In this document: in pieces, positions 1 to 64,000 of the stretch
How the letters are laid out: the number at the start of each line of letters is the position of its first letter
Position numbering within the stretch: position 1 is the first letter of the stretch
Source: an uncultured Candidatus Saccharibacteria bacterium
Lineage (GTDB): Bacteria; Patescibacteriota; Minisyncoccia; Phycocordibacterales; UBA6899
Direction: 5' to 3'
Assembly: GCA_964469335.1 (NCBI GenBank)
Contig: CAYXYK010000004.1
Span: 101,362-165,361, forward strand
Length of the DNA stretch: 64,000 nucleotides
The notes under the pieces: model-generated
Seen by the model: the letters and a program-made list of their open reading frames with translations, nothing else
Told to the model about the DNA's origin: nothing
Databases searched by the model: none
Made by a program: the position numbers and the translations under genes

Positions 1-99
1 GGCGGGCGTGATGTTGCTCATGTAATTGAGAAAAAAGTTAGTGCCTAACTCTTTACACCGATAAATTTTACGGTATCTTAAAGAAAGCTTGTACATTCC

Positions 100-507
100 G
101 TGCAGGCGCTTTCAAGGAGAATCCCGATGTTCCGATGGCGCACTTCTTTGGCGGGGCTTTGCCTCGCACTCCTCTCCCCGATGGCGTTCGCGAGTTCCTG
201 CCAGATGACCCTGGCCGAGTTCCAGACCGACATGGCGCACGGCTTCCAGCACTCGCTCTGGACGCTCGCGGCGCTGGCGAACTTCGACACGATGGCCCTC
301 ATCAGCCTCAACGCGATGTGCATGGCGAAGGCCGGCTTCATGTTCTTCGTCGGCTTCTCGCTGCTGCCGTTCGTCATCCTCGGCACGCTGACGCTCGCGC
401 TGGTGTTGAGGCGACGGCTCGCCGTCGCCTTCCAGTTGGCCGCGAATCAGGCCTACCTCGCGCTCGCCGGTCACTACCGTCCGCTCGGCCGAATGCGGAT
501 CGCCTGA
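100..507 (+). CDS. hypothetical secreted/membrane protein
   Basis: The 135-aa ORF has a signal-peptide-like N-terminus (MFRWRTSLAGLCLALLSPMAFA) and a second hydrophobic stretch, and is followed by UUCG-type hairpins plus a T-tract. The region is ~65% GC, so the overlapping ORFs on both strands are expected artefacts. Confidence 0.3.
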   Translation: MQALSRRIPMFRWRTSLAGLCLALLSPMAFASSCQMTLAEFQTDMAHGFQHSLWTLAALANFDTMALISLNAMCMAKAGFMFFVGFSLLPFVILGTLTLALVLRRRLAVAFQLAANQAYLALAGHYRPLGRMRIA

Positions 508-516
508 CCTTCCTCA

Positions 517-562
517 CACCTTCGGGTGGCCCTCGCTTCGGCGGGGGTTTTTCTTTATTATT
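517..562 (+). terminator. putative Rho-independent terminator (two GC stems with TTCG loops followed by a T-run)
   Basis: The sequence caccTTCGggtg then ccctcgcTTCGgcggggg is followed by tttttctttatt. Confidence 0.4.
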
Positions 563-576
563 GATACATTCAACCC

Positions 577-966
577 ATGCCGATGAATTCAACAACGAAC
601 GAAGAGGGGATTTCCGAGATCCCGCCGACTGACCTTGCGGAGTACAATCATCGCGACACCGTGACCGTAGATGACAAAGTGATTCCGGGTTTCACCGCGA
701 AATACTACAAAAAAGATGTCGGTCCGCACGAAGTGACCATGGGCGTCTATCGTGACGCTTCTGGATCATTCGCATATCGCTCATGGGGAATCTACGGCGC
801 GGAGAACTGCTGTCGCTTCCATCAGGTTATGACCCCCGAAGGGGAATGGTCTCGCTCAATCCCCGGCGGTCCGGAGTTCCGGGTACTTGAACAGGACGGC
901 AAAGTGGTCGGCCTTGCAGTTGTGACACCAGACGGTGAACGTATATTCGATTGCCCGACTCTGTAG
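577..966 (+). CDS. hypothetical protein
   Basis: The 129-aa ORF is non-overlapping and ends 3 nt before the convergent DedA gene. I recognise no motif. Confidence 0.4.
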   Translation: MPMNSTTNEEGISEIPPTDLAEYNHRDTVTVDDKVIPGFTAKYYKKDVGPHEVTMGVYRDASGSFAYRSWGIYGAENCCRFHQVMTPEGEWSRSIPGGPEFRVLEQDGKVVGLAVVTPDGERIFDCPTL

Positions 967-969
967 TCG

Positions 970-1560
970 TCAGTATTTCTTCTTCGACTTCCTCCATTCG
1001 AGGAAGACCGGGATGAAAGAGACAAGGATGATCACGACGATCCCCGGTTCGATATATTTCTCTACTCCCGGCACTTGGTTCCCGAGCACATAACCAAGCA
1101 ACATGATGCCGCATACCCACACCACTCCTCCGATGATGTTGTATGCCATGAACGATCGGAACGGCATGCGTGCGACTCCCGCAACGATCGGGACAAAGGT
1201 GCGAATGATCGGAACGAAACGTGCGAGAAAGATCGCCTTGTTCCCATGACGAACGAAGAACTCGTGCGCGCGGGTTACGTGTGCGGGCTTGAAGAATCGT
1301 GACTCTTTCTTATTGAACAGCATCGGTCCCACCTTGCGTCCGAATGCGTAGCCGACGTTCTCGCCGAGGATCGCCGCCATGAGGGTGAAAATGAGCAGGG
1401 GAATGATGCTCATATATCCTTGTGAGGCAAGGAACCCCGCAGTAAAGAGCAGGCTGTCGCCGGGCAAGAAGAAACCGAAGAATAATCCGCATTCCGCGAA
1501 TACGATTGCGACGATTCCCGCCGCGCCGACACTCTGGATTAATCCGACGATATCGAACAT
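970..1560 (-). CDS. DedA/SNARE-associated (TVP38-like) family membrane protein
   Basis: The protein has multiple TM helices and the conserved DedA core (GENVGYAFGRKVG ... FVRHGNKAIFLARFVPIIRTFVPIVAGVARMPF). I prefer the internal Met at 1560 (MFDIVG) over the ORF-track start at 1626, because 1626 would abut the divergent nuclease gene. Confidence 0.75.
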   Translation of the reverse strand: MFDIVGLIQSVGAAGIVAIVFAECGLFFGFFLPGDSLLFTAGFLASQGYMSIIPLLIFTLMAAILGENVGYAFGRKVGPMLFNKKESRFFKPAHVTRAHEFFVRHGNKAIFLARFVPIIRTFVPIVAGVARMPFRSFMAYNIIGGVVWVCGIMLLGYVLGNQVPGVEKYIEPGIVVIILVSFIPVFLEWRKSKKKY

Positions 1561-1632
1561 TCGGCTATTATACACGGAATATCCATGGGCGCCGCAGTTG
1601 TCGTTTTTTCGCTCCTCTGTAATCATAGAGCG

Positions 1633-2196
1633 ATGCTTACACGACGTCAGACCAAGAAACTCATCACCACGCTCCTTACGCTGCTTGTTGCAGCATTGCT
1701 CTCGTTTGTGAACGGCGAATCGCTGCTGATCGGCATCGACCCCGGCACATCAGTCAAAGGGGTGACCTCTACCTCGTCATATCTGGTCCTCCATGTCGTC
1801 GACGGCGACACGCTCGACATCCTTCGCGGCGGCGAGAAAGAGCGACTGCGCCTCATTGGTATCAATAGTCCCGAGAGTGTTGATCCGCGCCGCCCGGTCG
1901 AATGTTTCGGCAAGGAAGCCTCTATGCATGCACATGAGCTACTTGACGGACAGTCGGTCACCCTCGAGACAGACTTCTCGCAGGGCACACTCGACAAGTA
2001 TGGTCGCACTCTCGCGTACATTTTTCTTCCTGATGGTCGTAACTTTGGCGAAGTGATGATCCGTGACGGTTATGCGTACGAGTACACCTACGACAAACCG
2101 TACAAGTATCAACAGCGTTTCAATGAAGCAGAAGACGACGCCAGCACGAACGCACGCGGGCTGTGGGCGAGTTCGTCTTGCCACGGCCTTAAATAA
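1633..2196 (+). CDS. staphylococcal/micrococcal nuclease homologue (thermonuclease, SNase-like), membrane-anchored
   Basis: An N-terminal TM is followed by an SNase-fold signature (VVDGDTLDI ... RLRLIGINSPES ... ECFGKEAS ... YGRTLAYIFLPDGRNFGEVMIRDGYA). The in-frame ATG at 1633 gives a sensible start. Confidence 0.85.
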   Translation: MLTRRQTKKLITTLLTLLVAALLSFVNGESLLIGIDPGTSVKGVTSTSSYLVLHVVDGDTLDILRGGEKERLRLIGINSPESVDPRRPVECFGKEASMHAHELLDGQSVTLETDFSQGTLDKYGRTLAYIFLPDGRNFGEVMIRDGYAYEYTYDKPYKYQQRFNEAEDDASTNARGLWASSSCHGLK

Positions 2197-2202
2197 AAAC
2201 CA

Positions 2203-2228
2203 AGCCCCGAACATGTGTTGTTCGGGGC
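2203..2228. terminator. bidirectional hairpin terminator between convergent genes
   Basis: The hairpin CCCCGAACAtgtgttgTTCGGGG is flanked by AAAAA on one side and a T-containing tail on the other. Confidence 0.5.
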
Positions 2229-2233
2229 GTTGT

Positions 2234-2515
2234 TCATGCGATCATGATGAGTTCATAGACGAACTCGCGTCCGTCCACTTCGAGCTTCTGCTCTTCGAAC
2301 ATGGCAGCGGACTGTTTCGTCAGTGCGAGTTTTCGGTGAACCAGCTTGCGGTCTTCCACGGAAAGGGGAGGTGACACAATCAGGCTGACCCGTCCACCAA
2401 TCGCAAGATTGATGAGCGCGTTAACAGTTTGTGCAAACTCTGTTCCTGGAGCGAATCGTTGTCGGTGTCGAGCGTACGCCACCTTGTCGATGACTTCGCA
2501 ATTGATCGATTCCAT
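2234..2515 (-). CDS. small nucleic-acid-binding protein, possible R3H-like domain
   Basis: The 93-aa protein has an R-x3-H motif (DRKLVH) followed by a Ser ... G..R..V pattern reminiscent of R3H. The assignment is tentative. Confidence 0.35.
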   Translation of the reverse strand: MESINCEVIDKVAYARHRQRFAPGTEFAQTVNALINLAIGGRVSLIVSPPLSVEDRKLVHRKLALTKQSAAMFEEQKLEVDGREFVYELIMIA

Positions 2516-2625
2516 TTTTGGTACTCCTATGTTTGTGTACGAGTCTTTCCCGAGATTACCACCCTCATCTCATCCGTCAAGTATTTCGATTGTTTTGTCT
2601 TCTGAATCCGTGTAGAATCGACTCC

Positions 2626-3345
2626 ATGGTCATCCTCATCAGTTTTCTGACGGTTATCTCGACCCTTCTCGGAGGGTTATTCGCGCTCCGCTTCAAGGAT
2701 AAACTCCACCTGATACTCGGTTTTTCCGCAGGTGCATTGCTTGGTGTCGCATTCTTCGACCTTTTACCGGAGGCGCTCATGCTCTCCGAAGGAGTATTCC
2801 CGGTCGAACAGATCACCGGCATCATTGCGCTTGGCTTCATTCTCTACATGGGTATCGATCGTCTGTTCACACTGCATGCGCACGACGATAGCCCGGAAGA
2901 TACCGCACATCACCGCGGCAAGCTCGGAGCGGGAAGCCTCTCCTTTCACAGTTTCCTTGATGGTGTCGCCATCGGTCTCGCATTCCAGGTCTCCGCATCG
3001 GTCGGTGCCATCGTAGCGACTGCGGTCCTGGTGCACGATTTCTCCGACGGAATCAACACGGTCAACATGATCCTGAAGAACAAAGGATCATCGAAGACCG
3101 CGATGAAGTGGCTGATGGTCGACGCCGTAGCGCCTTCACTCGGAGCTGCCTCGACACTTCTCTTCACGCTCCCTGAAGCCGCACTCGGTGTCATCCTCTC
3201 GATCTTCTGCGGTTTCTTCCTCTACATCGGTGCAAGCGACCTCCTCCCGGAAAGTTATCACGGTCATCCGACCAAGTGGACCACGTTCATGACGCTGCTT
3301 GGAATGGGAGTTCTCTATCTCGCGGTCCGCACCGCCGGCCTCTGA
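2626..3345 (+). CDS. ZIP family metal (zinc/iron) transporter, ZupT-like
   Basis: There are eight hydrophobic segments and ZIP signatures (HSFLDGVAIGLAF, LVHDFSDGI, HHRGK). The start is set to the in-frame ATG at 2626, because the upstream extension looks like non-coding sequence. Confidence 0.85.
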   Translation: MVILISFLTVISTLLGGLFALRFKDKLHLILGFSAGALLGVAFFDLLPEALMLSEGVFPVEQITGIIALGFILYMGIDRLFTLHAHDDSPEDTAHHRGKLGAGSLSFHSFLDGVAIGLAFQVSASVGAIVATAVLVHDFSDGINTVNMILKNKGSSKTAMKWLMVDAVAPSLGAASTLLFTLPEAALGVILSIFCGFFLYIGASDLLPESYHGHPTKWTTFMTLLGMGVLYLAVRTAGL

Positions 3346-3348
3346 CAA

Positions 3349-3378
3349 AAAAAGAACCCCGAAGATCGGGGTTCTTAC
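3349..3378. terminator. bidirectional Rho-independent terminator
   Basis: The hairpin aaaaaGAACCCCGAagatCGGGGTTCttacc lies between convergent genes. Confidence 0.55.
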
Positions 3379-3930
3379 CTAATAGAGCGAGGGAAGGACG
3401 TCACGGAAGTTCGACCAGTCGCAGCGGCGCGACTTCGAGTGTGTGTTGTACGGGCGGTCGAACACGATGTGTTCCCACTCCGGTTTCCGTACACCCGTCA
3501 CCTTGGGCTTGTCGTCGATCAGGATTGCGCCAGAGACCAGTGTCTTGTCACGGGTCATCACGATCCGGTTCACCCACTCATGCCCGAGATGCTCTTCGAC
3601 CCACAAGAATTTCTCCGGCACACAGTGGTGGAACACTTTTTTGGGAGCGGTGCAGATCCGCACATCGTAGCCCAAGGAGAGCATCTCACGCATGGCGTCG
3701 AGTGCTCCGGGAATCGGTGGGAGCGAGCGGAAGAATCCTGCTTGCACACTGAGCGCATCGATTTGTGCGTGATACTCCTCCGGAAAATGCTTCTCGGTAT
3801 CGAACTTGTCTGCTTCCTCGGGAAGTAGGAAGGGGAGTTCGGGGAAATGATCGGCGATCACCTCGAGGTAGCGCTTGGTGTAATCCGCGAGCACGCCGTC
3901 TTGATCGACGAGGATGATGGGCTTTTTCAT
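3379..3930 (-). CDS. HAD-superfamily 5'(3')-deoxyribonucleotidase (NT5C-like)
   Basis: The protein has the DxDGVL HAD motif I (ILVDQDGVLAD) and NT5C-like conserved blocks (RICTAP, ILIDDKP). I chose the start MKKPI at 3930, which has AAAGGA 5 nt upstream. Confidence 0.7.
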   Translation of the reverse strand: MKKPIILVDQDGVLADYTKRYLEVIADHFPELPFLLPEEADKFDTEKHFPEEYHAQIDALSVQAGFFRSLPPIPGALDAMREMLSLGYDVRICTAPKKVFHHCVPEKFLWVEEHLGHEWVNRIVMTRDKTLVSGAILIDDKPKVTGVRKPEWEHIVFDRPYNTHSKSRRCDWSNFRDVLPSLY

Positions 3931-4094
3931 GCTGTTCCTTTCAAGGTTCATAGATCTGTATCGATCATAGCTCCATCAAGAATATCTGTATGAAAATATA
4001 TACGTATATGTAGTGAATAGCTGGTATGATACCGAAATACTATGAAAAATAAAGTAAAACGTGTAAAATATATTTGTATTAAATTCATACAAAT

Positions 4095-4829
4095 ATGAAT
4101 CACATTCAATTCCTCACGAAGCTCGGACTTTCCGAGAAAGAATCCGCGGTTTACCTCGCGCTCCTCACTCATGGAGCTCTTGGTGTCTCAGACATCGCTC
4201 GCCACACTGCGCTCTATCGCACCGATGTATACACCGCGCTCCGCAGTCTTGAAGAGGATGCTTTGGTTTCGCTCACGCAGAAGGGGAAACAGAAGCGTTA
4301 CCTCGCACAGCCACCTTCCGTGCTTGAAGCGAAATTTGTTGAACTTGCGAACAGTTTCGACGATACGCTTGCCGAACTTACTGCGCTCAAGCAGCGAGTC
4401 AGCCCCGACGAGCCGCATGTTCACTATGCGAGCGGGAAGAAAGCGATCCGTGCACTCTACGATGATGTGGTGGAGTCGCTCGAGGAGGGCGAGACCTACT
4501 ACCGTTATAGTTCCGCGAAGGTGGAGGGCGTGGATAAGCGCGGCGATTATCTCTCCAAGAAGTACCGACTCCTGCGCGACAAGAAGGGGATCGAACGCAA
4601 GGTGATCACCAATGCGAAGAACATGGCATCCAAGCGCCCTCGGCTCGAGCGCGATATCAAGGTGGTCCCTCCCAACTTCGATCTGTTCGAGTACAACATC
4701 TCCGAGATCATCTATCGCGATAAGGTCGCGGTGATCGACTACAATCAAGAGACGGTGGTCACAATAGACAATCCCGTCGTCGCCAAGTTCCAAAAACGCA
4801 TCTTTGAACTCTTGTTCAAGAAGCTATGA
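4095..4829 (+). CDS. TrmB-family transcriptional regulator (N-terminal winged HTH)
   Basis: The N-terminus (LGLSEKESAVYLALLTHGALGVSDIARHTALYRTDVYTALRSLEEDALV) matches the TrmB HTH pattern. The gene follows a 140-bp AT-rich promoter region. Confidence 0.65.
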   Translation: MNHIQFLTKLGLSEKESAVYLALLTHGALGVSDIARHTALYRTDVYTALRSLEEDALVSLTQKGKQKRYLAQPPSVLEAKFVELANSFDDTLAELTALKQRVSPDEPHVHYASGKKAIRALYDDVVESLEEGETYYRYSSAKVEGVDKRGDYLSKKYRLLRDKKGIERKVITNAKNMASKRPRLERDIKVVPPNFDLFEYNISEIIYRDKVAVIDYNQETVVTIDNPVVAKFQKRIFELLFKKL

Positions 4830-4838
4830 TTCTCCTCG

Positions 4839-6116
4839 CTAGCTTACTGTTCCGATGAACGGTATCCCGATCCGCGCGAAAGATTCGTCGTTGAGTGAGG
4901 TCTTCGTCGCCTTCTCTTTGTGGAACAGGTGGGTGCTTGAGGCGAGGTGCACCAGCGTCTTGCCGTGCTTCACGTTGAGCTCGTCCACTTCTTTGTAGAT
5001 CTTCTCCAGTCTCTCAATTCGTAGCGTGATATCAAACAGGTCGAGCTGTCTTGCTGCGATGCTCGTCAGGTCCGAGATCGTCACTCCCGCCGCGCGATAG
5101 AGCGTGTGTTCGTCGTAGAGTTCTCCGAATTTCGAGAGTACCAAAGAGAGCACTTCCTCCGGGATATTGGTGGTGCGCGAGAGCCTGAGGTTGAGTCCGA
5201 CATATTTGAACCCCTGGGTCTTGAGGAAGAACGAGATGTTACGCCCAGCGAGTCCGTGCTCACGTGCACGTGCACACACCACTTCGACATGGCGGGAAAG
5301 CTCCGCGATGATGAACTTCTTGTCACTACGCGGAGGAGTGAAGGTGCGCGTGCGCATCAAGGATACATACGGTTTGCGTTCACCGGTATGGAGGGCGAGC
5401 GCTTTCTCGCCGCGCAGTTCCTTCCATAATTCCTGATATGGTTTCGAGAAATGCGACTCTACCCAGTACTGATCGCTATTCGCGAATTCGAGTGCGGTCT
5501 TGATATGGAGCTTCTCCATGTATGCAGTTGTCTGTTTGCCGATACCCCACACGTCGCCGATAGGGAACTTTGCGAGGAACACTTCGATATCCTTCCCTGG
5601 GATGATGGTGAGTCCGTCCGGCTTCTTGAAGTTCGACGCGATCTTTGCGAGCACCTTGGTCGGTGCGACTCCTATCGAGAAGGTCATCCCGAGCTCCTCA
5701 CGCAGCGTCTTCTTGAGTGATAGTGCGATCTCCTCGTAGCTCATCTTGAGGGGGAGTCGCATCCCGGTGATGTCCGCGAACGATTCATCGACCGAATAGC
5801 GCTCGATGTCCGAGGAATAGCGCTCAATGACATTATTCATCCGGTGCGAGAACAGCTCGTAGCTCTCATGGTCCGCGTCGAGGAATATCACATCCGGGCA
5901 GATCCGCTTCACTTCGCTTCCGGTCATCCCGCGCTTCACTCCACGTGCTTTCGCTTCGTAGGTCATCGCGAGTGCCATCCCGCGTTCGCGCCCCACCACC
6001 ACCGGCTTCCCGCGTAGCGAGGGATTCTTCGCAACTTCGCACCCCGCAAAGAAGCCATCACCATCGACGTGGAGGATTGCGCGTGGAAAATTCCGAATGA
6101 GGAACGGAGCACTCAT
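4839..6116 (-). CDS. Y-family (translesion) DNA polymerase, DinB/UmuC-like
   Basis: The protein has the ILHVDGDGFFAGCE catalytic start, SIGVAPTKVLAKIASNFKKPDGLTII and an HhH little-finger region. It lies 11 nt downstream of the lexA stop in the same orientation. Confidence 0.9.
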   Translation of the reverse strand: MSAPFLIRNFPRAILHVDGDGFFAGCEVAKNPSLRGKPVVVGRERGMALAMTYEAKARGVKRGMTGSEVKRICPDVIFLDADHESYELFSHRMNNVIERYSSDIERYSVDESFADITGMRLPLKMSYEEIALSLKKTLREELGMTFSIGVAPTKVLAKIASNFKKPDGLTIIPGKDIEVFLAKFPIGDVWGIGKQTTAYMEKLHIKTALEFANSDQYWVESHFSKPYQELWKELRGEKALALHTGERKPYVSLMRTRTFTPPRSDKKFIIAELSRHVEVVCARAREHGLAGRNISFFLKTQGFKYVGLNLRLSRTTNIPEEVLSLVLSKFGELYDEHTLYRAAGVTISDLTSIAARQLDLFDITLRIERLEKIYKEVDELNVKHGKTLVHLASSTHLFHKEKATKTSLNDESFARIGIPFIGTVS

Positions 6117-6126
6117 AATGGATGTG

Positions 6127-6696
6127 TTACGAGTACTTTCTAACTACACTGCGAACTACTGCCTCTATTTTAAGATTATCCTTCGGATGAATATCTTTAT
6201 ATTTCGGATTCGCCGCTTCGAGATAGAGCTTCCCGTCTTTCTTTCTGAGGTATTTCATCGTGAACGCTCCATCGACTTCGGCAATGACGATGCTACCGAC
6301 CCGCGCGTCCTGTGTGCGTTCGACGATCACCATGTCACCCTCGACGATGCCCGCATCTTTCATCGAGTCGCCTTTCACTTTGAGCATGTATGAAGCATCA
6401 CGCCGCGGGATCAGATATTCGTCAAGACTCATGCCGTCCCCACGATCTTCCTCCGCAGGAGAGGGGAAACCTGCTTCGACGAGACCGAGCACTCGCAGCT
6501 CTCCCCAGATATTTCCGGGAGCAAGTTTGCCGCGTTTGTCCTTTATCAGGAACCCTTCATGTGCGAGCCGCTCGATCAGTTTAAATACTGATGCGCGCGA
6601 AGAAAATCCGACGAGTGACATGATCTCGGAGTAGGAGGGCATACGTCTGCGTGTCTCATAGAATTGCCGTAGCTGTCTTTTATACTTCTCATCCAT
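6127..6696 (-). CDS. lexA: LexA repressor (wHTH + S24 peptidase)
   Basis: The N-terminal wHTH (SYSEIMSLVGFSSRASVFKLIERLAHEGFLI) is followed by an LVEAG Ala-Gly hinge and an S24 Ser/Lys domain (KGDSMKDAGIVEGDMVIV ... KYLRKK). The start is the internal Met at 6696, so the ORF-track 5' extension is non-coding. Confidence 0.85.
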   Translation of the reverse strand: MDEKYKRQLRQFYETRRRMPSYSEIMSLVGFSSRASVFKLIERLAHEGFLIKDKRGKLAPGNIWGELRVLGLVEAGFPSPAEEDRGDGMSLDEYLIPRRDASYMLKVKGDSMKDAGIVEGDMVIVERTQDARVGSIVIAEVDGAFTMKYLRKKDGKLYLEAANPKYKDIHPKDNLKIEAVVRSVVRKYS

Positions 6697-6718
6697 TGCT
6701 ACAGTATAAGCGAACAAC

Positions 6719-6732
6719 TGTTCGCCTGCAAG
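6719..6732. promoter_or_regulatory. SOS (Cheo-type) LexA box CGAACAACTGTTCG overlapping the lexA promoter
   Basis: This is a perfect GAAC-N4-GTTC palindrome 23 nt upstream of the lexA ATG. On the coding strand it lies adjacent to a TATACT -10 element. Confidence 0.7.
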
Positions 6733-7066
6733 ATCCCACCTTGTCGCACCGCTTTTCTTGATAGAGAAGGGAGAATGTCGCGTACTATATTGTGCACATC
6801 TTGACCCTTCGGAGCGCGAGCGTACACTCATGACACTACTTGTCGCATACGCGAGAGATCGATGGCGATCTCTGGAAGTGAGGTGTGATCCCTCCACTGT
6901 GCCGCAACGGTAAAGCTGTCACTCGAAAGAGGAGAGAGATGAGTCCGGTCAGCAAGTAGGTATTTCTTCCGAGCAGAAGCGCACTCATCATCTTGGGTGA
7001 CAAAAGGGAAAACAACCCGTGCTTCCAACTCAGAAGGGCGGTTTTCTTTTATTTACATAATCGACT

Positions 7067-7651
7067 ATGACACTAAAAAAATTACTTACTGGCTTCCTGC
7101 TCCTCATCGCCCTCATGTGGCTCTCGGGTGAACTCCTCCTCAAGAGTGACGAGCGCAGCAAGGCAAAGGGAGAGACTCGCGCCGCGACCACTACCAGCGA
7201 AGTCGCCGGAGCCGCAACGACTACATCGAAGAGCGCTATCCCTATTTTAAAGCAACAGCGAGCCGAACCATCAGTGTCGACTAGCACACCCCCTGCAGTC
7301 GTTCCCTCCGCCCAACCTTCACCTGTGAGTGCTACGAGCATGAAGGACGATATCAGTGTGACGCTCTCCGTCGACGGCAAATCATTCGTCCACCAGCTCC
7401 CAAAGGGCGCGAGTGTCGCAACGCTTCTTACCACAGCACAGTCCGCCGGCGAGCTCTCCTTCATAGGCAAGGACTACTCCGGCCTCGGCATGCTCATCGT
7501 TGGTATCAATAGCAAGCTGAACAATCAGGACAAGAACAACCTCTACTGGATCTACTCGGTGAACGGACAGAAGGCACAAAAGGGCGTTTCAGAGTATGTT
7601 CTTGCGGCAGGCGACACTGTTTCATGGAGTTACGAACAGAATACTTACTAA
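7067..7651 (+). CDS. membrane-anchored DUF4430-domain protein
   Basis: The protein has a signal/TM segment, a Ser/Thr/Pro-rich linker and a C-terminal DUF4430-like block (NNLYWIYSVNGQKAQKGVSEYVLAAGDTVSWSY). Confidence 0.6.
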   Translation: MTLKKLLTGFLLLIALMWLSGELLLKSDERSKAKGETRAATTTSEVAGAATTTSKSAIPILKQQRAEPSVSTSTPPAVVPSAQPSPVSATSMKDDISVTLSVDGKSFVHQLPKGASVATLLTTAQSAGELSFIGKDYSGLGMLIVGINSKLNNQDKNNLYWIYSVNGQKAQKGVSEYVLAAGDTVSWSYEQNTY

Positions 7652-7663
7652 TCACCAATCATC

Positions 7664-9613
7664 ATGCAACGCTTCATCAAGATCTTTTCAGTCATCATCA
7701 TGCTGTTTAGTGGGGTTCCGTTCACTGCATCAGCTGATGTGACTCCGGTGCCTATACATCTCACGATAGTAACGAATGACGCAACACTGTTCGATTCAGA
7801 CATTACGGTGGGCGAGTGTCTCGACACAGAGACGGGTACCTCGACCAGCGTGAATGCGTTCTGTGCGATCGAAGCGGTCGTAAGCTCTTCCGGTTGGACC
7901 CTCGCGACCACCTGGTACTCATTCGGTCGCTCGCTCGATGGGATAAATTCCTACACCGCCGATTTCGCGAACAACCGCTATTGGATCTACTACGTCAGCG
8001 GCGCACCCGGCATGATGTCACTCAACGCCGAGAAGCTTACGCCGGGCGAGCATCTCACGCTCGCATACGGTATCAACCCGCTTCGCATCGTCGTCGCATC
8101 CTCAAGCCCCGAGGTTGGAACATCGACCCTACTTACCGGACAGTACTTTGATCCGATCCTATTCGACTGGACGCTCGCGACCGGCACCACCTTCACCATA
8201 AATGATGAGGCGACTTCTTCGGATGCATCGGGCACACTCATGTTCATTCCGTCCACCACCACTCCCTACACCATCACGCTCACTCGTGACGGATACATTC
8301 CGAGCCCCGAAATCTCCATCACTCCATACATCGCAGATATCGCATCATCGAGCGCGGAGAGCTCAGAGCCCGAGTCGACTCCTCCATCGGTACAGGGAGG
8401 CAGTGCAACTCCCGAAGCCACTCATACCATCGACATCGAAAAGGCGGTCGCATTCCTCCGCACTGCACAGTCACCGGACGGCTCGTTCGGAGCTGCCCTC
8501 TATACCGATTGGGTCGCGATCGGGCTTTCTGGCGTTTCAGGCGCCGACGATATTCGCGCCAAGCTCGCGGCACAGCAAAAGAGTAGCACCGATCCCGGCA
8601 CACTCCCGACCGACGTCGAGCGACGCGCAATGGCACTCCTCGCTCTCGGTATTGATCCTTCCTCGGGCACATCGCGCGACTACATCAAAGAGCTCCTCAC
8701 TCACTTCGACGGATCACAGTGGGGGAGCGCGAGCGAGGTGAACGATGACATCTTCGCGCTCATCCCGCTCACCCACGTCGGCTACGGCGCGAGTGACGAG
8801 CTGGTCCAAAAGACGGTCACCTATATCGTTGCCGCACAATCCTCGTCCGGCTCATGGGGCAGTATCGACCTCACTGCTGCGGGGATGATGGCGCTTTCTC
8901 CCTACACCGCACTTCCGGGTGCCTCGGATGCGATTGTAAAAGCGAAAGCGTATCTCCATAGTGCGCAGGGTGAAGGTGGCGGCTTCGGTTCGAGTTTCGC
9001 CACCAGCTGGGTACTGCAGTCGCTTACTGGTGAAGACATTGCGATGAACTGGACGAAGAACGGAAAAAATCCGCAGGATTACCTCTGGCTCTTGCAGCAG
9101 ACGGACGGCGGCATCGAATCCACATCGCTCGATCAGTCTGCTCGCGTCTGGGCGACCGCATACGCCATCCCTGCGTCGGCCGGAAAGGATTGGCATACGC
9201 TGCTTGCTGCATTTCCGCGTTCGCACACTATCCCACTGTCATCATTCGGGAGTGCTGTCGGAGGGGATTCCGGAGAGGTCCTCGGTACGACAACACTCAT
9301 GACCGCAACAACTTCCGCACCGCTCGCGACATCAACGAGTGTGGTCGTGGTGCTGCAAGGTGCGACGAGCACACTTCTCGTCGCGACCGGCACTCCCGAT
9401 AAGGCAACTTCGACCCCTGTCGTGAAGAAACCGGTCATAGTGAAAAAGGTGACTCCAAAGAAAACCGGCACCACTTCTCCTCTGCGACTCGCGAGTTCAA
9501 CTGTGGCAACAACAAGCGTTATTGCCGTGCCGCCCGCTCGCAGCTCCTGGACCTCGGTCGTCACTAAACCGTTCATTCGCCTGTACCAAGAAGTCTCCTC
9601 GTGGTTTCATTGA
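7664..9613 (+). CDS. secreted DUF4430-like + prenyltransferase/squalene-oxidase-repeat (alpha-alpha toroid) protein
   Basis: The protein has a signal peptide and an NNRYWIYYVSGAPG block. Four or five repeats of the G..S(F/W)G ... W pattern (QSPDGSFG, QSSSGSWGS, QGEGGGFGS, QQTDGG) are typical of terpenoid-cyclase/prenyltransferase-like repeats. The C-terminus is Ser/Thr-rich. Confidence 0.6.
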   Translation: MQRFIKIFSVIIMLFSGVPFTASADVTPVPIHLTIVTNDATLFDSDITVGECLDTETGTSTSVNAFCAIEAVVSSSGWTLATTWYSFGRSLDGINSYTADFANNRYWIYYVSGAPGMMSLNAEKLTPGEHLTLAYGINPLRIVVASSSPEVGTSTLLTGQYFDPILFDWTLATGTTFTINDEATSSDASGTLMFIPSTTTPYTITLTRDGYIPSPEISITPYIADIASSSAESSEPESTPPSVQGGSATPEATHTIDIEKAVAFLRTAQSPDGSFGAALYTDWVAIGLSGVSGADDIRAKLAAQQKSSTDPGTLPTDVERRAMALLALGIDPSSGTSRDYIKELLTHFDGSQWGSASEVNDDIFALIPLTHVGYGASDELVQKTVTYIVAAQSSSGSWGSIDLTAAGMMALSPYTALPGASDAIVKAKAYLHSAQGEGGGFGSSFATSWVLQSLTGEDIAMNWTKNGKNPQDYLWLLQQTDGGIESTSLDQSARVWATAYAIPASAGKDWHTLLAAFPRSHTIPLSSFGSAVGGDSGEVLGTTTLMTATTSAPLATSTSVVVVLQGATSTLLVATGTPDKATSTPVVKKPVIVKKVTPKKTGTTSPLRLASSTVATTSVIAVPPARSSWTSVVTKPFIRLYQEVSSWFH

Positions 9614-9616
9614 TGG

Positions 9617-9853
9617 ATGGAATATCGGATAAAGGTGGTCACCAGCTCGAAAAAAGAATCCGTCACGCTGCTCCCTGACGGCCGCTATGAAGTGCGGGTG
9701 AATGCTCCGCGCAAAGAGGGGCGGGCAAATGAACGCACCTGTGAGCTGCTCGCGATGTATTTCTCTGTTTCGCCCGACGCGGTCAGTGTGATAAAAGGCC
9801 ATGCTCAGCCGGGAAAACTCATCCGGGTGAGCGATGGCAACCAAAAGTTCTGA
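9617..9853 (+). CDS. DUF167 (YggU-like) family protein
   Basis: The 78-aa protein matches the DUF167 pattern (V.V.A.P..GRAN ... L ... V ... V ... G ... K). Confidence 0.55.
   Translation: MEYRIKVVTSSKKESVTLLPDGRYEVRVNAPRKEGRANERTCELLAMYFSVSPDAVSVIKGHAQPGKLIRVSDGNQKF
9848..9853 (+). promoter_or_regulatory. -10 element TATAAT(AGA) upstream of the SIMPL gene
   Basis: The sequence gcgTATAATagataa lies 37 nt upstream of the ATG at 9890. Confidence 0.4.
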
Positions 9854-9889
9854 GGCGTATAATAGATAAATAACAACTAACTCACCACT

Positions 9890-10645
9890 ATGGAAAACAT
9901 GAAGATCGATTCGAAGGACGTTCAGCGCGGAGTCATCACCGCGGCACTGCTCGTTGGGGTCTGCCTCATCGGCGCGACGTGGATAGGAACCGCTGCATGG
10001 AAGACCGTCCGTGGGTATGACAACGCACTCTCGGTTACCGGTTCAACTAAAGAGCGCGTCACATCGGACCAGGTCAAGTGGACGATGGAAGTCACTCGGC
10101 ATTCCCTCGGTGCCGAAGGCCTCAAGGATGCGAACAAGGCGATCAAAGCAGACCTCATCTCCATCAACACATGGCTCACCGGACTTGGTATCGACGCGAA
10201 AAGTATCACCGTCACACCCGTCTACACCATGGAGAACTACGACTACAACAAGTCCTCTTCCGCTCCTCGTGACTATACACTCCGCTCGACGGTCACCGTC
10301 GCGTCATCGGATGTCGAGAAGCTCACTCAGCTCGCGAAGAACACCGACACCCTCGTGAATCAGGGGGTTTTCGTCAACACCGTCTCGCTTGAATATTATT
10401 TCAGCAAACTCGCTGACCTCCGTGTTTCACTCCTCGGCGCAGCGATCAAGGATGCACGCGCTCGTGCGGAAGAGATTGCAAAAGCGGATGGTAAGTCCGT
10501 CGGTGTGCTCAAGTCAGCGTCATCAGGTGTGGTACAAGTACTACCGGTCAATTCTGTTGATGTGTCCGACTACGGTTCTTATGACACACAGAACATCGAA
10601 AAAGAGGTCTCGGTCACTGTTCGTGCCTCGTTCGTGCTCAATTGA
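9890..10645 (+). CDS. SIMPL-domain (DUF541, YggE-like) membrane-anchored protein
   Basis: An N-terminal TM is followed by a two-lobed ~220-aa domain whose conserved pattern resembles the SIMPL family. Confidence 0.55.
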   Translation: MENMKIDSKDVQRGVITAALLVGVCLIGATWIGTAAWKTVRGYDNALSVTGSTKERVTSDQVKWTMEVTRHSLGAEGLKDANKAIKADLISINTWLTGLGIDAKSITVTPVYTMENYDYNKSSSAPRDYTLRSTVTVASSDVEKLTQLAKNTDTLVNQGVFVNTVSLEYYFSKLADLRVSLLGAAIKDARARAEEIAKADGKSVGVLKSASSGVVQVLPVNSVDVSDYGSYDTQNIEKEVSVTVRASFVLN

Positions 10646-10746
10646 GAACTGCGCACATCGTAGCGTCGTTTGCAGCAGTGCGCGATGGGTGGTATAAAAA
10701 CACTCTGTTCTTTTGTTCACACCGATCCCAAAAAAGGAAAATACAC

Positions 10747-10926
10747 ATGTCCAGACGCGCAGTGCTCCGTGCCGACCGCAACCAGATCCTGCTCGATCGC
10801 TTCCATTCTGGAGGAGAAGGCGCAGATGACGAGGCGGAGTTACACCGCCATGACAGCCACGCCCAAACGGGCGAGGAAAGTGACCAGGAGCCCCATATTT
10901 CGGGCCCCGACGAAACGGCGAAATAG
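10747..10926 (+). CDS. small acidic hypothetical protein (uncertain)
   Basis: The 59-aa ORF has AAAGGAAA 9 nt upstream and a stem-loop (GCGCAcccagggggtTGCGC) with a T-run ~40 nt downstream. This is weak evidence. Confidence 0.2.
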   Translation: MSRRAVLRADRNQILLDRFHSGGEGADDEAELHRHDSHAQTGEESDQEPHISGPDETAK

Positions 10927-11104
10927 CCGTCAACCGCTTGTTTTTTCACAATTTGGCAAAGCGCACCCAGGGGGTTGCGCTTTTCTCATATTCCTGTATG
11001 ATTTTTGTATTCGTGTGTTTTCTCGTAAGTGGCATGAGCCTGTCTCAAAAGCGCGTTCTCGAGAAGGTCGTACGCGAAGTATTTAGTATCTAGTATCAAT
11101 CACA

Positions 11105-11422
11105 ATGGCTCAAAAGCTATACGTTGGTGGACTCCCTTACTCGACAACCGATCAGGAACTCGCAGATGCATTCGCAGCTGCAGGAACTGTCGTTTCGTCG
11201 TCTATCGTCATCGATCGCATGACCAATCGCTCACGCGGTTTCGGTTTCGTCGAGATGAACACAGAGGAGGAAGCTAATGCAGCGATCGACATGTGGCATG
11301 GTAAGGAGTTCGGTGGGCGTACGCTCACAGTGAACGTCGCTCGTCCGAAGGAGGAGCGTCCTGCTGGTGATCGTGGCCCTCGCCGCGATTTCGGCCCTCG
11401 CCGTGAATACGGTTCTCGCTAA
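11105..11422 (+). CDS. RNA-binding protein with a single RRM domain and Gly/Arg-rich tail
   Basis: The protein has RNP-2 (KLYVGGL) and RNP-1 (RGFGFVEM) motifs and an RGG/RD-rich C-terminus. Confidence 0.85.
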   Translation: MAQKLYVGGLPYSTTDQELADAFAAAGTVVSSSIVIDRMTNRSRGFGFVEMNTEEEANAAIDMWHGKEFGGRTLTVNVARPKEERPAGDRGPRRDFGPRREYGSR

Positions 11423-11435
11423 GAGACGCGCTCAT

Positions 11436-11468
11436 GAAAAACACCACCTGCAAAGGTGGTGTTTTTCA
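11436..11468 (+). terminator. Rho-independent terminator
   Basis: The sequence is aaaaACACCACCtgcaaaGGTGGTGTttttc. Confidence 0.7.
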
Positions 11469-11515
11469 TTCCTGAGGTGGATAACGCATCTCAGTTGATT
11501 TGTTATACTGTTCCC

Positions 11516-12127
11516 ATGACAAAAGAAGAGCGAAAGCCATACATCATCGCTGTCATCGCCGCTGTGCTCATTGCAGGTTCTGCCGCGGTGTACAAATACG
11601 CGTTCGAAGAGAACGTATTCCTTCCGACTGAGCTTCCCGAGGTCGGTAAGGTCGGTTCAGATCATGCGCACGCAAGCCTTCTGATCATGGTTGGTGATCG
11701 TATTCTCAATTTCTGCAGCCCTGACTACATGCTGAAGAGTCAGTTCGTTCATTTCGAGGACGGCAATTGCACTGTGGTCCATCGCCATGCACGTGGGGTG
11801 ACCATCCCGACCTTCCTGAAGACCATCGGCATCGGACTCACCGAGGATTGTCTTACTATCCCCGGTGACCAAAAGACTTACTGCGGCAACGGCAAAGACA
11901 AACTCCGCGCTGTCGTCAACGGCACGGAGATGCCTATCGCGCAGCTGCCATACTATGTCTTCCGTAACAACGATCACATCCTCATTGACTACGGTGCTGA
12001 GTCGGGCGATATGCTGCGCTTCAAATACAATCAAGTCCCGCAGATTCCGCTCGATGTGAACGAGCCCAATGCTGACAATATGTTCGGCAAAGTACTCGAC
12101 GAGAAGCAGCTCGAGAACGTCAAATAG
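11516..12127 (+). CDS. hypothetical membrane-anchored protein (one N-terminal TM, Cys/His-containing extracytoplasmic domain)
   Basis: The ORF starts at the in-frame ATG (MTKEERKPY) because the upstream extension overlaps the terminator. I recognise no family. Confidence 0.45.
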   Translation: MTKEERKPYIIAVIAAVLIAGSAAVYKYAFEENVFLPTELPEVGKVGSDHAHASLLIMVGDRILNFCSPDYMLKSQFVHFEDGNCTVVHRHARGVTIPTFLKTIGIGLTEDCLTIPGDQKTYCGNGKDKLRAVVNGTEMPIAQLPYYVFRNNDHILIDYGAESGDMLRFKYNQVPQIPLDVNEPNADNMFGKVLDEKQLENVK

Positions 12128-12128
12128 C

Positions 12129-12665
12129 ATGGACACCTCATTCGAAGATGAGATTGTCTATGACCAAGACTACACCAAAATAATCTTGCGCCACTACCGC
12201 GACCGCAGTGGTATGGAGAAAGTGTGGGGCATGGTCCACATGAATGGTCTCGGCAAGGGCGCACTCGTCCTGGCATGCACCGAGCAGGGAGAGCTCATCC
12301 TTGAGCGCTCCTATCGCATCCCACTGAAGCGTATGGTGATCGAACTACCTGGCGGATTGAACGATATGAAGGGCGAGACACCACTCGACGTCGCAACGCG
12401 CGAGCTCCTGGAGGAGACCGGCTATGCCGCTGATGACTATCAGGAAGCAGCACTGTTCGCTGAAGCTCCTGGTGTGACCGATCAAGAGAGCCTTCTCTAC
12501 ATCGCAAAGAATGCAAGAAGAGTCACCGAGCCCATGCTTGGTGCGTCGGAAGAGATCGAGGTCCTCCTAGTACCACATGGGGATGTGTGGGAGTTTCTCA
12601 AAAAGACGGATGCCATCGTCGACGCGAAAGTCTACGCCGCCTTGTCATTCCTAGGTAAGGTTTAA
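12129..12665 (+). CDS. NUDIX hydrolase
   Basis: The protein has the Nudix box GG.N...E.P.D.A.RELLEETGY (ELPGGLNDMKGETPLDVATRELLEETGY). Confidence 0.8.
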   Translation: MDTSFEDEIVYDQDYTKIILRHYRDRSGMEKVWGMVHMNGLGKGALVLACTEQGELILERSYRIPLKRMVIELPGGLNDMKGETPLDVATRELLEETGYAADDYQEAALFAEAPGVTDQESLLYIAKNARRVTEPMLGASEEIEVLLVPHGDVWEFLKKTDAIVDAKVYAALSFLGKV

Positions 12666-13249
12666 TTCACGAGCGTTGCGAGCTCTTGCTTGAGATCAGC
12701 GAGCGCTTGGGTCATCAACACGCGCTTCGCGACCAGCTCATTGTAGCTGCTGTTGCTCTCGTCGAGTTTGTCGGTGTAGGGTTTTGCGCACGTGTCGGTC
12801 CAGTTACCACAGTTCTGATCAAAGGCGGTGACGAGTGCGACCGACGCGTTCTTCACTCGTTCGATCTCTTGGTTGAGTCGGTCAATGGCGATGGTGCGGT
12901 CATTGATCTCAAGCGTGAGCTCTGATCGCGTTTGTTTCGCGGCTCGCGCTGCTCCAGCTTCTCGTGTGATCTCCTGTGAGAGTTGCGTTGCGGCATTTTG
13001 ATTCACTTCCGGCTCGACCACAGTATTTTCAGGTGTCGGGGGAGTGGTCGTTGTAGTGTTCACATCTGAGAGCGCGATTGCTCCGGCGAGTGATTTCGGA
13101 TCGACTTCTGGGGCGCGCAGCTTTCCGCTCTGATAGAGGATGGCAGCACTTCCGAGTGTGACTCCGAGTGCGAACACCGCGAAGAGCGCGACGACTTTCT
13201 CCGCTCTGTTTTCTGAAACACGCCTGATCGTGACATGAGTGATTTGCAT
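12662..13249 (-). CDS. hypothetical membrane-anchored coiled-coil protein
   Basis: An N-terminal TM is followed by a Thr/Pro-rich linker and a coiled-coil-like C-terminus. The start is the Met at 13249 (MQITHV). Its stop overlaps the NUDIX stop (TTAA). Confidence 0.45.
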   Translation of the reverse strand: MQITHVTIRRVSENRAEKVVALFAVFALGVTLGSAAILYQSGKLRAPEVDPKSLAGAIALSDVNTTTTTPPTPENTVVEPEVNQNAATQLSQEITREAGAARAAKQTRSELTLEINDRTIAIDRLNQEIERVKNASVALVTAFDQNCGNWTDTCAKPYTDKLDESNSSYNELVAKRVLMTQALADLKQELATLVN

Positions 13250-13358
13250 GGATGCATAGTACAACAAATTGTTGTTATTGGCAATAGCAATCATCCATAG
13301 ATATACAAAAAGTTAGTAATGGATTTATATAGTTATTTTAGTGTTAATTTTCTGGGGA

Positions 13359-13373
13359 TTATCCTGTGGATAA
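13359..13373. promoter_or_regulatory. palindromic pair of DnaA-box-like motifs TTATCCtgtGGATAA
   Basis: TGTGGATAA is the exact reverse complement of the TTATCCACA DnaA box, and it overlaps an inverted TTATCCTGT. It lies in an AT-rich intergenic region ~120 nt upstream of the operon starting at 13492. Confidence 0.3.
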
Positions 13374-13491
13374 TTGACAGGACATTCTGTTGATTGTCTG
13401 GGGATAACTTTCAATATTTCCTTATTTTCCAAGATAAAATTGGAATATCGACCCTCGAGATTCCCACAGTCTCGAGCTTCGTGGCGTTCCC

Positions 13492-13950
13492 ATGACCATT
13501 GATGAAAAGAAGTTAGAAGGGTACATCACACTCAAAGAGGCGAGTGAGCTGTTCGGCTATTCGCCCGACTACATCGGACAGCTGATCAGAAAGGGAAAGA
13601 TCGAGGGCAAGCAGGTCTATGCCAATGTCGCGTGGATGACCACGAAGAATTCACTCGACGAGTATCTTTCGCGTGAGCGCGGCGTCGCACAGTCTACCGA
13701 AAGAGCTCCATTCTTCGAACGTACGATGCGCGTCCTCCTCCGTGACGAAACGGTCCGTATCACAAAATGGATGCTGACTGCACTCATTCCTGTACTCGTC
13801 ATCCTTGCGATGCTCGAGTTCTATTTCATCTCCATTTCGATCGACCGCAAACTCACGCTGGATGCACAGCACCGACTCGAAAGAGAGATGCTCGTCGCAG
13901 GTGTTAGCGTTGCGGATACTAACGCGGAATATTTCAGCTATGAGAAATAA
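13492..13950 (+). CDS. membrane-anchored HTH (excisionase/MerR-like HTH_17) DNA-binding protein
   Basis: An N-terminal HTH (ITLKEASELFGYSPDYIGQLIRKGKIEGKQV) is followed by one TM (LTALIPVLVILAMLEFYFI). Confidence 0.55.
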   Translation: MTIDEKKLEGYITLKEASELFGYSPDYIGQLIRKGKIEGKQVYANVAWMTTKNSLDEYLSRERGVAQSTERAPFFERTMRVLLRDETVRITKWMLTALIPVLVILAMLEFYFISISIDRKLTLDAQHRLEREMLVAGVSVADTNAEYFSYEK

Positions 13951-15610
13951 CGACGCACAACACATTGTCCGCCTTGCTCGTTCGGAGCCCGAGCGCACCG
14001 TACTTTCAGCCGTGCATATTGCTCGTGTTTCCGAGCAAAACGAAACACACGAAGTATTCTCGAGCTTCGCGCTTTCGCGCGGTATACTCGGCAAATTCGT
14101 CACAGTCCTGCTGCTTCCGATGATCTTCATCTACCCGCTCGCGCCAGCGTATGCCGCCGACGAATCAACCGCTGCTTCCTCCACGCCGGAGCAAGTTCCT
14201 ACTGAGATCGCCGAGACTCCTCCCGTGACCGACTCACTCAGCTCGGATCTTGGCAGTGCACTCTCGGGTGCCGCTGCAGCGGTCGCTGATCTCTTCGTCG
14301 GAGGTGAGACATCCTCGACATCGGAAGAGATGGCGACTACCACTCCAGACACCCTCCCCGCCACCGATGACACTGCAACAACGTCAGAAGGCATGACTTT
14401 GCTTGACGACACTGCGTCCTCGACCGACAGCGGCTCTCTTGCAACGAGTACACCTTCGGATTCTGATGCGTCGACCACTCCGGCAATCCCGAGTGGAAGC
14501 AGTTCGAGCGATGAGTTCGCTTCAAGTACTTCCTCAGCATCCTCGACCGATGACATCCTCGACACTGCATCCTCCACCGAAGAATCAGTCACCCCGTCGA
14601 AGAGCGCACAGGAGATTGCGGCCGAGATGCTGCGCGAGAAAGAGGATTCGATGCGCGCGTCGATCAGAAAAGAAGTCGAAGATGAATTCACAAAAGGTTG
14701 TGTTTCGCTCGACACAACCGGCTATTACTGTCTCAAAGACAGACCGAACAGCGGAGAGAGTCTCACGCCGTCGAATGTCATCACAGATGTCACATCCCGG
14801 CCGGATGCATCGGGAGAGTGGAAGCAGATCTTCATTACGCGCGGAGGGATAGAGGAGCAACTGACACACTTCAGCTGGGACAATGCATTTCCAGCGACCG
14901 ATGTCTCCGGCAAGTCCGTCGTTTGGCAGGGGAACGTGAATGGTCGTTGGCAGATATTCTATGCGACCATCAGCGCGAGTGGAACTCCCTCGATAATGGA
15001 GGTCACACATTCGAACGAGAGTAATTTCAACCCTAAGGTCGACGGCGACGACGTTGTCTGGCAGGGATGGGTCGACGGCAACTGGGAGATATTCCTTGCA
15101 GAGCATCTCACTCCCGAAAACTATCTTGCTTCGACCACTTTACCGATCGAGAACAAACTGCTTGCCATTGATAACAGCTGGAAGGTCACCCGTGTCACGA
15201 CGAATTCGGGGCACGATATGTTCCCGTCTGTCGCTGGCGGGCTCACGACTTGGCAGTCATTCCAGGACAATGCATGGAATGTCTATGTCTACAGCATGAA
15301 GACCGGCACCACACAGAAGATCTCAAAAAGTGGCGAGAAGAGCGAGCAGCCGCGCTTCGCCATTACTTGGGATGAGCGGACCACCGAAGGGAACACCCGC
15401 ATGGTCGGCTACGACATTGCAAGCGGCAAGACCATCGACCTCACCGAAGAGGCACGCCGGGTCAATGATGATAAACCGTATACACCGACCGCTCCGATTA
15501 CCCAGCCGGACCAGGCCGCATTACCGATCAGTGGCTCCGGCACCAGCACTTCTGCAAAGAGTGAGGGGGACGCGAACGGCACCAGTACTCCTAACGGTTT
15601 GGATATATGA
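13940..15610 (+). CDS. membrane-anchored protein with acidic Ser/Thr/Asp-rich linker and C-terminal TolB-like beta-propeller repeats
   Basis: The start is the in-frame ATG (MRNNDAQ) overlapping the upstream stop by 11 nt. The protein has a TM (LLLPMIFIYPLAPAYA) and at least four repeats of D(G)..VVWQG.V.G.W.IF. Confidence 0.55.
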   Translation: MRNNDAQHIVRLARSEPERTVLSAVHIARVSEQNETHEVFSSFALSRGILGKFVTVLLLPMIFIYPLAPAYAADESTAASSTPEQVPTEIAETPPVTDSLSSDLGSALSGAAAAVADLFVGGETSSTSEEMATTTPDTLPATDDTATTSEGMTLLDDTASSTDSGSLATSTPSDSDASTTPAIPSGSSSSDEFASSTSSASSTDDILDTASSTEESVTPSKSAQEIAAEMLREKEDSMRASIRKEVEDEFTKGCVSLDTTGYYCLKDRPNSGESLTPSNVITDVTSRPDASGEWKQIFITRGGIEEQLTHFSWDNAFPATDVSGKSVVWQGNVNGRWQIFYATISASGTPSIMEVTHSNESNFNPKVDGDDVVWQGWVDGNWEIFLAEHLTPENYLASTTLPIENKLLAIDNSWKVTRVTTNSGHDMFPSVAGGLTTWQSFQDNAWNVYVYSMKTGTTQKISKSGEKSEQPRFAITWDERTTEGNTRMVGYDIASGKTIDLTEEARRVNDDKPYTPTAPITQPDQAALPISGSGTSTSAKSEGDANGTSTPNGLDI

Positions 15611-18600
15611 CGCGAATGAGTTTCAAGATCCTTAGGTTGATCGGAAAAAAAGTGGGAGTCGGCATGATCATGCTCTCGACCGTGTTCTACAGCTTCGGTG
15701 GGCTTGATCTCTATCTCGGGCTCACTACTCCGTTCGCCCCCAAGAAAGCAGACGCCGCATACACTGGCAAGCAGCTTCGTACCATAGAATACATTCTTGG
15801 AAATGGTAGCGAGAACACCGCGCGTGCCGCAGGGGTGCTTTCATATTTTGGCTCGGCAAATGCAACGACCAAAGCTGGTGCCGGACAAGAAGTCGTCATC
15901 ATCGAAGGCTCGGGCATCAGGGTCGTAAATGCGTATCTTGATGTTGCGTTCCAGATCACTGCATCGGCGAATCTCACAGGACTCGATCTGTTCTTTGATG
16001 CCTCGAGTTCAGCAATCACCGGTACCGACGTCCGCATCGATGAAGTCACCGCGAACACACCGTACATCGGATCAGGGTTGTCCGGCTATTTTCGTGGTAC
16101 ACATGAGGTTACCGCGTTCTTCGCAACAACGAGTGATGCGAATTGGAACGCAGGAGTCGGCGTTGTCGCCGCCGCGTCGACCACATTTTCCGCTGCCGCA
16201 AGCCGTGCGCTCACCACCATTAAACTTGTCATCACCTATGAAGAGGATGTATCCGCCGGTGCACACAGCGAAGTGAAGACCGTGCGCTTTCCGCTCGACT
16301 CGAACAATGGAACCGATACCGGCACCAGGCAAGCCGCATGTGGCGCCGGAACGACGTGCGGTTTCACCTACACGGCGGACATCCCTGACGCACTCGCCGA
16401 TGCCGACATCCTCGACGTTTATTTCGAGATCCACGGCATGGTCGACTCCGGTACGGCTTCGACACTGCAGCCGCAGATTTCAGGTGGGACGGCAGGACCC
16501 GCATATGCCTGGACCGAAGCGCGCGCCGATAACACCTCCGTGAACGTTACTTTTCGTCCGACAGTCGGAGCTCCGAATTTCACCCGCAACACCCCACAGA
16601 CGCTCAATATAGTGAATGGTACGGTCGCACTCGGTGCGCTCGGCGGAGAACTGGTCGTGACATACCGCTACTCGACCGGAGCGTCCGCTCAGACCGAGAC
16701 GGTGCGCTACTTTGTCGATCAGGATACGACCAACCCCGGCACTGCAACTTCGACGTTCGCGACAAGTACTGCGGCGATCGCGAATTCAGGTCGGTCGGTG
16801 AAGAGCATCTGGTATCGCGTACAGATCGCCCCGATCGCCGCAGCGAACATCAATATCGGCAGCGAAGTCGGGACTGCGACCAAGCGTTTCAAAACCTATG
16901 CGATCACCGGTACGAATCCGCGCTCGGGAGATTCGCCGACCATCATCCATGACCTGAGCGCGGATATCGGCAATTTCTGGAACACCTCCGTTGGACTCGG
17001 AGGGGAAACTCGTGCATCGGTCTCGAATGCCCCCGTAGGACTCGAAGCATATGTCACGTTCACCTGGGACGGCAACACCGCCTCGGATGTGACCAAGAGT
17101 GTCTCATTCAGCGGTGCACAGCAGGGTGTTTCCGCCGTGGCACAGCAATGGAACAACACCTCGGTGTTCATCGAGCTTCCCGAGACGGTCACGAAGACCT
17201 ATCGCAGTGCATATCTTTTGACCAACTACGATCATTCCAATGCCGGCACCATTACGGTGGGCACGGTCACCATCGGTGTGAACGGCTCGACGACCGCGAT
17301 CACCGAGAATGGTGATACTGAATCGTTCAACACGAGATACTATACGAAGATCGCCTCGACCACATTCTCGAATGGTGACCCGATCCTTTGGACTTCTCGC
17401 GCGATCGAGATCAATCAGCAGAAGAGTGTTGCCAACAGCGCCTATTTCGCGAATGAGGTGATCGTCACTTATGACGCTGCACTCGGCGGCAATGACATCA
17501 CGGTGACTCCGAAGCAGCTCCGTACTGTCGAATATGAGCTCGGCGGGGAGTCCGACAATGCGCAGCGTGCAAGCGGAGTGCGCTCGTATGTCGGCGCCGC
17601 ATGGTCGGCGAGCAAGGTTGGAGCGGGGACACGCTCGATCGTACTTAACGGCAGTAATATCAGGGTCGTCAACGCATATCTCGAATTCGGCTTCATTATC
17701 GCTTCCTCCTCTAACCTCACCGGCCTCGATGTCTACCTCGATGCAGGCGGTTCGTCGTCTGCGGGCACTGATGTCCCAGTCGCTGAGGCGGTCGGAGTAT
17801 CCATCCGTTCAACGACCGGACTCACCGGTTATGTCCGCGGCAATCATGATGTCACCGCGCTCTTCGATCGCCAAAGTGATGCACAGTGGTCATCCGGAGT
17901 CGCCGTCGTCGCATCAGCTTCGACCACACTCGCACTCGGCAATCGCACGCTCTCGACGATGCGCCTCATCATCACCTATGAGTCCGACTATTCGCTCGTT
18001 GCACACACCGAGACCAAGACCGTGCGTTTCCCGCTCGACTCGACCGCCGGTACCGACACCGGTACCAAGCAGACCGCATGTGCGATCTCAGCGGTCTGCG
18101 GATTCAGCTATACCGCGAACATCCCCGATGCGGCCGCGGACGCTGACATCCTCGATGTCTATTTCGATATGCATGCGGAAGTGAACTCCGCCGCCGCAGG
18201 ATCGTTCGATTTCCAGATCACCTCGATGCCGACCCCGAGTCAGGCATATGCCTGGGTTGAGACGAATACCGATGACAACACCGTCAATGTCATCTATCGC
18301 CCGGCGGTCAGTGGAACCGCATTCCAGCGCAACACCGCGCAGACGCTCAATATCAATAATGGACCGGTCGCCTTGAATGCGCTCGGCGGAGAACTGGTCG
18401 TGACATACCGCTACTCGACCGGCTCGACGGCGCAGACCGAGACGGTGCGCTATTTCGAGGATCAGCGTACGACCGCCCCGGGTACGACCCGTAACAATTT
18501 CGCCACCATCACCCCGACCATCTCGAACGGTTCGCTTTCGGTGAAGAACATCTGGTACAAGGTGCATGTCGCCCCTGTTGCCGCGACCAATATGACCATC

Positions 18601-20889
18601 TTCGGGAGGGTTGGTACCTCGACCGAAAAATCGAAAGTTTTCACCTTCGCCGCGACCAACCCGCGTGCAGGGGATACCCCGACGGTCATCTATGACATGA
18701 GCGCGGACATCGGGAACTTCTGGACCTCGACCACGACGCTTGCCGGCGCGGCTCAGTTCTCCGCCGCGAACTCCGGCACTCCTCCTGCGGTCGAAGCGTA
18801 CATCACCTATACGTGGAACGGTTCGCTCGGAGGTACCACCACGCGCACCGTACTCTACTCGGGAGCGCAGCAGGGAGTCACCAATCTCCTTGGTGCCTGG
18901 AACAACAAAGACATGCATGTCGAACTACCGGAAACGGTGACCAAGACATTCCGCAGTGCATATTTCGAGACGACGCACTTGCACTCGAATGCGGCGACCA
19001 CCATCACCATCAGTACGCTCACGTTCGCCGAGAACGGTGTCGCCTCGACGGTCGCCGAGAACGGTGATACCGAAGCGTACAATGCGGTGTATTTCAATCC
19101 GATCGCATCGTCGACATTCTCTTCGGGCGATACGATCAATTGGACGAAACGTTCGCTTGAGGTCAGCAATGCGCGAAACGTCGCGAACTATAGCTATTGG
19201 AACAACGTGCTCGTGGTCACCTACGACGCCGCTCAGGAGTACAAATTCCCGACCTTCACCCAGAATGCGTTCCGATTCTATGCTGACAATGCCGCGATCA
19301 AGCCGACCGATGCTTGGCCTTCCGGTGTGGTCGACCTCGGCGAGAACACCGAGATCACCGCTGCAGACTCACCGCCCGGCAACGGGAGCAACCTCAGGCT
19401 CCGCATGTCGCTCACTGTCGCGACCACCACCATGCTTGCGTCGTCGACCCAGTTCAAATTGCAATACGGCGTACGTACCAGTACCTGCGGAGCGGTCGCC
19501 TCATGGGCGGACCTTGGCGCGCCGGGCTCAGGGGCACAGTGGCGCGGGTTCAATGCGGCTCCGGCTGACGGCTCGAACATCTCCACGAGTTCACCGATGG
19601 CGGGAGAGCTCCTGCTCTCGGTCTCCGATCGTGCCGGTCTTTATCAGGAGTCGAACAACACGGTGTTCAATCCGTTCGCGACCGCGGTCGGAGAAGATGT
19701 CGAGTATGACTGGAACATCCAGAACAACAATGCCGCCACCGACACACCATATTGTTTCCGGATGACGAAGGTAGACGGAACGGCGTTCAATGATTACTCC
19801 GCATCGTATCCGACGGTGCGCACGGCGGGGTATACTGCCGAGTCGAAGAACTGGCGTTGGTACGATGACGAGAACAATGAGACCCCGACTTCGCCGATGG
19901 CGATCGAGAATACCGCTCCGACGAACGTCGTCACCGAGAATATCATCAAGCTGCGCGTGACGCTGAATGAGACGGGAGGTTCCAACGGCGTAAACCAGAA
20001 GTTCATGCTGCAGTACTCCGAGTGGGGAGACTTCTCAAGAGGGGTGACCGACCTTGTCGGCACGTCGACTTGTGTGACCAATGTTATCTGGTGCTACGGC
20101 GACGGTACCGACCTCGACGACAGCGCCATCTCGACCTTGCTGCTCTCTGATTCTGCGGCAAAGGGGAGACACAACGAGGCGGCGACCACGACGTCTACCT
20201 CAGGTCCGCTCGGTTCCACTGCGACCGAATACGAATTCACCATAAAGCATGCCGGCGCCCGGGTGAACACTACCTATTTCTTCCGATTGTGGGACGTGAA
20301 TCATGCTCGCCCGGTTCCGCTCGGGTCCGGCGAGAGCTATCCTTCGCTCTCCACTCAAGGTGCGACACTCTCATTCACCGTCTCGGGTCTTGCTTCGACC
20401 ACGGTTACGGGTGGAGTCACCACTGACGTCGACACCACCGCGTCGACGATACCGTTCGGAACGATACAAGTGGGCGGACCGGGTACGGTAGCGGCACAGC
20501 GCCTCACCGTTTCGACTGATGCGACCGAAGGATATCAAGTGTTCGTGCGCAGTAACGGCGACCTGGCAAATGCGCTCGCCGACGACATCCCTCCGGTCAC
20601 CGGCACCAACAGTGCTCCGTCCGCGTGGAGTGTCGGGTGTGACACTGCTGCCGACGGGTGCTACGGCTACCATGCCACGGACGGCACGCTCGCGGGAGGA
20701 TCGATCCGTTTCCTCGTCGATGACACATATGCACGTTTCTCCAGCACGACACTCGAAGAGGTCATGTACAACTCAGGACCGGTCACCGCCGACACCGCCG
20801 ACATCATCTGGAGACTCGAAGCGCACATCACCCAACCTGCGGGAGCGTATACGACCAGTGCACAATATATCGTTGTCCCCATCTTCTAA
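15607..20889 (+). CDS. giant (1760 aa) secreted surface protein with duplicated ~580-aa module and WxL-like C-terminal domain
   Basis: The gene has an ATGA start/stop overlap with the upstream gene. The protein has an N-terminal TM/signal and two tandem homologous modules. Its C-terminal region is homologous to modules of the 6224-aa protein and to the C-terminus of the 24009 gene (TFTVSG ... W ... IWRL ... YIVVPIF). Confidence 0.8.
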   Translation: MTRMSFKILRLIGKKVGVGMIMLSTVFYSFGGLDLYLGLTTPFAPKKADAAYTGKQLRTIEYILGNGSENTARAAGVLSYFGSANATTKAGAGQEVVIIEGSGIRVVNAYLDVAFQITASANLTGLDLFFDASSSAITGTDVRIDEVTANTPYIGSGLSGYFRGTHEVTAFFATTSDANWNAGVGVVAAASTTFSAAASRALTTIKLVITYEEDVSAGAHSEVKTVRFPLDSNNGTDTGTRQAACGAGTTCGFTYTADIPDALADADILDVYFEIHGMVDSGTASTLQPQISGGTAGPAYAWTEARADNTSVNVTFRPTVGAPNFTRNTPQTLNIVNGTVALGALGGELVVTYRYSTGASAQTETVRYFVDQDTTNPGTATSTFATSTAAIANSGRSVKSIWYRVQIAPIAAANINIGSEVGTATKRFKTYAITGTNPRSGDSPTIIHDLSADIGNFWNTSVGLGGETRASVSNAPVGLEAYVTFTWDGNTASDVTKSVSFSGAQQGVSAVAQQWNNTSVFIELPETVTKTYRSAYLLTNYDHSNAGTITVGTVTIGVNGSTTAITENGDTESFNTRYYTKIASTTFSNGDPILWTSRAIEINQQKSVANSAYFANEVIVTYDAALGGNDITVTPKQLRTVEYELGGESDNAQRASGVRSYVGAAWSASKVGAGTRSIVLNGSNIRVVNAYLEFGFIIASSSNLTGLDVYLDAGGSSSAGTDVPVAEAVGVSIRSTTGLTGYVRGNHDVTALFDRQSDAQWSSGVAVVASASTTLALGNRTLSTMRLIITYESDYSLVAHTETKTVRFPLDSTAGTDTGTKQTACAISAVCGFSYTANIPDAAADADILDVYFDMHAEVNSAAAGSFDFQITSMPTPSQAYAWVETNTDDNTVNVIYRPAVSGTAFQRNTAQTLNINNGPVALNALGGELVVTYRYSTGSTAQTETVRYFEDQRTTAPGTTRNNFATITPTISNGSLSVKNIWYKVHVAPVAATNMTIFGRVGTSTEKSKVFTFAATNPRAGDTPTVIYDMSADIGNFWTSTTTLAGAAQFSAANSGTPPAVEAYITYTWNGSLGGTTTRTVLYSGAQQGVTNLLGAWNNKDMHVELPETVTKTFRSAYFETTHLHSNAATTITISTLTFAENGVASTVAENGDTEAYNAVYFNPIASSTFSSGDTINWTKRSLEVSNARNVANYSYWNNVLVVTYDAAQEYKFPTFTQNAFRFYADNAAIKPTDAWPSGVVDLGENTEITAADSPPGNGSNLRLRMSLTVATTTMLASSTQFKLQYGVRTSTCGAVASWADLGAPGSGAQWRGFNAAPADGSNISTSSPMAGELLLSVSDRAGLYQESNNTVFNPFATAVGEDVEYDWNIQNNNAATDTPYCFRMTKVDGTAFNDYSASYPTVRTAGYTAESKNWRWYDDENNETPTSPMAIENTAPTNVVTENIIKLRVTLNETGGSNGVNQKFMLQYSEWGDFSRGVTDLVGTSTCVTNVIWCYGDGTDLDDSAISTLLLSDSAAKGRHNEAATTTSTSGPLGSTATEYEFTIKHAGARVNTTYFFRLWDVNHARPVPLGSGESYPSLSTQGATLSFTVSGLASTTVTGGVTTDVDTTASTIPFGTIQVGGPGTVAAQRLTVSTDATEGYQVFVRSNGDLANALADDIPPVTGTNSAPSAWSVGCDTAADGCYGYHATDGTLAGGSIRFLVDDTYARFSSTTLEEVMYNSGPVTADTADIIWRLEAHITQPAGAYTTSAQYIVVPIF
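15754..19245 (+). repeat. intragenic tandem duplication (2 x ~1.75 kb)
   Basis: Protein residues ~50-632 and ~633-1213 align collinearly (KQLRTIEY/KQLRTVEY ... GELVVTYRYSTG ... ETVRYF ... LPETVTKT.RSAY). Confidence 0.7.
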
Positions 20890-20897
20890 TCACCACC

Positions 20898-22145
20898 ATG
20901 ACATATAATAGAGAACAACTCATGAAACGCTTGAAGACGAGAGGACGTACTCGGTCCGTGCTTGCGGTGTGCGGCATGCTGCTCTTTACGTTGCCGAGTT
21001 TCGCTTTTGCCGCAAGCTCATTCACGGCTACTCCTGCGGTGATCGACGGCAAAGGGAAGGTGCGTGAGATCCTGCACTATAGTATGACCGTCGTGAATAC
21101 GACCAAGCATCTCGTGACTGTCTATCCGTGGGTCACCGACATCGATACTACCGAAGGGAATTCTGGTTCGAGCGATCTCGCCGGGACGCACGAAAAGGAA
21201 CTTTCGGAGTCACTCGCGCGCTGGATCGAAGTCACTCGCGGCTCGGTCGACCTGCTCCCCGGTGAGCAAAAAGACGTGCCAATCACCATCCAGATCAACC
21301 TCAATGCGAAGCCGGGGGTTTATCATTCCGCCATCCACCTCTCTGCGGGAGGTACACGTCCCGACGCAGAAGCGAACAAGGCCGATACGATGGACGTGCT
21401 TGTGAATATTGAAGTTCTCGATGATATCAACGAGCGACTGCAGCTCAACACCTTCGTTCCTTCGAAGGGGGTATTTGCCAACGAGACTGCTTCTTTCAAT
21501 TACCATATCGAGAACATCGGCAATCGCGGGGAGGTGCCGCACGGCAAGATACGCATCTACGACAAAAGCGGGCGTGAAGTTGCCTCCGTTGATGCCAATC
21601 AGGACGCAAAACGACTTGAGCCGTCATCGAAGTTGATGCTCTCCTCGGTCTGGGCATCAGGGAACAGTTTCGGCCGCTACAAGGCGATGCTCGATCTCGA
21701 GTATGGCGGCCGTGGCACACTCCAAGATACCGTATACTTCTGGGTCATTCCATGGAAGAAATTGCTTGGCATGTTCGTCTCACTCATCGTGCTGTGTGTC
21801 GCAGCCGCCATCGTACTGCACTCATACGGTCAGTCACGTCGCCGCGCACTCGCCGCCGAGACTTCAGAGGGTGGGTGGAGGCTTCCGTGGGGGCGCGATG
21901 AAAGTGAAGAAGAGGATGAAGAGTGGGAGGAAGTCGCCGTGCATCGCGCACGTGCAGTGAAGGAGCTCCGCGAAGTTGAACCTCCCCCTCCTGTCCATAC
22001 CCGTCTCCGCTCCGAGATCTACCACGGAGAGGAAGCTACGCATCTCTCGAATATGCCGAAAGCGGATTTATCCTCGCATAAGGTCATTCTCGGGAAGCGT
22101 GAATCACCGCCCCCGCCTCGGACGCATATCGTGAACCTCAAATAA
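20898..22145 (+). CDS. CscA-like (DUF916/DUF3324-like) cell-surface protein, C-terminal TM anchor
   Basis: The protein has a signal peptide, two beta-rich domains, a C-terminal TM (FWVIPWKKLLGMFVSLIVLCVAAAIVL) and a charged tail. An alternative start at 20922 is preceded by TATAATAGAG. The family assignment rests on architecture and motif resemblance only. Confidence 0.55.
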   Translation: MTYNREQLMKRLKTRGRTRSVLAVCGMLLFTLPSFAFAASSFTATPAVIDGKGKVREILHYSMTVVNTTKHLVTVYPWVTDIDTTEGNSGSSDLAGTHEKELSESLARWIEVTRGSVDLLPGEQKDVPITIQINLNAKPGVYHSAIHLSAGGTRPDAEANKADTMDVLVNIEVLDDINERLQLNTFVPSKGVFANETASFNYHIENIGNRGEVPHGKIRIYDKSGREVASVDANQDAKRLEPSSKLMLSSVWASGNSFGRYKAMLDLEYGGRGTLQDTVYFWVIPWKKLLGMFVSLIVLCVAAAIVLHSYGQSRRRALAAETSEGGWRLPWGRDESEEEDEEWEEVAVHRARAVKELREVEPPPPVHTRLRSEIYHGEEATHLSNMPKADLSSHKVILGKRESPPPPRTHIVNLK

Positions 22146-22146
22146 G

Positions 22147-23454
22147 ATGAAAAGATCCGGCCCACACCAATTCATGTTCATCCTGATCTCGCTTCTTGCG
22201 ATGGTACTTCCGTTTGGAGTCATTGCCGCAGACGAAAGCTCACTCACGATCACAGTCACACCGCCATTGTTCCAGGTTTCTCAGCCGGCCGGCACTGATT
22301 GGCGCAGTCAACTTCGACTGGTCAACAGCAACAATTATGATATTTCCATCACGGTGACTGCGCAGGATTTCCATCCGGACGGAGAGACAGGAAATGCGGT
22401 GTTTGAAGAAGGGGAGAAGGGGACCCCGACGGACTCTCGACGCATGTCCGGTTGGATCGAGGTGCCACCGGGGCTGCTCACGATTAAGCGCGGCAGTACC
22501 GCAGAGATCCCATTTACGATACACGTTCCACCGAATGCTGACCCGGGCGGACATTACGGCGGGCTTCTGGTCAGTACTCGTCCAGGCGACACTGGAGCTG
22601 GGAGTGGCGCTGGTATCTCATCAGGCATTACCTCGCTCATCTTCCTTCGTGTTCCTGGTGACGTGGTGGAAAAGGGAAGTATCAGAGATTTTTATACTGA
22701 AAACAGTGTGATCGAATCCCCTGATGCACGTTTTGTGCTGCGGTTCGAGAATGAAGGGAATGTGCACATTGTTCCACAGGGAGAGATCGTCATCACCAAT
22801 ATGTGGGGGAAGGTCCGCGGCAAGGTAAGCATCAACGAGAGTAGTACCTTCGGCAATGTACTACCGGAGTCAACCAGAAAATTCGAGTTCAACTGGAAAG
22901 AGCTCGACCCGAGCCCATTGGAAGTCGGCCGCTATAAGGCCATTGCGACCATCGTCTATGGGGTTGAGGGTCGACAAACCGTGGAGCGCACAGTCTTTTT
23001 TTGGATCGTACCGTGGAAGCCAGTCGCCTCCATCCTCGGATCACTGTTCTTCTTCATTTGGTTCATTTCCTGGTCGCTCCGACGTTATATCAAGAAGGCG
23101 CTCATGATGGAGCGTGTCCGACTTGGGATGACTGAACAGGAATTTGTCGCATATCGTGGCGGGCCGAAACAGGAAAAGCCTCAGCAGCCTACCTTGACCT
23201 TTTCCGCACTCAAACAACCACTCCGTGCAGCATCACTCAACCTTTCGCAAGACCGGATGACCTCATCACCGTCAGTATCAACACAAAAAAGAAAGAAATT
23301 GAAACCCGGAGTTGTCGCAAAGTTGCGCGCGTATCGCCCGCTGATCATCTTCGTGCTCGTACTAGCAACAGGGATCTCACTCATCAGTTGGTATTTCGTA
23401 GAGGTGTTTCAGGATGAAAGGGCCTACCACGTCGAGCAGATCCGCCCGCGTTAG
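22147..23454 (+). CDS. CscA-like (DUF916/DUF3324-like) cell-surface protein paralog
   Basis: The architecture matches the 20898 gene (FFWIVPWKP + TM + basic tail), and the start is 1 nt after the upstream stop. Confidence 0.55.
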   Translation: MKRSGPHQFMFILISLLAMVLPFGVIAADESSLTITVTPPLFQVSQPAGTDWRSQLRLVNSNNYDISITVTAQDFHPDGETGNAVFEEGEKGTPTDSRRMSGWIEVPPGLLTIKRGSTAEIPFTIHVPPNADPGGHYGGLLVSTRPGDTGAGSGAGISSGITSLIFLRVPGDVVEKGSIRDFYTENSVIESPDARFVLRFENEGNVHIVPQGEIVITNMWGKVRGKVSINESSTFGNVLPESTRKFEFNWKELDPSPLEVGRYKAIATIVYGVEGRQTVERTVFFWIVPWKPVASILGSLFFFIWFISWSLRRYIKKALMMERVRLGMTEQEFVAYRGGPKQEKPQQPTLTFSALKQPLRAASLNLSQDRMTSSPSVSTQKRKKLKPGVVAKLRAYRPLIIFVLVLATGISLISWYFVEVFQDERAYHVEQIRPR

Positions 23455-23577
23455 AACTTTCAGAAATGGGAACCTTCTACTTGCAGGACCCCCCAGTGAT
23501 TCGGTCAACGTACTATGAGTACGTCTTCCTCATCACTTTCCCCGCGCCTTGAATTTTCCTCATTTCTGAAAGTTCTC
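23453..23577 (+). repeat. structured intergenic element, copy B (terminal inverted repeat + conserved core GTCAACGTACTATGAGTACGTCTTCCTCAT)
   Basis: The 18-nt arms AGAACTTTCAGAAATGgg / CTCATTTCTGAAAGTTCT flank a core that is near-identical to 33299..33328. The inner stem gtgat/atcac covaries with atgcaat/attgcat in copy A. Confidence 0.45.
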
Positions 23578-23703
23578 TTTGTAAATATTTAGAGTTGATG
23601 CTTACTCTGTGCGCCACGAACTTTGCTCAGTTTCGCAGCTTCTATACACGTTGATGACGCCTCAAATTTCATCTATATATAGAGTGATAAAAGTAGGCGA
23701 AAC

Positions 23704-23770
23704 TGTGGATAAGTAGAGCCATATTCTTGGTTATCCACCTCTATTTGGCTCTTATCCACAGTTATCCACT
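23704..23770. promoter_or_regulatory. cluster of four DnaA-box-like 9-mers
   Basis: The boxes are TGTGGATAA (23704-12, inverted), TTATCCACC (23731-39), TTATCCACA (23752-60) and TTATCCACT (23762-70). Two are perfect matches to TTATCCACA and two differ by one base. An AT-rich tract lies upstream and a TATAAT at 23809 downstream. Confidence 0.45.
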
Positions 23771-24008
23771 TTGGGCGCACCATTTTCCCACAGCTAAGAT
23801 ATAATGTTTGATAGGTGCGAAGACCATCAACTCTGCGAGTATCGATGATCAGATCACCATCAGGACAATCATCCCAATTGTTGTCAGAATCAAAATAGAT
23901 TTTCCATTGTATACGCTCTCGCCTTGCCCCACACGGCGAAAGCACTGAAGATTACTTGTCGTTTAATATTCAGTCTCTCACAGCCATTATTTGTTTTAGC
24001 TTAGTTCT

Positions 24009-25166
24009 ATGAACTATCTTAGTTCTTTCAAACAGCTTTCACGCGCGAAGCAGATTGCTGTGCTGCTCATTGTGAGCACGTTTACATGGGCTGTCGGAGT
24101 TCCAACATTTTTTGCTACCGCTTCTGCGGCGCAACTCTCGCTCGTTAGTGCGACCGCATCGTCGTCTGTCCCTGCAGCAGTCACCAACATGACACTGCGC
24201 TACACCTCGACTACTACAGTTTCGACAGGTCAGACTATCGCGATCCAGTTCAGTCCTGGCCATAATGGTGGCACTGACGAATACAGTCTCGCATCCCTCA
24301 CCGTCAACGATGTTGTCGGACAGGCGGGTGTGACGGTCATTACCGCAGCTTGTGGTGCAGTCACCGCTAACCAGGTCTCAATCTCTGGTGGTATCGCCAA
24401 CGCTGCCGGAAACCGAACCGTCACCCTTACTGCATGTGGTGCAGTCGCTGCGCAGCAGATCACCATCGGATTCATCAACAATCATCTCGTCAATCCGACC
24501 ACGACCGGTTCATACAAGATCACCATCGGCGGCACTCAGACTGACTCAGGAACCGCAATGACCGCCATCCTCAACCAGGTCACCGTCACTGCTTCAGTCG
24601 ACACAACCCTTACCTTCACTGTTTCGGGTGTCGCAGCAGGTCAAAGCATCAACAACGAGCAAGTTTCGACAACTTCGACCGCAGTTGCGATCGGATTCGG
24701 CACACTCGCTTCGGGTACCCCGGTCGTCGCCGCACAGGACCTCACCGTGGCAACAAATGCGCAGAATGGATTCATCGTTACTGTACATGAGGACCAGAAT
24801 CTCCTCTCGGCGAACGGTGCTGATATCGACCTCTTCCAAGACGGAAATGCCGTTGCGACACCGATCGCTTGGGCGACTCCGACAGCAGTGCTTGGAACAG
24901 AAGCTACATATGGCCATATGGGTATCACTAGTAACGACACTGACCTCAATGCCAACGAGTTCTTCTCAGGATCGGTCATCAAATGGGCAGGTAATTTCTA
25001 CCCGACCACCACTCGTACCATCTTCTCAAATACCGGTCCGGCTGATGGTGTAACTCAGAATATCGGTAGAGCACGTGTCGGTTATAAGATCCTCGTCTCC
25101 AACCTCCAGGAAGCCGCAACGGATTATACCAACCACCTCATCTACGTTTGCACCCCGACATTCTAA
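24009..25166 (+). CDS. secreted surface protein with WxL-like C-terminal domain (paralog of the giant-protein C-termini)
   Basis: The protein has a signal/TM, an Ala/Thr-rich beta domain, and a C-terminal ~170 aa (TLTFTVSGVAAG ... PIAW ... VIKW ... YVCTPTF) homologous to the C-terminus of the 1760-aa protein. Confidence 0.6.
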   Translation: MNYLSSFKQLSRAKQIAVLLIVSTFTWAVGVPTFFATASAAQLSLVSATASSSVPAAVTNMTLRYTSTTTVSTGQTIAIQFSPGHNGGTDEYSLASLTVNDVVGQAGVTVITAACGAVTANQVSISGGIANAAGNRTVTLTACGAVAAQQITIGFINNHLVNPTTTGSYKITIGGTQTDSGTAMTAILNQVTVTASVDTTLTFTVSGVAAGQSINNEQVSTTSTAVAIGFGTLASGTPVVAAQDLTVATNAQNGFIVTVHEDQNLLSANGADIDLFQDGNAVATPIAWATPTAVLGTEATYGHMGITSNDTDLNANEFFSGSVIKWAGNFYPTTTRTIFSNTGPADGVTQNIGRARVGYKILVSNLQEAATDYTNHLIYVCTPTF

Positions 25167-25196
25167 ACCACTCTTTGTCCAGATGGTGTCGCATGA

Positions 25197-25224
25197 ACAG
25201 CCCCCGCTCGGGGGCTGTTTTCTT
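25197..25224 (+). terminator. Rho-independent terminator
   Basis: The sequence is ACAGCCCCCgctcGGGGGCTGTtttctt. Confidence 0.7.
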
Positions 25225-25466
25225 ACACAACGCACAGAATTGCTGTCTTTTTCTTCGGCTTTGGACGTGGATCCAATCATCGTGGCGAACCACTTCATAT
25301 GAGAACCACAACCTCGCAGACTTAAATCCTGGCCATTTCTGAGCGTTCTATCTACATAAATGAGGATAGGAGAGCTTTCCAAGTAGGGTATCTCGGATAT
25401 AATTAGGAGGATTAACCTTTATTATTTGCCCTCCTACTTTTCCGTACGAATGAGTAGTCATTATTT

Positions 25467-26525
25467 ATGCAACCTTACAAAAAATTCTTAGCCTTCACCG
25501 TACTCTTCGCAGCGCTCCTCGTTGCGCTTCCATCCGAAGTGAGTGCGCAAGGGAAAGTGAGCTTCAGGCTTTCCCCGACCACCATCGAAGACAAGGTGGA
25601 CCCGGGAGCTGACCGAGATTTCGCGCTCAATATCGAGAATCAAGGCGATGCGACCGCAACACTCTACCCGTCGGCGCAGAACATCACCGGAATCGGTCCT
25701 GACCTTCACCCGATATATTCCTCTGCAAAGGATACAGAAGGATACGCACTTGCGTCGTGGATCACCTATCAAGAGAAAGAGCTTGTTGTTCGTCCTCATG
25801 AACAAAAGACCCTCCACTTCACCGTTCATTTCCCAAAGGATGCTCATCCGGGATCGCATATGGCCGGTGTGTTTTTGAGTGACAAACCTTCAGATGCCAC
25901 CCAGAGCGGATCATCAATCGGCTTCCAGATCGGAGCGATAGTGAATTTCCAGGTCGCAGGGGAGATCATTGAGGATACTCAGATCAGAGAGTTTTACACG
26001 ACAAAGGCGGTGTACAGCAATGCGGATGTGGGATTCACCACTAAGCTTGAGAACAGGGGCAATATCCTGTCTCGCCCGCACGGCCTTATCGACATCACCA
26101 ACATGTTCGGAAAGAAAGTCGCTTCCATTCCGGTAAATGACAATGGCGGCGGTATCTTCCCGAACGGTGTGCGTGAGTTCTCGAGTGTATGGAAGTCCGA
26201 CGATATCCAGCTTGGACGCTATGATGCCGTCGTTGCGCTTGCAGTCGAAGGACAGAATGGAACTCAGACGATCTCGCGTGTACTTCAGTTCTGGATCATG
26301 CCGATGAACATCATTGGACCTATCGTCGGAGGTCTGCTTTTTCTCATCATCCTTGTCTACGTCATCATCAGGCTCTACATCAGGAGTCAGCTCGCCGGAA
26401 TTTCCCGTCCGCGTGGTGCGTCACGCCGCTCTGATCCAGGACTATCGAAGAGTGCTGCGATCGTGATAGCACTGCTTGTCGCGATCATCATCGGATTCGT
26501 TATTTTATTCTTTTACTTCGGGTAA
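25467..26525 (+). CDS. CscA-like (DUF916/DUF3324-like) cell-surface protein paralog
   Basis: The protein has a signal peptide, two beta domains, QFWIMPMNIIGP + TM and a basic tail. It aligns collinearly with the 20898, 22147 and 60879 proteins. Confidence 0.55.
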   Translation: MQPYKKFLAFTVLFAALLVALPSEVSAQGKVSFRLSPTTIEDKVDPGADRDFALNIENQGDATATLYPSAQNITGIGPDLHPIYSSAKDTEGYALASWITYQEKELVVRPHEQKTLHFTVHFPKDAHPGSHMAGVFLSDKPSDATQSGSSIGFQIGAIVNFQVAGEIIEDTQIREFYTTKAVYSNADVGFTTKLENRGNILSRPHGLIDITNMFGKKVASIPVNDNGGGIFPNGVREFSSVWKSDDIQLGRYDAVVALAVEGQNGTQTISRVLQFWIMPMNIIGPIVGGLLFLIILVYVIIRLYIRSQLAGISRPRGASRRSDPGLSKSAAIVIALLVAIIIGFVILFFYFG

Positions 26526-26527
26526 AA

Positions 26528-26648
26528 GCTGTTTCAAATTTAGCGATTATCTTCAGCAAAACAACCACCCGCGACTCACCTTACAATAAGTAAGGCTCGT
26601 CTAGCGAGTGGTTGTTTTGTTTCGCTTCTCATCTAAATTTGAAACAGG
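26528..26648 (+). repeat. long nested-hairpin element immediately 3' of stop codon
   Basis: The outer inverted repeat is GCTGTTTCAAATTTAG / CTAAATTTGAAACAGG. The middle stem is CAAAACAACCAC / GTGGTTGTTTTG. The centre is CCTTACAataaGTAAGG. Confidence 0.45.
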
Positions 26649-26706
26649 TTCGTAAGCTGGCGTCAGTAATGTGAAATAGATTTACTGTTTATGTTACGAT
26701 GAAGGC

Positions 26707-27648
26707 ATGGAAGACCGTGTCGTTCTCCGTCCAACGCGCATCACGTCGAAGCATGTAGGACATCATAATCTTACCCCGAGCGGAGAACCTCCGCGCAGGA
26801 AAAAAAGGAGAAAGAGTAAACTCCTACAAGGTGCATTCATTACTGTTGGAGCGATGGCGATGACGGTACTTATCATACATGCCAGTGACTCGTTCAAGAA
26901 CCCGAACGATCTTGTTGCGGGAGTCGGAGGAGTAGCCGCACCGTCCGCACGTTGTCCGAGCGACATGGTATTCGTTTCCAGCCCAAACGGGGGATTTTGT
27001 ATCGACAAGTATGAGAACTCACCAGGGAAGTCGTGTCCGCACAGTGATCCGAAGAATCAATTCGAAACCAATGACAACATGTCGCAACCACTCTGTGTAT
27101 CGGTCTCTGTTCCTGAGTCCGACCCATGGGTAAATATCCCCGTCACGCAGGCGATGGAGATCTGCACAAGGGGAGGTAAGCACTTGGCGAGCAACGGCGA
27201 ATGGTACCGCGCCGCACTTGGTACTCCTGATACCGTCAACACGGAAATCGGAAGCCCGAATTGCGTACTCGGTCGCATCGGCGTGAGTCATGGAGAGAAG
27301 ACGGGGAGTCATAGTGCATGCGTTTCTTCTGTTGGGGCTTTCGACATGGTCGGGAATGTCTGGGAATGGGTCGACGGAAACATTGTGAACGGTATATACG
27401 AGAAACGCGATCTTCCGCGCGAAGGGTTCATTACGGAGACAGACGTCGATGGTGTCCCAGTGTCTGTTGCAAGTTCTTCTTCCGAAGTATTTCACGGTGA
27501 TTATTTCTATATCAAGCGGGACGGGGTCAGCGGAATGCTTCGCGGCGGATTCTGGAATCTCTCGGAAAAAGCTGGGGTAGCGACGGTGAATGCGACCATC
27601 CCGACGACGTTCGTTGGTAGTGCTGTCGGCTTCCGTTGCGCCAAATAA
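26707..27648 (+). CDS. membrane-anchored FGE-sulfatase (SUMF1/EgtB/PvdO-like) domain protein
   Basis: A basic N-terminal tail and one TM precede FGE-type motifs (GEWYRAALG, DMVGNVWEWVDG, LRGGFW, VGFRCAK). Confidence 0.75.
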   Translation: MEDRVVLRPTRITSKHVGHHNLTPSGEPPRRKKRRKSKLLQGAFITVGAMAMTVLIIHASDSFKNPNDLVAGVGGVAAPSARCPSDMVFVSSPNGGFCIDKYENSPGKSCPHSDPKNQFETNDNMSQPLCVSVSVPESDPWVNIPVTQAMEICTRGGKHLASNGEWYRAALGTPDTVNTEIGSPNCVLGRIGVSHGEKTGSHSACVSSVGAFDMVGNVWEWVDGNIVNGIYEKRDLPREGFITETDVDGVPVSVASSSSEVFHGDYFYIKRDGVSGMLRGGFWNLSEKAGVATVNATIPTTFVGSAVGFRCAK

Positions 27649-27650
27649 GA

Positions 27651-27686
27651 AAGCGTAGGAATAGCGATCTATTCCTACGCTTTGTT
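27651..27686 (+). terminator. hairpin terminator
   Basis: The hairpin AAGCGTAGGAATAgcgatcTATTCCTACGCTTtgtt has a perfect 13-bp stem. Confidence 0.55.
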
Positions 27687-27750
27687 AGAGACAGCATGAA
27701 CGCCAATTCATATTGCGGAAGAGTGAAAATCGCCGTAAAATTAAGGAGAT

Positions 27751-28194
27751 ATGGCAGATACAACTCCGACAGCACCCGTATATCGATTCCGTTATGCGAC
27801 GCTGATTATTGCGATCGTGATTTTCGGGCAGTTACAGTTGCCACACGTTTCCTTTTCGCAGATGGCAAGTTCCGCATATCAGAATCTTGCGAACGTCTCC
27901 TCGATCAATGCAGCGGTTCCACCGAACGAATACAATACGCTTGCGCAGCAATTTTCTGAAAAAGACCGTGAACTCACCGCTCGAGAGCAGGAGCTGATTG
28001 CACGAGAAAAGGCGCTCGATGCGAAGTATCAGGAAGAGATCGCGAGCACCAAACGTACGACACTGCTGACCATTCTTGGTGCGACAGTCATACTGATACT
28101 TCTGATTTTGGCGAATTTCTATTTTGATATCAAGCGGGAAGAGGAACGTGAGCGGGTGCTCAGGGCCGAACGAGGCGAATCTTCTCCCCTATGA
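27751..28194 (+). CDS. hypothetical bitopic coiled-coil membrane protein
   Basis: The protein has an N-terminal TM, a Glu/Arg-rich coiled coil, a second TM and a basic/acidic tail. Its stop overlaps the next start (ATGA). Confidence 0.45.
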   Translation: MADTTPTAPVYRFRYATLIIAIVIFGQLQLPHVSFSQMASSAYQNLANVSSINAAVPPNEYNTLAQQFSEKDRELTAREQELIAREKALDAKYQEEIASTKRTTLLTILGATVILILLILANFYFDIKREEERERVLRAERGESSPL

Positions 28195-29114
28195 GTCAGC
28201 GTGTCGTACTCAAGCCCGTTCGTGTCTCTTCTCGTCAACCCGATGCTCCGAGAAGAAAGAAGAAGCACAATAATCTCTGGAAAGGGATACTTGTCGTGCT
28301 TCTCTCGACAGGTCTCACGACACTTGCGATCAAGGCGAGCGACTCGTTCGAGAATCCCTCTGCACTCATTGCTGGAGTCGCGGGTTCAAAGCAGGCACAG
28401 GTCGACACGCATTGTCCTCCAGAAATGGCATATGTCAGTACTGCGGAAGGTGGATATTGCATAGACAAATATGAAGTATCCGCAGGGGATACCTGTGCTC
28501 GTACCGATCCTGCAAATGAATTTGAAACCCAAGCGGATCTTACTGACCCGAAATGTCTCCCGGTCTCACAGGTCGGGAATCCACCATGGGTGAATGTCCC
28601 GCTTCATCACGCTATGGCGATCTGTGCGAAAGTAGGGAAACGACTTCCAACCAACAAGGAATGGTATCGATCGGCAATAGGCACACCTGACAATGTGCAA
28701 TCGGACGATCCTTCCGCGTGCGCGCTTGGAAAGACCGGGCAAACGCATTCCGAGCCGACTGGGGTGCGATCAGCATGCGTGTCGTCATTCGGAGTCTATG
28801 ACATGGTCGGCAACGTATGGGAGTGGGTCGACGGACAGGTCGAAGACGGAAAATACGGAAGCCGCTTCCTTCCGAACGACGGTTATGTCGATGAAGTTGA
28901 CGTCGATGGTGTGCCGACCAAAACCGCGACCACATCCGATCTCGCGTTCGGGGAAGACTACTTATTCGTCGATCATTCGGGGGTACGAGGGATGATCCGT
29001 GGAGGATTCTGGTCGCTCAAGGAAAAAGCCGGCATCTTTGATATCAATGCCACCATTCCCACCTCCTTTGTCGGCGATGCGGTGGGATTTCGCTGTGCAA
29101 AAGACGCAAGCTGA
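28191..29114 (+). CDS. membrane-anchored FGE-sulfatase domain protein (paralog)
   Basis: The protein has the same motifs as the 26707 gene (KEWYRSAIG, DMVGNVWEWVDG, IRGGFW, VGFRCAK). The two proteins align collinearly. Confidence 0.75.
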   Translation: MSQRVVLKPVRVSSRQPDAPRRKKKHNNLWKGILVVLLSTGLTTLAIKASDSFENPSALIAGVAGSKQAQVDTHCPPEMAYVSTAEGGYCIDKYEVSAGDTCARTDPANEFETQADLTDPKCLPVSQVGNPPWVNVPLHHAMAICAKVGKRLPTNKEWYRSAIGTPDNVQSDDPSACALGKTGQTHSEPTGVRSACVSSFGVYDMVGNVWEWVDGQVEDGKYGSRFLPNDGYVDEVDVDGVPTKTATTSDLAFGEDYLFVDHSGVRGMIRGGFWSLKEKAGIFDINATIPTSFVGDAVGFRCAKDAS

Positions 29115-29178
29115 AAATCCAAATGATGTCCACTGGATCACTGTGGCGACATCACGGTGAGTTTTCGTTATTGCATAG

Positions 29179-29184
29179 TATAAT
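29179..29184 (+). promoter_or_regulatory. -10 element TATAAT 6 nt upstream of ATG (leaderless transcript predicted)
   Basis: The sequence is catagTATAATatttgcATG. Confidence 0.45.
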
Positions 29185-29190
29185 ATTTGC

Positions 29191-30903
29191 ATGAGGTCTT
29201 CGCGTATGTTCACACGTATACTTTTGTTTTTCGTCGTGGCACTCACCGGGACACTCTTCCTCCCGGATGCGGTCGTTGCTGGTCCGACATATTTCACTAG
29301 TGATTTGATCACCGACTCGACACCTGCGGGCACGTCGACAACGCATACGGTGACGTTCAATCCGGGTCTCGCGATACCGACTGCTGGAAAGATCATGATC
29401 ATTCCTGAGCCGAACGGCGGAGGGGTATTCACTGTTCCTCCCGCACTCAACCTTGCTGATATCACACTTGAAGTATCCGCAGGAGGAGGACCGTTCGTCG
29501 CGCGTCCGCTTGCGCTTCTTCCTTCGGGTGTCAGCGACGGGGTGACAGTCACCACAGGTGTGAACGGTTTCATCACCTTCGACCTCGCGACCGGTGTTCC
29601 TGGGATCGCCGCGGGCGACACGGTAAAAGTCACAATAGGCGGAGCGAACTTCATCACTTCGCCAGCGGTGCAAGGTTCCTATCGTATCCGCATCCGTACG
29701 TTTGACGCTGCGAGTCTCCCACTCGATGTCGGAACCGCGATGATCGCCATCGTCGAACGGGTCACCGTCACCGGCGACATCCAGGTCATCGTTCCACTCC
29801 GCTCGAACGGTTTGCCGACGGGCCTCCTGCCTGGTGCGACAACGAATGTCCTAGTTTCCTTGAACACTGACATTCCTGCATTCTGTAAATATGCGACGAC
29901 TTCAGGAGTCGATTTCTTCGCGATGTCGTCGACGACGATATTCCTCGACGCGAATGCGGGGCTCCTCCATTACATCAATGTGCCGGTGTTCGAGAACGAT
30001 ATCTTCACATACTACCTTCGCTGCGTGAGCTCGAATGGTAATCCGAATCCCGATGACTACGTGATCACATTCGAGATCGGTGTCATACCGAACGCATCGA
30101 CAACGCCCCTCCCTCCGCCTCCGCCCCCGACTCCCTCAGGTCCGTCGGGTGGTGGCGGGGGAGGAGGGCTGTTCCTCAAGGGCGGAGATGTCACTATTTC
30201 TGGTACAGGAATTCCGGGCGGCGCACTGACCATTCTCAAGGACGGTAAGATCGCAAAGGAAGATCAGGTCTCCGTTACCGGCTCGTTCACGAACGCATTC
30301 ACTCAGCTCGACCGCGGTACGTATACGTGGGGAGTCTACGTGAAAGACCCTGACGGTAATCTCTCCTCGACCTACAATTCCACGATCTATCTCATCGGCG
30401 GTACCAACAATATCATCGCACCGGTTTACCTCTCTCCGACCATCAAGGCTGCCACTACGACGGTGCCTATCGGGGGATCGCTCCTGATTTCCGGCTACGG
30501 TATCCCGCTTACCACGGTGCAGGCGATCATGAACAAGCAGGGAGATGTGCTGAACTCGAAGATCATCACCGGGACGACCACATCGAACGGGAACGGTTCA
30601 TGGAAGATGGTGCTTTCGACCGAAGGACTAAAGAAGGGAACCTATGAAGTGAAGGCACAGTCGCTTGTGACGACCAGGGACCAGAGCGTCTTTTCCCCGA
30701 CCCTCTACATCGGCGTAGGCGAGAACCCCAATCCGAATTTCAAGAATCGCGCAGATCTCAACAAGGACGGCAAGGTCAACTTGGTCGACTTCTCTATCTT
30801 GCTTTTCAATTGGAAGACGAGTGATGCGGTCGCTGATATCAATCAGGATGGGACGGTGTCGCTGATCGACTTTTCGATCATGCTCGCCAACTGGACCGGC
30901 TAG
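29191..30903 (+). CDS. secreted multi-domain protein with C-terminal type-I-like dockerin
   Basis: The protein has a signal peptide, beta domains, a Pro-rich then Gly-rich linker (PPPPPPTPSGPSGGGGGGG) and Ig-like modules. It ends with the two-segment dockerin DLNKDGKVNLVDFSILLFNW ... DINQDGTVSLIDFSIMLANW. Confidence 0.75.
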   Translation: MRSSRMFTRILLFFVVALTGTLFLPDAVVAGPTYFTSDLITDSTPAGTSTTHTVTFNPGLAIPTAGKIMIIPEPNGGGVFTVPPALNLADITLEVSAGGGPFVARPLALLPSGVSDGVTVTTGVNGFITFDLATGVPGIAAGDTVKVTIGGANFITSPAVQGSYRIRIRTFDAASLPLDVGTAMIAIVERVTVTGDIQVIVPLRSNGLPTGLLPGATTNVLVSLNTDIPAFCKYATTSGVDFFAMSSTTIFLDANAGLLHYINVPVFENDIFTYYLRCVSSNGNPNPDDYVITFEIGVIPNASTTPLPPPPPPTPSGPSGGGGGGGLFLKGGDVTISGTGIPGGALTILKDGKIAKEDQVSVTGSFTNAFTQLDRGTYTWGVYVKDPDGNLSSTYNSTIYLIGGTNNIIAPVYLSPTIKAATTTVPIGGSLLISGYGIPLTTVQAIMNKQGDVLNSKIITGTTTSNGNGSWKMVLSTEGLKKGTYEVKAQSLVTTRDQSVFSPTLYIGVGENPNPNFKNRADLNKDGKVNLVDFSILLFNWKTSDAVADINQDGTVSLIDFSIMLANWTG

Positions 30904-31026
30904 CAGTTCGAAATTGAGCGAAATACTTCGTTGAAACGCTGTTGAGCGCCTCGCCTTACACGGAGTGAGGCTCGGCCTGCTCTACAGCGTTTCGCCTTGT
31001 ACTTCATCTCAATTTTGAACTGCTAG
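30899..31026 (+). repeat. long nested-hairpin element overlapping the stop codon
   Basis: The outer inverted repeat is GCTAGCAGTTCGAAATTGAG / CTCAATTTTGAACTGCTAG. The centre is CCTTACAcggaGTGAGG, the same core as at 26578. Confidence 0.45.
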
Positions 31027-31224
31027 ATGATAGCTCGCGTCTCGGGTGGGGGGCGCACAAATGAGTTACAAACACCACATACAAAAAATTACTCTGTGAA
31101 TCCACTGGTTCTCCACAATTGTTTTGCAACTATGTTGTGCAAGTTGATTGAAGGGACGTATAATGTAGGTAATAGTTCGTGTGCGTCATGGAGGGACGCA
31201 TTATAAATAATTTGTACTTTTATC

Positions 31225-31731
31225 ATGAGTTCGTTCTTACAAAAACTGAAAGGAAAAGGTGTCGGAGTGACGGAAGACCACACAGCCGAGCCTGTGCATT
31301 CACAGAAATCCGATGTTCCCTCGGGTGTGACGCAACTGCCGGTCGACGTGCAGCAGAGTGATACCGAGATCATCATCTACGCGCAAGTCCCGGGTACCGA
31401 GATCAAGGACCTTGATGTGTCGATCGAGGGTGACAATGATGTCATCACCATCCAGGGTACATCGCGCAGACCCTCGGAGCTTGTTGGCGGTAAATCCGAA
31501 GAGGAAAGTGCCGTCATCATCAAGCAGGGTCGCGTCGCAGGACACGAAGACTTCACGCTCGAAGAATGCGCGTGGGGGAAATTTTTCCGCCAGATCATCC
31601 TTCCCCAAGAGGTTGATGCGGCATCAGCTCAGGCAAAAGTGAAAGATGGCGTGCTCGCGCTTCATCTTCCTCTCAAAGGTCATGCTACCAACAAGATGCG
31701 CATGCATGTCGAGCGCGTCGATTCTGTATAA
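31225..31731 (+). CDS. Hsp20/alpha-crystallin family small heat-shock protein
   Basis: The protein has the ACD core (DVQQSDTEIIIYAQVPGTEIKDLDVSIEGDNDVITIQG ... FRQIILPQEVDAASAQAKVKDGVLALHLPL). Confidence 0.85.
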   Translation: MSSFLQKLKGKGVGVTEDHTAEPVHSQKSDVPSGVTQLPVDVQQSDTEIIIYAQVPGTEIKDLDVSIEGDNDVITIQGTSRRPSELVGGKSEEESAVIIKQGRVAGHEDFTLEECAWGKFFRQIILPQEVDAASAQAKVKDGVLALHLPLKGHATNKMRMHVERVDSV

Positions 31732-31746
31732 CGACACACTTGCACG

Positions 31747-33261
31747 GTGAGTCCGTGCGCGCGCGACCATAGTATGCTGAAATCCTTCACGAGAATAGAT
31801 TTGCCCAAGTTCCTTCTCGGAGCGGTTTCGATTTTTTTCATACCGACTTTTGCGCTCACACAGACAGGAGCATCACTTTCTATCTCTCCGGACAGCGGGA
31901 CGTTCGCGGCGGGGAAGACATTCACCGTCAATATCGTCATCGATTCTGCTGATGGGTTCAATACCGGCAACGCGACGCTCAACTACGACCCTGCGGTACT
32001 CTCTGCGACCGGCGTCTCGAAAGGTAGTTCCGCTTTCTCCCTCTGGGCGGTCGAGCCTTCATTCGACAACAGTAAAGGTACGGTCAGTTTCGAAGGTGGG
32101 AATACCTCACCTCTCACCGGCAAGAAGACCATCCTTTCCGTCAGCTTCAGGGGCCTCACTGAAGGAAAGACTGACCTTTCGTTCTCGGCAGGTTCCGTGC
32201 TTGCGGCGGATGGAAAGGGTACCGATATTCTCGGTGCAAAGAACGGTGCCTCTTTCACGATAGGAGCAAAAGAGCTTGCAGTTGAGCCGCCTCCCGCACC
32301 TCCTGCAGCGCCGACAGACACTGGTGGAGGAGGGGGCGTGAAGCCCGACGCTCCTATCGTTTCTTCTCCGACACACTCCGACGAGAGTCTGTACTACAAT
32401 GCGAAGAAAGCAAAGTTCACTTGGGATCTTCCTCCGGATGTCACGGTCGTGCGACTCGCGCTCGACACAAGCGGAAGTACTACTCCAACGACGAACTATG
32501 ATCCCGCGATCAGCGAAAAGGAATTCGATCAACTCACCGACGGAGTGATGTATTTTCATTTGCGATACAAGAACGACGGCGGATGGGGTCCGGTCACACA
32601 CAGGAAGATCATGGTCGATCGTACTCCGCCTCCGGCGTTCGAGGTTGAAGCGACCACGGATGCGTCATCGTCGGATGTCATTCTTAAGTTCTCTGCCACA
32701 GATACTCTTTCGGGTATAGATCATTACGAACTGACCGTAGACGGCGGGACTCCGGTGAAGGCCTCACTTGCCGAACTTCTTTCGGGAGAATACAACTTGA
32801 CCGGTCAAGAATTGGGTGACCACAAACTTAAGGTCGCAGCTTTTGATAAAGCGGGGAATGCGGGTGAAGGAGCAGCAAATTTCAAGATCACCTACGACGC
32901 AGAGGCGGCAAAAAAAGGACTCGACGAGGGAGAGGCGAAGCCCACTGATTGGCGACTGATCATCGATATCGTTCTGGTCGCGTTCATCGCATTCCTGCTC
33001 GGGTATCTGTGGTATGAGCGCGGTGCGTTCCTACATGAGAAATATGTCTCGAAACGCGAAGCGGACGAAGTGCGCGACAATCTTGGCAATATCTTTGCTG
33101 CTCTCCGTGAAGAGGTGGGAGAGCAGGTCACCTATCTTTTCGACAAGCCCAATCCCTCTGCACTCAACAGGGAAGTGCTTGGGAACATCAATGAAGCGAT
33201 TGATCTCTCGGAAGAGCTACTCTCCAAAGAAGTTGAGGACGTTCGTAAGTTACTTTCGTAA
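31747..33261 (+). CDS. membrane-anchored cohesin-domain protein (scaffoldin-like)
   Basis: A signal/TM precedes a cohesin-like domain (LSISPDSGTFAAGKTFTVNIVIDSADGFNTGNATLNYDPAVL ... FSLWAVEP ... GTVSFEGG). A Pro-rich linker, Ig/Fn-like domains, a C-terminal TM (LIIDIVLVAFIAFLLGYLWY) and a cytoplasmic acidic tail follow. Confidence 0.7.
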   Translation: MSPCARDHSMLKSFTRIDLPKFLLGAVSIFFIPTFALTQTGASLSISPDSGTFAAGKTFTVNIVIDSADGFNTGNATLNYDPAVLSATGVSKGSSAFSLWAVEPSFDNSKGTVSFEGGNTSPLTGKKTILSVSFRGLTEGKTDLSFSAGSVLAADGKGTDILGAKNGASFTIGAKELAVEPPPAPPAAPTDTGGGGGVKPDAPIVSSPTHSDESLYYNAKKAKFTWDLPPDVTVVRLALDTSGSTTPTTNYDPAISEKEFDQLTDGVMYFHLRYKNDGGWGPVTHRKIMVDRTPPPAFEVEATTDASSSDVILKFSATDTLSGIDHYELTVDGGTPVKASLAELLSGEYNLTGQELGDHKLKVAAFDKAGNAGEGAANFKITYDAEAAKKGLDEGEAKPTDWRLIIDIVLVAFIAFLLGYLWYERGAFLHEKYVSKREADEVRDNLGNIFAALREEVGEQVTYLFDKPNPSALNREVLGNINEAIDLSEELLSKEVEDVRKLLS

Positions 33262-33367
33262 CTGGCAAATTTCGTCGTTGCGGGTCCCATGCAATTCAGT
33301 CAACGTACTGTGAGTAGGTCTTCTTCATTGCATTTCCCGCGCCTCGAACTTTATCCAGTTATGAAAG
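33252..33367 (+). repeat. structured intergenic element, copy A (core GTCAACGTACTGTGAGTAGGTCTTCTTCAT)
   Basis: The flanking inverted repeat is CTTTCGTAACTGGCAAATTTCG / CGAACTTTATCCAGTTATGAAAG. The inner stems are gcggg/cccgc and atgcaat/attgcat. The core differs from copy B at only 3 of 30 positions. Confidence 0.45.
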
Positions 33368-33645
33368 AACTTGAATAAGTATTTAAAATTTTCCAATCAA
33401 AATTTGAGGGAAAAATCAATAATTTTTTGCACATTTTTTCTGAAAAAACGCTTAGATGGTAAGAATTTTTTCAAAGTGCAGTGAGATGCAAAAAAATCTG
33501 TGGACAACTCGTGTTGCTTCCACGAAAGCCCTCAGTTGAGCCATGGTTTAAGAGCGATTTTAGCCCTATTTGAAGCCGTATTTTGGCTTTTTTCTGGTAA
33601 AATTAAGCCTAGCCAATCCTTTTTGGAGGAGGGGTGTGTATTTTC

Positions 33646-36600
33646 ATGTACCGACGCCTACGAACCTATGCACGAAGAGTGATTCACGCGTTTTCAACGC
33701 GCACGAGAGTCGCCTCAACCCTACTTTTTCTGGTACTCAGCGGATGGCTTGTATCGCAGTTCGTTCTTGCCCAGAAGGAATTGAATGTCTACATCTTTCC
33801 GTCCGCAGTGACGAGTGATGGATGGAACGACGATATTCAATCGCTCAGCCAGGATCTTTCTCCTGACGCAACGCTTGCGAATTTCACTACACTCAATTCA
33901 GCATCCGTTTCGTTCGGGTCTCTGGGCGCGGCTCCTGTCGCGACCTCATCGGTTCCCGGCGTGCCCACACCATCAGAAAGCGATCTGAGTACTTCGCTTG
34001 AGAACGTACTTCCTACTACCCCGTCTGTGGTGCCTACTGCACTCCCACTCAACGGCAACGATGAGCCGATCCTCGTTCCTGCAGTGGGAGAGGCGACCAC
34101 ATCTTCGGTGATCAGTCTTCCTAATCCCTTCGTTCCTGTCACGCCGCTACCTGAGAGCATCACTGCCTCATCTGCACAATCACTAAATCTATTGCCGGAT
34201 ATTCTGACCGATTTATTTGGCGTGAAGAAAGTGCTTGCACAAGAGCATGCTTCAGCGACGCCCAATGTGAGTGTGTCCGAGACTACGACCCCTGTTGTGA
34301 TGAATCAGGAAGGAAATGCCAGTGCCACTTTGCCAACTGTACCGGAACCTTACGTCCCCACCCCGATGTCGGCTGATCCCTATTCTGTCGCTTCATGTAC
34401 GACACTGGGACTCACATGCCACCTCATGACCTTCGTCGGGTTCGGGCTCGGAGATGCCTTCTCATCCCACCCGCTCACTTCAGCGACACTTGAGCTTTCT
34501 GTTGCGGGTCGTTCAGAGCTTTCCGCCCTGCAGCATGACCGATTGTTGGTTCGTGTATTCCATGCAGGTCGTTGGGAATTCCTTGGCGAAACTGAGATCA
34601 AGGGTGAACTTTCGAATGCAAAACGCGGAGGCTACCTTTCGTATGATCTTCCTGAGATCGCTGATTGGAAAGACCTTTCGGACATGAAGGTTGTTGTTGA
34701 GTATGCGCGCGAAGGTGAAGGGAATGCATCGCTCCTCATCGACGGTGTGTGGGTGAATGCGAAATACGGTACTGATAGCATCTCCGCCGATGCGACACCT
34801 GAAGAGATCGCGCTCTCGCAGTCGAACGTACGCAGTACTTTGTTCGCAAAGGACGCAGAAGATCGAAAAGTGAGACGTGACATCCTTGATACTCCGGAAG
34901 GAAGGGAGATCGCGCTTATGCATGCGGATGAGCACGACGATGCGGACATCATCATCAAGACCGACAAAGAGATATATCGCACCCTCGGGAATACCTCTGC
35001 ATACTTCAATGTCACCAACCAAAGCGACAAGGAACAGGTCGTTCGGCTGCAGTTCCATTTTCCTGAGGGTGGCGGCGGAGTTGCATCATTGTCCCGCCTT
35101 TCTCGCTCAGTCCCGTACAAAGTAAGTAATCTGAAATACGATTCCGTCGGTTACTTCTGTGCAAGCGGATGGCAGAGCGCCTCGTCGACCGACACGAAAG
35201 GATTTACTTGTGTTGATATGAATGAGACCCGATCTTGTGATGCGCTCAACGACGATAAGACGAACTGTATCGTCAGTGGTGCGCGAGTCGGGCTCACAGA
35301 AGACATCGAATATCGTGACGGATGGGTTCCTAGCGCTCTTCTACAGGGCTCGTTCCGTGATGATGCGGGCATCTTCGCCAAGGCGATCGACCTCATTCTC
35401 GGTAAGTTGCCTTCGGGAGCGATCCCTCCTTCTGAACAGCCGGTCTCGTACATCGAGAATTCGGTACTTCTTCTCCCGGGGCAGACTGCATACCTTCGCG
35501 CAGATCTTGCGCTCCCACTCAATGGACGCGGGGATTTCTATATCGAGGGAGCAACGGAGAGCGGTGCGTACGGTCTCGTTCATGCCGCATGGGATGGTTC
35601 ATGGAACTACCGTGTGCCCGTTGATATCGATAACGAGAAAGTCGAGACTGAAGACTCGTATGCCGTCCCGGTGTCGCTCGACTCGCTTCCGCTCGCATTC
35701 TGGGACAGGGTCAACGCGGACGGCTCGGATGTCCGTTTCGTTGACGAGACCGGGACGCAGGAACTCCCGTACTGGCTCTCTTCGTGGAAATACGAAGACC
35801 GAAAAGCATTCGCCTGGGTGCGAATCCCGAAGACGAGCAATTCGACCACTACGCGCATCTATGTGTACTACGGTGATCATAGTGCCGCTTCCCGCTCGTC
35901 GCTCACTGCTCCGTTCCGTACCGATAGGCTCACTTCGCGCGCGGTGATCGCAGGCTCGAGTCAGCATGATATGACACTACTCGCAATCGCGCTCGATGAA
36001 GATACGCACATCCAAGCGGGGGAGCATGAGCCAGTCACTCTCAAGAAGGGAGAGACTGCACTCTTTGGGTCGCTCGCACCGGGCGATGTAGTCCAAGCTG
36101 ATGGGCCGATATCTCTTTCGCTTGAGTCGAGCGGTTCAGGTGCGACGGTCGTTCCATACGGATATACTGGCGGCAATTTCGTTATTCCGGGAATCGGCGG
36201 TGAGCGCATCCTTTCGATGACTGCCGTCGAAGATGGTGAGGTGCACACGGAGCTCAAGCGAGGGAGTGCTACTTCGACAACTCTCGATCCGATTGCAGGG
36301 ACGATCGTTTCGGATACGGTGGATCTCGACAGTTCGATCCGTGTCGATGCGGCAAGTGATGTCATGGCACTCCTTTCTGCGGGGGATGGCACGCGCCTTA
36401 CCCCGCTTTATCCGTCGACCGATGAACCGCTTTATGGTTTCATGCTCGGAAAGACAGTGGTTGGATTCGGAACAGACGGATCGACGATGAAGGCGGTGTG
36501 TGCCGGAGGTGCGGTCAAATCCGCCGACGGACGTAGAGACGGCATGATGACCGTCCTCGATCATTGTCAAAGTTCCGTTCTTCCTTCGCTCGCCGACGCA

Positions 36601-39600
36601 GTCCGTATCAGTGAGTTGGCGAATCCCGCGTCGGTGTTGTCCCTCGGAGGAGAGATGTTTACGAGTTTCATTCCGAAAAGCGAGTTCGCTTCTTCATACG
36701 TGCTCGCCGAAGATGCCGGGACTCTCGCATTCATTTGTGCTCCCGAGGACGGTACCATCGATATCGGTGTTTTCGACGCAGGTGGCGCGTTCACTGCATC
36801 CACCACTTGTGAAGCGCGCGGTGCACGACCGGGCAAAGCACTGATCGAAAGCGCGAACGGTTTCCATGCCGGATCGATCGTCCGCTCTCTCGATGCGACT
36901 TCTACAGTGTTCATGGCAGCATATCAGGCGCTCGGACGTTCACTTGCTTCAGGTGAAGTTGCACCACTCACCACACTTTACGGAGCTCCCCAGTTACGAT
37001 CGCATTCACCGAACCACCCGAGAGTGACCACTGGCGAAGAGGAATTCGTGATTCCCGGCGAACACCGCAAACTCGATCTGGACGAGGAGGGGAAGGAACG
37101 TGTACATGTCGATAAGTTGCTCACTACTAAGCGTGAGTTCTCTGTACACGAACAGCCGGGATTCCAGTTCCAGTACACTCCGCAATCGAATTCGGTGGTC
37201 CAAGGAGTGAGAGGAGCGTTCGGTGTCGCGCAATTCTCGGTCACGAAGGTTTCCCTTCGTCATGCGCAGATCGGAGAACTGGAAGTCGAATATGACATCG
37301 GATATGGAGATGACAATATCTGGTCGCTTTCACTCAAGAATGTCGATGGTCATCTCCGCCCCGGGAAGTACACGCTCCATGTGGAGATCGAAGAAGGAGG
37401 AAGCACATATGTCGATGAGTATGATTTCTACTGGGGAGTACTTGCGATCAATTACAACAAATCGATGTTCACTCCCGGAGAGACAGCCAACATCTCGATC
37501 GGGGCACTCTCGGATAACGGCAATACGATCTGTGATGCGATACTGAAACTTTGGGTCACTCCTCCTGGAGGCACGGAGATCGAACTCCCTGTGTCGGCAT
37601 CCGGACTCTGCGACGGAAACAATGTTGTCGATGTGCCTGATTATTCATCCAGCTATTCCTTCTCCAGCGAGAATGCAACAGGTACGTACAAGGTGAAGTT
37701 AGTGCGCTTCGACAGAGAAGGAAATATCGCGAGCCAAGTGACAGACACCATCTCAGTCAAAGATTCAGTCCCTTTGAGTATCGAACGCGAAGGACCGACA
37801 CGCATCTATCCTGTAGCACATTATCCGATGAAGATCCGTGTTACCGCAAATGAGGATTTCAAGGGTAATATCATCGAACGCCTCCCCGGTGATTTCGTCG
37901 TGATTGATCGAGGAAGTGCGGAGCTCGCATGGGGAGACAGTGAGCATAGCTACATGACCGCAACATGGCCGGTCGACATGAAGAAGGGTGCTGTCGTGAC
38001 TTTTGCATACGAGTTTGATGCACCCGATCGCTCTCCGTATCTTTATGAACTCGGACCAGCAAGCACAGACGGAGACGTCGTATTTTCTGAAGCGCGCAAA
38101 TGGCAGATCGCTTCGGACGCAGCCGGGAAAATGATGATCTATTGGGACCGTACCTATACTCCCTCTGGGTGGACATGCATCTCATGTCTTCCATCCGATG
38201 TGTTCTACAATCGTTTTGCGATGGGGTCATCGACATATGGCGGGTTCGGTGGGACGGCGACCCACACACCGACAGCTTCCGCGGCAGTCGCGTCATTCGG
38301 AGGTACGGGTGTCGGACCAAACACAACCAATAACACCAACAACGCTCCTCTCGGACACACCCATACATTGACTCCACAGATTTCTGGAGTATCGAACCTT
38401 CCCACCTACAGACAGCTCGCAGTCCTGCAATCCAATAGCGCAGGCGACCCGGCTTCGATCCCCGGAGGAGCGATCGTCATGTTCGATATTGCATCATCGT
38501 CGCTACCGTCCGGTTGGTATCGCTACACTCCACTCGATGGCCGTTATGTGAGAGGACAATCAACGAGCACGACAGGTGTGACTGGAGGAGCGAATACCCA
38601 CTCGCATACTGCGACAGGCACACTTTCTGTAGCGATCGGGTCAGGACTTCGCGAACAGAACGGAGTGGTGAACGGTGCAACTGACGTGAATCACACCCAT
38701 ACCCTTTCCGCGACGAACACCGATGTGCTTTCGAATGAGCCGCCGTATGTTGAAGTGCTGTTTGCGCAGCAACCGGCGACGTCGACACCGGTCAATTATA
38801 TGCTCACTATGTGGGAAAATACCCCGCCGAGCGGATGGACGACACTCTCAGATCCGGGAGGTCCGCTCGAAGGGAAGTTTCTCAAGGCATCTACGACCTA
38901 CGGACTGACCGGTGGTTCGGCGACACATGCCCACGCGGATATATTCGGGGCGACCACATCGGTGCAAAGTCTTCTGAATAACTACACGGCAAACGTATCG
39001 AATGCACAGGCTCCTGCAGCACATACGCATACTGTTGACATCACTGGTTTTTCCACCGATGACCATCGACCTCCATATGTCGAGGTGATCTTCGCGAAAC
39101 GCCTCTCGGGGGTCACATTGTGGACACAGCAGCAATATCGCTGGTACTCAAACACGAACGCGATCACTCCGGTCGACCCATGGCCACCGACAGGAGGTGA
39201 TCTCGGAGAAGATTCGGCGATCGACGGCGGCTCACTTGCTGTTCGGGTCGGTGATGTGCTCAGACTTCGCATGTCGATACTCGCGATGAATTCGACCTCA
39301 ACTGTCGGAAGTCAGGCGTTCAAGCTTCAGTATGCCGACTCGCTTGATTGTCCGAGTGCGCTCAATTGGGACGATGTCGCTCCGATGTCTTCAACGACCG
39401 CAGAGTGGCGAGGGTACAATAATGGCGCTGTGGCCGATCGCGCGACGCTTCCGTCCACACTGCTCACGCTTTCGAATATCGCAGAAAGTTATACCGAAGA
39501 GAATAACTCTACCAGTACCTCCGTCGAGATCGGAGTCGGGCAGGCAGGTGAGTGGGATTGGGTGCTGCAGTCGAATGTTCCGCTTCCGGGTACCAATTAT

Positions 39601-42600
39601 TGTTTCCGCATGGTGAAGTCTGACGGAACTCCTCTCGACACAAATGACATCTATCCGGAAGCGCTCACCAACTTTGCTCCGAACGCAACAGTGCTCGCTT
39701 CACCGTTCGATAACGAGAAGATTTCTTCCACTACCCCATATTTAGTGTTCGCTTCGGCTGATCCTGAAGTGAATGACCTCGACTATGAAGTTCAGGTTTC
39801 CGCCACCAGTGATTTCGCTTCATCGATCGTTGACGTGGATTCGACCGTGAACCCTGAGCTTTTCGACAACGTACCGAATCCGACCAATAAAGCTCCGTTC
39901 AGTTCTGGAGATCAGATCCGTTATCGTGTAAGTCCTGCGCTGACGAACGGGAATACCTATTGGTGGAGGGTTCGCGCGAAGGATCTCTCTGGGTCGAATG
40001 CGTGGAGCTCCTGGTCGGCTGGAAGATCGTTCACTGTTGATACTGCGGTTACTATTTCCACATGGTTCCAGACCACTCGCGATCAGTTCGAAACGGACGG
40101 ACAGACGAACGTTGACGCTACGTCGACCGTAGCGAATGATGTCATGTTGATTGCTGGTCAGACAAGCGGCGTGCTCTATTCACCACAGATTGATCTCGAT
40201 CAGGCGACTCTTGGGACCGCCTGGGGCACACTATCGTGGAATGACTCTGAGGTCGTCGGGGACATCAAGTATCATGTGCAATACCTCGATGCGACTTCGA
40301 CGTGGGTAGATATTCCTGACTCAGGACTCTCAGGTAACTCTGCAGGATTCGATACCTCACCGATCTCACTGCTCTCAGTGGATCCCAATACCTATACTTC
40401 GATACGTCTTGCGGCGAACTTCACGAGTGTCGGAGGTTCCCCCCGTCTCTTCGATTGGACCCTTTCGTGGGGTTACAAAGTGACGACTCCGGTCATCAGC
40501 ACTCCGTTCGACAACGCCAAGGTCTCAACCACGACACCGTCATTCGACTTCGTTTCGACCGACCCGAACGGTGACCCGCTGACGTACGAGATCTCATGGT
40601 CTACAGACACCGCATTCTCGGCGTCGACCACTCGAACCTCAGATTTCAATCTCGGATTCCAGAATCTCACCACCCCGAGCGACACTGACCCGTATACGTC
40701 CGGCGAGAACATCCGTTTTACCGTGAGAGCGAGTGATGCGCTCACCAATGGGACAACCTATTACTACCGAGTCCGCGCGAAGGACCCGACTGGAGGGAAT
40801 GATTGGTCGTTCTGGTCTGACACACGCTCGCTTACCGTGGACACTTCGATCACCGTGGCAACCTGGTTCCAGAGCATGACCGGGCAGTTCAACACAGACA
40901 CACTCACCAGTATGTACAACTATGGCCTCGGTTCTTCTACTGTTTCGACATCAACCACCGAGGCGATGATCGCATACGGAGAAGGCACTGTGCAGACTCC
41001 CCGTTACCGCATCTGGGGAGGGACCGCATGGGGGAGCGAGTTTTCTGCCCTCTCCATCAATTCTAGTGTGCAGTGGGTCGTGCTCAAGGCATCCCCGGTC
41101 ATCGGTGAGTATATGATGGGAACGCTCGGGTCTGATCGTGATATCAATTTTCAGATATACAATAACGGTACTTGGGGGAACATGAATGAGATCACGACGA
41201 ATGCGCCGCCTGTGACTCGTCGGTCCCTCGACATCGCCTACGAGACGATTTCCGGACGCGCTCTTGCTGTCGCATGTGACGGTGATGCCGATCCATCATA
41301 CGCGATCTGGGACGGAACGAATTGGGGAAGTACGCAAACGATAGACCTTGCAAGCGCGAACAATTGTGAATGGATAAGACTTGCGTCGAATCCGGTCACC
41401 AACGAGATCATCCTCCTCGAGAGAAATACCGGTAATCTCTATCAGGCGGCGGTATGGAATGCCACATCTTCTACTTGGGGCACGACGACGAATATGGGAT
41501 CTATGTCCGAGATCGCACATGAGGGCATGGCACTTGAATATGAGGAAAGTGGAGACACTGCACTTGCGATCACGTCGAACACCACGAACTCCAGTTTTGT
41601 TTATAAGGCATACAAAGCAGGGGCATGGTCAGCATCGACGACAGTGACGCTCGGTGATGACTTCGAATGGGGAACGCTCGTTCGTGATCGTGGCACTGAC
41701 CGTATGGCACTCTGCTATGTCGATGAAGACGGTGATATCGGAATGAAACGCTGGGATGGGGGAGGATGGGTCGCGACCACTACCGTCGTCGAACTCGAGA
41801 CAGCGCCGACATTGACCGAGAATGAAGGACGCCCAGTCGACTGTGCATTCGAGAATACCACAGGAAGGGATACTTACATCATGACCTCCTACAGTGACCT
41901 CGTTGGAACCCGCTATCAGACATGGAACAACACCGCATGGGGCCCAGAAGCAAGCATTATGCCGGTGATCCGCAACTTCACTACTCAGTTGAGACGCACG
42001 GATGATAATAAGATCTTGGGTGTGTGGTTCGATTATCTCAATGGTGACTATTACACATCATCATGGAACGGCACGACATGGTCAGCGACCACCACCATCG
42101 AAACCAGTGCAAGTGTCACTGCTACGCCGTATGGTGAGCCGTTCATGATCGCACCCAAACTTCCGGCAACCAGAGGAACCATCGTCAGTTCGCCGATCGA
42201 CTACGATGATGGCGCATCACCCGCTTGGGATCAAGTGCTCTGGTCTAAGACCACCCCGGGACTAAGTACCTTCAAGGTGCAGGTCGAGTACTATGACAGC
42301 GCATCGTCATCATGGAAGCTCATCCCGGACACGGATCTCTCCGGTAACTCGAGCGGCACTTCGACCTCACCCATCAGTATCCGCAATCTTGATACAAGTA
42401 CATATAATCAGATCAGACTCGTTGGTAATGCGACCTGTGTGCTCGGTAATTGTCCTGTACTCAATGATTGGACAGTGAAATGGTCCGCGGGGCTCAACAT
42501 CTCCGGTACCGCGAAGCAGCAAGACCTCACGACGAATGTCACGAGCGGAACGGTCGCAGTCGCAGTCAACGGTGTGCTTCAGGCAGGGAAGACCGGGACC

Positions 42601-45600
42601 ATCTCAGCGGGGACCTGGACGATCCCGAATGTCACTTTCTTCCCAGGAAGTACGCTCACGGTATTCGTCTCTGGCGCGGCGACCTCTGCACGTGCCGTCG
42701 CGGTCGCAGTCTATGACGGCCCTGGAGATTTCGGAGGTATGTCCCTCAATGAACACTGGCTCACCGTCGGCTCCGCATCAGGAACTCTCGCGACGACCAC
42801 ACTCACCAATCTCAGTAAGTATGACAACTCGGTTGCGGGGGGTACGGACGTCTTCTACGATGTCACCGCCGGTGGAGACTATAACCACTGCGCGATCGCG
42901 GTTCCTGCAGGCTGCTATGATTCAAGTCTATACCTACTTGCTGAAAACATATTCAGTCCGTCGACCTCGACCGCAAAGACGCTCACCACCTACAACATGC
43001 GTATCGCCGGGAGCATGTACCTGGATGCGAACACGCTTAAGGTCGGAGCATCGTGGCGAAATCTTGGCGGCTTCACTCCAAATACCGGAACGGTCATGTT
43101 CAATGCGACTACTTCGACGCGCACGATCGATAATACCGGTGCGGCAACTTCGACATTCGGTAATGTGACATTCGGCGAGGTGGCGACGCTCGCAACGTGG
43201 ACTTTCTCGACCCCATTCGTGGCGACAGGAACAGTAGCGATGAACTTCGGTACGACCTCTCCCGGGGCACAGTCCATGACACTTCTCGGCGACCTTACGA
43301 TCGGTGCTTCGGGAATTTTCGCGAAAGGAAGTGCGACGACGACCTTCAGTGGAACACAGTCAAAGACGTGGACCGACAATACTGCGGCGAAGCAGGATCT
43401 CGGTAATGTTGCGATCAGCGGCACCGCGAAGACGGTCACACTCGCCTCATCGGTCAAAGCGACAAATATCAATATTGTAGCCGGGAATACCCTCAATGCA
43501 GGAGGTGCGAATACGTTTTCAGTGCTCGGTTTCTGGGATAATGCAGGGACGCTCACACCACAGACTGGTACGGTCGCATTCATCGCGACATCGTCGTCGA
43601 AGACGATCAACCAAGCATCATCGAATTTCTACAACGCGACATTCAACGGAGTCGGTGGTGCTTGGCGATGGCTCAATACCAATGCGACGACGACGAATGA
43701 CCTCACGATCGCGACCGGCACGCTCACCCTTCCAGGAGGAACACTCGAGGTCGGCGGCTCATTCGCGAATACTGGAGGCACATTCGTCAACAATTCAGGG
43801 ATCACCAAACTGACCTCTACTGCAGGAGGGAAGACGATCCAGACCGGAACCTCGACGTTCAATGATCTGGTGTTCAGCGGTTCCGGCGGCGCTTGGAGTT
43901 TCGTAGATGTGAATGCGACCACATCTGGGACACTGACAATACTTGCAGGAACTCCGACTTTCCCATCCGGAGTACTCGAAGTTGGAAATAATTTCATCAA
44001 CTCCGGAGGCACATTCGTCGCGAATGGCGGAACGCTCAAACTTACATCCTCGCTCAATTCACGTACGATCACATTCGGCGGTTCTTCGCCAGCGAACCTC
44101 ACTGTGCAGAACGCGGGCGTGTTCACTGTCACCGACACGAATGCAACAACGACAGGAAATGTGAATTTCGTCGCTGGCACCACCACGCTTCCCGCCGCGA
44201 ATTTCGTCATCGGAGGCTCGTTCACAAACACGGGCAGGTTCACCGCAGGTACGAACCTTGTGACGTTCAATGCAGCGTCCGGTGCGAAGACGATTAACCC
44301 CGGTGCCTCATCATTCGCATCAGTACTCTTCAGCGGTGCCGGCACGTTCACGGTCTCCGCAAATGCAACAACGACGAATGATCTCACGATTTTCTCAGTA
44401 GGCGGCTTCACACAGTCGAGCGGAACGACGCTTGCGGTAGGAGGACAATTCACCAATCAGGTCGGCGGTGCTACCACGACCTGGTCCGGCTCTACTCTCG
44501 CGCTCAACTCGGGAACTGCATACAGTATCAATACCAAGACGACGGGTGGAGATCTCTATGGCACACTGCGACTCGCTGCCAATACGCAGATCCGCTCTTG
44601 GAATTCATCCTCGACAGTCTATGTGCTCGGCACTTCCGCAAGTCTCTATTCGCAGAACCATAATAGTGTTTCCGGAGAAGTGGACATTTTCGGTACATAC
44701 ACTCGTACATCCGGTTCGGACTACTGGAGCTATGCGACGGACTTTGATGGCACAGTCCTCGGATCTCCCCGTCAGGCAAACGTACGTTTCGATTCGGGTG
44801 CGACAGCAAGTTTCGCTGCCGGTACGACACTAGAAATCCTCGGCTCAGCAACTGCATCAACTTCGATCGACAGAAAGTCGAGCGGTAACTATGGGGTCAC
44901 CCTTTCTTCGTCGACGATCAACGCGCAGTATTATCAGTTCCGCAACATGAATGCGTCCGGGCTCACCCTGAATTCCTCTACGACGGTCACCTCGCTCGCG
45001 AACGGTGATTTCACGATCGACCTGAATGGCGCGTCAGGAATGACGGTGGCATCTTCGACCATCGACACCAATCCTGGATTGCAGCTCTTCAATGTGAGAT
45101 TCGCGACTTCGACAGGGATCTCAGCTGGATTCAACGTGGCAGAAACTGGAGCCGCGACGTCTTTTTGGAGATTCAAGAATCACTATGGGAACTACGCTGG
45201 TGAAGCTTACGATAGCGACCCTGGTCCATCATCAGGGAACCCCGGATATGTTCGATGGGACGACAGTAATTTCGTCATTTCGATTTCTGGCACAGTCTAT
45301 TCCGATGCAGGATCGACCCCGATGGGGGCACCGACCTGTGATGGAGTGACCAATACTGTGCGCGTGAAGGTCTCGGGCCAAGGTAATTATGCCGCACCAT
45401 GCGCCAATGGCAGTGGTGTGTACACCGTTTCCGGAGTGACATTCACCGGTGATAATGTGATGACGGTGTATCTCGACACCAATGGTGGTGCACAAGCGGT
45501 CGCGGTCACCAAGTCTGCTTCGGCGGACCTCACTGGAATCGATCTCTATCAACATCGTGTCATTCTTCGCCACGAAGATACGTTCCCGATGTCGATCGCT

Positions 45601-48600
45601 GACATGAAAGCATACGACAAGACCGGTGACACGGACATCCCGTTCATCGCGGCAACTTCGTCCGTGCCATACACACTCACTACTGATCCGGATACGCAAC
45701 TCTGGGTTTGGAATTCCAAGACCTTCATCCCGGGAGGGAATATCACGCTGAACTCAGGAGGTTCGGGGCAGACCTACGACGGATCACTCATCTTGAGTGC
45801 GAACTCAGTGTTCACCGCACAGGGGACAGAAACTCACTCGATCGGAGGCGGTTTCAGCGCGAATGCAGGTGCCGTGTTCACTGCCGCGAATTCGACCTTC
45901 AATTTCACTGCAACGACAACGGGGAAGAGCATCATTGGTGTGGCACCGCTCACGTTCTGGAGGATGAGTTTCAGCGGTTCGGGTGGTGGGTGGGTGATCA
46001 ATCAGGCGCTCACGGTCGGTGAGAATTTCCTCCCGAATGCAGGAACAGTTTCCGGAACAAGCAACGTTACCGTGAGTGGAACGACAGTTTCAGGAGCCGG
46101 TTCGATCGCGATGACCGGCGGGACTTTCACTCTTTCGAACGGTGGCACATTCGGAGGGAATAGTGATTGGTCGTTCAACAATCTCACCTTTGGCAACGGA
46201 ACTTTGGCAACAACAACGAAGACCGGGTCGTCTACTGTCACCGTCGCAAGCGTCCTTACTGATGCCGCCAATCAGACCTTCCAGGCCGGAACATCGACCA
46301 CCTGGGTGCTCACTGGTGGAGGAACCCCGCTTGTTCTCTCAGGTACGTTTTCCGTTCAGAATGCAACGTTCCGCTATGCAGGCACGAGTGCGACGAACGT
46401 GACTCCCGCCACATATGCGCAGCTCGATTTCGGAGCGAGCGGAGTCTCTTCCCCGGTCTATACCTTGCTATCGGGAACTTTCAATGTCGGTGGGGCATGG
46501 AATGTCGGAGTGGTTGCGACGAATACCGTCACGGTGAATGCGAACACCAACGATCCGACACTTACGCTATCAGGCAACGTGAACGTTGTCGCTTCATCTA
46601 CCTTCGTACTATCCAATACTGGCTCACTCACTGCACGAAGGAATTGGACGAATCTCGGAACGACGACTGCGTCCGGAGGAACCGTGACTTTCGATGCGAC
46701 GACGACAGGCTTCACCATCTCAGCGGGCGCATCTCCGTTCGCAAATGTCTCGTTCAATAATTCTAATGGTGGTTGGACTGTTGTAGGGAACGCTACCGCG
46801 ACGGGGAACTTCACACTCTCCGCACTCGCATCGTTCACACTCTCGCCGAATGCGACACTTGAAGTCGACGGTGTCTTTACGAACGGTATCGGAGGGGGCG
46901 CGACCACATGGACCAATTCGACGCTATACCTCAATGCGAATGCGGCAGAAACGATCAACACCAAAACGACGGGCGCCGATACATATGGAACATTGCTCAC
47001 TGGCGGCACAACGCAAGTGCGCGTGTGGAATTCATCAGCAGCAACTACAACGACCAACAATTCGAGCAGCGTCTATTCGATGAATCATGCGAATGTCTCA
47101 GGGGCGCTCAATATCTGGGGCACATACAATCACTCAAGCGGCACCGACTACTGGGATTACGCGACTGACTTCGATGGTGTGTCGATTGCGTCAACTTCAC
47201 GTGTCGTGAACGTACGTGTCGCTTCGAGTTCTTCTCTTAATTTCTCAGGCGGACAACTTGAAGTACTTGGTGCATCCGGTGCGACGACGACGATTGACGT
47301 ACTGACAACCGGCGGATATTCATGGAACATCACCGGCGGAGTGGTCAACATGCAGTATTACAAGATCCGAGGTATCGACCAGAACGGACTTTCGATCTCG
47401 GGCTCACCAACGGTCTCAGGGCTCTCCAATGGAGATTTCCTGCTTGCGGTGAACGGCGCTACCATGATGACAATCGCGGGCGGAACTATCGACGCGAACC
47501 CCCTAAAGACCTTCTTTGGAATGAGTTTTGCTACTTCAAGCGGCATCACGTCAGGGTACAACATTACTGCGACCGGTGTGTCCGGCTCAGTGTGGACCAT
47601 AAGCGGCCTATCGGGGAACTATGCCGGTGAAGCGCGAGACAACGATCCGGGTGGTGACCCAGGATACATTCGTTGGGACGATTCCGCCGCACAGATCTCG
47701 GTCTCAGGAAATGTCTACAGTGACGAAGGTCTAACACCAATAGGGGGACCCGTGTGTGATGGAGTGACACAGAATGTGCGCCTCAAGGTTCAAGGTGCGG
47801 GTTCGTATACTTCGGCATGTAATGCAGGAACCGGTGCATTCTCGATCTCGAACATCATCTATAATCCGAAGGATACACTGACACTCTATCTTGCATCGAC
47901 GACCGGTGTGCGAGCGGTCAATATTGCCTACGATCCCGCGACCAACATCACGAGCATGAATCTTTACCAGAACCGTATCATCCTCAGACATGAGCAGGGC
48001 AGTGCGGTCGGCATCGCTCAGATGGCGGCATATGACAACAACAAAGACAGTGCGATCCCGTTCATTGCGACGACGACCGTTGCGACCTCGACGACCGTAT
48101 TCGCGGGCACAGGACTCATTGTCTGGAATTCGAAGGTTTTCGCACCTGGCGGAAATGTCACGCTCCATGCGAATGCATCAGGAAATAGCTGGGATGGATC
48201 GGTGCACCTGTTGGCGACATCGACATGGAGTTCATCAGGGACAGAGTCGTATACAATCGGAGGATCGTTCGCAGCCGACACTTCCGCGTCAGTGGCACCC
48301 GCGAACTCGACATTTAATTTCACTGCAACAACAACAGGAAAGTCTGTTTCCGCTTCGAATACTCTCACTTTCTACAACCTCACTTTCAGTGGCGCCGGTG
48401 GGGCATGGAGTATCCCCGGAGTCTCGACAACGTCGAATGATCTCACTATCTCCGGAGGCACCCTCACTCTTCCCACGGGGACACTCTTCGTCGGAGGAAG
48501 TTGGAACAATTCAGGCGGGGCATTCGTGGCAAGCGGCGGCACCGTAGAGTTCATTGCGACGGCGAGTGGGAAGAACATTCGCACAGGTACTTCAGCGTTT

Positions 48601-51600
48601 TGGAATACCACGTTCTCGGGTACGGGTGGCGCATGGACATATCTCGACACGAATTCTACTACTTCAGGTACCACGACAGTGACGGCAGGGACACTGACGC
48701 TTCCTTCGGGCGTATATGCGGAAGGGAAGAGCTTTGACGTACGCTCCGGGTCGGTAAGTGCGAACGGTGGTACACTCAAGATGATATCGACGTCGACCGG
48801 ACAGACGGTCAGGCTTTCCGGTTCATCACTCGCGAACCTCTTGGTCGCCGCGACAGGCACATTCCAATTCCTCGACAGTTATGCGACGACGACAGGAGAT
48901 GTTTCGCTCACGTTCGGAACGACGACGTTCCCTTACGCGGCACTCACGATTGGCGGTTCGTTCTCCAATTCGGCGGTATTCAGTGCGGGAACCTCGACAC
49001 TGGTGATGAACGGCAGCGTTGCGGGGAAGACGATCTCACTCGGGAATTCATCGCCGTACAATATGACGATAAACGGTGCTTCGGGAGGATTCACCGTTTC
49101 GGGAAACGCGACAACGAGCAATAATTTCAGTCTCATTGCAGCGAGTACATATACACAGAGCTCAGGTACTACGCTTGCGGTCGGTGGCGTCTTCACGAAT
49201 TCGGTCGGTGGCGCTCCGACCACATGGTCAGGAACGACGCTCTCGCTTTACGGCACATCGTCGAATTACAGTATCAACAGCAAGTCGGCGGGAGGTGATG
49301 CATATAACATCATCCGCCTCGCGGCGAATACCAATATCCGCATGTGGAACTCGTCCGTTTCGACCACTCAGCTAGACCCCGCCTCGAGCATCTATTCACA
49401 GAACAATGCGGCGTCCGCCGGCTCACTCTATATTTACGGTAACTATACTCGTTCTTCGGGGACCGACTACTGGAGCTATGCGACTGATTTTGATGGAACC
49501 GCACTCGGCGGCTCATCACGGCAGGCGAATGTTCGCTTCGATGCGAATGCTACTGCGACATTCCAGAACGGTGCGACACTTTCGATGCAAGGCAGCGCGA
49601 CCGCCTCGACGTCAGTTGATCGTATCTCGAGCGGTAGTTATGGCATCACACTCGATTCATCGTGGTGGACCGCACAGTACTATCAGTTCCGCAACATGAA
49701 TTCGACCGGGCTCAATCTCACAGGCACAACAACGATCTCGATGAACAACGGTGATTTCTCGCTCGATGTGAATGGGGGAAGATCGATCACCGTATCATCC
49801 ACCACCATAGATCAGAATGCCTCACAGCAGTTCTTCTACGTGAAGTTCGCGACTTCGAGCGGCATCACCTCAGGGTACAACGTACTTCGAACGGGAACCA
49901 CGACGAACTCGTTCACCTTCAATTCCGAGTATGGAAACTTTGCAGGGGAAGCATTCGACAATGATGGTGCTGATGGTTGTGGTTCTATCAGGTGGTCAGA
50001 TAGTGCATGCCTTATCTCTGATCAGCGCGGATATCGATGGAGAAATGATGATGGCGCAGAAGGTGCACCTTCGTCCGAGTGGTACAACCAGAGCTGGACG
50101 AAGCGCGAGCGTATCCGCATCGTCAATAATGCAACCACGTCTTACACCAATGAGCAGGTAAAACTTGATATTCCTTACGATTCGGATATGAAGAGTAATT
50201 TTGATGATATCCGTTTCACTGACTCATCGGGTACCACCAGTATCCCGTTTTGGACCGAAAGTTACCTCACTTCTGCGACCGCTACCGTATGGGTGAAAGT
50301 GCCGTCACTCCCGGGGTCCGGAACTGCTGATATCTTCATGTACTTCGGTAATTCCGGTGCGTCTTATGCTGGCTCGGGCACCTCGACATTCACGTTCTTC
50401 GATGATTTCGAAGACGGTAATCTGAGTGAATACACTGGCAACACTACGCTGTTCTCCAATGATGCGACATTCAATTATGAACGCACATACGGTCTTGCTG
50501 CATCGGCAGGAAATACCGGAGCTCAGAATACCAGCGGTATCGGTCAAGCATCGGCAGGAGTCGGGCGTGATACAACCTTCCGTTTCAATCAGTATATCGA
50601 CATGACAAGTGGCGGCTCGGACGAGCCCTGCTTCTTGTTCGCGATCCAGCCCCCTATCACGGGACATCAGAACTACGGTGTCTGCCTCTCTCCGTTCGGT
50701 GCTGATCATCTCGTGGTCGCGAAGAACGTCTCATGGAACGGACGTGCGGCAAGTGACGGCTCGACACTGCTCGTATCGAAAGCGGTCACATATACGACGG
50801 GTTGGTATCAGGTTTCCGTTGATTGGATCGCAACGAACAATCAGATCAATGTGAATGTGTACGACAATACTGGATCGCTATTTGCGACCGCGACGACGAC
50901 CGATTCTACTTGGACCTCAGGTGGTGTCGGCTTCACATTCTGGGGAATGCACGGAGGATGGGATATTCCGTTCGCACGTACATATAACTACCTCACACCG
51001 TCGTATGCACTCTTCACCAAGCAAGCAGATTCCGGTGCAACATGGGCAGCTGCAGAGAACACATATCTTCCGAATTATGTGCAGAATCAGAATGTCCGCC
51101 TGCGCTTCTCGGTACGCAATTCATCACTCGCACCTCTGTCGGAGAACTTCCGCTTACAATATGCTGCAAAGCTCGCATCTCCGAACTGTGAGTCAGTACC
51201 GACGGGGAACTATAGTGATGTACCGACCACCTCGGGAGGATGCGGAAGCGCCGCGGCATGTATGACCTCATCAAGCCAGTTCACCAAATCATCTTCGACG
51301 CAGCTCTTGACCTTCCCGAACGGCTACACGTTCACCCAGGCACAGATCCTCGAGGATCCGAACAATCAGACCGACAACATCTCTCTTTTGGCGAATGCGT
51401 TCACTGAAGTCGAGTACAACATCCAGATGACGAACAATTCGTCACTCGACAGATATTGTTTCCGAACCACGAATGCCGGCACACCGCTCGACAACTATAC
51501 CCGCGTTGCTGAGATTCAAGTGCTGCATCCTCCGACACTCTCGAATTTTAGCTTCAATCAGAACTCGGATATTGCGCTCACCGAAGGAACGACCACCTCA

Positions 51601-52308
51601 GTGATGGCAACTGCCACGGTCACAGACCTCAATGGGTATTCAGACATAGTCGCAGCATCGTCGACGTATTATCGCTCTTCGGTCGCTGGTGGCCGCAATT
51701 GTAGTGCTGATAGTAATAACTGCTATCAGATGGCGACATCATCGTGTGCACTTTCGAATTGTGCGGGTAACTCTTGCACGATCTCATGTGCTGCGCCGAT
51801 GTACTACTTTGCTGATCCGACCGATGTGGGTAGTACTTTCGCAGCAGATGTATGGAGTGCGATCGTCGATATCTGGGACACTGCCAATGCGCATTCGAAC
51901 AGTAGCTCGAATCAAGAGCTCTACACGCTCAAGGCACTCACTTCTTCGAGTACCATTAATTACGGTTCGATCACGGTTGGTGCTGATACTGGTGCGTCTG
52001 ATGCGACAACTACGGTCAGTAATACCGGGAATACGGTACTCAATTTGCTCCTTTCGGGATCGAATATGACTGCTGGATCGAGCACTATCTCGGTCGACAA
52101 ACAGAAGTATGCGACCTCCACCTTTGTCTATAGTTCTTGTACGCTCTGTAATTCGCTTGCGACATCGTCGAACCCGTTCAATATCGGCATCGTGAAACCT
52201 ACCACCACCACGACTCCGTTCTCAGGCAATCTCTATTGGGGTCTCGCAGTTCCGAACGGCACTGCGGCGACGACACACTCAGGCGTGAATACCTTCCTCG
52301 CCAATTAA
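33646..52308 (+). CDS. giant (~6220 aa) secreted multi-domain surface protein/adhesin
   Basis: The ATG at 33646 has GGAGGAGGGG 11 nt upstream. The protein has a signal peptide. Domains seen: tail-collar-like HxH (~38.16-39.1 kb), two Fn3-like modules (39.67-40.05 and 40.48-40.85 kb), a W-rich propeller-like region, three ~2.4-kb tandem beta-helix-type repeat units (42.5-49.9 kb), a Cys-rich domain (~51.5-51.9 kb) and a WxL-like C-terminus (YWGLAVPNG). The reading frame is unbroken. Confidence 0.85.
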   Translation: MYRRLRTYARRVIHAFSTRTRVASTLLFLVLSGWLVSQFVLAQKELNVYIFPSAVTSDGWNDDIQSLSQDLSPDATLANFTTLNSASVSFGSLGAAPVATSSVPGVPTPSESDLSTSLENVLPTTPSVVPTALPLNGNDEPILVPAVGEATTSSVISLPNPFVPVTPLPESITASSAQSLNLLPDILTDLFGVKKVLAQEHASATPNVSVSETTTPVVMNQEGNASATLPTVPEPYVPTPMSADPYSVASCTTLGLTCHLMTFVGFGLGDAFSSHPLTSATLELSVAGRSELSALQHDRLLVRVFHAGRWEFLGETEIKGELSNAKRGGYLSYDLPEIADWKDLSDMKVVVEYAREGEGNASLLIDGVWVNAKYGTDSISADATPEEIALSQSNVRSTLFAKDAEDRKVRRDILDTPEGREIALMHADEHDDADIIIKTDKEIYRTLGNTSAYFNVTNQSDKEQVVRLQFHFPEGGGGVASLSRLSRSVPYKVSNLKYDSVGYFCASGWQSASSTDTKGFTCVDMNETRSCDALNDDKTNCIVSGARVGLTEDIEYRDGWVPSALLQGSFRDDAGIFAKAIDLILGKLPSGAIPPSEQPVSYIENSVLLLPGQTAYLRADLALPLNGRGDFYIEGATESGAYGLVHAAWDGSWNYRVPVDIDNEKVETEDSYAVPVSLDSLPLAFWDRVNADGSDVRFVDETGTQELPYWLSSWKYEDRKAFAWVRIPKTSNSTTTRIYVYYGDHSAASRSSLTAPFRTDRLTSRAVIAGSSQHDMTLLAIALDEDTHIQAGEHEPVTLKKGETALFGSLAPGDVVQADGPISLSLESSGSGATVVPYGYTGGNFVIPGIGGERILSMTAVEDGEVHTELKRGSATSTTLDPIAGTIVSDTVDLDSSIRVDAASDVMALLSAGDGTRLTPLYPSTDEPLYGFMLGKTVVGFGTDGSTMKAVCAGGAVKSADGRRDGMMTVLDHCQSSVLPSLADAVRISELANPASVLSLGGEMFTSFIPKSEFASSYVLAEDAGTLAFICAPEDGTIDIGVFDAGGAFTASTTCEARGARPGKALIESANGFHAGSIVRSLDATSTVFMAAYQALGRSLASGEVAPLTTLYGAPQLRSHSPNHPRVTTGEEEFVIPGEHRKLDLDEEGKERVHVDKLLTTKREFSVHEQPGFQFQYTPQSNSVVQGVRGAFGVAQFSVTKVSLRHAQIGELEVEYDIGYGDDNIWSLSLKNVDGHLRPGKYTLHVEIEEGGSTYVDEYDFYWGVLAINYNKSMFTPGETANISIGALSDNGNTICDAILKLWVTPPGGTEIELPVSASGLCDGNNVVDVPDYSSSYSFSSENATGTYKVKLVRFDREGNIASQVTDTISVKDSVPLSIEREGPTRIYPVAHYPMKIRVTANEDFKGNIIERLPGDFVVIDRGSAELAWGDSEHSYMTATWPVDMKKGAVVTFAYEFDAPDRSPYLYELGPASTDGDVVFSEARKWQIASDAAGKMMIYWDRTYTPSGWTCISCLPSDVFYNRFAMGSSTYGGFGGTATHTPTASAAVASFGGTGVGPNTTNNTNNAPLGHTHTLTPQISGVSNLPTYRQLAVLQSNSAGDPASIPGGAIVMFDIASSSLPSGWYRYTPLDGRYVRGQSTSTTGVTGGANTHSHTATGTLSVAIGSGLREQNGVVNGATDVNHTHTLSATNTDVLSNEPPYVEVLFAQQPATSTPVNYMLTMWENTPPSGWTTLSDPGGPLEGKFLKASTTYGLTGGSATHAHADIFGATTSVQSLLNNYTANVSNAQAPAAHTHTVDITGFSTDDHRPPYVEVIFAKRLSGVTLWTQQQYRWYSNTNAITPVDPWPPTGGDLGEDSAIDGGSLAVRVGDVLRLRMSILAMNSTSTVGSQAFKLQYADSLDCPSALNWDDVAPMSSTTAEWRGYNNGAVADRATLPSTLLTLSNIAESYTEENNSTSTSVEIGVGQAGEWDWVLQSNVPLPGTNYCFRMVKSDGTPLDTNDIYPEALTNFAPNATVLASPFDNEKISSTTPYLVFASADPEVNDLDYEVQVSATSDFASSIVDVDSTVNPELFDNVPNPTNKAPFSSGDQIRYRVSPALTNGNTYWWRVRAKDLSGSNAWSSWSAGRSFTVDTAVTISTWFQTTRDQFETDGQTNVDATSTVANDVMLIAGQTSGVLYSPQIDLDQATLGTAWGTLSWNDSEVVGDIKYHVQYLDATSTWVDIPDSGLSGNSAGFDTSPISLLSVDPNTYTSIRLAANFTSVGGSPRLFDWTLSWGYKVTTPVISTPFDNAKVSTTTPSFDFVSTDPNGDPLTYEISWSTDTAFSASTTRTSDFNLGFQNLTTPSDTDPYTSGENIRFTVRASDALTNGTTYYYRVRAKDPTGGNDWSFWSDTRSLTVDTSITVATWFQSMTGQFNTDTLTSMYNYGLGSSTVSTSTTEAMIAYGEGTVQTPRYRIWGGTAWGSEFSALSINSSVQWVVLKASPVIGEYMMGTLGSDRDINFQIYNNGTWGNMNEITTNAPPVTRRSLDIAYETISGRALAVACDGDADPSYAIWDGTNWGSTQTIDLASANNCEWIRLASNPVTNEIILLERNTGNLYQAAVWNATSSTWGTTTNMGSMSEIAHEGMALEYEESGDTALAITSNTTNSSFVYKAYKAGAWSASTTVTLGDDFEWGTLVRDRGTDRMALCYVDEDGDIGMKRWDGGGWVATTTVVELETAPTLTENEGRPVDCAFENTTGRDTYIMTSYSDLVGTRYQTWNNTAWGPEASIMPVIRNFTTQLRRTDDNKILGVWFDYLNGDYYTSSWNGTTWSATTTIETSASVTATPYGEPFMIAPKLPATRGTIVSSPIDYDDGASPAWDQVLWSKTTPGLSTFKVQVEYYDSASSSWKLIPDTDLSGNSSGTSTSPISIRNLDTSTYNQIRLVGNATCVLGNCPVLNDWTVKWSAGLNISGTAKQQDLTTNVTSGTVAVAVNGVLQAGKTGTISAGTWTIPNVTFFPGSTLTVFVSGAATSARAVAVAVYDGPGDFGGMSLNEHWLTVGSASGTLATTTLTNLSKYDNSVAGGTDVFYDVTAGGDYNHCAIAVPAGCYDSSLYLLAENIFSPSTSTAKTLTTYNMRIAGSMYLDANTLKVGASWRNLGGFTPNTGTVMFNATTSTRTIDNTGAATSTFGNVTFGEVATLATWTFSTPFVATGTVAMNFGTTSPGAQSMTLLGDLTIGASGIFAKGSATTTFSGTQSKTWTDNTAAKQDLGNVAISGTAKTVTLASSVKATNINIVAGNTLNAGGANTFSVLGFWDNAGTLTPQTGTVAFIATSSSKTINQASSNFYNATFNGVGGAWRWLNTNATTTNDLTIATGTLTLPGGTLEVGGSFANTGGTFVNNSGITKLTSTAGGKTIQTGTSTFNDLVFSGSGGAWSFVDVNATTSGTLTILAGTPTFPSGVLEVGNNFINSGGTFVANGGTLKLTSSLNSRTITFGGSSPANLTVQNAGVFTVTDTNATTTGNVNFVAGTTTLPAANFVIGGSFTNTGRFTAGTNLVTFNAASGAKTINPGASSFASVLFSGAGTFTVSANATTTNDLTIFSVGGFTQSSGTTLAVGGQFTNQVGGATTTWSGSTLALNSGTAYSINTKTTGGDLYGTLRLAANTQIRSWNSSSTVYVLGTSASLYSQNHNSVSGEVDIFGTYTRTSGSDYWSYATDFDGTVLGSPRQANVRFDSGATASFAAGTTLEILGSATASTSIDRKSSGNYGVTLSSSTINAQYYQFRNMNASGLTLNSSTTVTSLANGDFTIDLNGASGMTVASSTIDTNPGLQLFNVRFATSTGISAGFNVAETGAATSFWRFKNHYGNYAGEAYDSDPGPSSGNPGYVRWDDSNFVISISGTVYSDAGSTPMGAPTCDGVTNTVRVKVSGQGNYAAPCANGSGVYTVSGVTFTGDNVMTVYLDTNGGAQAVAVTKSASADLTGIDLYQHRVILRHEDTFPMSIADMKAYDKTGDTDIPFIAATSSVPYTLTTDPDTQLWVWNSKTFIPGGNITLNSGGSGQTYDGSLILSANSVFTAQGTETHSIGGGFSANAGAVFTAANSTFNFTATTTGKSIIGVAPLTFWRMSFSGSGGGWVINQALTVGENFLPNAGTVSGTSNVTVSGTTVSGAGSIAMTGGTFTLSNGGTFGGNSDWSFNNLTFGNGTLATTTKTGSSTVTVASVLTDAANQTFQAGTSTTWVLTGGGTPLVLSGTFSVQNATFRYAGTSATNVTPATYAQLDFGASGVSSPVYTLLSGTFNVGGAWNVGVVATNTVTVNANTNDPTLTLSGNVNVVASSTFVLSNTGSLTARRNWTNLGTTTASGGTVTFDATTTGFTISAGASPFANVSFNNSNGGWTVVGNATATGNFTLSALASFTLSPNATLEVDGVFTNGIGGGATTWTNSTLYLNANAAETINTKTTGADTYGTLLTGGTTQVRVWNSSAATTTTNNSSSVYSMNHANVSGALNIWGTYNHSSGTDYWDYATDFDGVSIASTSRVVNVRVASSSSLNFSGGQLEVLGASGATTTIDVLTTGGYSWNITGGVVNMQYYKIRGIDQNGLSISGSPTVSGLSNGDFLLAVNGATMMTIAGGTIDANPLKTFFGMSFATSSGITSGYNITATGVSGSVWTISGLSGNYAGEARDNDPGGDPGYIRWDDSAAQISVSGNVYSDEGLTPIGGPVCDGVTQNVRLKVQGAGSYTSACNAGTGAFSISNIIYNPKDTLTLYLASTTGVRAVNIAYDPATNITSMNLYQNRIILRHEQGSAVGIAQMAAYDNNKDSAIPFIATTTVATSTTVFAGTGLIVWNSKVFAPGGNVTLHANASGNSWDGSVHLLATSTWSSSGTESYTIGGSFAADTSASVAPANSTFNFTATTTGKSVSASNTLTFYNLTFSGAGGAWSIPGVSTTSNDLTISGGTLTLPTGTLFVGGSWNNSGGAFVASGGTVEFIATASGKNIRTGTSAFWNTTFSGTGGAWTYLDTNSTTSGTTTVTAGTLTLPSGVYAEGKSFDVRSGSVSANGGTLKMISTSTGQTVRLSGSSLANLLVAATGTFQFLDSYATTTGDVSLTFGTTTFPYAALTIGGSFSNSAVFSAGTSTLVMNGSVAGKTISLGNSSPYNMTINGASGGFTVSGNATTSNNFSLIAASTYTQSSGTTLAVGGVFTNSVGGAPTTWSGTTLSLYGTSSNYSINSKSAGGDAYNIIRLAANTNIRMWNSSVSTTQLDPASSIYSQNNAASAGSLYIYGNYTRSSGTDYWSYATDFDGTALGGSSRQANVRFDANATATFQNGATLSMQGSATASTSVDRISSGSYGITLDSSWWTAQYYQFRNMNSTGLNLTGTTTISMNNGDFSLDVNGGRSITVSSTTIDQNASQQFFYVKFATSSGITSGYNVLRTGTTTNSFTFNSEYGNFAGEAFDNDGADGCGSIRWSDSACLISDQRGYRWRNDDGAEGAPSSEWYNQSWTKRERIRIVNNATTSYTNEQVKLDIPYDSDMKSNFDDIRFTDSSGTTSIPFWTESYLTSATATVWVKVPSLPGSGTADIFMYFGNSGASYAGSGTSTFTFFDDFEDGNLSEYTGNTTLFSNDATFNYERTYGLAASAGNTGAQNTSGIGQASAGVGRDTTFRFNQYIDMTSGGSDEPCFLFAIQPPITGHQNYGVCLSPFGADHLVVAKNVSWNGRAASDGSTLLVSKAVTYTTGWYQVSVDWIATNNQINVNVYDNTGSLFATATTTDSTWTSGGVGFTFWGMHGGWDIPFARTYNYLTPSYALFTKQADSGATWAAAENTYLPNYVQNQNVRLRFSVRNSSLAPLSENFRLQYAAKLASPNCESVPTGNYSDVPTTSGGCGSAAACMTSSSQFTKSSSTQLLTFPNGYTFTQAQILEDPNNQTDNISLLANAFTEVEYNIQMTNNSSLDRYCFRTTNAGTPLDNYTRVAEIQVLHPPTLSNFSFNQNSDIALTEGTTTSVMATATVTDLNGYSDIVAASSTYYRSSVAGGRNCSADSNNCYQMATSSCALSNCAGNSCTISCAAPMYYFADPTDVGSTFAADVWSAIVDIWDTANAHSNSSSNQELYTLKALTSSSTINYGSITVGADTGASDATTTVSNTGNTVLNLLLSGSNMTAGSSTISVDKQKYATSTFVYSSCTLCNSLATSSNPFNIGIVKPTTTTTPFSGNLYWGLAVPNGTAATTHSGVNTFLAN
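42490..49935 (+). repeat. three tandem ~2.3-2.7-kb intragenic repeat units
   Basis: Unit boundaries are marked by NYAGEAYDSDPG.PGYVRWDD (45190), NYAGEARDNDPGGDPGYIRWDD (47621) and NFAGEAFDNDGADGCGSIRWSD (49935). The units contain internal GGAW../TLTLP.G.LEVGGSF.N.GG.FV beta-helix-like sub-repeats. Confidence 0.7.
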
Positions 52309-52398
52309 GCGAATGACAGACATGACCATCTGCGAACCCTTGCGCCTGTGTACGAAAGGGGAAGCGATATGACAAATATCATATATAATAGAGTAAGC

Positions 52399-53889
52399 AT
52401 GTGGCGTGTACGAAAGTTTCGTCCGGTATTTTTCCTCGCACTCATCGGTGGCGCGTTCGGTTTTCTGTTCTTTGGACCTGGGTCACTCCTCGCGCAGAGC
52501 GGCACTCCTCCGAAGATAACCGGAATAACCATCACTCAGCCGACCCCCACTTCCACGGTCGTCACTTGGGATACTGATATCAGTGCGGACTCCGAAGTGA
52601 ATTATGGCCTCAACAAAGACTATGGCATCGCCCGTGATCCGTTTCCCGACAAGACGCACCATGTCATCACCATCGATGACCTCGAGCCGTCGATGCTCTA
52701 TCATCTCCGTATCGGCTCTGCTGATGCGGCGGGGAATCAGGCGCTCACAGGTGATTACATCATCAAGACGAACACCGTACTCTCGAAGAAGGAACTCGAC
52801 AAGATTCCAGTTGAAGAACGCGTGTTCGTTGACCGGGCGATCGCCTCGGTGAAGCAGATCAAGAGTGCCGAAGGGATACAACTCGTCGCGGAGGCGGTGA
52901 ACGAGCAGGCAAGGAAGGAACTCGTCGCACCGGCGATCATTGGCTATCCGAGACTCGACGAGATAGGAACAGACCATGCTTCGGTTTCATGGGCTACGGA
53001 TCGCGAGGCAGGCTCGAAGGTGAATTATGCGCGTGAATCGGAATATCGCGAGGGAAGCGATGATCCGTATACGACCCAAGCAGGTGATGAGGGAGAGAGA
53101 GTGAAGGAACACAAGGTCATCCTCTCTGGCCTCACTCCGGGCACCACCTACCACTTCAATGCCGAATCACCCGCTGAGCAAGGCCTCACTGGTGTATCGC
53201 GCGATACGACGTTCGTCACCAAAGCGCTACAGCCGACGGTGTCGAATTTCCATATCGTCAAAGCAGAGACCGATTCGGTCACACTTGCGTGGAATACCAA
53301 TATTCCAGCGTCCGGTGTCGTCGAGTATACCAACACCAAGAACAAGTTCGCACAGTCGATCGGTTCACCGATCTTCTCTACTACGAAATTGGTGAAGATC
53401 TCCAACCTTTCTCTTGGTGCGCGTTATAGTGCCGTCGTGAAGGCGATGAATTCACTGGGGGAGACCGTGACATCGAATCAGATCTATTTCTCAACAGTGA
53501 AGGATACTTCGCCCCCCTTGATCTCGAAGGTCGCACAGGAGTCGACGCTCTATGCGTCAGCAGACGTGAAGGTGCAGACCATCGTATCGTGGCAGACAGA
53601 TGAAAAGACCTACTGTCAGTATTTCTACCGTGAAGGCCTCAATCCGAATGTCGAGCCTACTGGACTCGGGGAAGAGAAGGATCCTCGCACTGATCATGTC
53701 GTCGTCATCGTCGAATTTTTGCCCTCGACGGTCTATCAGTTCTGGGTGGAATGTAAGGATGTTTCGGGGAACAAGTCCAAGTCGGAGAATTTCGTGTTGT
53801 TCACTCCGAACAAGGAGAAGAGCATCATTGATATCATTCTCGAGAACTTCCAGGGGACGTTCGGATGGGTCAATAACATTGGGAAATAA
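52399..53889 (+). CDS. membrane-anchored protein with four fibronectin-type-III-like repeats
   Basis: The start is ATG 52399 (MWRVRKF), 9 nt after TATAATAGAG. A TM precedes four repeats of the pattern TSTVVTWDTD ... EV.YG ... LEPS.LYH.R, as seen in purple-acid-phosphatase-type Fn3 modules. Confidence 0.6.
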   Translation: MWRVRKFRPVFFLALIGGAFGFLFFGPGSLLAQSGTPPKITGITITQPTPTSTVVTWDTDISADSEVNYGLNKDYGIARDPFPDKTHHVITIDDLEPSMLYHLRIGSADAAGNQALTGDYIIKTNTVLSKKELDKIPVEERVFVDRAIASVKQIKSAEGIQLVAEAVNEQARKELVAPAIIGYPRLDEIGTDHASVSWATDREAGSKVNYARESEYREGSDDPYTTQAGDEGERVKEHKVILSGLTPGTTYHFNAESPAEQGLTGVSRDTTFVTKALQPTVSNFHIVKAETDSVTLAWNTNIPASGVVEYTNTKNKFAQSIGSPIFSTTKLVKISNLSLGARYSAVVKAMNSLGETVTSNQIYFSTVKDTSPPLISKVAQESTLYASADVKVQTIVSWQTDEKTYCQYFYREGLNPNVEPTGLGEEKDPRTDHVVVIVEFLPSTVYQFWVECKDVSGNKSKSENFVLFTPNKEKSIIDIILENFQGTFGWVNNIGK

Positions 53890-54001
53890 ATCAGTTTTGG
53901 CGACCTGCTCGTGCTTCCTCCAGCAAGTCGAGGCACCGTAGATGACTACGGCTTCTCGACATTGCCTCAGTCCAGCACGTCGCATCTCATCCAAAACTGC
54001 T
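53890..54001 (+). repeat. long nested-hairpin element immediately 3' of stop codon
   Basis: The outer inverted repeat is ATCAGTTTTGG / CCAAAACTGCT. The middle stem is GTCGAG/CTCGAC. The centre is CCGTAGatgaCTACGG. Confidence 0.4.
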
Positions 54002-54118
54002 ATATTTCTACATATTGACATTTAATATATATTATGAATAATAATTTACGCATTCATTAATCAGTAGACATGTAGCTTGAAATTCCTCAAGTTCATCACT
54101 CTGCTGATAGCAGAGGAG

Positions 54119-54433
54119 ATGGAAATGGGCGAACTGAAAGCGTTGTGCGAGTTTTGCGGCCTCGTTGCCGCGGACCATCACAAGAACGGGTTGTGTACCA
54201 CAGCCGCCGGCATCAAGGCCAGAAAGGACTTTGACGATGGATTAGAAACAGGACAGTACTTTCCGTACTACCCGCTCGCGCGGCGTGAGGTAGTGCTTAC
54301 GAATATTGAAAAGGTCTCTCCAGCGTTCGTGCGGGGTTACCGAAAGGGCGAACTGCTGGCGCGTCTAGATGACCTTGCCTCCCAGTATGAGGTCGATGAT
54401 CTGAGTGACCTCGAAGACGGTTCTTCTGTATAA
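54119..54433 (+). CDS. hypothetical Cys-containing protein
   Basis: The ORF runs from MEMGELKALCEFCGL with GAGGAG adjacent to the start. An AT-rich promoter region lies upstream. I recognise no family. Confidence 0.3.
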   Translation: MEMGELKALCEFCGLVAADHHKNGLCTTAAGIKARKDFDDGLETGQYFPYYPLARREVVLTNIEKVSPAFVRGYRKGELLARLDDLASQYEVDDLSDLEDGSSV

Positions 54434-54512
54434 AAAAAGTAGAATGATGGAACAGGGGACACTGATCCTGACCTTGGATCAAGGGGCTTCGGCCCCTTTT
54501 TGCATGTGGAAA

Positions 54513-54893
54513 TCAATCAAGTATCCCGAGTTTTTGTTTGACGTGGGAGACGACCTCGTCCATCATCCAACCTTCCTTTTTGAAATAGTCGAGACCTTCG
54601 GTGTTGATCCATGACATCACCCGCTCTTCTTCCGCTCCGGTAAGCATGATGACCGGGATGGATTTCCCCCACTCATCTTTACGGAGATTTTGGTACATCG
54701 CGAGGCCATCCATGACGGGCATCATCACGTCGAGCATGATCAGGTCAGGGTGGATGTTCTTTGCAGTCTCAAGTCCAAGCATTCCGTTCTCCGCTTCATA
54801 GACCTCAAAGCCCGCCCCCTCGAGTGCGTCCTGTACCACCGCACGTAAGAGTCGTGAATCTTCGACGATCAGTACTTTCTTTTTGTCGCTCAT
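54513..54893 (-). CDS. single-domain response regulator (CheY-like receiver)
   Basis: The sequence MSDKKKVLIVEDSRLLR ... LIMLDVMMPVMDG ... PVIMLTG is typical of a REC domain with the phospho-acceptor Asp in LIMLD. Only the 3' 381 nt of the long minus-strand ORF is credible. Confidence 0.75.
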   Translation of the reverse strand: MSDKKKVLIVEDSRLLRAVVQDALEGAGFEVYEAENGMLGLETAKNIHPDLIMLDVMMPVMDGLAMYQNLRKDEWGKSIPVIMLTGAEEERVMSWINTEGLDYFKKEGWMMDEVVSHVKQKLGILD

Positions 54894-54961
54894 GACATCA
54901 TAGTAGCAGGGGATAATGCACTCATCCACTCGAAACAGTGGAGGAATCCTATTTTGCTCTA

Positions 54962-54967
54962 TATAAT
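54962..54967 (+). promoter_or_regulatory. -10 element TATAAT(AGAG) 10 nt upstream of ABC ATPase start
   Basis: The sequence is ctcTATATAATAGAGcaagctATG. Together with the divergent response regulator gene it sits in a 60-bp divergent promoter region. Confidence 0.45.
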
Positions 54968-54977
54968 AGAGCAAGCT

Positions 54978-56306
54978 ATGGCGAAACCGATCATTTTTGG
55001 GGACCGAATAGAGATCACCTATAATCTTGGCAAGGAAAATGAGTTCCGTGCAAACAAAGGTGCTACCGTCGAGATATTCGACCAAGAGTACATCATTCTG
55101 TTTGGTCCGTCCGGTTGCGGGAAATCGACCCTCCTTTACTGTATGTTCGGTGTGCTTGAACCTTCGGCGGGGAAGATGTATGTGAACGGTGAGTCGATCT
55201 ATGATTTCGAGCCGATGCAGATGGTGAACTTCCAGCGCAAAACGATGGGGATCATGTATCAGTCGTTCAACCTCATTCCATCGATCACTGTTCTGGATAA
55301 TGTCGCGCTCCCGCTCATCTTCGACGGGATCGGTCCGCGTGAACGCAACGATCGCGCGATGGAACTCTGTCGCCGTTTCATGATCGACCATGTTGCGAAC
55401 AAACGTCCGACCCTTCTTTCCGGTGGTCAACAGCAGCGTGTGTCTGTCGCGCGCTCGTTGGTGAATGACCCACAGATCCTCATCGCAGACGAACCGGTCG
55501 GTAACCTCGACTCTATTACCGCCGCACAGGTTATGGATACGCTCGCTGAGATTAACGATAAGGACAAGAAGACCGTCATTCTCGTTACTCACGATGCTAA
55601 GTACTTACCGTATGCGCACCGCATCGTCTATATGGCCGACGGAAAGATTGAGCGCATCGTTCCCAATCCCGAGAAGAAGCAGATCCTGAAGCTTGCGCCA
55701 GGCACCACCATCGTCACCGAGATCGAGCAGATCGCCCGCATCTACCCGTATGACTCGCCGAATGAACTGCAGGTGAAGAGTGTGGTGAATTATCTCATCG
55801 AAGAACTCACATTCGATCAGATTACCAGACTGCAGAAGACCACCGAATCGGTCATCTCCGGACGGATGGAGATATCTAACTACCTCCGTACTTTGATGGA
55901 TGACTACGAGAAGGGAGGTGTTGGGCTACCCGTCGCACGCGCGACAGAGATGAGTCAAAAGCTCTCCGACATCCTCATTCACGCCCGTGACATCCAGCGC
56001 TACCGCCGCGTCAGGAATAATCAGGTCACCCAGATCCGCAGCACTGAGTTCATCAACCGCATTGCCGAGTTTCTTGCTACGCAGGTGGATCTCAAACTCG
56101 ATGCTGCACAGAAAGAGCATTTCGAGACCGCGATCGCGCAACGCATCGGCGGCTTCGTCCGTAAAGATGAGTTCGGCGAGCAACTCGGACTTTCGCTTGC
56201 CGACGGTGGAGTTGCTCTCAACAAGAAACAGACATTCGATACAGTGAGACTCATCGAGAAATTGATCGCGCTCGGTATTCCGCGCACCGGCGAAGCACAT
56301 CATTGA
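54978..56306 (+). CDS. ABC transporter ATP-binding protein (MacB/LolD/FtsE-type) with ~220-aa C-terminal extension
   Basis: The protein has Walker A (GPSGCGKST), the LSGGQQQRV signature and Walker B (ILIADEPVGNLD). A long helical C-terminal extension has no obvious family. Confidence 0.8.
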   Translation: MAKPIIFGDRIEITYNLGKENEFRANKGATVEIFDQEYIILFGPSGCGKSTLLYCMFGVLEPSAGKMYVNGESIYDFEPMQMVNFQRKTMGIMYQSFNLIPSITVLDNVALPLIFDGIGPRERNDRAMELCRRFMIDHVANKRPTLLSGGQQQRVSVARSLVNDPQILIADEPVGNLDSITAAQVMDTLAEINDKDKKTVILVTHDAKYLPYAHRIVYMADGKIERIVPNPEKKQILKLAPGTTIVTEIEQIARIYPYDSPNELQVKSVVNYLIEELTFDQITRLQKTTESVISGRMEISNYLRTLMDDYEKGGVGLPVARATEMSQKLSDILIHARDIQRYRRVRNNQVTQIRSTEFINRIAEFLATQVDLKLDAAQKEHFETAIAQRIGGFVRKDEFGEQLGLSLADGGVALNKKQTFDTVRLIEKLIALGIPRTGEAHH

Positions 56307-56336
56307 TGTTTTTGCACCTTAGGGGAAAGTGCTACC

Positions 56337-56897
56337 ATGGATCAACATATGTTCATGGATATAGGCATGGGTATCTTGATCGCATTCGGAGTGGCAAACG
56401 TATTCGTCGTTGCTCCCACTCCAGAGGTCGTTCTTTTTGGTGTGCTTTTTGCTCTTCTTCCTGATATTGATTTCTTGCTTACTCGAATCGCCGCGATACG
56501 AAATGTGATCGGCGAACATCGTAGCGCAACACACTTTCCGCTCCTACATCTTGTCGTTTCAATGATCATGTACATGTTGTTCGGGAAGGTGTTAGCCACC
56601 CTATATTTCATATGCACGTTCTATCATCTGGTTCACGATACATTGTTCCTCGGTTGGGGGATAAAGTGGCTTTGGCCCTACTCCAACAAGGCATTGTCGA
56701 TATTTCATGATAAGGGAGGTGTCATCACTTCAGACATACTCGTTTGGGGTACGGATGAAGACAAGAGGGTACGGACCGAGTATGCGAGTCCGAATTGGGT
56801 GCGCGACTTCTATCTCCGCCCAAGCATCATTGCTTTCTCTGAGTACGGGATATTCCTTGCAGGATTAGCTGCACTGATCTATCAATTCCGAGTATGA
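56337..56897 (+). CDS. membrane-bound metal-dependent hydrolase-like protein (DUF457/YdjM-like)
   Basis: The protein has four or five TM segments with conserved His/Asp residues (HRSATHFPLLH, HLVHD), a pattern resembling LexA-regulated YdjM-family proteins. Confidence 0.45.
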   Translation: MDQHMFMDIGMGILIAFGVANVFVVAPTPEVVLFGVLFALLPDIDFLLTRIAAIRNVIGEHRSATHFPLLHLVVSMIMYMLFGKVLATLYFICTFYHLVHDTLFLGWGIKWLWPYSNKALSIFHDKGGVITSDILVWGTDEDKRVRTEYASPNWVRDFYLRPSIIAFSEYGIFLAGLAALIYQFRV

Positions 56898-56913
56898 CAG
56901 AGCGGCACTACCC

Positions 56914-57372
56914 CTATTGCTTGGAGAGGATTGAGGCGAAGTTAGCGAACAGGTCGTCAGCGAGTTTGCTGCATGCGCTTCCTATGTTTGTACACCGTAG
57001 GTCATACTTTTTCCCGCCTGCTTCGAACTGAATCCGCGAGGTGCTTTCATCTGGTCCCGGGGTGCCGTCGCTCTCGATCCTCGTTGCGTCGTGTTTCTGC
57101 AGTGTCGAAAGAATGATTCTTCGTTCCGCTTCGGACAGTACTCCTGTTTTCTTCTGCGTCGTACTTGTCCCCGCATAGGTCATCTGCGTCGCGATGATCT
57201 TTCCTGTCGTGTCGAATCCGACACTCTGCATGCCCACCATGTTGTTGTATGTCACTTCAAGTGTGGTCACAGCATCGAGTGTTGGCAATGCCGCATTTGA
57301 ATTCCATGAATATGTGCCGATCAGTACGAGGAATATCAGTACGATGAGAAAACCGATGAGTTTTATGTTCAT
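56914..57372 (-). CDS. hypothetical secreted protein
   Basis: The start is MNIKLIGFLIVLIF, which is signal-peptide-like. I recognise no family. Confidence 0.4.
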   Translation of the reverse strand: MNIKLIGFLIVLIFLVLIGTYSWNSNAALPTLDAVTTLEVTYNNMVGMQSVGFDTTGKIIATQMTYAGTSTTQKKTGVLSEAERRIILSTLQKHDATRIESDGTPGPDESTSRIQFEAGGKKYDLRCTNIGSACSKLADDLFANFASILSKQ

Positions 57373-57449
57373 GGTATGTATTATAGTTGATACCGATTCG
57401 CATGACATCCCCTTGGTACTGAGGCGTTTCTCTTCTATAATAGACAGGT

Positions 57450-58658
57450 ATGCAGCTCCGTGATATCGCCATGCTCTCGACTCGCGCGTTCAAGACGAAT
57501 CCTGCGCGTACTTGGCTCACCATCGCCGGCATGGGCGTCGGAACGGGTGCCGTTGTTACGCTCGTTGGACTCGGCTTTGGGCTCCAGAATATCATCCTCG
57601 AGCAGATCGTCTTCGGCGAGACGTTGCTATCACTCACGGTCAACAACCCACCCTCGAAGATCGTGCAGATAAACACTCAGACCGTGAAAGACTTCGCCGC
57701 GCTGCCGAATGTCAAAGACGTCTCGCCGCTCGCAAGCTTTCCTGCACTCATCACCCTCGATGGACTCACAGGAAACACCTTCCTTCAAGGGGCCGAGCCC
57801 GCGTATTTCCGCTACACAGGAGCGAATGCTGCTGCAGGTGAGCTGTTCAAAGATGGCGAAGAGGCGAAGAACAGAGGAGGAGTGATACTCACCAAGGCAA
57901 TACTCAAACTTTTTGCCATCAAAGAGCCCAAAGAAGCACTTGGAAAGACCGCGACATTTCGAGTACTCGTCTCAAAGGAGGGTTCCGATGAGTCTGAGGA
58001 AATCGCAATCGATAAGTCCTACAAGGTCGTCGGAGTCACCAACGAAGAGAACTTCATTGCCGCGATCATTCCTCTTGATGAATTGCAGAGTCATGTTGAG
58101 GTGACGAATTATGACAAGATACAGGTCCGCGTCACCAAGAGTGAGGCGCTCGACGCGACACAGGCATCCATCGTGAAAAAAGGATACGTGGTGACCGCAC
58201 TCTCGAAGACCGTTGAACAGGCGAATAAAATCTTCCAAGGTATCCAGGCGGTCCTTGCAGTCTTCGGTGGTATCGCGCTCACGGTGTCTGCGATCGGTAT
58301 GTTCAATACCATGACCGTCACACTGCTTGAGCGTACCGCCGAGATCGGTATCATGCGCACGCTTGGCGCCTCTTCAGGTGACATCCAGATCCTCTTCGTC
58401 GCGGAAGCCGTCATCGTGGGATTTCTCGGGGGAGTGATGGGGATACTTTTCGGACTCACGATAGGTTTCTCGCTCAATACCGTGATGAATGCCACTGCAT
58501 CGCACTTCGGCGGTAAATCCGTCTCATTGTTCTCATTTCCGATCCCGTTCCTCCTCTTCATCGCTATCTTCTCAGCTATCGTCGGGTTCATGACTGGAGT
58601 GTTCCCTGCACGCCGCGCCGCTTCACTCAATCCGCTCGACGCGATTCGTTACAAATAA
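57450..58658 (+). CDS. ABC transporter permease, FtsX/MacB-like
   Basis: The protein has an N-terminal TM, a large extracytoplasmic domain and a C-terminal three-TM FtsX core (GIMRTLGASSGDIQILFVAEAVIVGFLGG). TATAATAGA lies 9 nt upstream of the ATG. Confidence 0.8.
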   Translation: MQLRDIAMLSTRAFKTNPARTWLTIAGMGVGTGAVVTLVGLGFGLQNIILEQIVFGETLLSLTVNNPPSKIVQINTQTVKDFAALPNVKDVSPLASFPALITLDGLTGNTFLQGAEPAYFRYTGANAAAGELFKDGEEAKNRGGVILTKAILKLFAIKEPKEALGKTATFRVLVSKEGSDESEEIAIDKSYKVVGVTNEENFIAAIIPLDELQSHVEVTNYDKIQVRVTKSEALDATQASIVKKGYVVTALSKTVEQANKIFQGIQAVLAVFGGIALTVSAIGMFNTMTVTLLERTAEIGIMRTLGASSGDIQILFVAEAVIVGFLGGVMGILFGLTIGFSLNTVMNATASHFGGKSVSLFSFPIPFLLFIAIFSAIVGFMTGVFPARRAASLNPLDAIRYK

Positions 58659-58854
58659 GCTGCTGAAGATCCTGAATATTCGTACCGGCACCTTTGCACT
58701 GAGAGTCTCACTGCAACTCGCATGATACCCATTCACTCAAGAGGGGCGAGCATCGGGGCATATTTTTAAGATATTGTGGATAAATAGTAGGAAAACTGTG
58801 TATAACTATTGCGCTTTCGGTGGATAAGGCGTGTATAATGTATCTACGTTCGCA

Positions 58855-60727
58855 TATGATGTTCCGAGAAAACCACAGCACGACAGGCGGGAAGGTGAGT
58901 ATTCTCACTGCTATTTTAGCGGTGCTCATTTTGCTCATCGGTGTGATGGGAGAGCTCCCACATGGTAAGGTCGCCCGCGCATCGACAGCGACCACCTCGG
59001 TCACGGTGCTCAATACTCCTCCGCAGTGGGACACCAACGTCTACGTTCAGGAGGCAAACCCCGTCGGGACCACTTCATCAGCAACAAGCACTTCACCGAC
59101 CAACGCGGGGAATACGCTGACTTGGTACGCAACCTCTACTGACTCATCCGGTGACAACTACTATATCCTTCTTTGCGATAACTTCGCGTCGCCGACCCCG
59201 AACTCAAGTGCACCACCCACCTGCGGTGCAGGCTCAGGGCACCAGATCGCTGTGTCAGCTGCTACGCAGAGTGGAACAGCCGCTACACTTTCAACGACAA
59301 CGGTATCTTGGATGCCCGAAGTCTACACCTACTACGCATATCTCTGTGACGGGAATGCGACAGGTCCTTCATGTAATCCGCAGGCATTCTCACCTTCGAG
59401 TAACCCGTTTCCTACCGTTGCGACTTCAAGCCCGAATCTCTCGCCGTTCATCGTCAATCATCGACCGACATTCACGGCGTACCTCAATACCTCACCCATC
59501 AATCCGGGTGGTACGGTAAGTTGGTATGCGACTGCGACCGATGCGGATACGTACGCATATGGAGCATATTCTTCAGATCGCGTGATGCTGTTTATCTGTA
59601 AACTCGCAGACTTCACCGGTACGGCCTGTGGAGGCGGGGGGACTTGGGCGACCTCAACTTTCGTGACCAACTTCGCCACTGGCACTCTCACCATTGGCAC
59701 TCCGTACCCGAAGGGTTCGTTTCCTGCCTACGGTTATGTCATCGACTATCATGGAGGTTTCGCCGCATCAGGTGGTCAACAGGGCGTCAGTGCACCGCTT
59801 GTCGTGAACAATGTCGCTCCTTCTATTGCTGCAGCATCGATCAGTCTGTTCAGTGCGACAGGTACGTCACCGCTTGTTCTGACCAATCTTGCGACACAGA
59901 CCCAAAACTTCTCTGTACAGTTCACTGTCACCGACCAGAATAGCTGCATGACATCGGTCGGTGGACCTGAGATCACCAATTCAATCATCAATGTCTATCG
60001 TTCCGGTGTAGCGTCAACGTCATGCTTCACTGGCTCACACTACAATGCGAATAATTGCTACACGGCAGCTACAGGTACGAGAGCGTGGAATTACTCGTGC
60101 TCTCCGGGGTCATGTACAGGCACATCTTCCGCGACCCAAGTGTGGACATGTTCATTCCCGCTCTGGTTCATCGCTGATGCGACTGATGCAGGATCACAGT
60201 TCCCGACAAACAATTGGCTTGCGACAGCTTCCTCATCTGACAGTTCCTTCGCTTCATCTTCGTTAGTCGAGTCGTCAGTAGGTACAGAGTTGCTGCAGTT
60301 CCTGGGATACGACATCTCAAGCACGACCATTGCTTATGGTGGCTTGCAGCCAGGTAACTCAGCCGACCTCCTCGCCTCCACAAGTGTCGCACTGCTTGCA
60401 CAAGGGAATGTCGGTCTCGATGAGAGTCTGTTCGGTGATGATATGTGTCCGACATATCCGACATGTACCGGTAATGCCACCTCGACGATCTTCGTAGCGA
60501 ACCAGAAGTATTACCATGCTCCCATTTCATATGCTTTAGCGACGTCTACTCTCTCAGGCGTTCCGACGACATACGGTGTTCGAGTGCCGAAAACCGTTGC
60601 AACGACTTCGATTCAGTCAAAAACCACCTACTGGGGTATCCAGGTTCCTGGAACGATCACTCTCTCCGGTAGTTATATCGGAAGGAACACGATACTCGGT
60701 GTCACCTCACTAGCTTCGTCCTGGTAA
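58855..60727 (+). CDS. secreted Cys-rich surface protein, paralog of the C-terminal region of the 6224-aa protein (WxL-like end)
   Basis: The ATG at 58855 lies 15 nt after TATAAT; the ORF-track start at 58820 is GTG. The protein has a TM/signal, a Cys-rich domain collinear with giant-protein residues ~5980-6130 and a C-terminus YWGIQVPG ... LASSW. Confidence 0.6.
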
Positions 60728-60758
60728 AAAACAGCCTGATCAGACAGGCTGTTTTTCT
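60726..60758. terminator. bidirectional Rho-independent terminator
   Basis: The sequence is aaaaaACAGCCTGatcagaCAGGCTGTttttt. Confidence 0.7.
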
Positions 60759-60878
60759 ATCCGTCCGCCTCCCCATCTTTGCACATCAAGACAGTGATCC
60801 GGTATCCACCGTTCATCCACACTATGTTTTGCCATAGATGCATGGCTGCTGTGTTACAATATCAATACCCTAACACAC

Positions 60879-61922
60879 ATGAAGAAGGGGATACTTTTTG
60901 TCTTAGGAACGCTCCTCGTTTGGGGAGGTTTAACGAATGTTGCATTCGCAGGCTTTGGTATTACCCCTCCATATGTACGCAACGAGACACTTAGACAAGG
61001 TTCAGAATATACACAGGAGATCATCATAGTTCGAAGTGACCCAGTGGAGGACCTTAACGCCGAGCTGACCTATTCTCTCCCCGGCTATGAGTCGTGGTTC
61101 TCATCGGATCGCGGCACGAAGTTCATTCTTCCAAAAGGTGAATCACAAGTGAAATTGCACATCACCGTGCGCGTCCCTGACGACGCGAAACTTGGTGCAT
61201 ACAACGGCAACATCCGTATCCGCACATATTCATCGGAAAACGCCTCGAGCGGAGTCTCACTCGCACTGGGAGCACAGATCGATGTACACCTCAAGGTCGT
61301 CGATGAGGTGTTCGATTTCCAGGTTCGTCGCGTCGAACTTGCCGAAGCCGAAGAAGGCTACAAGAAATGGTGGCTGTCATTCCCGGGCAAAGTGAAATTC
61401 GCCATCTATCTCGAGAATACTGGCAATGTGCCCGCGGCCCCGTACAAAGTGGTGCTCTCTGTCTATGATGTGACCGGCACACAACTACTCGAGACGACGG
61501 AGAATACCAATCGGATCGACACGATACTCCCGTTCGATACGAAAAAAGTATACGCATACATCCCAACATGGCTTCCCCCCGGTAGCTATTCTGTGAAGTA
61601 CGATATCAAGAAGACCGAGACCGAGTCCGCACAGACCGGGCAACTTTCGCTTTCCGTCCTTCCGCGCGGAACGATCACTGGCTACGAGCAATATGGGTTC
61701 GAAGGATTGAAGCTCGCTGATCAACTCTCGCTTATAATTCCCGTTGCGATCCTTCTCCTTTCGGTGGTGACCGTCATCATCGTGAAGAAATCGAAACGAA
61801 AGAAGCGATCACGGCGCACTGATAGCGAAGACGAGCCACCGCGAAGACAAAGCAGGGAAGTGTCCCCACCCCCGCGACGAGCGGTCTCAAGCGGTGTCGT
61901 CGATCTTTCTCGTAAACGCTAA
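60879..61922 (+). CDS. CscA-like (DUF916/DUF3324-like) cell-surface protein paralog
   Basis: The protein has a signal peptide, two beta domains, a C-terminal TM (LSLIIPVAILLLSVVTVIIV) and a KKSKRKKRSRR tail. An extended -10 TGtTACAAT lies upstream. Confidence 0.55.
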   Translation: MKKGILFVLGTLLVWGGLTNVAFAGFGITPPYVRNETLRQGSEYTQEIIIVRSDPVEDLNAELTYSLPGYESWFSSDRGTKFILPKGESQVKLHITVRVPDDAKLGAYNGNIRIRTYSSENASSGVSLALGAQIDVHLKVVDEVFDFQVRRVELAEAEEGYKKWWLSFPGKVKFAIYLENTGNVPAAPYKVVLSVYDVTGTQLLETTENTNRIDTILPFDTKKVYAYIPTWLPPGSYSVKYDIKKTETESAQTGQLSLSVLPRGTITGYEQYGFEGLKLADQLSLIIPVAILLLSVVTVIIVKKSKRKKRSRRTDSEDEPPRRQSREVSPPPRRAVSSGVVDLSRKR

Positions 61923-63124
61923 TGACGATGAAGTACACCCCCGCGTGCCGAAGAAGCAACGAAAAAACACGCGCGCGAGGCAAGACATTCCTTGCGTTGT
62001 GCGTGTTTTTGATAGGTCTTGCGCCATCGAGTGCTTTTGCGGCATATGTGACAACTACTCTCTCGATCTCCATCTGCTACAACGGAATCATCGATGCAGG
62101 TGAGGTCTGTGACGATGGGCTTTTCAATAATGGAGCATATGGGTCTACCTCAGCAGAGAGACATTGCAATGCGGTCTGCTCCGGTTATGGTCCATACTGC
62201 GGGGATGGAGTATTGCAAGCTCTCTATAGCGAGGCATGCGATGATGGTGCTGCCAATGGTACGGTCGGGGACCTCTGTTCTATCTCGTGTGTGCAACTTT
62301 CTCCACCCATCTCGACGACGACACCCCCTGCTCCACCCCCACCCCCACCCGCTTCGTCTGGCGGAGGCGGAGGTGGCGGAGCATTCTCAGGAACGATCCC
62401 TGTTCGCACTCAGACCCGCGTTGTTCTTCAGGGGAAAGCATATCCAGGAAGTACGGTGAATATTTTGAAGGATGGACAGGTCGTCGGTGTTGCGCAGTCT
62501 GATAATAGTGCGGATTTCAGTTACGAGATGTCGAGTGTCACTCCCGGGCCAACCACATTCGGTTTTTGGTCGACTGATGGAAAAGGAGTGCGTTCGATCA
62601 CATTCACGACAACGTTCCAGGTAACCCAGAATGCGGTCACCACCGTTTCCAATGTGTTCTTGCCTCCCACTCTCGACCTCAAACAGAAGAAAGCAAATCT
62701 CGGCGACGTCATAGACTCACTCGGTTCAACAGCACCCAACGCACTTGTCACACTGTTCGTGGACAAAGAGACCACCGCAAGAGCAAGGGCAACTTCGACA
62801 GGTGCGGGCGCATGGACAGCTGCGCTCCCGACGGACATCCTTAGCAATGAATCGTTCCATGCAGTGAAGGCGATGTTCGAACTTTCCGGAGGAGGTGCGC
62901 AAGCCAAAAGCGGTTACTCTCAAGCGGTGAATTTCTACATCGGTGCGAAAGATGTTCGAACTCCATCGAATGGTGATATTAACGGTGACGGGAAGGTCAA
63001 CCTCGTCGATTTCTCGATCCTGCTTTTCCATTGGGGGACATCGGATGCGATTGCAGACCTAAACGGTGACGGGAAGGTGAATCTCACTGACTTCTCGATT
63101 TTGCTTTTCAATTGGACAGGTTAA
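61922..63124 (+). CDS. secreted protein with Myxococcus-type Cys-rich repeats, Pro/Gly linker, Ig-like domains and C-terminal dockerin
   Basis: The start overlaps the upstream stop (TAATG). The protein has C..G..D.GE.CDDG ... NG repeats, PPAPPPPPPASSGGGGGGG, and the dockerin DINGDGKVNLVDFSILLFHW ... DLNGDGKVNLTDFSILLFNW. Confidence 0.7.
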   Translation: MTMKYTPACRRSNEKTRARGKTFLALCVFLIGLAPSSAFAAYVTTTLSISICYNGIIDAGEVCDDGLFNNGAYGSTSAERHCNAVCSGYGPYCGDGVLQALYSEACDDGAANGTVGDLCSISCVQLSPPISTTTPPAPPPPPPASSGGGGGGGAFSGTIPVRTQTRVVLQGKAYPGSTVNILKDGQVVGVAQSDNSADFSYEMSSVTPGPTTFGFWSTDGKGVRSITFTTTFQVTQNAVTTVSNVFLPPTLDLKQKKANLGDVIDSLGSTAPNALVTLFVDKETTARARATSTGAGAWTAALPTDILSNESFHAVKAMFELSGGGAQAKSGYSQAVNFYIGAKDVRTPSNGDINGDGKVNLVDFSILLFHWGTSDAIADLNGDGKVNLTDFSILLFNWTG

Positions 63125-63168
63125 CATGTGCCGCATTCGCCTAGAAGCGTGATGCACAAAGTGTTACT

Positions 63169-64000
63169 ATGAAAACAACGACAATGAACCTTTTTAAAGA
63201 AAACCTTTCGAAAAAAATCGGGAATAACGCAATAGGGACTCTCATGTATTCCGTGTTCTTCACCTGCGTATTACTTTCTCCTGCGGGGTTCGTGTCTGCC
63301 GCCACACTCTCGATTGATCCTTCTCATGGAAGTTTTGGACCTGGAGATATGTTCGTGATGACGGTGCGCATCGATACCGCTACTGACGAATGTATCAATG
63401 CAGCAGATATCGAGGTCGTGTTCCCGAACGATCTCGTGAAAGTGACTGCGGTCTCAAAAGGCGAGTCACTTATGACGCTTTGGACTGACGGACCACTGAT
63501 AGAGAATGAGAAAGGGAGAGTCACATGGAGTGGCGGTATCCCGGGCGGATACTGCGGAAGAGTGCTTGGAGATCCCGGAAAGACGAATATCCTTGGAAAG
63601 GTCGTGTTCAATGTGCTCCCAGTGAAGGCAGACAGCGTTGAACTCGCGATGCGTTTTACGTTCGGTTCATCGACGAAAGTCCTTCTCAATGACGGGTTCG
63701 GAAGTGCAGCGCCTCTGTCACTCCGTAGTGCCGATCTAACTCGCGTGCTTCGCTCGAGTGGTGTAAAAAACGAATGGGTTGATATCGTCCGCGCTGACAC
63801 CACCCCACCGGATCAATTCGATGTTTCCATTCACCATGACAAAAGTACGCTTGATGGGAAATATTTCATAATTTTCTCGACGGTAGACAAGCAGAGTGGA
63901 GTCGATCACTTCGAGGTCATGGAGGATGATCCTGCTCGGATTGGATACCTAAGGGGGAAGAACGAGAAAGCTCACTTCGCGCCCGCAACAAGTCCGTTCG
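63169..64000 (+). CDS. cohesin-domain protein (5' partial; continues beyond window)
   Basis: An open frame runs from ATG 63169 to the window end. The protein has a signal peptide and a cohesin-like block (LSIDPSHGSFGPGDMFVMTVRIDTATDECINAADIEVVFPNDLVKV ... MTLWTDGP ... GRVTWSGG). It is paralogous to the 31747 gene, including the DHFEV/DHYEL block. Confidence 0.6.
   Translation, partial: MKTTTMNLFKENLSKKIGNNAIGTLMYSVFFTCVLLSPAGFVSAATLSIDPSHGSFGPGDMFVMTVRIDTATDECINAADIEVVFPNDLVKVTAVSKGESLMTLWTDGPLIENEKGRVTWSGGIPGGYCGRVLGDPGKTNILGKVVFNVLPVKADSVELAMRFTFGSSTKVLLNDGFGSAAPLSLRSADLTRVLRSSGVKNEWVDIVRADTTPPDQFDVSIHHDKSTLDGKYFIIFSTVDKQSGVDHFEVMEDDPARIGYLRGKNEKAHFAPATSPF

What the first reader, a model, noticed from the sequence alone, without database searches (positions are those of the whole stretch)
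38160..39105. Phage tail-collar-like HxH-motif domains embedded in the giant protein
Two consecutive segments have the tail-collar pattern P.GW ... G(R/K)(Y/F) ... T.GGA.TH.HT ... NHTHTLS / HTHTVDI followed by PPYVEV. This fold is normally found in phage tail fibres and microcystin-dependent MdpB-like proteins. Its presence inside a chromosomal adhesin suggests phage-derived receptor-binding modules were recruited for host or partner-cell binding.
Basis: partly seen in the sequence, partly recalled or inferred. Interest (0 to 1): 0.55.

Follow-up and report, generated by a model that had tools for sequence, protein, structure and literature searches.

The report
Fused three-part phage-fibre-tip domain
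A 330-residue stretch of a 6224-residue surface protein from an ultra-small (CPR) bacterium consists of three tandem copies of the histidine-rich tip unit that phage tail fibres normally build from three separate chains, so it probably folds as a single-chain, metal-stapled copy of a phage receptor-binding tip, and no current domain database describes it.

Summary
The motifs are real, and there are three units, not two. Residues 1501-1829 of the giant ORF (window 38134-39120) hold three homologous ~105-111-aa units. Each has an IPxGxIxMF strand, PSGW, G(R/K)(Y/F), a first HxH, a hypervariable loop, a second HxH, and a PPYxEVxFA strand.

Pfam Collar (PF07484) does not match the window sequence, even at E<=1. 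The link to tail fibres is transitive but solid:
- The units match phage-type units at hhalign 99.5-99.7%.
- 19 of 59 homologues hit PF07484.
- The phage-unit profile aligns to the T4 gp12 collar (93.8%, E 1.7e-7) with a 24-residue deletion in the unit.
- The family profile hits three solved homotrimeric fibres: Pvc13, Pa223 gp60 and the JUB59 receptor-binding protein.

Units occur almost only in threes or sixes. The twelve His positions are 83-99% conserved. The three-unit AlphaFold model is confident (pTM 0.81), whereas one unit alone gives 0.47. My best reading is a single-chain pseudo-trimer with two His-lined metal sites and an asymmetric variable tip.

The family is large (3353 clusters at 50% identity) and sits in giant proteins of CPR bacteria and DPANN archaea. 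Binding function and a phage origin are inferred, not shown. I rate it a new variant of a known kind, of moderate interest.

The parts
33634..52308 (+). Giant ORF (6224 aa) that carries the module. It has an N-terminal basic stretch plus a hydrophobic segment (aa 24-46, a signal anchor), two DUF2341 domains, Ig/FN3-like domains and ~800-aa internal mega-repeats.
   Evidence: A full-length orthologue, P0076 (6229 aa), is 52% identical.
38134..39120 (+). Three-unit HxH module, aa 1501-1829. It behaves as one evolutionary and folding unit.
   Evidence: The module is conserved as a block in 161 modules from 147 proteins. AF2 gives pLDDT 84.4 and pTM 0.81. The profile search finds 3353 clusters.
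38134..38445 (+). Unit 1 (aa 1501-1604): MIYWD strand, PSGW 1510, H-T-P 1544-46 (degenerate first HxH), HTH 1575-77, PTYRQLAVLQ closing strand.
38446..38778 (+). Unit 2 (aa 1605-1715): IPGGAIVMFD, PSGW 1625, LDGRYVRG, HSH 1656-58, HTH 1687-89, PPYVEVLFA.
38779..39111 (+). Unit 3 (aa 1716-1826): PVNYMLTMWE, PSGW 1732, LEGKFLKA, HAH 1765-67, HTH 1797-99, PPYVEVIFA.
38263..38271 (+). Layer-A histidine motif of unit 1, here H-T-P (the family has H at 86% and 83% of these two positions).
38599..38607 (+). Layer-A HxH of unit 2 (H1656, H1658; 96% and 94% conserved).
38926..38934 (+). Layer-A HxH of unit 3 (H1765, H1767; 92% and 88% conserved).
38356..38364 (+). Layer-B HxH of unit 1 (H1575, H1577; 99% and 96% conserved).
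38692..38700 (+). Layer-B HxH of unit 2 (H1687, H1689; 98% and 98% conserved).
39022..39030 (+). Layer-B HxH of unit 3 (H1797, H1799; 99% and 99% conserved).
38275..38352 (+). Hypervariable, low-confidence loop of unit 1 (aa 1548-1573) between the two His motifs; part of the putative distal tip.
   Evidence: Entropy 3.1-3.4 bits and pLDDT 50-62.
38611..38688 (+). Hypervariable loop of unit 2 (aa 1660-1685).
38938..39018 (+). Hypervariable loop of unit 3 (aa 1769-1795).

Best explanation
Residues 1501-1829 form one domain made of three tandem, anciently diverged copies of the protomer unit of a phage tail-fibre tip.

Each unit begins with a shortened tail-collar element: an IPxGxIxMF strand, then PxGW, then G(R/K)(F/Y). 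It lacks the ~24-residue middle of the Pfam Collar domain. The chain then runs out through a first HxH, turns in a hypervariable ~26-residue loop, returns through a second HxH, and closes with a PPYxEVxFA strand.

In phage fibres such as T4 gp12 and gp37, SU10 and the JUB59 receptor-binding protein, three identical chains bring their HxH pairs together on the three-fold axis, where six histidines hold an Fe2+ or Zn2+ ion. Here I infer that the three units of one chain do the same job. The result would be a single-chain pseudo-trimer with two stacked metal sites. Layer B has six His. Layer A has five His plus Pro in this protein. The three non-identical variable loops would form an asymmetric distal tip.

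The domain is displayed on a membrane-anchored 6224-aa surface protein of a CPR (Paceibacterota-like) bacterium. Its most likely role is a rigid recognition tip that binds a surface structure of a partner or host cell.

Shown: the three-fold repeat, the homology to tail-fibre tips, the rule of threes, His conservation, variable loops, and the surface-protein context. Inferred: the pseudo-trimer geometry, metal binding, and ligand binding.
For: Repeat structure: the three units are mutually homologous (hhalign 99.6-99.9%; BLASTP E 1e-6 to 1e-15).

Homology chain:
- Window-type units versus phage-type units: 99.5-99.7%, E 1e-22 to 1e-25, over the whole unit.
- Phage-type unit versus T4 gp12 339-406 (PF07484 at 344-400): 93.8%, E 1.7e-7, with a 24-aa gap.
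- Window-type units versus the Collar-positive part of Pvc13: ~90%, P ~1e-6.
- Family profile versus PDB: 9qgo 1.6e-9, 9nxk 9.5e-8, 6ov6 8e-6. Each entry holds 3 chains, and one unit aligns to one chain.
- 19 of 59 homologues match PF07484. Phage-type members match tail fibre and tail collar fibre PHROGs and lie in tail gene clusters.

Pseudo-trimer:
- Units occur in arrays of 3 (203 arrays) or 6 (5 arrays). Only 16 arrays have other counts, and 10 of these touch a protein end.
- pTM is 0.81 for three units and 0.47 for one unit.
- Linkers between units are only ~8-10 aa.
- The BFVD Foldseek matches to Pas29 and Pas28, which also have three units, span the whole module (E 3e-15, TMq 0.59).

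Metal sites:
- The 12 His positions are 83-99% conserved over 161 modules.
- Layer B is 6/6 His in 142 of 161 modules and never loses more than one.
- HxH/Fe2+ coordination in trimeric fibres is described in PMC9509320 and PMC11705849.
- A layer with exactly five of six His occurs in 67 of 161 modules. A homotrimer cannot have this, because one substitution removes three His. A fused chain can.

Binding tip: the loops between the two HxH motifs are the most variable and least confident parts of the module (Spearman rho -0.77, p 1e-7).

Surface context: an N-terminal hydrophobic anchor, Ig/FN3/DUF2341 domains, and neighbouring cohesin, dockerin and WxL-interacting proteins, with no phage genes nearby.
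Against: - No model coordinates could be inspected, so pseudo-three-fold packing and convergence of the histidines were not measured.
- Foldseek of the three-unit model against PDB chains gives nothing (best E 0.68). This is expected if the solved equivalents are three intertwined chains, but it is still a negative result.
- The single-unit model's hits to 6ov6 and 9nxk are not significant on their own (E 0.07-0.08).
- A profile built only from the 11 closest window-type modules finds no PDB sequence. The window sequence itself hits no Pfam or PHROG family. The link to solved fibres therefore runs through intermediates.
- Loss of His in one unit does not correlate with loss in the others (|r| <= 0.14).
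- In phage fibres the HxH region is largely a structural scaffold, so a binding role for this module is not implied by homology alone.
Confidence: 0.6

Rival explanations
1. The module is the same fused fibre-tip fold, but its job is purely structural. It would be a metal-stapled, protease- and shear-resistant joint or spacer in a long surface fibre, with recognition carried out by other domains of the 6224-aa protein.
For: In T4 gp37, SU10 and JUB59 the HxH ions are described as stabilising the fibre. The module sits at aa 1501-1829, far from either end of the protein. Some relatives carry two modules in series. The giant protein has many other candidate binding domains, including DUF2341, Ig-like domains and mega-repeats.
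Against: The loops at the hairpin turn of each unit are hypervariable in sequence and length while the scaffold is strongly conserved. That is the signature of a diversifying contact surface rather than a spacer. Stand-alone versions of the module occur as small secreted proteins of 325-573 aa, where it is the main domain.
Confidence: 0.25
2. Each unit is an independent trimerisation knot. Three copies of the giant protein would associate in parallel, and each of the three units would pair with its counterparts in the other two chains, as in ordinary homotrimeric tail fibres.
For: Every solved relative is a homotrimer. A single unit alone still reaches mean pLDDT 77.7.
Against: An inter-chain design gives no reason for units to come in threes, yet 208 of 224 arrays hold 3 or 6 units. 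pTM rises from 0.47 for one unit to 0.81 for three in one chain. A layer with exactly 5 of 6 His occurs in 67 of 161 modules. In a homotrimer each layer would be built from a single unit position, so any substitution would remove three His and destroy the site. The three units have diverged to 32-39% identity with unit-specific features.
Confidence: 0.1
3. The resemblance to tail-collar domains is a chance or convergent motif pattern (PxGW, HxH) in low-complexity Thr/Ser/Gly-rich sequence, with no common ancestry with phage fibres.
For: There is no PF07484, PHROG, NCBIfam or PDB hit for the window sequence itself. The sequence is rich in T, S, G and H, which can inflate scores.
Against: Independent significant links point to the same relationship: phmmer to phage-type proteins, Pfam hits in 19 of 59 homologues, the profile against three solved fibres, and hhalign to the gp12 collar in the correct register at the start of the unit. 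The single-unit model's best PDB matches are the same fibres that the sequence profile found. All seven hits at E <= 10 are phage tail or baseplate proteins.
Confidence: 0.05

Closest known systems
Phage Tail Collar domain (Pfam PF07484; T4 gp12 residues 344-400)
   Same: The unit starts with the same strand and motif. gp12 reads IPVGAIMMWAADSLPSDAW, and window unit 2 reads IPGGAIVMFDIASSSLPSGW. The unit also keeps the PD(L/M)RG-x-F-x-RG element as LDGRYVRG and LEGKFLKA. As in gp12, the chain returns to close the domain with a C-terminal strand.
   Different: The ~24 residues between GW..C.G and PDxRG are absent, which is about 40% of the 57-position model. The window sequence scores below any reportable threshold. 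The relatives tested individually match mainly model positions 1-23. The domain is present three times in one chain rather than once per chain.
HxH metal-binding tips of homotrimeric tail fibres: T4 gp37 needle (2XGF), T4 gp12 head (1OCY/1H6W), JUB59 RBP (6OV6), Pa223 gp60 (9NXK), SU10 short fibre, Photorhabdus Pvc13 (9QGO)
   Same: Paired HxH motifs lie on the outgoing and returning strands of a hairpin that follows a collar-like element. The family profile hits 9qgo, 9nxk and 6ov6. The single-unit model's best PDB matches are 6ov6 and 9nxk. The published role of HxH is octahedral Fe2+ coordination on the three-fold axis.
   Different: Those proteins are three separate identical chains. Here three diverged units are fused in one polypeptide, which allows asymmetric sites (5 His + Pro) and three different tip loops. 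Metal content was not tested here. The host protein is a cellular giant surface protein, not a virion part.
Actinoplanes phage phiAsp2 Pas28/Pas29 (PHROG 5795 'tail protein') and ~420-aa three-unit proteins of uncultivated podophage-like prophages
   Same: They have the same fused three-unit architecture. They are the best structural matches in BFVD (E 3e-15 and 2e-14, TMq 0.58-0.59). They show sequence homology over whole units. Pas29 is annotated 'possible receptor recognizing protein; contains HXHY motifs'.
   Different: Phage-type units carry four HxH per unit, against two here. Many keep the CDG..GTPD(L/M) collar signature that reaches the Pfam threshold. They are encoded in phage tail modules. 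No close relative of the window-type module was found in IMG/VR.
MdpB-like 'microcystin-dependent' / bacterial tail-collar proteins
   Same: They share only what PF07484 shares (see the first row).
   Different: They were not compared directly. The window module fails the PF07484 model that defines them.

Membership tests
Pfam PF07484 Phage Tail Collar domain | Score at or above the Pfam gathering threshold (24 bits) against the Collar HMM | tested here: not met
   No PF07484 hit at E<=1 for the 450-aa segment or for the N-terminal 3000 aa that contains it. T4 gp12 used as a positive control scores 51.9 bits.
Pfam PF07484 Phage Tail Collar domain | N-terminal strand plus P-x-x-W motif (model positions ~1-22) | tested here: met
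   hhalign places the unit starts on gp12 338-361, the start of its collar, and on the Collar-positive part of Pvc13 (90%, P 1e-6). P1510, W1513, P1625, W1628 and W1735 are 94-100% conserved.
Pfam PF07484 Phage Tail Collar domain | Central segment (C-x-G ... Y-x-x-L-F ... Y-G-G ..., model positions ~23-50) | tested here: not met
   The hhalign of the phage-type unit to gp12 opens a 24-residue gap across gp12 368-391. In the window only 5-9 residues separate GW from G(R/K)(Y/F).
Pfam PF07484 Phage Tail Collar domain | Demonstrable homology to accepted members through intermediates | tested here: met
   19 of 59 homologues hit PF07484 (best 3e-6). Window units versus phage-type units give 99.5-99.7%. 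The phage-type unit versus the gp12 collar gives 93.8%.
HxH metal-binding trimeric tail-fibre tip (gp37 / gp12 / JUB59 RBP type) | Conserved HxH pairs | tested here: met
   Six motif positions (12 His) are 83-99% conserved in 161 modules. The window has 11 of the 12, with P1546 replacing one.
HxH metal-binding trimeric tail-fibre tip (gp37 / gp12 / JUB59 RBP type) | Three-fold arrangement bringing six His together | tested here: inconclusive
HxH metal-binding trimeric tail-fibre tip (gp37 / gp12 / JUB59 RBP type) | Bound Fe2+/Zn2+ | not testable with these tools
   Needs ICP-MS, anomalous scattering or a solved structure.
HxH metal-binding trimeric tail-fibre tip (gp37 / gp12 / JUB59 RBP type) | Sequence or fold match to solved members | tested here: inconclusive
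   The profile including phage-type members hits 9qgo, 9nxk and 6ov6 (1.6e-9 to 8e-6). The window-type-only profile hits none. Foldseek of one unit gives 6ov6 and 9nxk as top hits but at E 0.07-0.08. Foldseek of three units against PDB gives none.
Phage virion tail fibre (a structural part of a phage or prophage) | Encoded in a phage tail gene cluster | tested here: not met
   Neighbours are cohesin, dockerin, WxL-interacting, FN3 and ABC-transporter genes. The ORF is a 6224-aa protein with a full-length orthologue. Module GC is within the range of the ORF.

The most novel reading that the evidence does not exclude
Fusing the tail-fibre tip into a single chain may have created a new class of asymmetric recognition domain. 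Ultra-small episymbionts (CPR bacteria and DPANN archaea) would display it on giant surface proteins to recognise their host cells. It would be exchanged between phages, bacteria and archaea. Its frequent five-His layer, found in 42% of modules and impossible in a homotrimer, would leave one metal coordination position open for a ligand.
Probability: 0.25. Interest if true: 0.75.

Novelty: new variant of a known kind. Interest (0 to 1): 0.55.

Why it matters
How CPR bacteria and DPANN archaea recognise and attach to their hosts is largely unknown. Their giant surface proteins are mostly annotated only as 'hypothetical' or 'DUF2341 domain-containing'.

This work defines a large domain family that the libraries searched do not cover: at least 3353 clusters at 50% identity, 545 of them at E<=1e-30. 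It links that family to the best-understood class of microbial recognition devices, the phage tail-fibre tips.

The single-chain architecture also matters for protein engineering. It would be a monomeric version of a trimeric receptor-binding tip, with no need for trimerisation chaperones and with three loops that can be varied independently.

The result gives concrete targets for testing host recognition: the three loops at aa 1548-1573, 1660-1685 and 1769-1795, and the twelve His positions.

Tried and rejected
Searches that found nothing:
- Pfam, PHROGs, NCBIfam, PADLOC and PDB phmmer on the window segment gave no meaningful hit.
- The profile of the 11 closest modules (A1) against PDB sequences gave no hit.
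- Foldseek of the three-unit model against PDB gave no hit better than E 0.68. I attribute this to the solved relatives being split into three chains.
- tblastn of the module and of P0052 against 50,697 GenBank phage records found only phiAsp2.
- No close relative of the window module was found in IMG/VR.
- No tRNA genes were found in the window.
- Literature searches for a single-chain or pseudo-trimeric HxH fibre tip, or for tail-collar domains in Patescibacteria giant proteins, found no such description in the held library.

- Exact-sequence look-up of window neighbours failed, probably because my translation of the GTG start as V differs from the deposited sequence.

Weak or negative analyses:
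- hhalign of window-type unit profiles against the single sequences of gp12, gp10, Pa223 gp60 and JUB59 RBP gave only weak matches (P 1e-2 to 3e-4). Where the unit start aligned (gp12, Pa223, and JUB59 with unit 1) it fell on the collar start. Only Pvc13 reached ~90%.
- The covariation test of His loss between units showed no correlation.

Ideas rejected:
- Prophage or misassembly. The ORF is continuous, the composition is uniform, and the orthologue is 52% identical end to end.
- Recent duplication. The units are only 32-39% identical.
Full report
**1. Observation**

The finding lies inside a single ORF, 33634..52308 on the + strand, encoding 6224 aa. Coordinates 38160-39105 correspond to residues 1509-1824. 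The quoted motifs are all present.

- Unit 2 has PSGW (1625), GRY, TGGANTHSHT, NHTHTLS and PPYVEV.
- Unit 3 has PSGW (1732), GKF, TGGSATHAHA, HTHTVDI and PPYVEV.
It has PSGW (1510), GGTATHTPT (H-x-P in place of H-x-H), GHTHTLT and LPTYRQLAVL.

Every H.H and every P.GW in the 6224-aa protein falls within this stretch. The three copies are 32-39% identical, with BLASTP E-values of 1.7e-6, 1.1e-9 and 1.3e-15. Profiles of each unit position, built from 161 homologous modules, match one another at 99.6-99.9% hhalign probability with E 1e-24 to 6e-32.

**2.

- hmmscan against Pfam gives no PF07484 match at E<=1 for the segment or for the whole protein. The only confident Pfam domains in the protein are two DUF2341 domains and an Ig-like domain.
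- PHROGs, NCBIfam, PADLOC and PDB phmmer are also negative for the segment.
- By Pfam's own rule, this is not a Collar-domain member.

**3. Related sequences**

phmmer against 5.8e9 proteins finds 58 relatives.

The closest are 32-62% identical over the whole 329 aa. They carry exactly the same three-unit block. One of them is a Parcubacteria protein. Some are stand-alone proteins of 325-573 aa with an N-terminal hydrophobic segment.

More distant hits, with E down to ~1e-15, are ~420-aa proteins made of three units with four HxH per unit. Evidence that these are phage tail proteins:
- 19 of the 59 sequences of the homologue alignment match PF07484, best 3e-6. In the members tested individually the match mostly covers only model positions 1-23 of 57.
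- Three of them that were tested (P0052, P0031, P0034) match PHROG 'tail protein', 'tail fiber protein' and 'tail collar fiber protein' families at 1e-9 to 1e-29.
- They lie directly downstream of an SU10-type adaptor and a ~650-aa protein, and beside an M23 peptidase and an integrase, which is a podophage-like prophage tail module.
- Close relatives occur in seven IMG/VR contigs.
- Among cultured phages, only Actinoplanes phage phiAsp2 has the architecture. Pas28 and Pas29 each carry three units. Pas29 is annotated 'possible receptor recognizing protein; contains HXHY motifs'.

A profile search of 1.84e9 representative proteins finds 3353 clusters at E<=1e-3 and 545 at E<=1e-30. Many are proteins of 2000-6800 aa. 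Named examples come from Candidatus Paceibacterota, Candidatus Woesearchaeota and an Actinomycetota MAG. They are annotated only as 'DUF2341 domain-containing' or 'hypothetical'.

**4. Link to solved tail fibres and to the T4 collar**

A profile of all 59 sequences hits three PDB sequences:
- 9qgo, the Photorhabdus PVC tail fibre, at 1.6e-9.
- 9nxk, the Pseudomonas phage Pa223 gp60 tail fibre, at 9.5e-8, covering a complete unit including its terminal PPF..V.FI strand.
- 6ov6, the receptor-binding protein of Bizionia phage JUB59, at 8e-6.

Each entry contains three copies of the chain, and one unit of the profile aligns to one chain. The SU10 paper describes the JUB59, T4 gp12 and gp37 tips as related. 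It says their His pairs may bind Fe2+ ions that stabilise the fibre (PMC9509320). PMC11705849 summarises octahedral HxH-iron coordination in gp37.

Profile-profile comparisons give these results:
- Window-type units versus phage-type units: 99.5-99.7% over ~105 columns.
- Phage-type unit versus T4 gp12 339-406: 93.8%, E 1.7e-7, with a 24-residue gap opposite gp12 368-391. Pfam places Collar at gp12 344-400.
- Window-type units directly versus the Collar-positive segment of Pvc13: ~90%, P ~1e-6.
- Window-type units versus gp12 directly: weak (P 6e-4), but in the correct register.

The missing 24 residues explain the Pfam negative. The unit keeps the first strand, PxGW and the 'DGR(Y/F)xRG' element. 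It lacks about 40% of the 57-position model.

**5. Structure**

AlphaFold2 with the 59-sequence alignment gives a confident model of the three-unit block, with mean pLDDT 84.4 and pTM 0.81. Low confidence is confined to three loops, one per unit. Fold searches gave these results:
- Foldseek against PDB chains finds nothing. This is expected if the solved equivalents are three intertwined chains, but it remains a negative result.
- Against BFVD, the best matches are Pas29 and Pas28 (E 3e-15 and 2e-14, TMq 0.58-0.59). Next come a 'Phage tail collar domain containing protein' (E 3e-3, probability 0.98), an Aeromonas phage tail fibre (E 0.026) and a gp10-C-terminal-domain protein (E 0.4).
- A model of unit 3 alone is much less well defined, with pTM 0.47. 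Its only PDB matches at E<=10 are 6ov6 (E 0.07, probability 0.80), 9nxk (E 0.08), the T4 gp10 C-terminal domain and a Klebsiella phage baseplate. None is individually significant, but the top two are the same fibres that the sequence profile found.

**6. Why a single-chain pseudo-trimer**

- *Rule of threes.* With a single-unit HMM, contiguous arrays contain 3 units in 203 cases and 6 units in 5 cases. Other counts occur 16 times, 10 of them at protein ends.
- *Joint folding.* Three units together fold confidently, whereas one unit alone does not.
- *Short linkers.* Linkers between units are only ~8-10 residues. This fits the gp12-type topology, in which both ends of a protomer lie in the collar. 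That topology is established knowledge and was not tested here.
- *Histidine conservation.* The twelve His positions are 83-99% conserved across 161 modules.
- *Layer B.* The second HxH of each unit is complete (6/6 His) in 142 of 161 modules and never loses more than one His.
- *Layer A.* The first HxH of each unit is complete in 84 modules and lacks exactly one His in 67. The loss is often H to P in unit 1 (24 modules, including this window) or in unit 3 (9 modules). A five-His layer cannot exist in a homotrimer, where one substitution removes three His. It is possible in a fused chain.
- *A negative point.* Loss of His in one unit does not correlate with loss in the others.

**7. Likely working surface**

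Column entropy is highest (3.1-3.4 bits) in the ~26-residue loop between the two HxH motifs of each unit: aa 1548-1573, 1660-1685 and 1769-1795. These are also the low-pLDDT segments (Spearman rho -0.77, p 1e-7). By analogy with gp37, where the chain runs out along the needle, forms the receptor-binding head and returns, these loops would lie together at the distal end. This analogy rests on established knowledge and is an inference here. Because the units have diverged, the tip would be asymmetric.

**8. Context**

- The protein begins with a basic stretch followed by a hydrophobic segment at aa 24-46.
- It contains DUF2341 twice, Ig/FN3-like repeats, and three ~800-aa mega-repeats that are 40-57% identical.
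- It has a full-length orthologue at 52% identity, P0076 of 6229 aa.
- Neighbouring genes encode dockerin, cohesin, WxL-interacting-like, FGE-sulfatase-like, FN3 and ABC-transporter proteins. There are no phage genes.
- Module GC (0.548) and GC3 (0.547) fall within the ORF's range of 0.537 +/- 0.016 and 0.576 +/- 0.030. There is no sign of recent acquisition.
- The nearest genome matches are a Candidatus Paceibacterota MAG (71% identity) and a Candidatus Woesearchaeota archaeon (36%). The archaeal protein shares both the module and the domain just upstream of it.

**9. Verdict**

Its formal test (PF07484) fails, because the collar is truncated.

The more informative description is a fused, three-unit, probably metal-stapled pseudo-trimeric fibre tip. 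It forms a large family that Pfam, NCBIfam and PHROGs do not detect in this sequence, found in giant surface proteins of CPR bacteria and DPANN archaea and in some phage tail proteins. The pseudo-trimer geometry, metal binding, ligand binding and a phage-to-cell origin remain inferences.

I rate it a new variant of a known kind, with interest 0.55.

Noticed in passing
L008:3-4976 (Candidatus Woesearchaeota archaeon JAFCCU010000010.1); window 37900-39120: A DPANN archaeal giant protein carries the same three-unit module (36% identity). It also shares the domain immediately upstream (…PPLITPELYEMGP…FEEARPWYLAV… versus the window's …SPYLYELGP…FSEARKWQIAS…). This implies that a multi-domain block is shared between CPR bacteria and DPANN archaea. 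P0063 (5808 aa, Woesearchaeota) is another example.
   Followed up: partly
window 38263-38271 (aa 1544-1546, H-T-P): The first HxH of unit 1 is H-x-P here and in 24 of 161 family members. Unit 3 shows the same H-to-P change in 9 members. Overall, 67 of 161 modules have exactly five of six His in this layer, while the other layer is almost always 6/6. The reason for a recurrent single open position is unexplained.
   Followed up: partly
window 43540-50020 (aa ~3300-5460 of the giant ORF): There are three ~800-aa mega-repeats: aa ~3302-4170, ~4077-4970 and ~4880-5462. They are 40-57% identical (E down to 1e-159) and have no Pfam annotation. FN3-like repeats lie at aa 2020-2199 and 2287-2468. The DUF2341 regions at aa 644-761 and 5474-5586 are also related to each other.
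   Followed up: partly
window 29191-30903 and 31747-33261 (+): Immediately upstream of the giant gene lie a 570-aa protein with a type I dockerin plus Ig-like domains and a 504-aa protein with a cohesin domain. This looks like a cohesin-dockerin pair, suggesting assembly of a surface complex in a CPR genome.
   Followed up: no
window 15607-20889 (+), 20898-23454 (+), 24009-25166 (+): A 1760-aa ORF and three following ORFs of 385-435 aa have no Pfam match at E<=1e-3. They lie in the same apparent surface-protein gene cluster.
   Followed up: no
P0059-P0079 (14 proteins); P0111 and P0146: Fourteen relatives carry two complete modules. In five arrays the two modules are contiguous, giving six units. 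P0111 and P0146 show arrays of 2 + 1 units separated by other sequence. These may be split modules with an inserted domain, or missed detections.
   Followed up: no
L001:6341-11278, L004:6487-11263: In podophage-like prophages, the ~420-aa single-chain three-unit fibre follows an SU10-type adaptor, a ~650-aa protein and a small protein with a tail-fibre-like C-terminus. In SU10 and Pa223 the trimeric fibre docks on a loop with three pseudo-three-fold tryptophans (PMC9509320; 10.1101/2025.06.11.659172). How a single-chain fibre docks is an open question.
   Followed up: no
window 39121-39400 (aa ~1830-1920): The sequence just after the module (…WTQQQYRWYSNTNAITPVDPWPP…) is conserved downstream of the module in several relatives (P0001, P0006, P0008: 'YRWYADS…DVTDP'). 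It has no Pfam match and may be a partner domain of the module.
   Followed up: no
window 37871-38377 (-): A 168-aa antisense ORF overlaps the start of the module. No evidence for it was sought. It is most likely a by-product of the composition of the long + strand ORF.
   Followed up: no

Follow-up and report, generated by a model that had tools for sequence, protein, structure and literature searches.

The window, the whole stretch of 64,000 nucleotides that was analysed, ends inside a cluster in which a dockerin gene is followed by two cohesin genes. This dockerin-cohesin-cohesin order is a single ancient fixed cluster: among informative loci, each from a different species, cohesin 2 is preceded by the dockerin gene in 72/72 and followed by a second cohesin gene, of the cohesin-3 type, in 73/75. 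We consider it probable, with some reserve, that the cluster encodes a fixed, non-enzymatic assembly on the cell surface, which would serve as envelope scaffold or as contact structure and be held by putative cohesin-dockerin contacts. The full gene order is ABC ATPase, MacB-type permease, p635, p347, the dockerin gene doc2, cohesin 2 (coh2), cohesin 3 (coh3) and a small cohesin+dockerin protein. The cluster was seen in nearly every related genome examined and is conserved across hundreds of CPR/Patescibacteria species; relatives are encoded by 203 species-level genomes, the closest belonging to Candidatus Lloydbacteria. Within the loci with enough flanking sequence, p635 and p347 are each present in 54/56 and a MacB permease stands upstream of cohesin 2 in 48/56, and the small cohesin+dockerin gene was found in 34/53 loci.

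The dockerin gene of the cluster and its parts are the following:

61922..63124, forward strand: doc2, a dockerin protein of 400 aa, predicted to be secreted (ORF list, Pfam, NCBIfam)
61922..62041, forward strand: doc2 signal peptide, aa 1-40, ending ...SSAFA/AY (from reading the sequence)
62075..62290, forward strand: two Cys-rich acidic repeats of doc2, aa 52-123, motif CxxG...E.CDDG
62399..62941, forward strand: doc2 aa ~160-340, a region of Ig-like beta-sandwich type with a homologous counterpart in doc1
62972..63121, forward strand: doc2 dockerin module, aa 351-400 (Pfam Dockerin_1, motif scan)

In doc2 the signal peptide is followed by the pair of Cys-rich acidic repeats, the Ig-like domains and, at the C-terminus, the dockerin; aa 21-44 form the sole hydrophobic segment of the protein. 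A preliminary description of this DNA had recognised a dockerin protein with N-terminal Myxococcus-type Cys-rich repeats, and both domain calls are borne out by profile searches. Pfam Dockerin_1 (PF00404) matches aa 351-394 with 37.1 bits (cut-off 22.9), and the Cys-rich repeat scores 22.9 bits with TIGR02232 myxo_disulf_rpt (cut-off 20.8) and 27.4 bits with DUF4215 (cut-off 27), above threshold in both cases. The repeat has the conserved C...CGDG...E.CDDGN pattern, eight Cys are invariant in the repeats of the doc2 orthologues, and the profile of these orthologues matches pappalysin-1, which carries the same Cys-rich repeat (E 1.5e-6). In the Ig-like region, a match of Pfam Big_6 to aa 166-231 is sub-threshold. 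A dockerin is characterised by two tandem segments of ~22 residues, each with an EF-hand-like Ca loop (D-x-N/D-x-D-G-x5-D) and then a helix. Such a tandem is found in doc2, with the two Ca-binding-type loops DINGDGKVNLVD and DLNGDGKVNLTD and DFSILLF.W after each, an arrangement like that of type I cellulosomal dockerins with their two Ca-loop + helix repeats. Both loops are present in 64/74 orthologues under the strict pattern, the WTG that forms the C-terminal end of the dockerin is kept in 74/75, and the doc2 family profile matches type I dockerins in the PDB (E 2e-4 to 5e-3). In JGI contigs doc2 is called with 222 aa; a truncation there was rejected, since these contigs are collinear in their DNA and likewise keep the whole ORF open, so that the short calls reflect a difference in gene calling.

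The gene that follows doc2 crosses the edge of the window:

63169..64000, forward strand: coh2, a cohesin protein, predicted to be membrane-anchored, with the first 277 of its 371 codons within the window
63301..63768, forward strand: coh2 cohesin-fold domain, aa ~45-200, with invariant C75 and C129 and the motif GGIPGGYCGR
63787..64000, forward strand: beginning of a second, OmpL47/Big_13-like beta domain in coh2 (TPPD...DKQSGVDHFE)

Starting at the ATG at 63169, 44 nt after doc2 (an alternative start at 63184 is also conserved), coh2 leaves the window as had been described and ends 284 nt beyond it. It is composed of a signal peptide, a cohesin-fold domain, an Ig-like domain and a C-terminal membrane helix, the latter predicted from a hydrophobic segment at aa 326-348, past the window edge. 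The second beta domain, which is common to coh1, matches the NCBIfam profile barrel_OmpL47 below threshold. It had been proposed to extend the contig, with truncation or a pseudogene as the outcome that would undo the observation; both are ruled out, as the public contig L001, 100% identical over 901 aligned bases, carries an intact coh2 of 371 aa. The gene is also intact in three strains that are 99.5-99.7% identical, which makes four near-identical ones in all.

The identification of coh2 as a cohesin holds despite a sub-threshold Pfam match. Pfam Cohesin (PF00963) gives it 14 bits, under the cut-off of 24.1, and the coh2 family sequence profile has no meaningful match among PDB sequences and finds no solved cohesin, so that a fold search was needed to recognise it; both results were counted against the surface assembly. 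However, coh2 is homologous to the Pfam-positive coh1 (BLASTP E 4e-12), 22/42 members of its family match Pfam Cohesin at E<=0.1 (best 2e-6), and HMMs of the cluster's three cohesin families cross-match at E 1e-18 to 1e-36. The fold was examined on the AlphaFold (AF2) model of a 92%-identical coh2 orthologue (pLDDT 83.6). This model has the nine-stranded jelly-roll beta-sandwich of cohesins, and its best 50 Foldseek matches in the PDB consist of cohesin modules throughout (target TM up to 0.77). The beta-sandwich resembles the OlpA and OlpC cohesins of Clostridium (Acetivibrio) thermocellum (PDB 3ul4, 4dh2; TM 0.71-0.73), which are also similar in setting a cell-bound single-cohesin protein against a secreted dockerin-tagged one. 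Ranked first among all structural matches (E 7e-11) is the cohesin+FN3 part of Clostridium perfringens GH84C (PDB 2w1n), where, as in coh2, the cohesin is directly followed by an Ig/FN3-type domain and its use is unrelated to cellulose, the pair belonging to the non-cellulosomal cohesin-dockerin system of the C. perfringens toxin complex. The C. perfringens modules are attached to large secreted glycoside hydrolases, whereas those described here sit on small dedicated membrane-anchored proteins. The coh2 family has 594 matches and at least 1519 clusters at E<=1e-30, and is nearly all unannotated in public data.

Another dockerin gene and another cohesin gene lie at 29-33 kb:

29191..30903, forward strand: doc1, the first dockerin protein, 570 aa, a doc2 paralogue in its C-terminal ~240 aa only
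31747..33261, forward strand: coh1, a cohesin protein of 504 aa, predicted to be membrane-anchored (Pfam Cohesin E 1e-7, 32.7 bits)

The preliminary description took doc2 and coh2 as a repeat of this pair, with near-identical dockerins. The genes and domains are real, but neither the near-identity nor the repetition survives closer comparison. The dockerin of doc1 (34.3 bits with Pfam Dockerin_1) shares 37/50 aa (74%) and 69% of nucleotides with that of doc2, and the two are thus similar rather than near-identical. The proteins as a whole align with 34% identity over 243 aa (E 9e-33), in their C-terminal part only. A Hsp20 gene separates doc1 from coh1, and coh1 scores 391 bits on the HMM for the cohesin-3 position vs 112 bits on that for cohesin 2, which makes it a cohesin 3 paralogue. 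Judged by these similarities, doc1-coh1 is an additional, lineage-specific copy that combines a dockerin tail with a cohesin-3-type gene. Past the window, a third cohesin gene, coh3, starts in overlap with the end of coh2 and reaches 24.6 bits with Pfam Cohesin (cut-off 24.1) on L001, which continues the sequence beyond the edge; the local unit is therefore dockerin-cohesin-cohesin and not a pair. From the earlier interpretation, the domain calls can be kept, as can the notion that adjacent genes may encode interaction partners. A modular, expandable system of matched partners is not in keeping with the order that is fixed in nearly all loci, and the dockerins of doc1 and doc2 carry the same signature, which argues for shared and not privately matched cohesin partners.

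Upstream of doc2, four further genes belong to the neighbourhood:

54954..56306, forward strand: ATPase of an ABC transporter, listed with 450 aa, with which the conserved neighbourhood begins
57450..58658, forward strand: MacB-type (type VII ABC) permease, 402 aa (Pfam MacB_PCD E 2e-23, FtsX E 5e-16)
58820..60727, forward strand: p635, an envelope protein in which an N-terminal hydrophobic helix is joined to Ig-like beta-sandwich domains arranged in a chain
60879..61922, forward strand: p347, with a signal peptide, a beta-rich ectodomain, a C-terminal membrane helix and a basic tail

The ATPase (Pfam ABC_tran E 5e-30) has a C-terminal extension of ~200 aa, is called as 442 aa in related contigs and is found upstream in most MacB-containing loci; its best NCBIfam matches are LolD/FtsE/MacB-type ATPases, all under their cut-offs. 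A permease with MacB periplasmic core and FtsX domains, plus a separate ATPase, is the composition of a type VII ABC transporter, as in MacAB-TolC, LolCDE and FtsEX. Unlike these, the transporter scores far under the family cut-offs and has cohesin and dockerin genes as neighbours: it falls in no named NCBIfam equivalog among MacB, LolC/E and FtsX (MacB 89 bits vs cut-off 966), and no HlyD-type membrane-fusion protein was found among the larger ORFs, to which the scan was confined. A gene of opposite orientation separates ABC from MacB in strains that are near-identical or closely related; the transporter may thus be transcribed apart from the other genes, a point that was counted against the surface assembly.

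The likely true start of p635 is at 58856, which gives 623 aa. A giant protein of 6224 aa (33634-52308) ends in a region related to the C-terminal ~260 aa of p635 (BLASTP E 5e-15). The AF2 model of p635 (pLDDT 82.6) is all-beta with a confident Ig-like chain, and Foldseek retrieved with it generic multi-Ig proteins only, which indicate no function. In p347, with hydrophobic segments at aa 4-24 and aa 276-306, the ectodomain probably forms two domains; its profile found nothing over noise in the PDB and Pfam, and a distant paralogue at 25467-26525 itself has a weak WxLIP_PGBD match. The cluster closes with the small protein, of 227 aa, which has a cohesin-like domain and two dockerin loops, its dockerin being of a sequence type distinct from that of doc2. 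Cohesin and dockerin are also found on one polypeptide in an Archaeoglobus fulgidus protein and in adaptor scaffoldins such as ScaA of Acetivibrio cellulolyticus. The 227-aa protein is much smaller than these, with one cohesin and one dockerin, and is part of a conserved operon.

The genes from p347 onwards are tightly packed, with the p347 stop overlapping the doc2 start (TAATG), the 44 nt between doc2 and coh2, and the coh3/coh2 overlap, and this packing was counted in support of the surface assembly. Scanning of 54-64 kb for promoters and terminators returned counts equal to the shuffled expectation, no better than chance, which was counted against it.

As to topology predicted from hydrophobic segments, the dockerin proteins have an N-terminal signal only, and coh1, coh2, coh3 and p347 add a C-terminal hydrophobic helix. 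In the surface assembly that we propose, signal peptides would export p635, p347, doc2, both cohesins and the small protein, and a single C-terminal helix would keep cohesin 2 and cohesin 3 in the cytoplasmic membrane, each showing one cohesin module on an Ig-like spacer. The C-terminal dockerin of doc2, and likewise that of doc1, would bind one such cohesin in a Ca-dependent manner, which would keep the Cys-rich and Ig-like part of doc2 on the cell surface, and the small cohesin+dockerin protein could act as an adaptor to a further layer. The analysis establishes the gene content, the domain folds, the topology as predicted and the conservation, whereas we infer the binding itself, for which the adjacency of the genes in 72/72 loci speaks, the pairing of partners and the biological role.

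Among the extracellular parts the dockerin module is the most conserved, with a mean p-distance of 0.35, close to that of the MacB permease (0.34), while the cohesin domains reach 0.59-0.69. This variability was counted against the surface assembly, as a tight conserved interface would be expected to vary less, except where only a small patch matters. A distance-matrix co-evolution analysis of the dockerin vs each cohesin domain, controlled for MacB, gave partial r of 0.08-0.13 and singled out no partner, and this too was counted against. Both observations would fit an alternative in which dockerin and cohesin-like modules act independently and do not bind each other, being for instance Ca- or glycan-binding or directed to a host surface, and are neighbours merely as co-exported envelope proteins; an essential stand-alone dockerin protein in a Saccharibacterium, for which glycan targeting was proposed (Wang et al. 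2023, PMC10633639), points the same way. We regard this alternative as unlikely, because dockerin and cohesin genes are adjacent in all 72 loci from very divergent genomes, a fused cohesin+dockerin protein recurs in the cluster, and two conserved dockerin types beside three cohesin families is the pattern expected of interacting modules. It must be taken into account that the Saccharibacterial SEML1_0315 is a stand-alone gene of 927 aa between a hydrolase gene and a tRNA, and for this other context it was rejected as a marker of the same operon.

Another source of precedent is the cellulosome. Expressed cohesin and dockerin genes in a Ca. Shapirobacterales genome were interpreted in this way (Bell et al. 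2022, PMC9123182), and the nearest solved folds are cellulosomal cohesins and dockerins, so the genes could be taken for a minimal cellulosome that assembles polysaccharide-degrading enzymes on the cell. This is very unlikely here. Neither doc1 nor doc2 has a catalytic domain, what they carry being Cys-rich repeats and Ig-like domains, and the lack of any enzyme domain on dockerin-bearing proteins in the window speaks against a cellulosome, as does the presence of just two dockerins of the doc2 type within 64 kb. Each cohesin protein has one cohesin, with a C-terminal membrane helix and no CBM or SLH match, and no glycoside hydrolase is among the cluster genes in the loci whose gene lists were read. 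Cellulosomal anchoring differs in its enzymes, multi-cohesin scaffoldin and carbohydrate-binding module, in the use of SLH domains or sortase, and in not forming a fixed cluster beside a MacB-type transporter in a CPR host. The cluster could also be primarily a MacB-type machine for the ATP-driven extraction, assembly or activation of the downstream envelope proteins, with cohesin-dockerin contacts as a late assembly step, as LolCDE and FtsEX act on clients. A MacB_PCD+FtsX permease and ATPase do stand upstream in those 48/56 loci, the C-terminal module common to p635 and the giant protein could be a recognition tag, and a p635-like C-terminus lies upstream of the ABC gene in many other loci. 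We find this quite unlikely as the primary function, since the ABC gene, the MacB gene and the remaining genes are set apart by variable genes, among them an opposite-strand one, eight of the 56 loci retain the other genes without MacB, and no adaptor or outer partner was identified. Such a machine is compatible with the surface assembly and does not exclude it.

Building of the CPR envelope and host attachment are poorly understood, and most CPR surface proteins are unannotated. Although the two papers cited above report dockerin or cohesin domains in Patescibacteria, neither describes the present cluster, and no description of it was found in the literature searched on dockerin/cohesin in CPR, Patescibacteria, Parcubacteria and DPANN. 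Cohesin and dockerin matches in CPR genomes should not be taken as evidence of cellulose degradation. A broader reading, which we hold as possible but doubtful, is that the cluster is a core envelope apparatus of Patescibacteria, in which cohesin stalks would fasten an outer layer of doc2, p635 and perhaps the giant protein, and the mechanical work of its assembly or release would come from the MacB-type transporter. The outer layer would then be a surface coat or host-contact structure, built with a kind of contact so far known from enzyme complexes. The surface assembly proposed here provides a hypothesis that can be tested in vitro without cultivating the organism, since soluble modules could be combined in a binding matrix of one dockerin type (doc1, doc2), the second on the adaptor, and three cohesin families. 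Moreover, a name for the coh2 family, which is large and almost unannotated, would lead to better annotation in many genomes.

The window closes with two genes in tandem:

61922-63124, + strand: dockerin gene (dockerin 2), a 400-aa ORF confirmed in the ORF list
63169 to the window end, + strand: cohesin gene (cohesin 2), open from its ATG for 277 codons and beginning 44 nt after the dockerin 2 stop codon

The preliminary description had recognized an adjacent gene running off the window, which is the case, and had given the spacing as 45 nt instead of the 44 nt measured. Cohesin 2 also has an alternative ATG at 63184, and it is this start that fits the alignment of the entire family. As had been proposed, the first protein carries both a dockerin and Myxococcus-type Cys-rich repeats. 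Pfam Dockerin_1 matches residues 351-394 with 37.1 bits (cut-off 22.9), and the C-terminal 50 positions of a profile made from 12 orthologues match solved type I dockerins of cellulosomal enzymes in the PDB (E 2e-4 to 5e-3). The module contains two canonical loops, DINGDGKVNLVD and DLNGDGKVNLTD, and a six-frame pattern scan of the window found dockerin-type loops only here and at 30754-30870. The repeats are recognized by NCBIfam TIGR02232, "cysteine-rich acidic repeat" (22.9 bits, cut-off 20.8), and by DUF4215 (27.4 bits, cut-off 27), and the orthologue profile also matches pappalysin-1's copy of the repeat (E 1.5e-6).

Compared with two 99.7%-identical strains (public contigs L087 and L089), the window shows 14 substitutions in 4.4 kb, ten of them inside the dockerin 2 gene (61927-62998; six synonymous and four non-synonymous) and none in cohesin 2 or in the upstream gene for a 347-aa protein (p347, 60879-61922); local recombination could explain this clustering, in what is a small sample. 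JGI gene calls assign the dockerin 2 gene an internal start and a 222-aa product (L089 2672-3340; public contig L090 3015-3683) despite the full 400-codon frame being open in the DNA of both contigs, which accounts for shortened proteins of this family in public sets. An NCBI contig of 168 kb carries the exact dockerin 2 sequence.

The window fragment of cohesin 2 is itself below the threshold for Pfam Cohesin (E 0.058, 14 bits, cut-off 24.1), with 119 of the 139 profile positions spanned; the claim that a cohesin-domain protein follows the dockerin is nevertheless upheld by its homology, its family and its predicted fold. Cohesin 2 is homologous to cohesin 1 (31747-33261), which passes Pfam Cohesin (E 1e-7), both in the cohesin domain (BLASTP E 4e-12) and in a second common domain (E 2e-6). 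Pfam Cohesin matches 22 of the 42 members of the cohesin 2 family at E≤0.1 (best 2e-6), and no other family matched more than two of them. The structure was modelled via P0001, an orthologue of 92% identity, from an alignment of 42 sequences; the model (mean pLDDT 83.6) shows a terminal helix in addition to two beta domains. When this model was compared with the PDB using Foldseek, the top 50 matches were all cohesin modules, with target-normalised TM up to 0.77, the best overall match being the cohesin+FN3 pair of Clostridium perfringens GH84C.

Extension of the contig, which had been suggested as a way of recovering the whole gene, was carried out with L001, a contig found by exact-protein look-up that is 100% identical to the window over 901 aligned bases and reaches 1254 bases past its end. 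There cohesin 2 is complete at 371 aa: behind an N-terminal hydrophobic signal come the cohesin-like domain (about aa 45-200) and a further beta domain, and a hydrophobic helix near the C-terminus (aa 326-348) is followed by a short tail. Since the same intact genes are present on three more contigs with 99.5-99.7% identity, the gene is neither truncated nor a pseudogene, the outcomes that the preliminary description had named as refuting.

The extension also revealed a third cohesin gene (cohesin 3) that scores 24.6 bits on Pfam Cohesin (cut-off 24.1) and is 30% identical to cohesin 1 over 301 aa. The genes are tightly packed: the stop codon of p347 overlaps the start of dockerin 2 (TAATG), the 44-nt gap follows, and cohesin 3 overlaps the 3' end of cohesin 2. 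The same neighbours were seen on every contig with a cohesin 2 homologue that was looked at. In a scan with one genome per species, 203 genomes encode a relative; the nearest are Candidatus Lloydbacteria, and the rest include genomes labelled Falkowbacteria, Azambacteria, Kaiserbacteria, Adlerbacteria, Nealsonbacteria, Campbellbacteria, Paceibacterota and Patescibacteria. The cohesin 2 family has 594 word-indexed matches, almost all without Pfam domain or name, and among 1.84 billion library representatives it accounts for 7673 clusters at E≤1e-3 and 1519 at E≤1e-30.

Neighbours of cohesin 2 among 80 loci searched with the window proteins (only loci with enough flank are counted as informative)
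Dockerin gene, upstream: 72/72 loci, 65 of them within 500 bp
Cohesin-3-type gene, downstream: 73/75 loci
635-aa protein (p635), upstream: 54/56 loci
p347, upstream: 54/56 loci
MacB-type permease, upstream: 48/56 loci
Small gene of about 227 aa, downstream: 34/53 loci

The last of these closes the cluster just past the window end, and is located on two public contigs:

L002 12755-13435, - strand: 227-aa protein with a hydrophobic N-terminus, a cohesin-like domain and a dockerin
L089 6151-6834, - strand: the same protein

Its C-terminal dockerin (motif PDVNGDG.LS..D.N.LYLK.F..YD..YDLN.DG) differs in sequence type from that of dockerin 2 and is equally conserved. The gene is mostly on the opposite strand to the rest of the cluster, and on the same strand in some lineages (contigs L077 and L084). 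Upstream, the permease has MacB periplasmic core and FtsX domains, and the ATPase adds a long C-terminal extension to a standard ABC domain; both fall short of every named NCBIfam equivalog. The model of p635 (58820-60727; pLDDT 82.6) is a chain of Ig-like sandwiches after an N-terminal helix, with generic structural matches. Its C-terminal 230-260 aa or so are homologous to the C-terminus of a giant protein of 6224 aa (33634-52308; BLASTP E 5e-15), and a p635-like C-terminus (partial match) is encoded just upstream of the ABC gene in many related loci; this common module might serve as a tag for assembly or sorting. In p347, itself without family assignment, a signal precedes a beta-rich ectodomain, and a membrane helix lies at the C-terminus. 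A distant paralogue of p347, of 352 aa at 25467-26525 (22% identity, E 1e-8), has the same layout and weakly matches the WxL-interacting-protein peptidoglycan-binding domain. It is encoded a few kb before the first dockerin gene (dockerin 1, 29191-30903), while p347 directly precedes dockerin 2.

The relation to the pair at 29-33 kb is looser than the preliminary description had it. The order of a dockerin followed by a cohesin is indeed repeated, but the dockerin sequences are not near-identical, with 37/50 residues identical in the modules and 69% identity in their DNA. Dockerin 1 and dockerin 2 are homologous only over their C-terminal ~240 residues (34% identity), an Hsp20 gene separates dockerin 1 from cohesin 1, and on HMMs made from the genes at each cluster position in other genomes cohesin 1 scores 391 bits as cohesin 3 versus 112 bits as cohesin 2, placing it in the cohesin-3 family. 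For these reasons the 29-33 kb pair is not a second instance of the dockerin 2-cohesin 2 unit; by sequence, it seems to be an additional copy located elsewhere, composed of a dockerin tail and a cohesin-3-type gene. Only three ORFs with cohesin-like domains occur in the merged 65.25 kb of window and L001 extension, a fourth, the 227-aa gene, lying just beyond according to a near-identical strain.

The N-terminal part of dockerin 1 (aa 117-211) resembles a 385-aa protein at 24009-25166 (tblastn E 3e-5), and in L084, where a 408-aa gene (8666-9892) interrupts the dockerin-cohesin succession, that gene seems by eye to have a similar motif (SDTLSDSAPSVPSNHTISF). Directly upstream of dockerin 1 are tandem paralogous genes (26707-27648 and 28191-29114) for membrane-anchored proteins that contain an FGE-sulfatase (formylglycine-generating enzyme-like) domain. 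Elsewhere in the window, adjacent LexA-like (Peptidase_S24; 4839-6116, - strand) and DinB/ImpB-family polymerase (6127-6897, - strand) genes form a typical SOS pair with no relation to the cluster, and at 13805-20889 two large neighbouring ORFs (601 and 1760 aa) without any Pfam match are followed by three unannotated ORFs of 385-435 aa.

For one CPR genome, expression of cohesin and dockerin genes has been reported, and the genes were interpreted as a cellulosome (PMC9123182). For the present cluster this reading fails the defining tests, since no dockerin-tagged enzymes, multi-cohesin scaffoldin, CBM or SLH domain were found among the scanned window and cluster proteins. A cultivated Saccharibacterium is reported to have an essential dockerin-domain protein (PMC10633639); its gene, unlike dockerin 2, stands alone in another genomic context. 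No description of this dockerin-cohesin cluster was found in the searchable literature.

From their hydrophobic segments, the dockerin proteins are predicted to be secreted, and the cohesin proteins and p347 to be type I membrane proteins anchored by a C-terminal helix. The mean p-distance is 0.35 for the dockerin and 0.34 for the permease, against 0.57-0.69 for the other extracellular parts. Given this strong conservation of the dockerin, the invariable gene adjacency and the recurrent fused cohesin+dockerin protein, cohesin-dockerin contact within the cluster is the most economical reading. Membrane-anchored cohesins would then keep the Cys-rich/Ig protein at the cell surface by way of its dockerin tag, with the 227-aa adaptor perhaps supplying a further link. 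A co-evolution test between dockerin and cohesins did not tell the candidate partners apart. The suggestion of a modular, expandable system of matched partners holds only in part, because a variable, expandable toolkit would not show such strong conservation and so fixed a composition; these point instead to a core function in the envelope. As far as sequence can tell, this is a case of cohesin-dockerin modules probably serving apart from any enzyme complex, within an envelope gene cluster conserved in Patescibacteria, which is widespread, lacks annotation and lends itself to direct tests in vitro.
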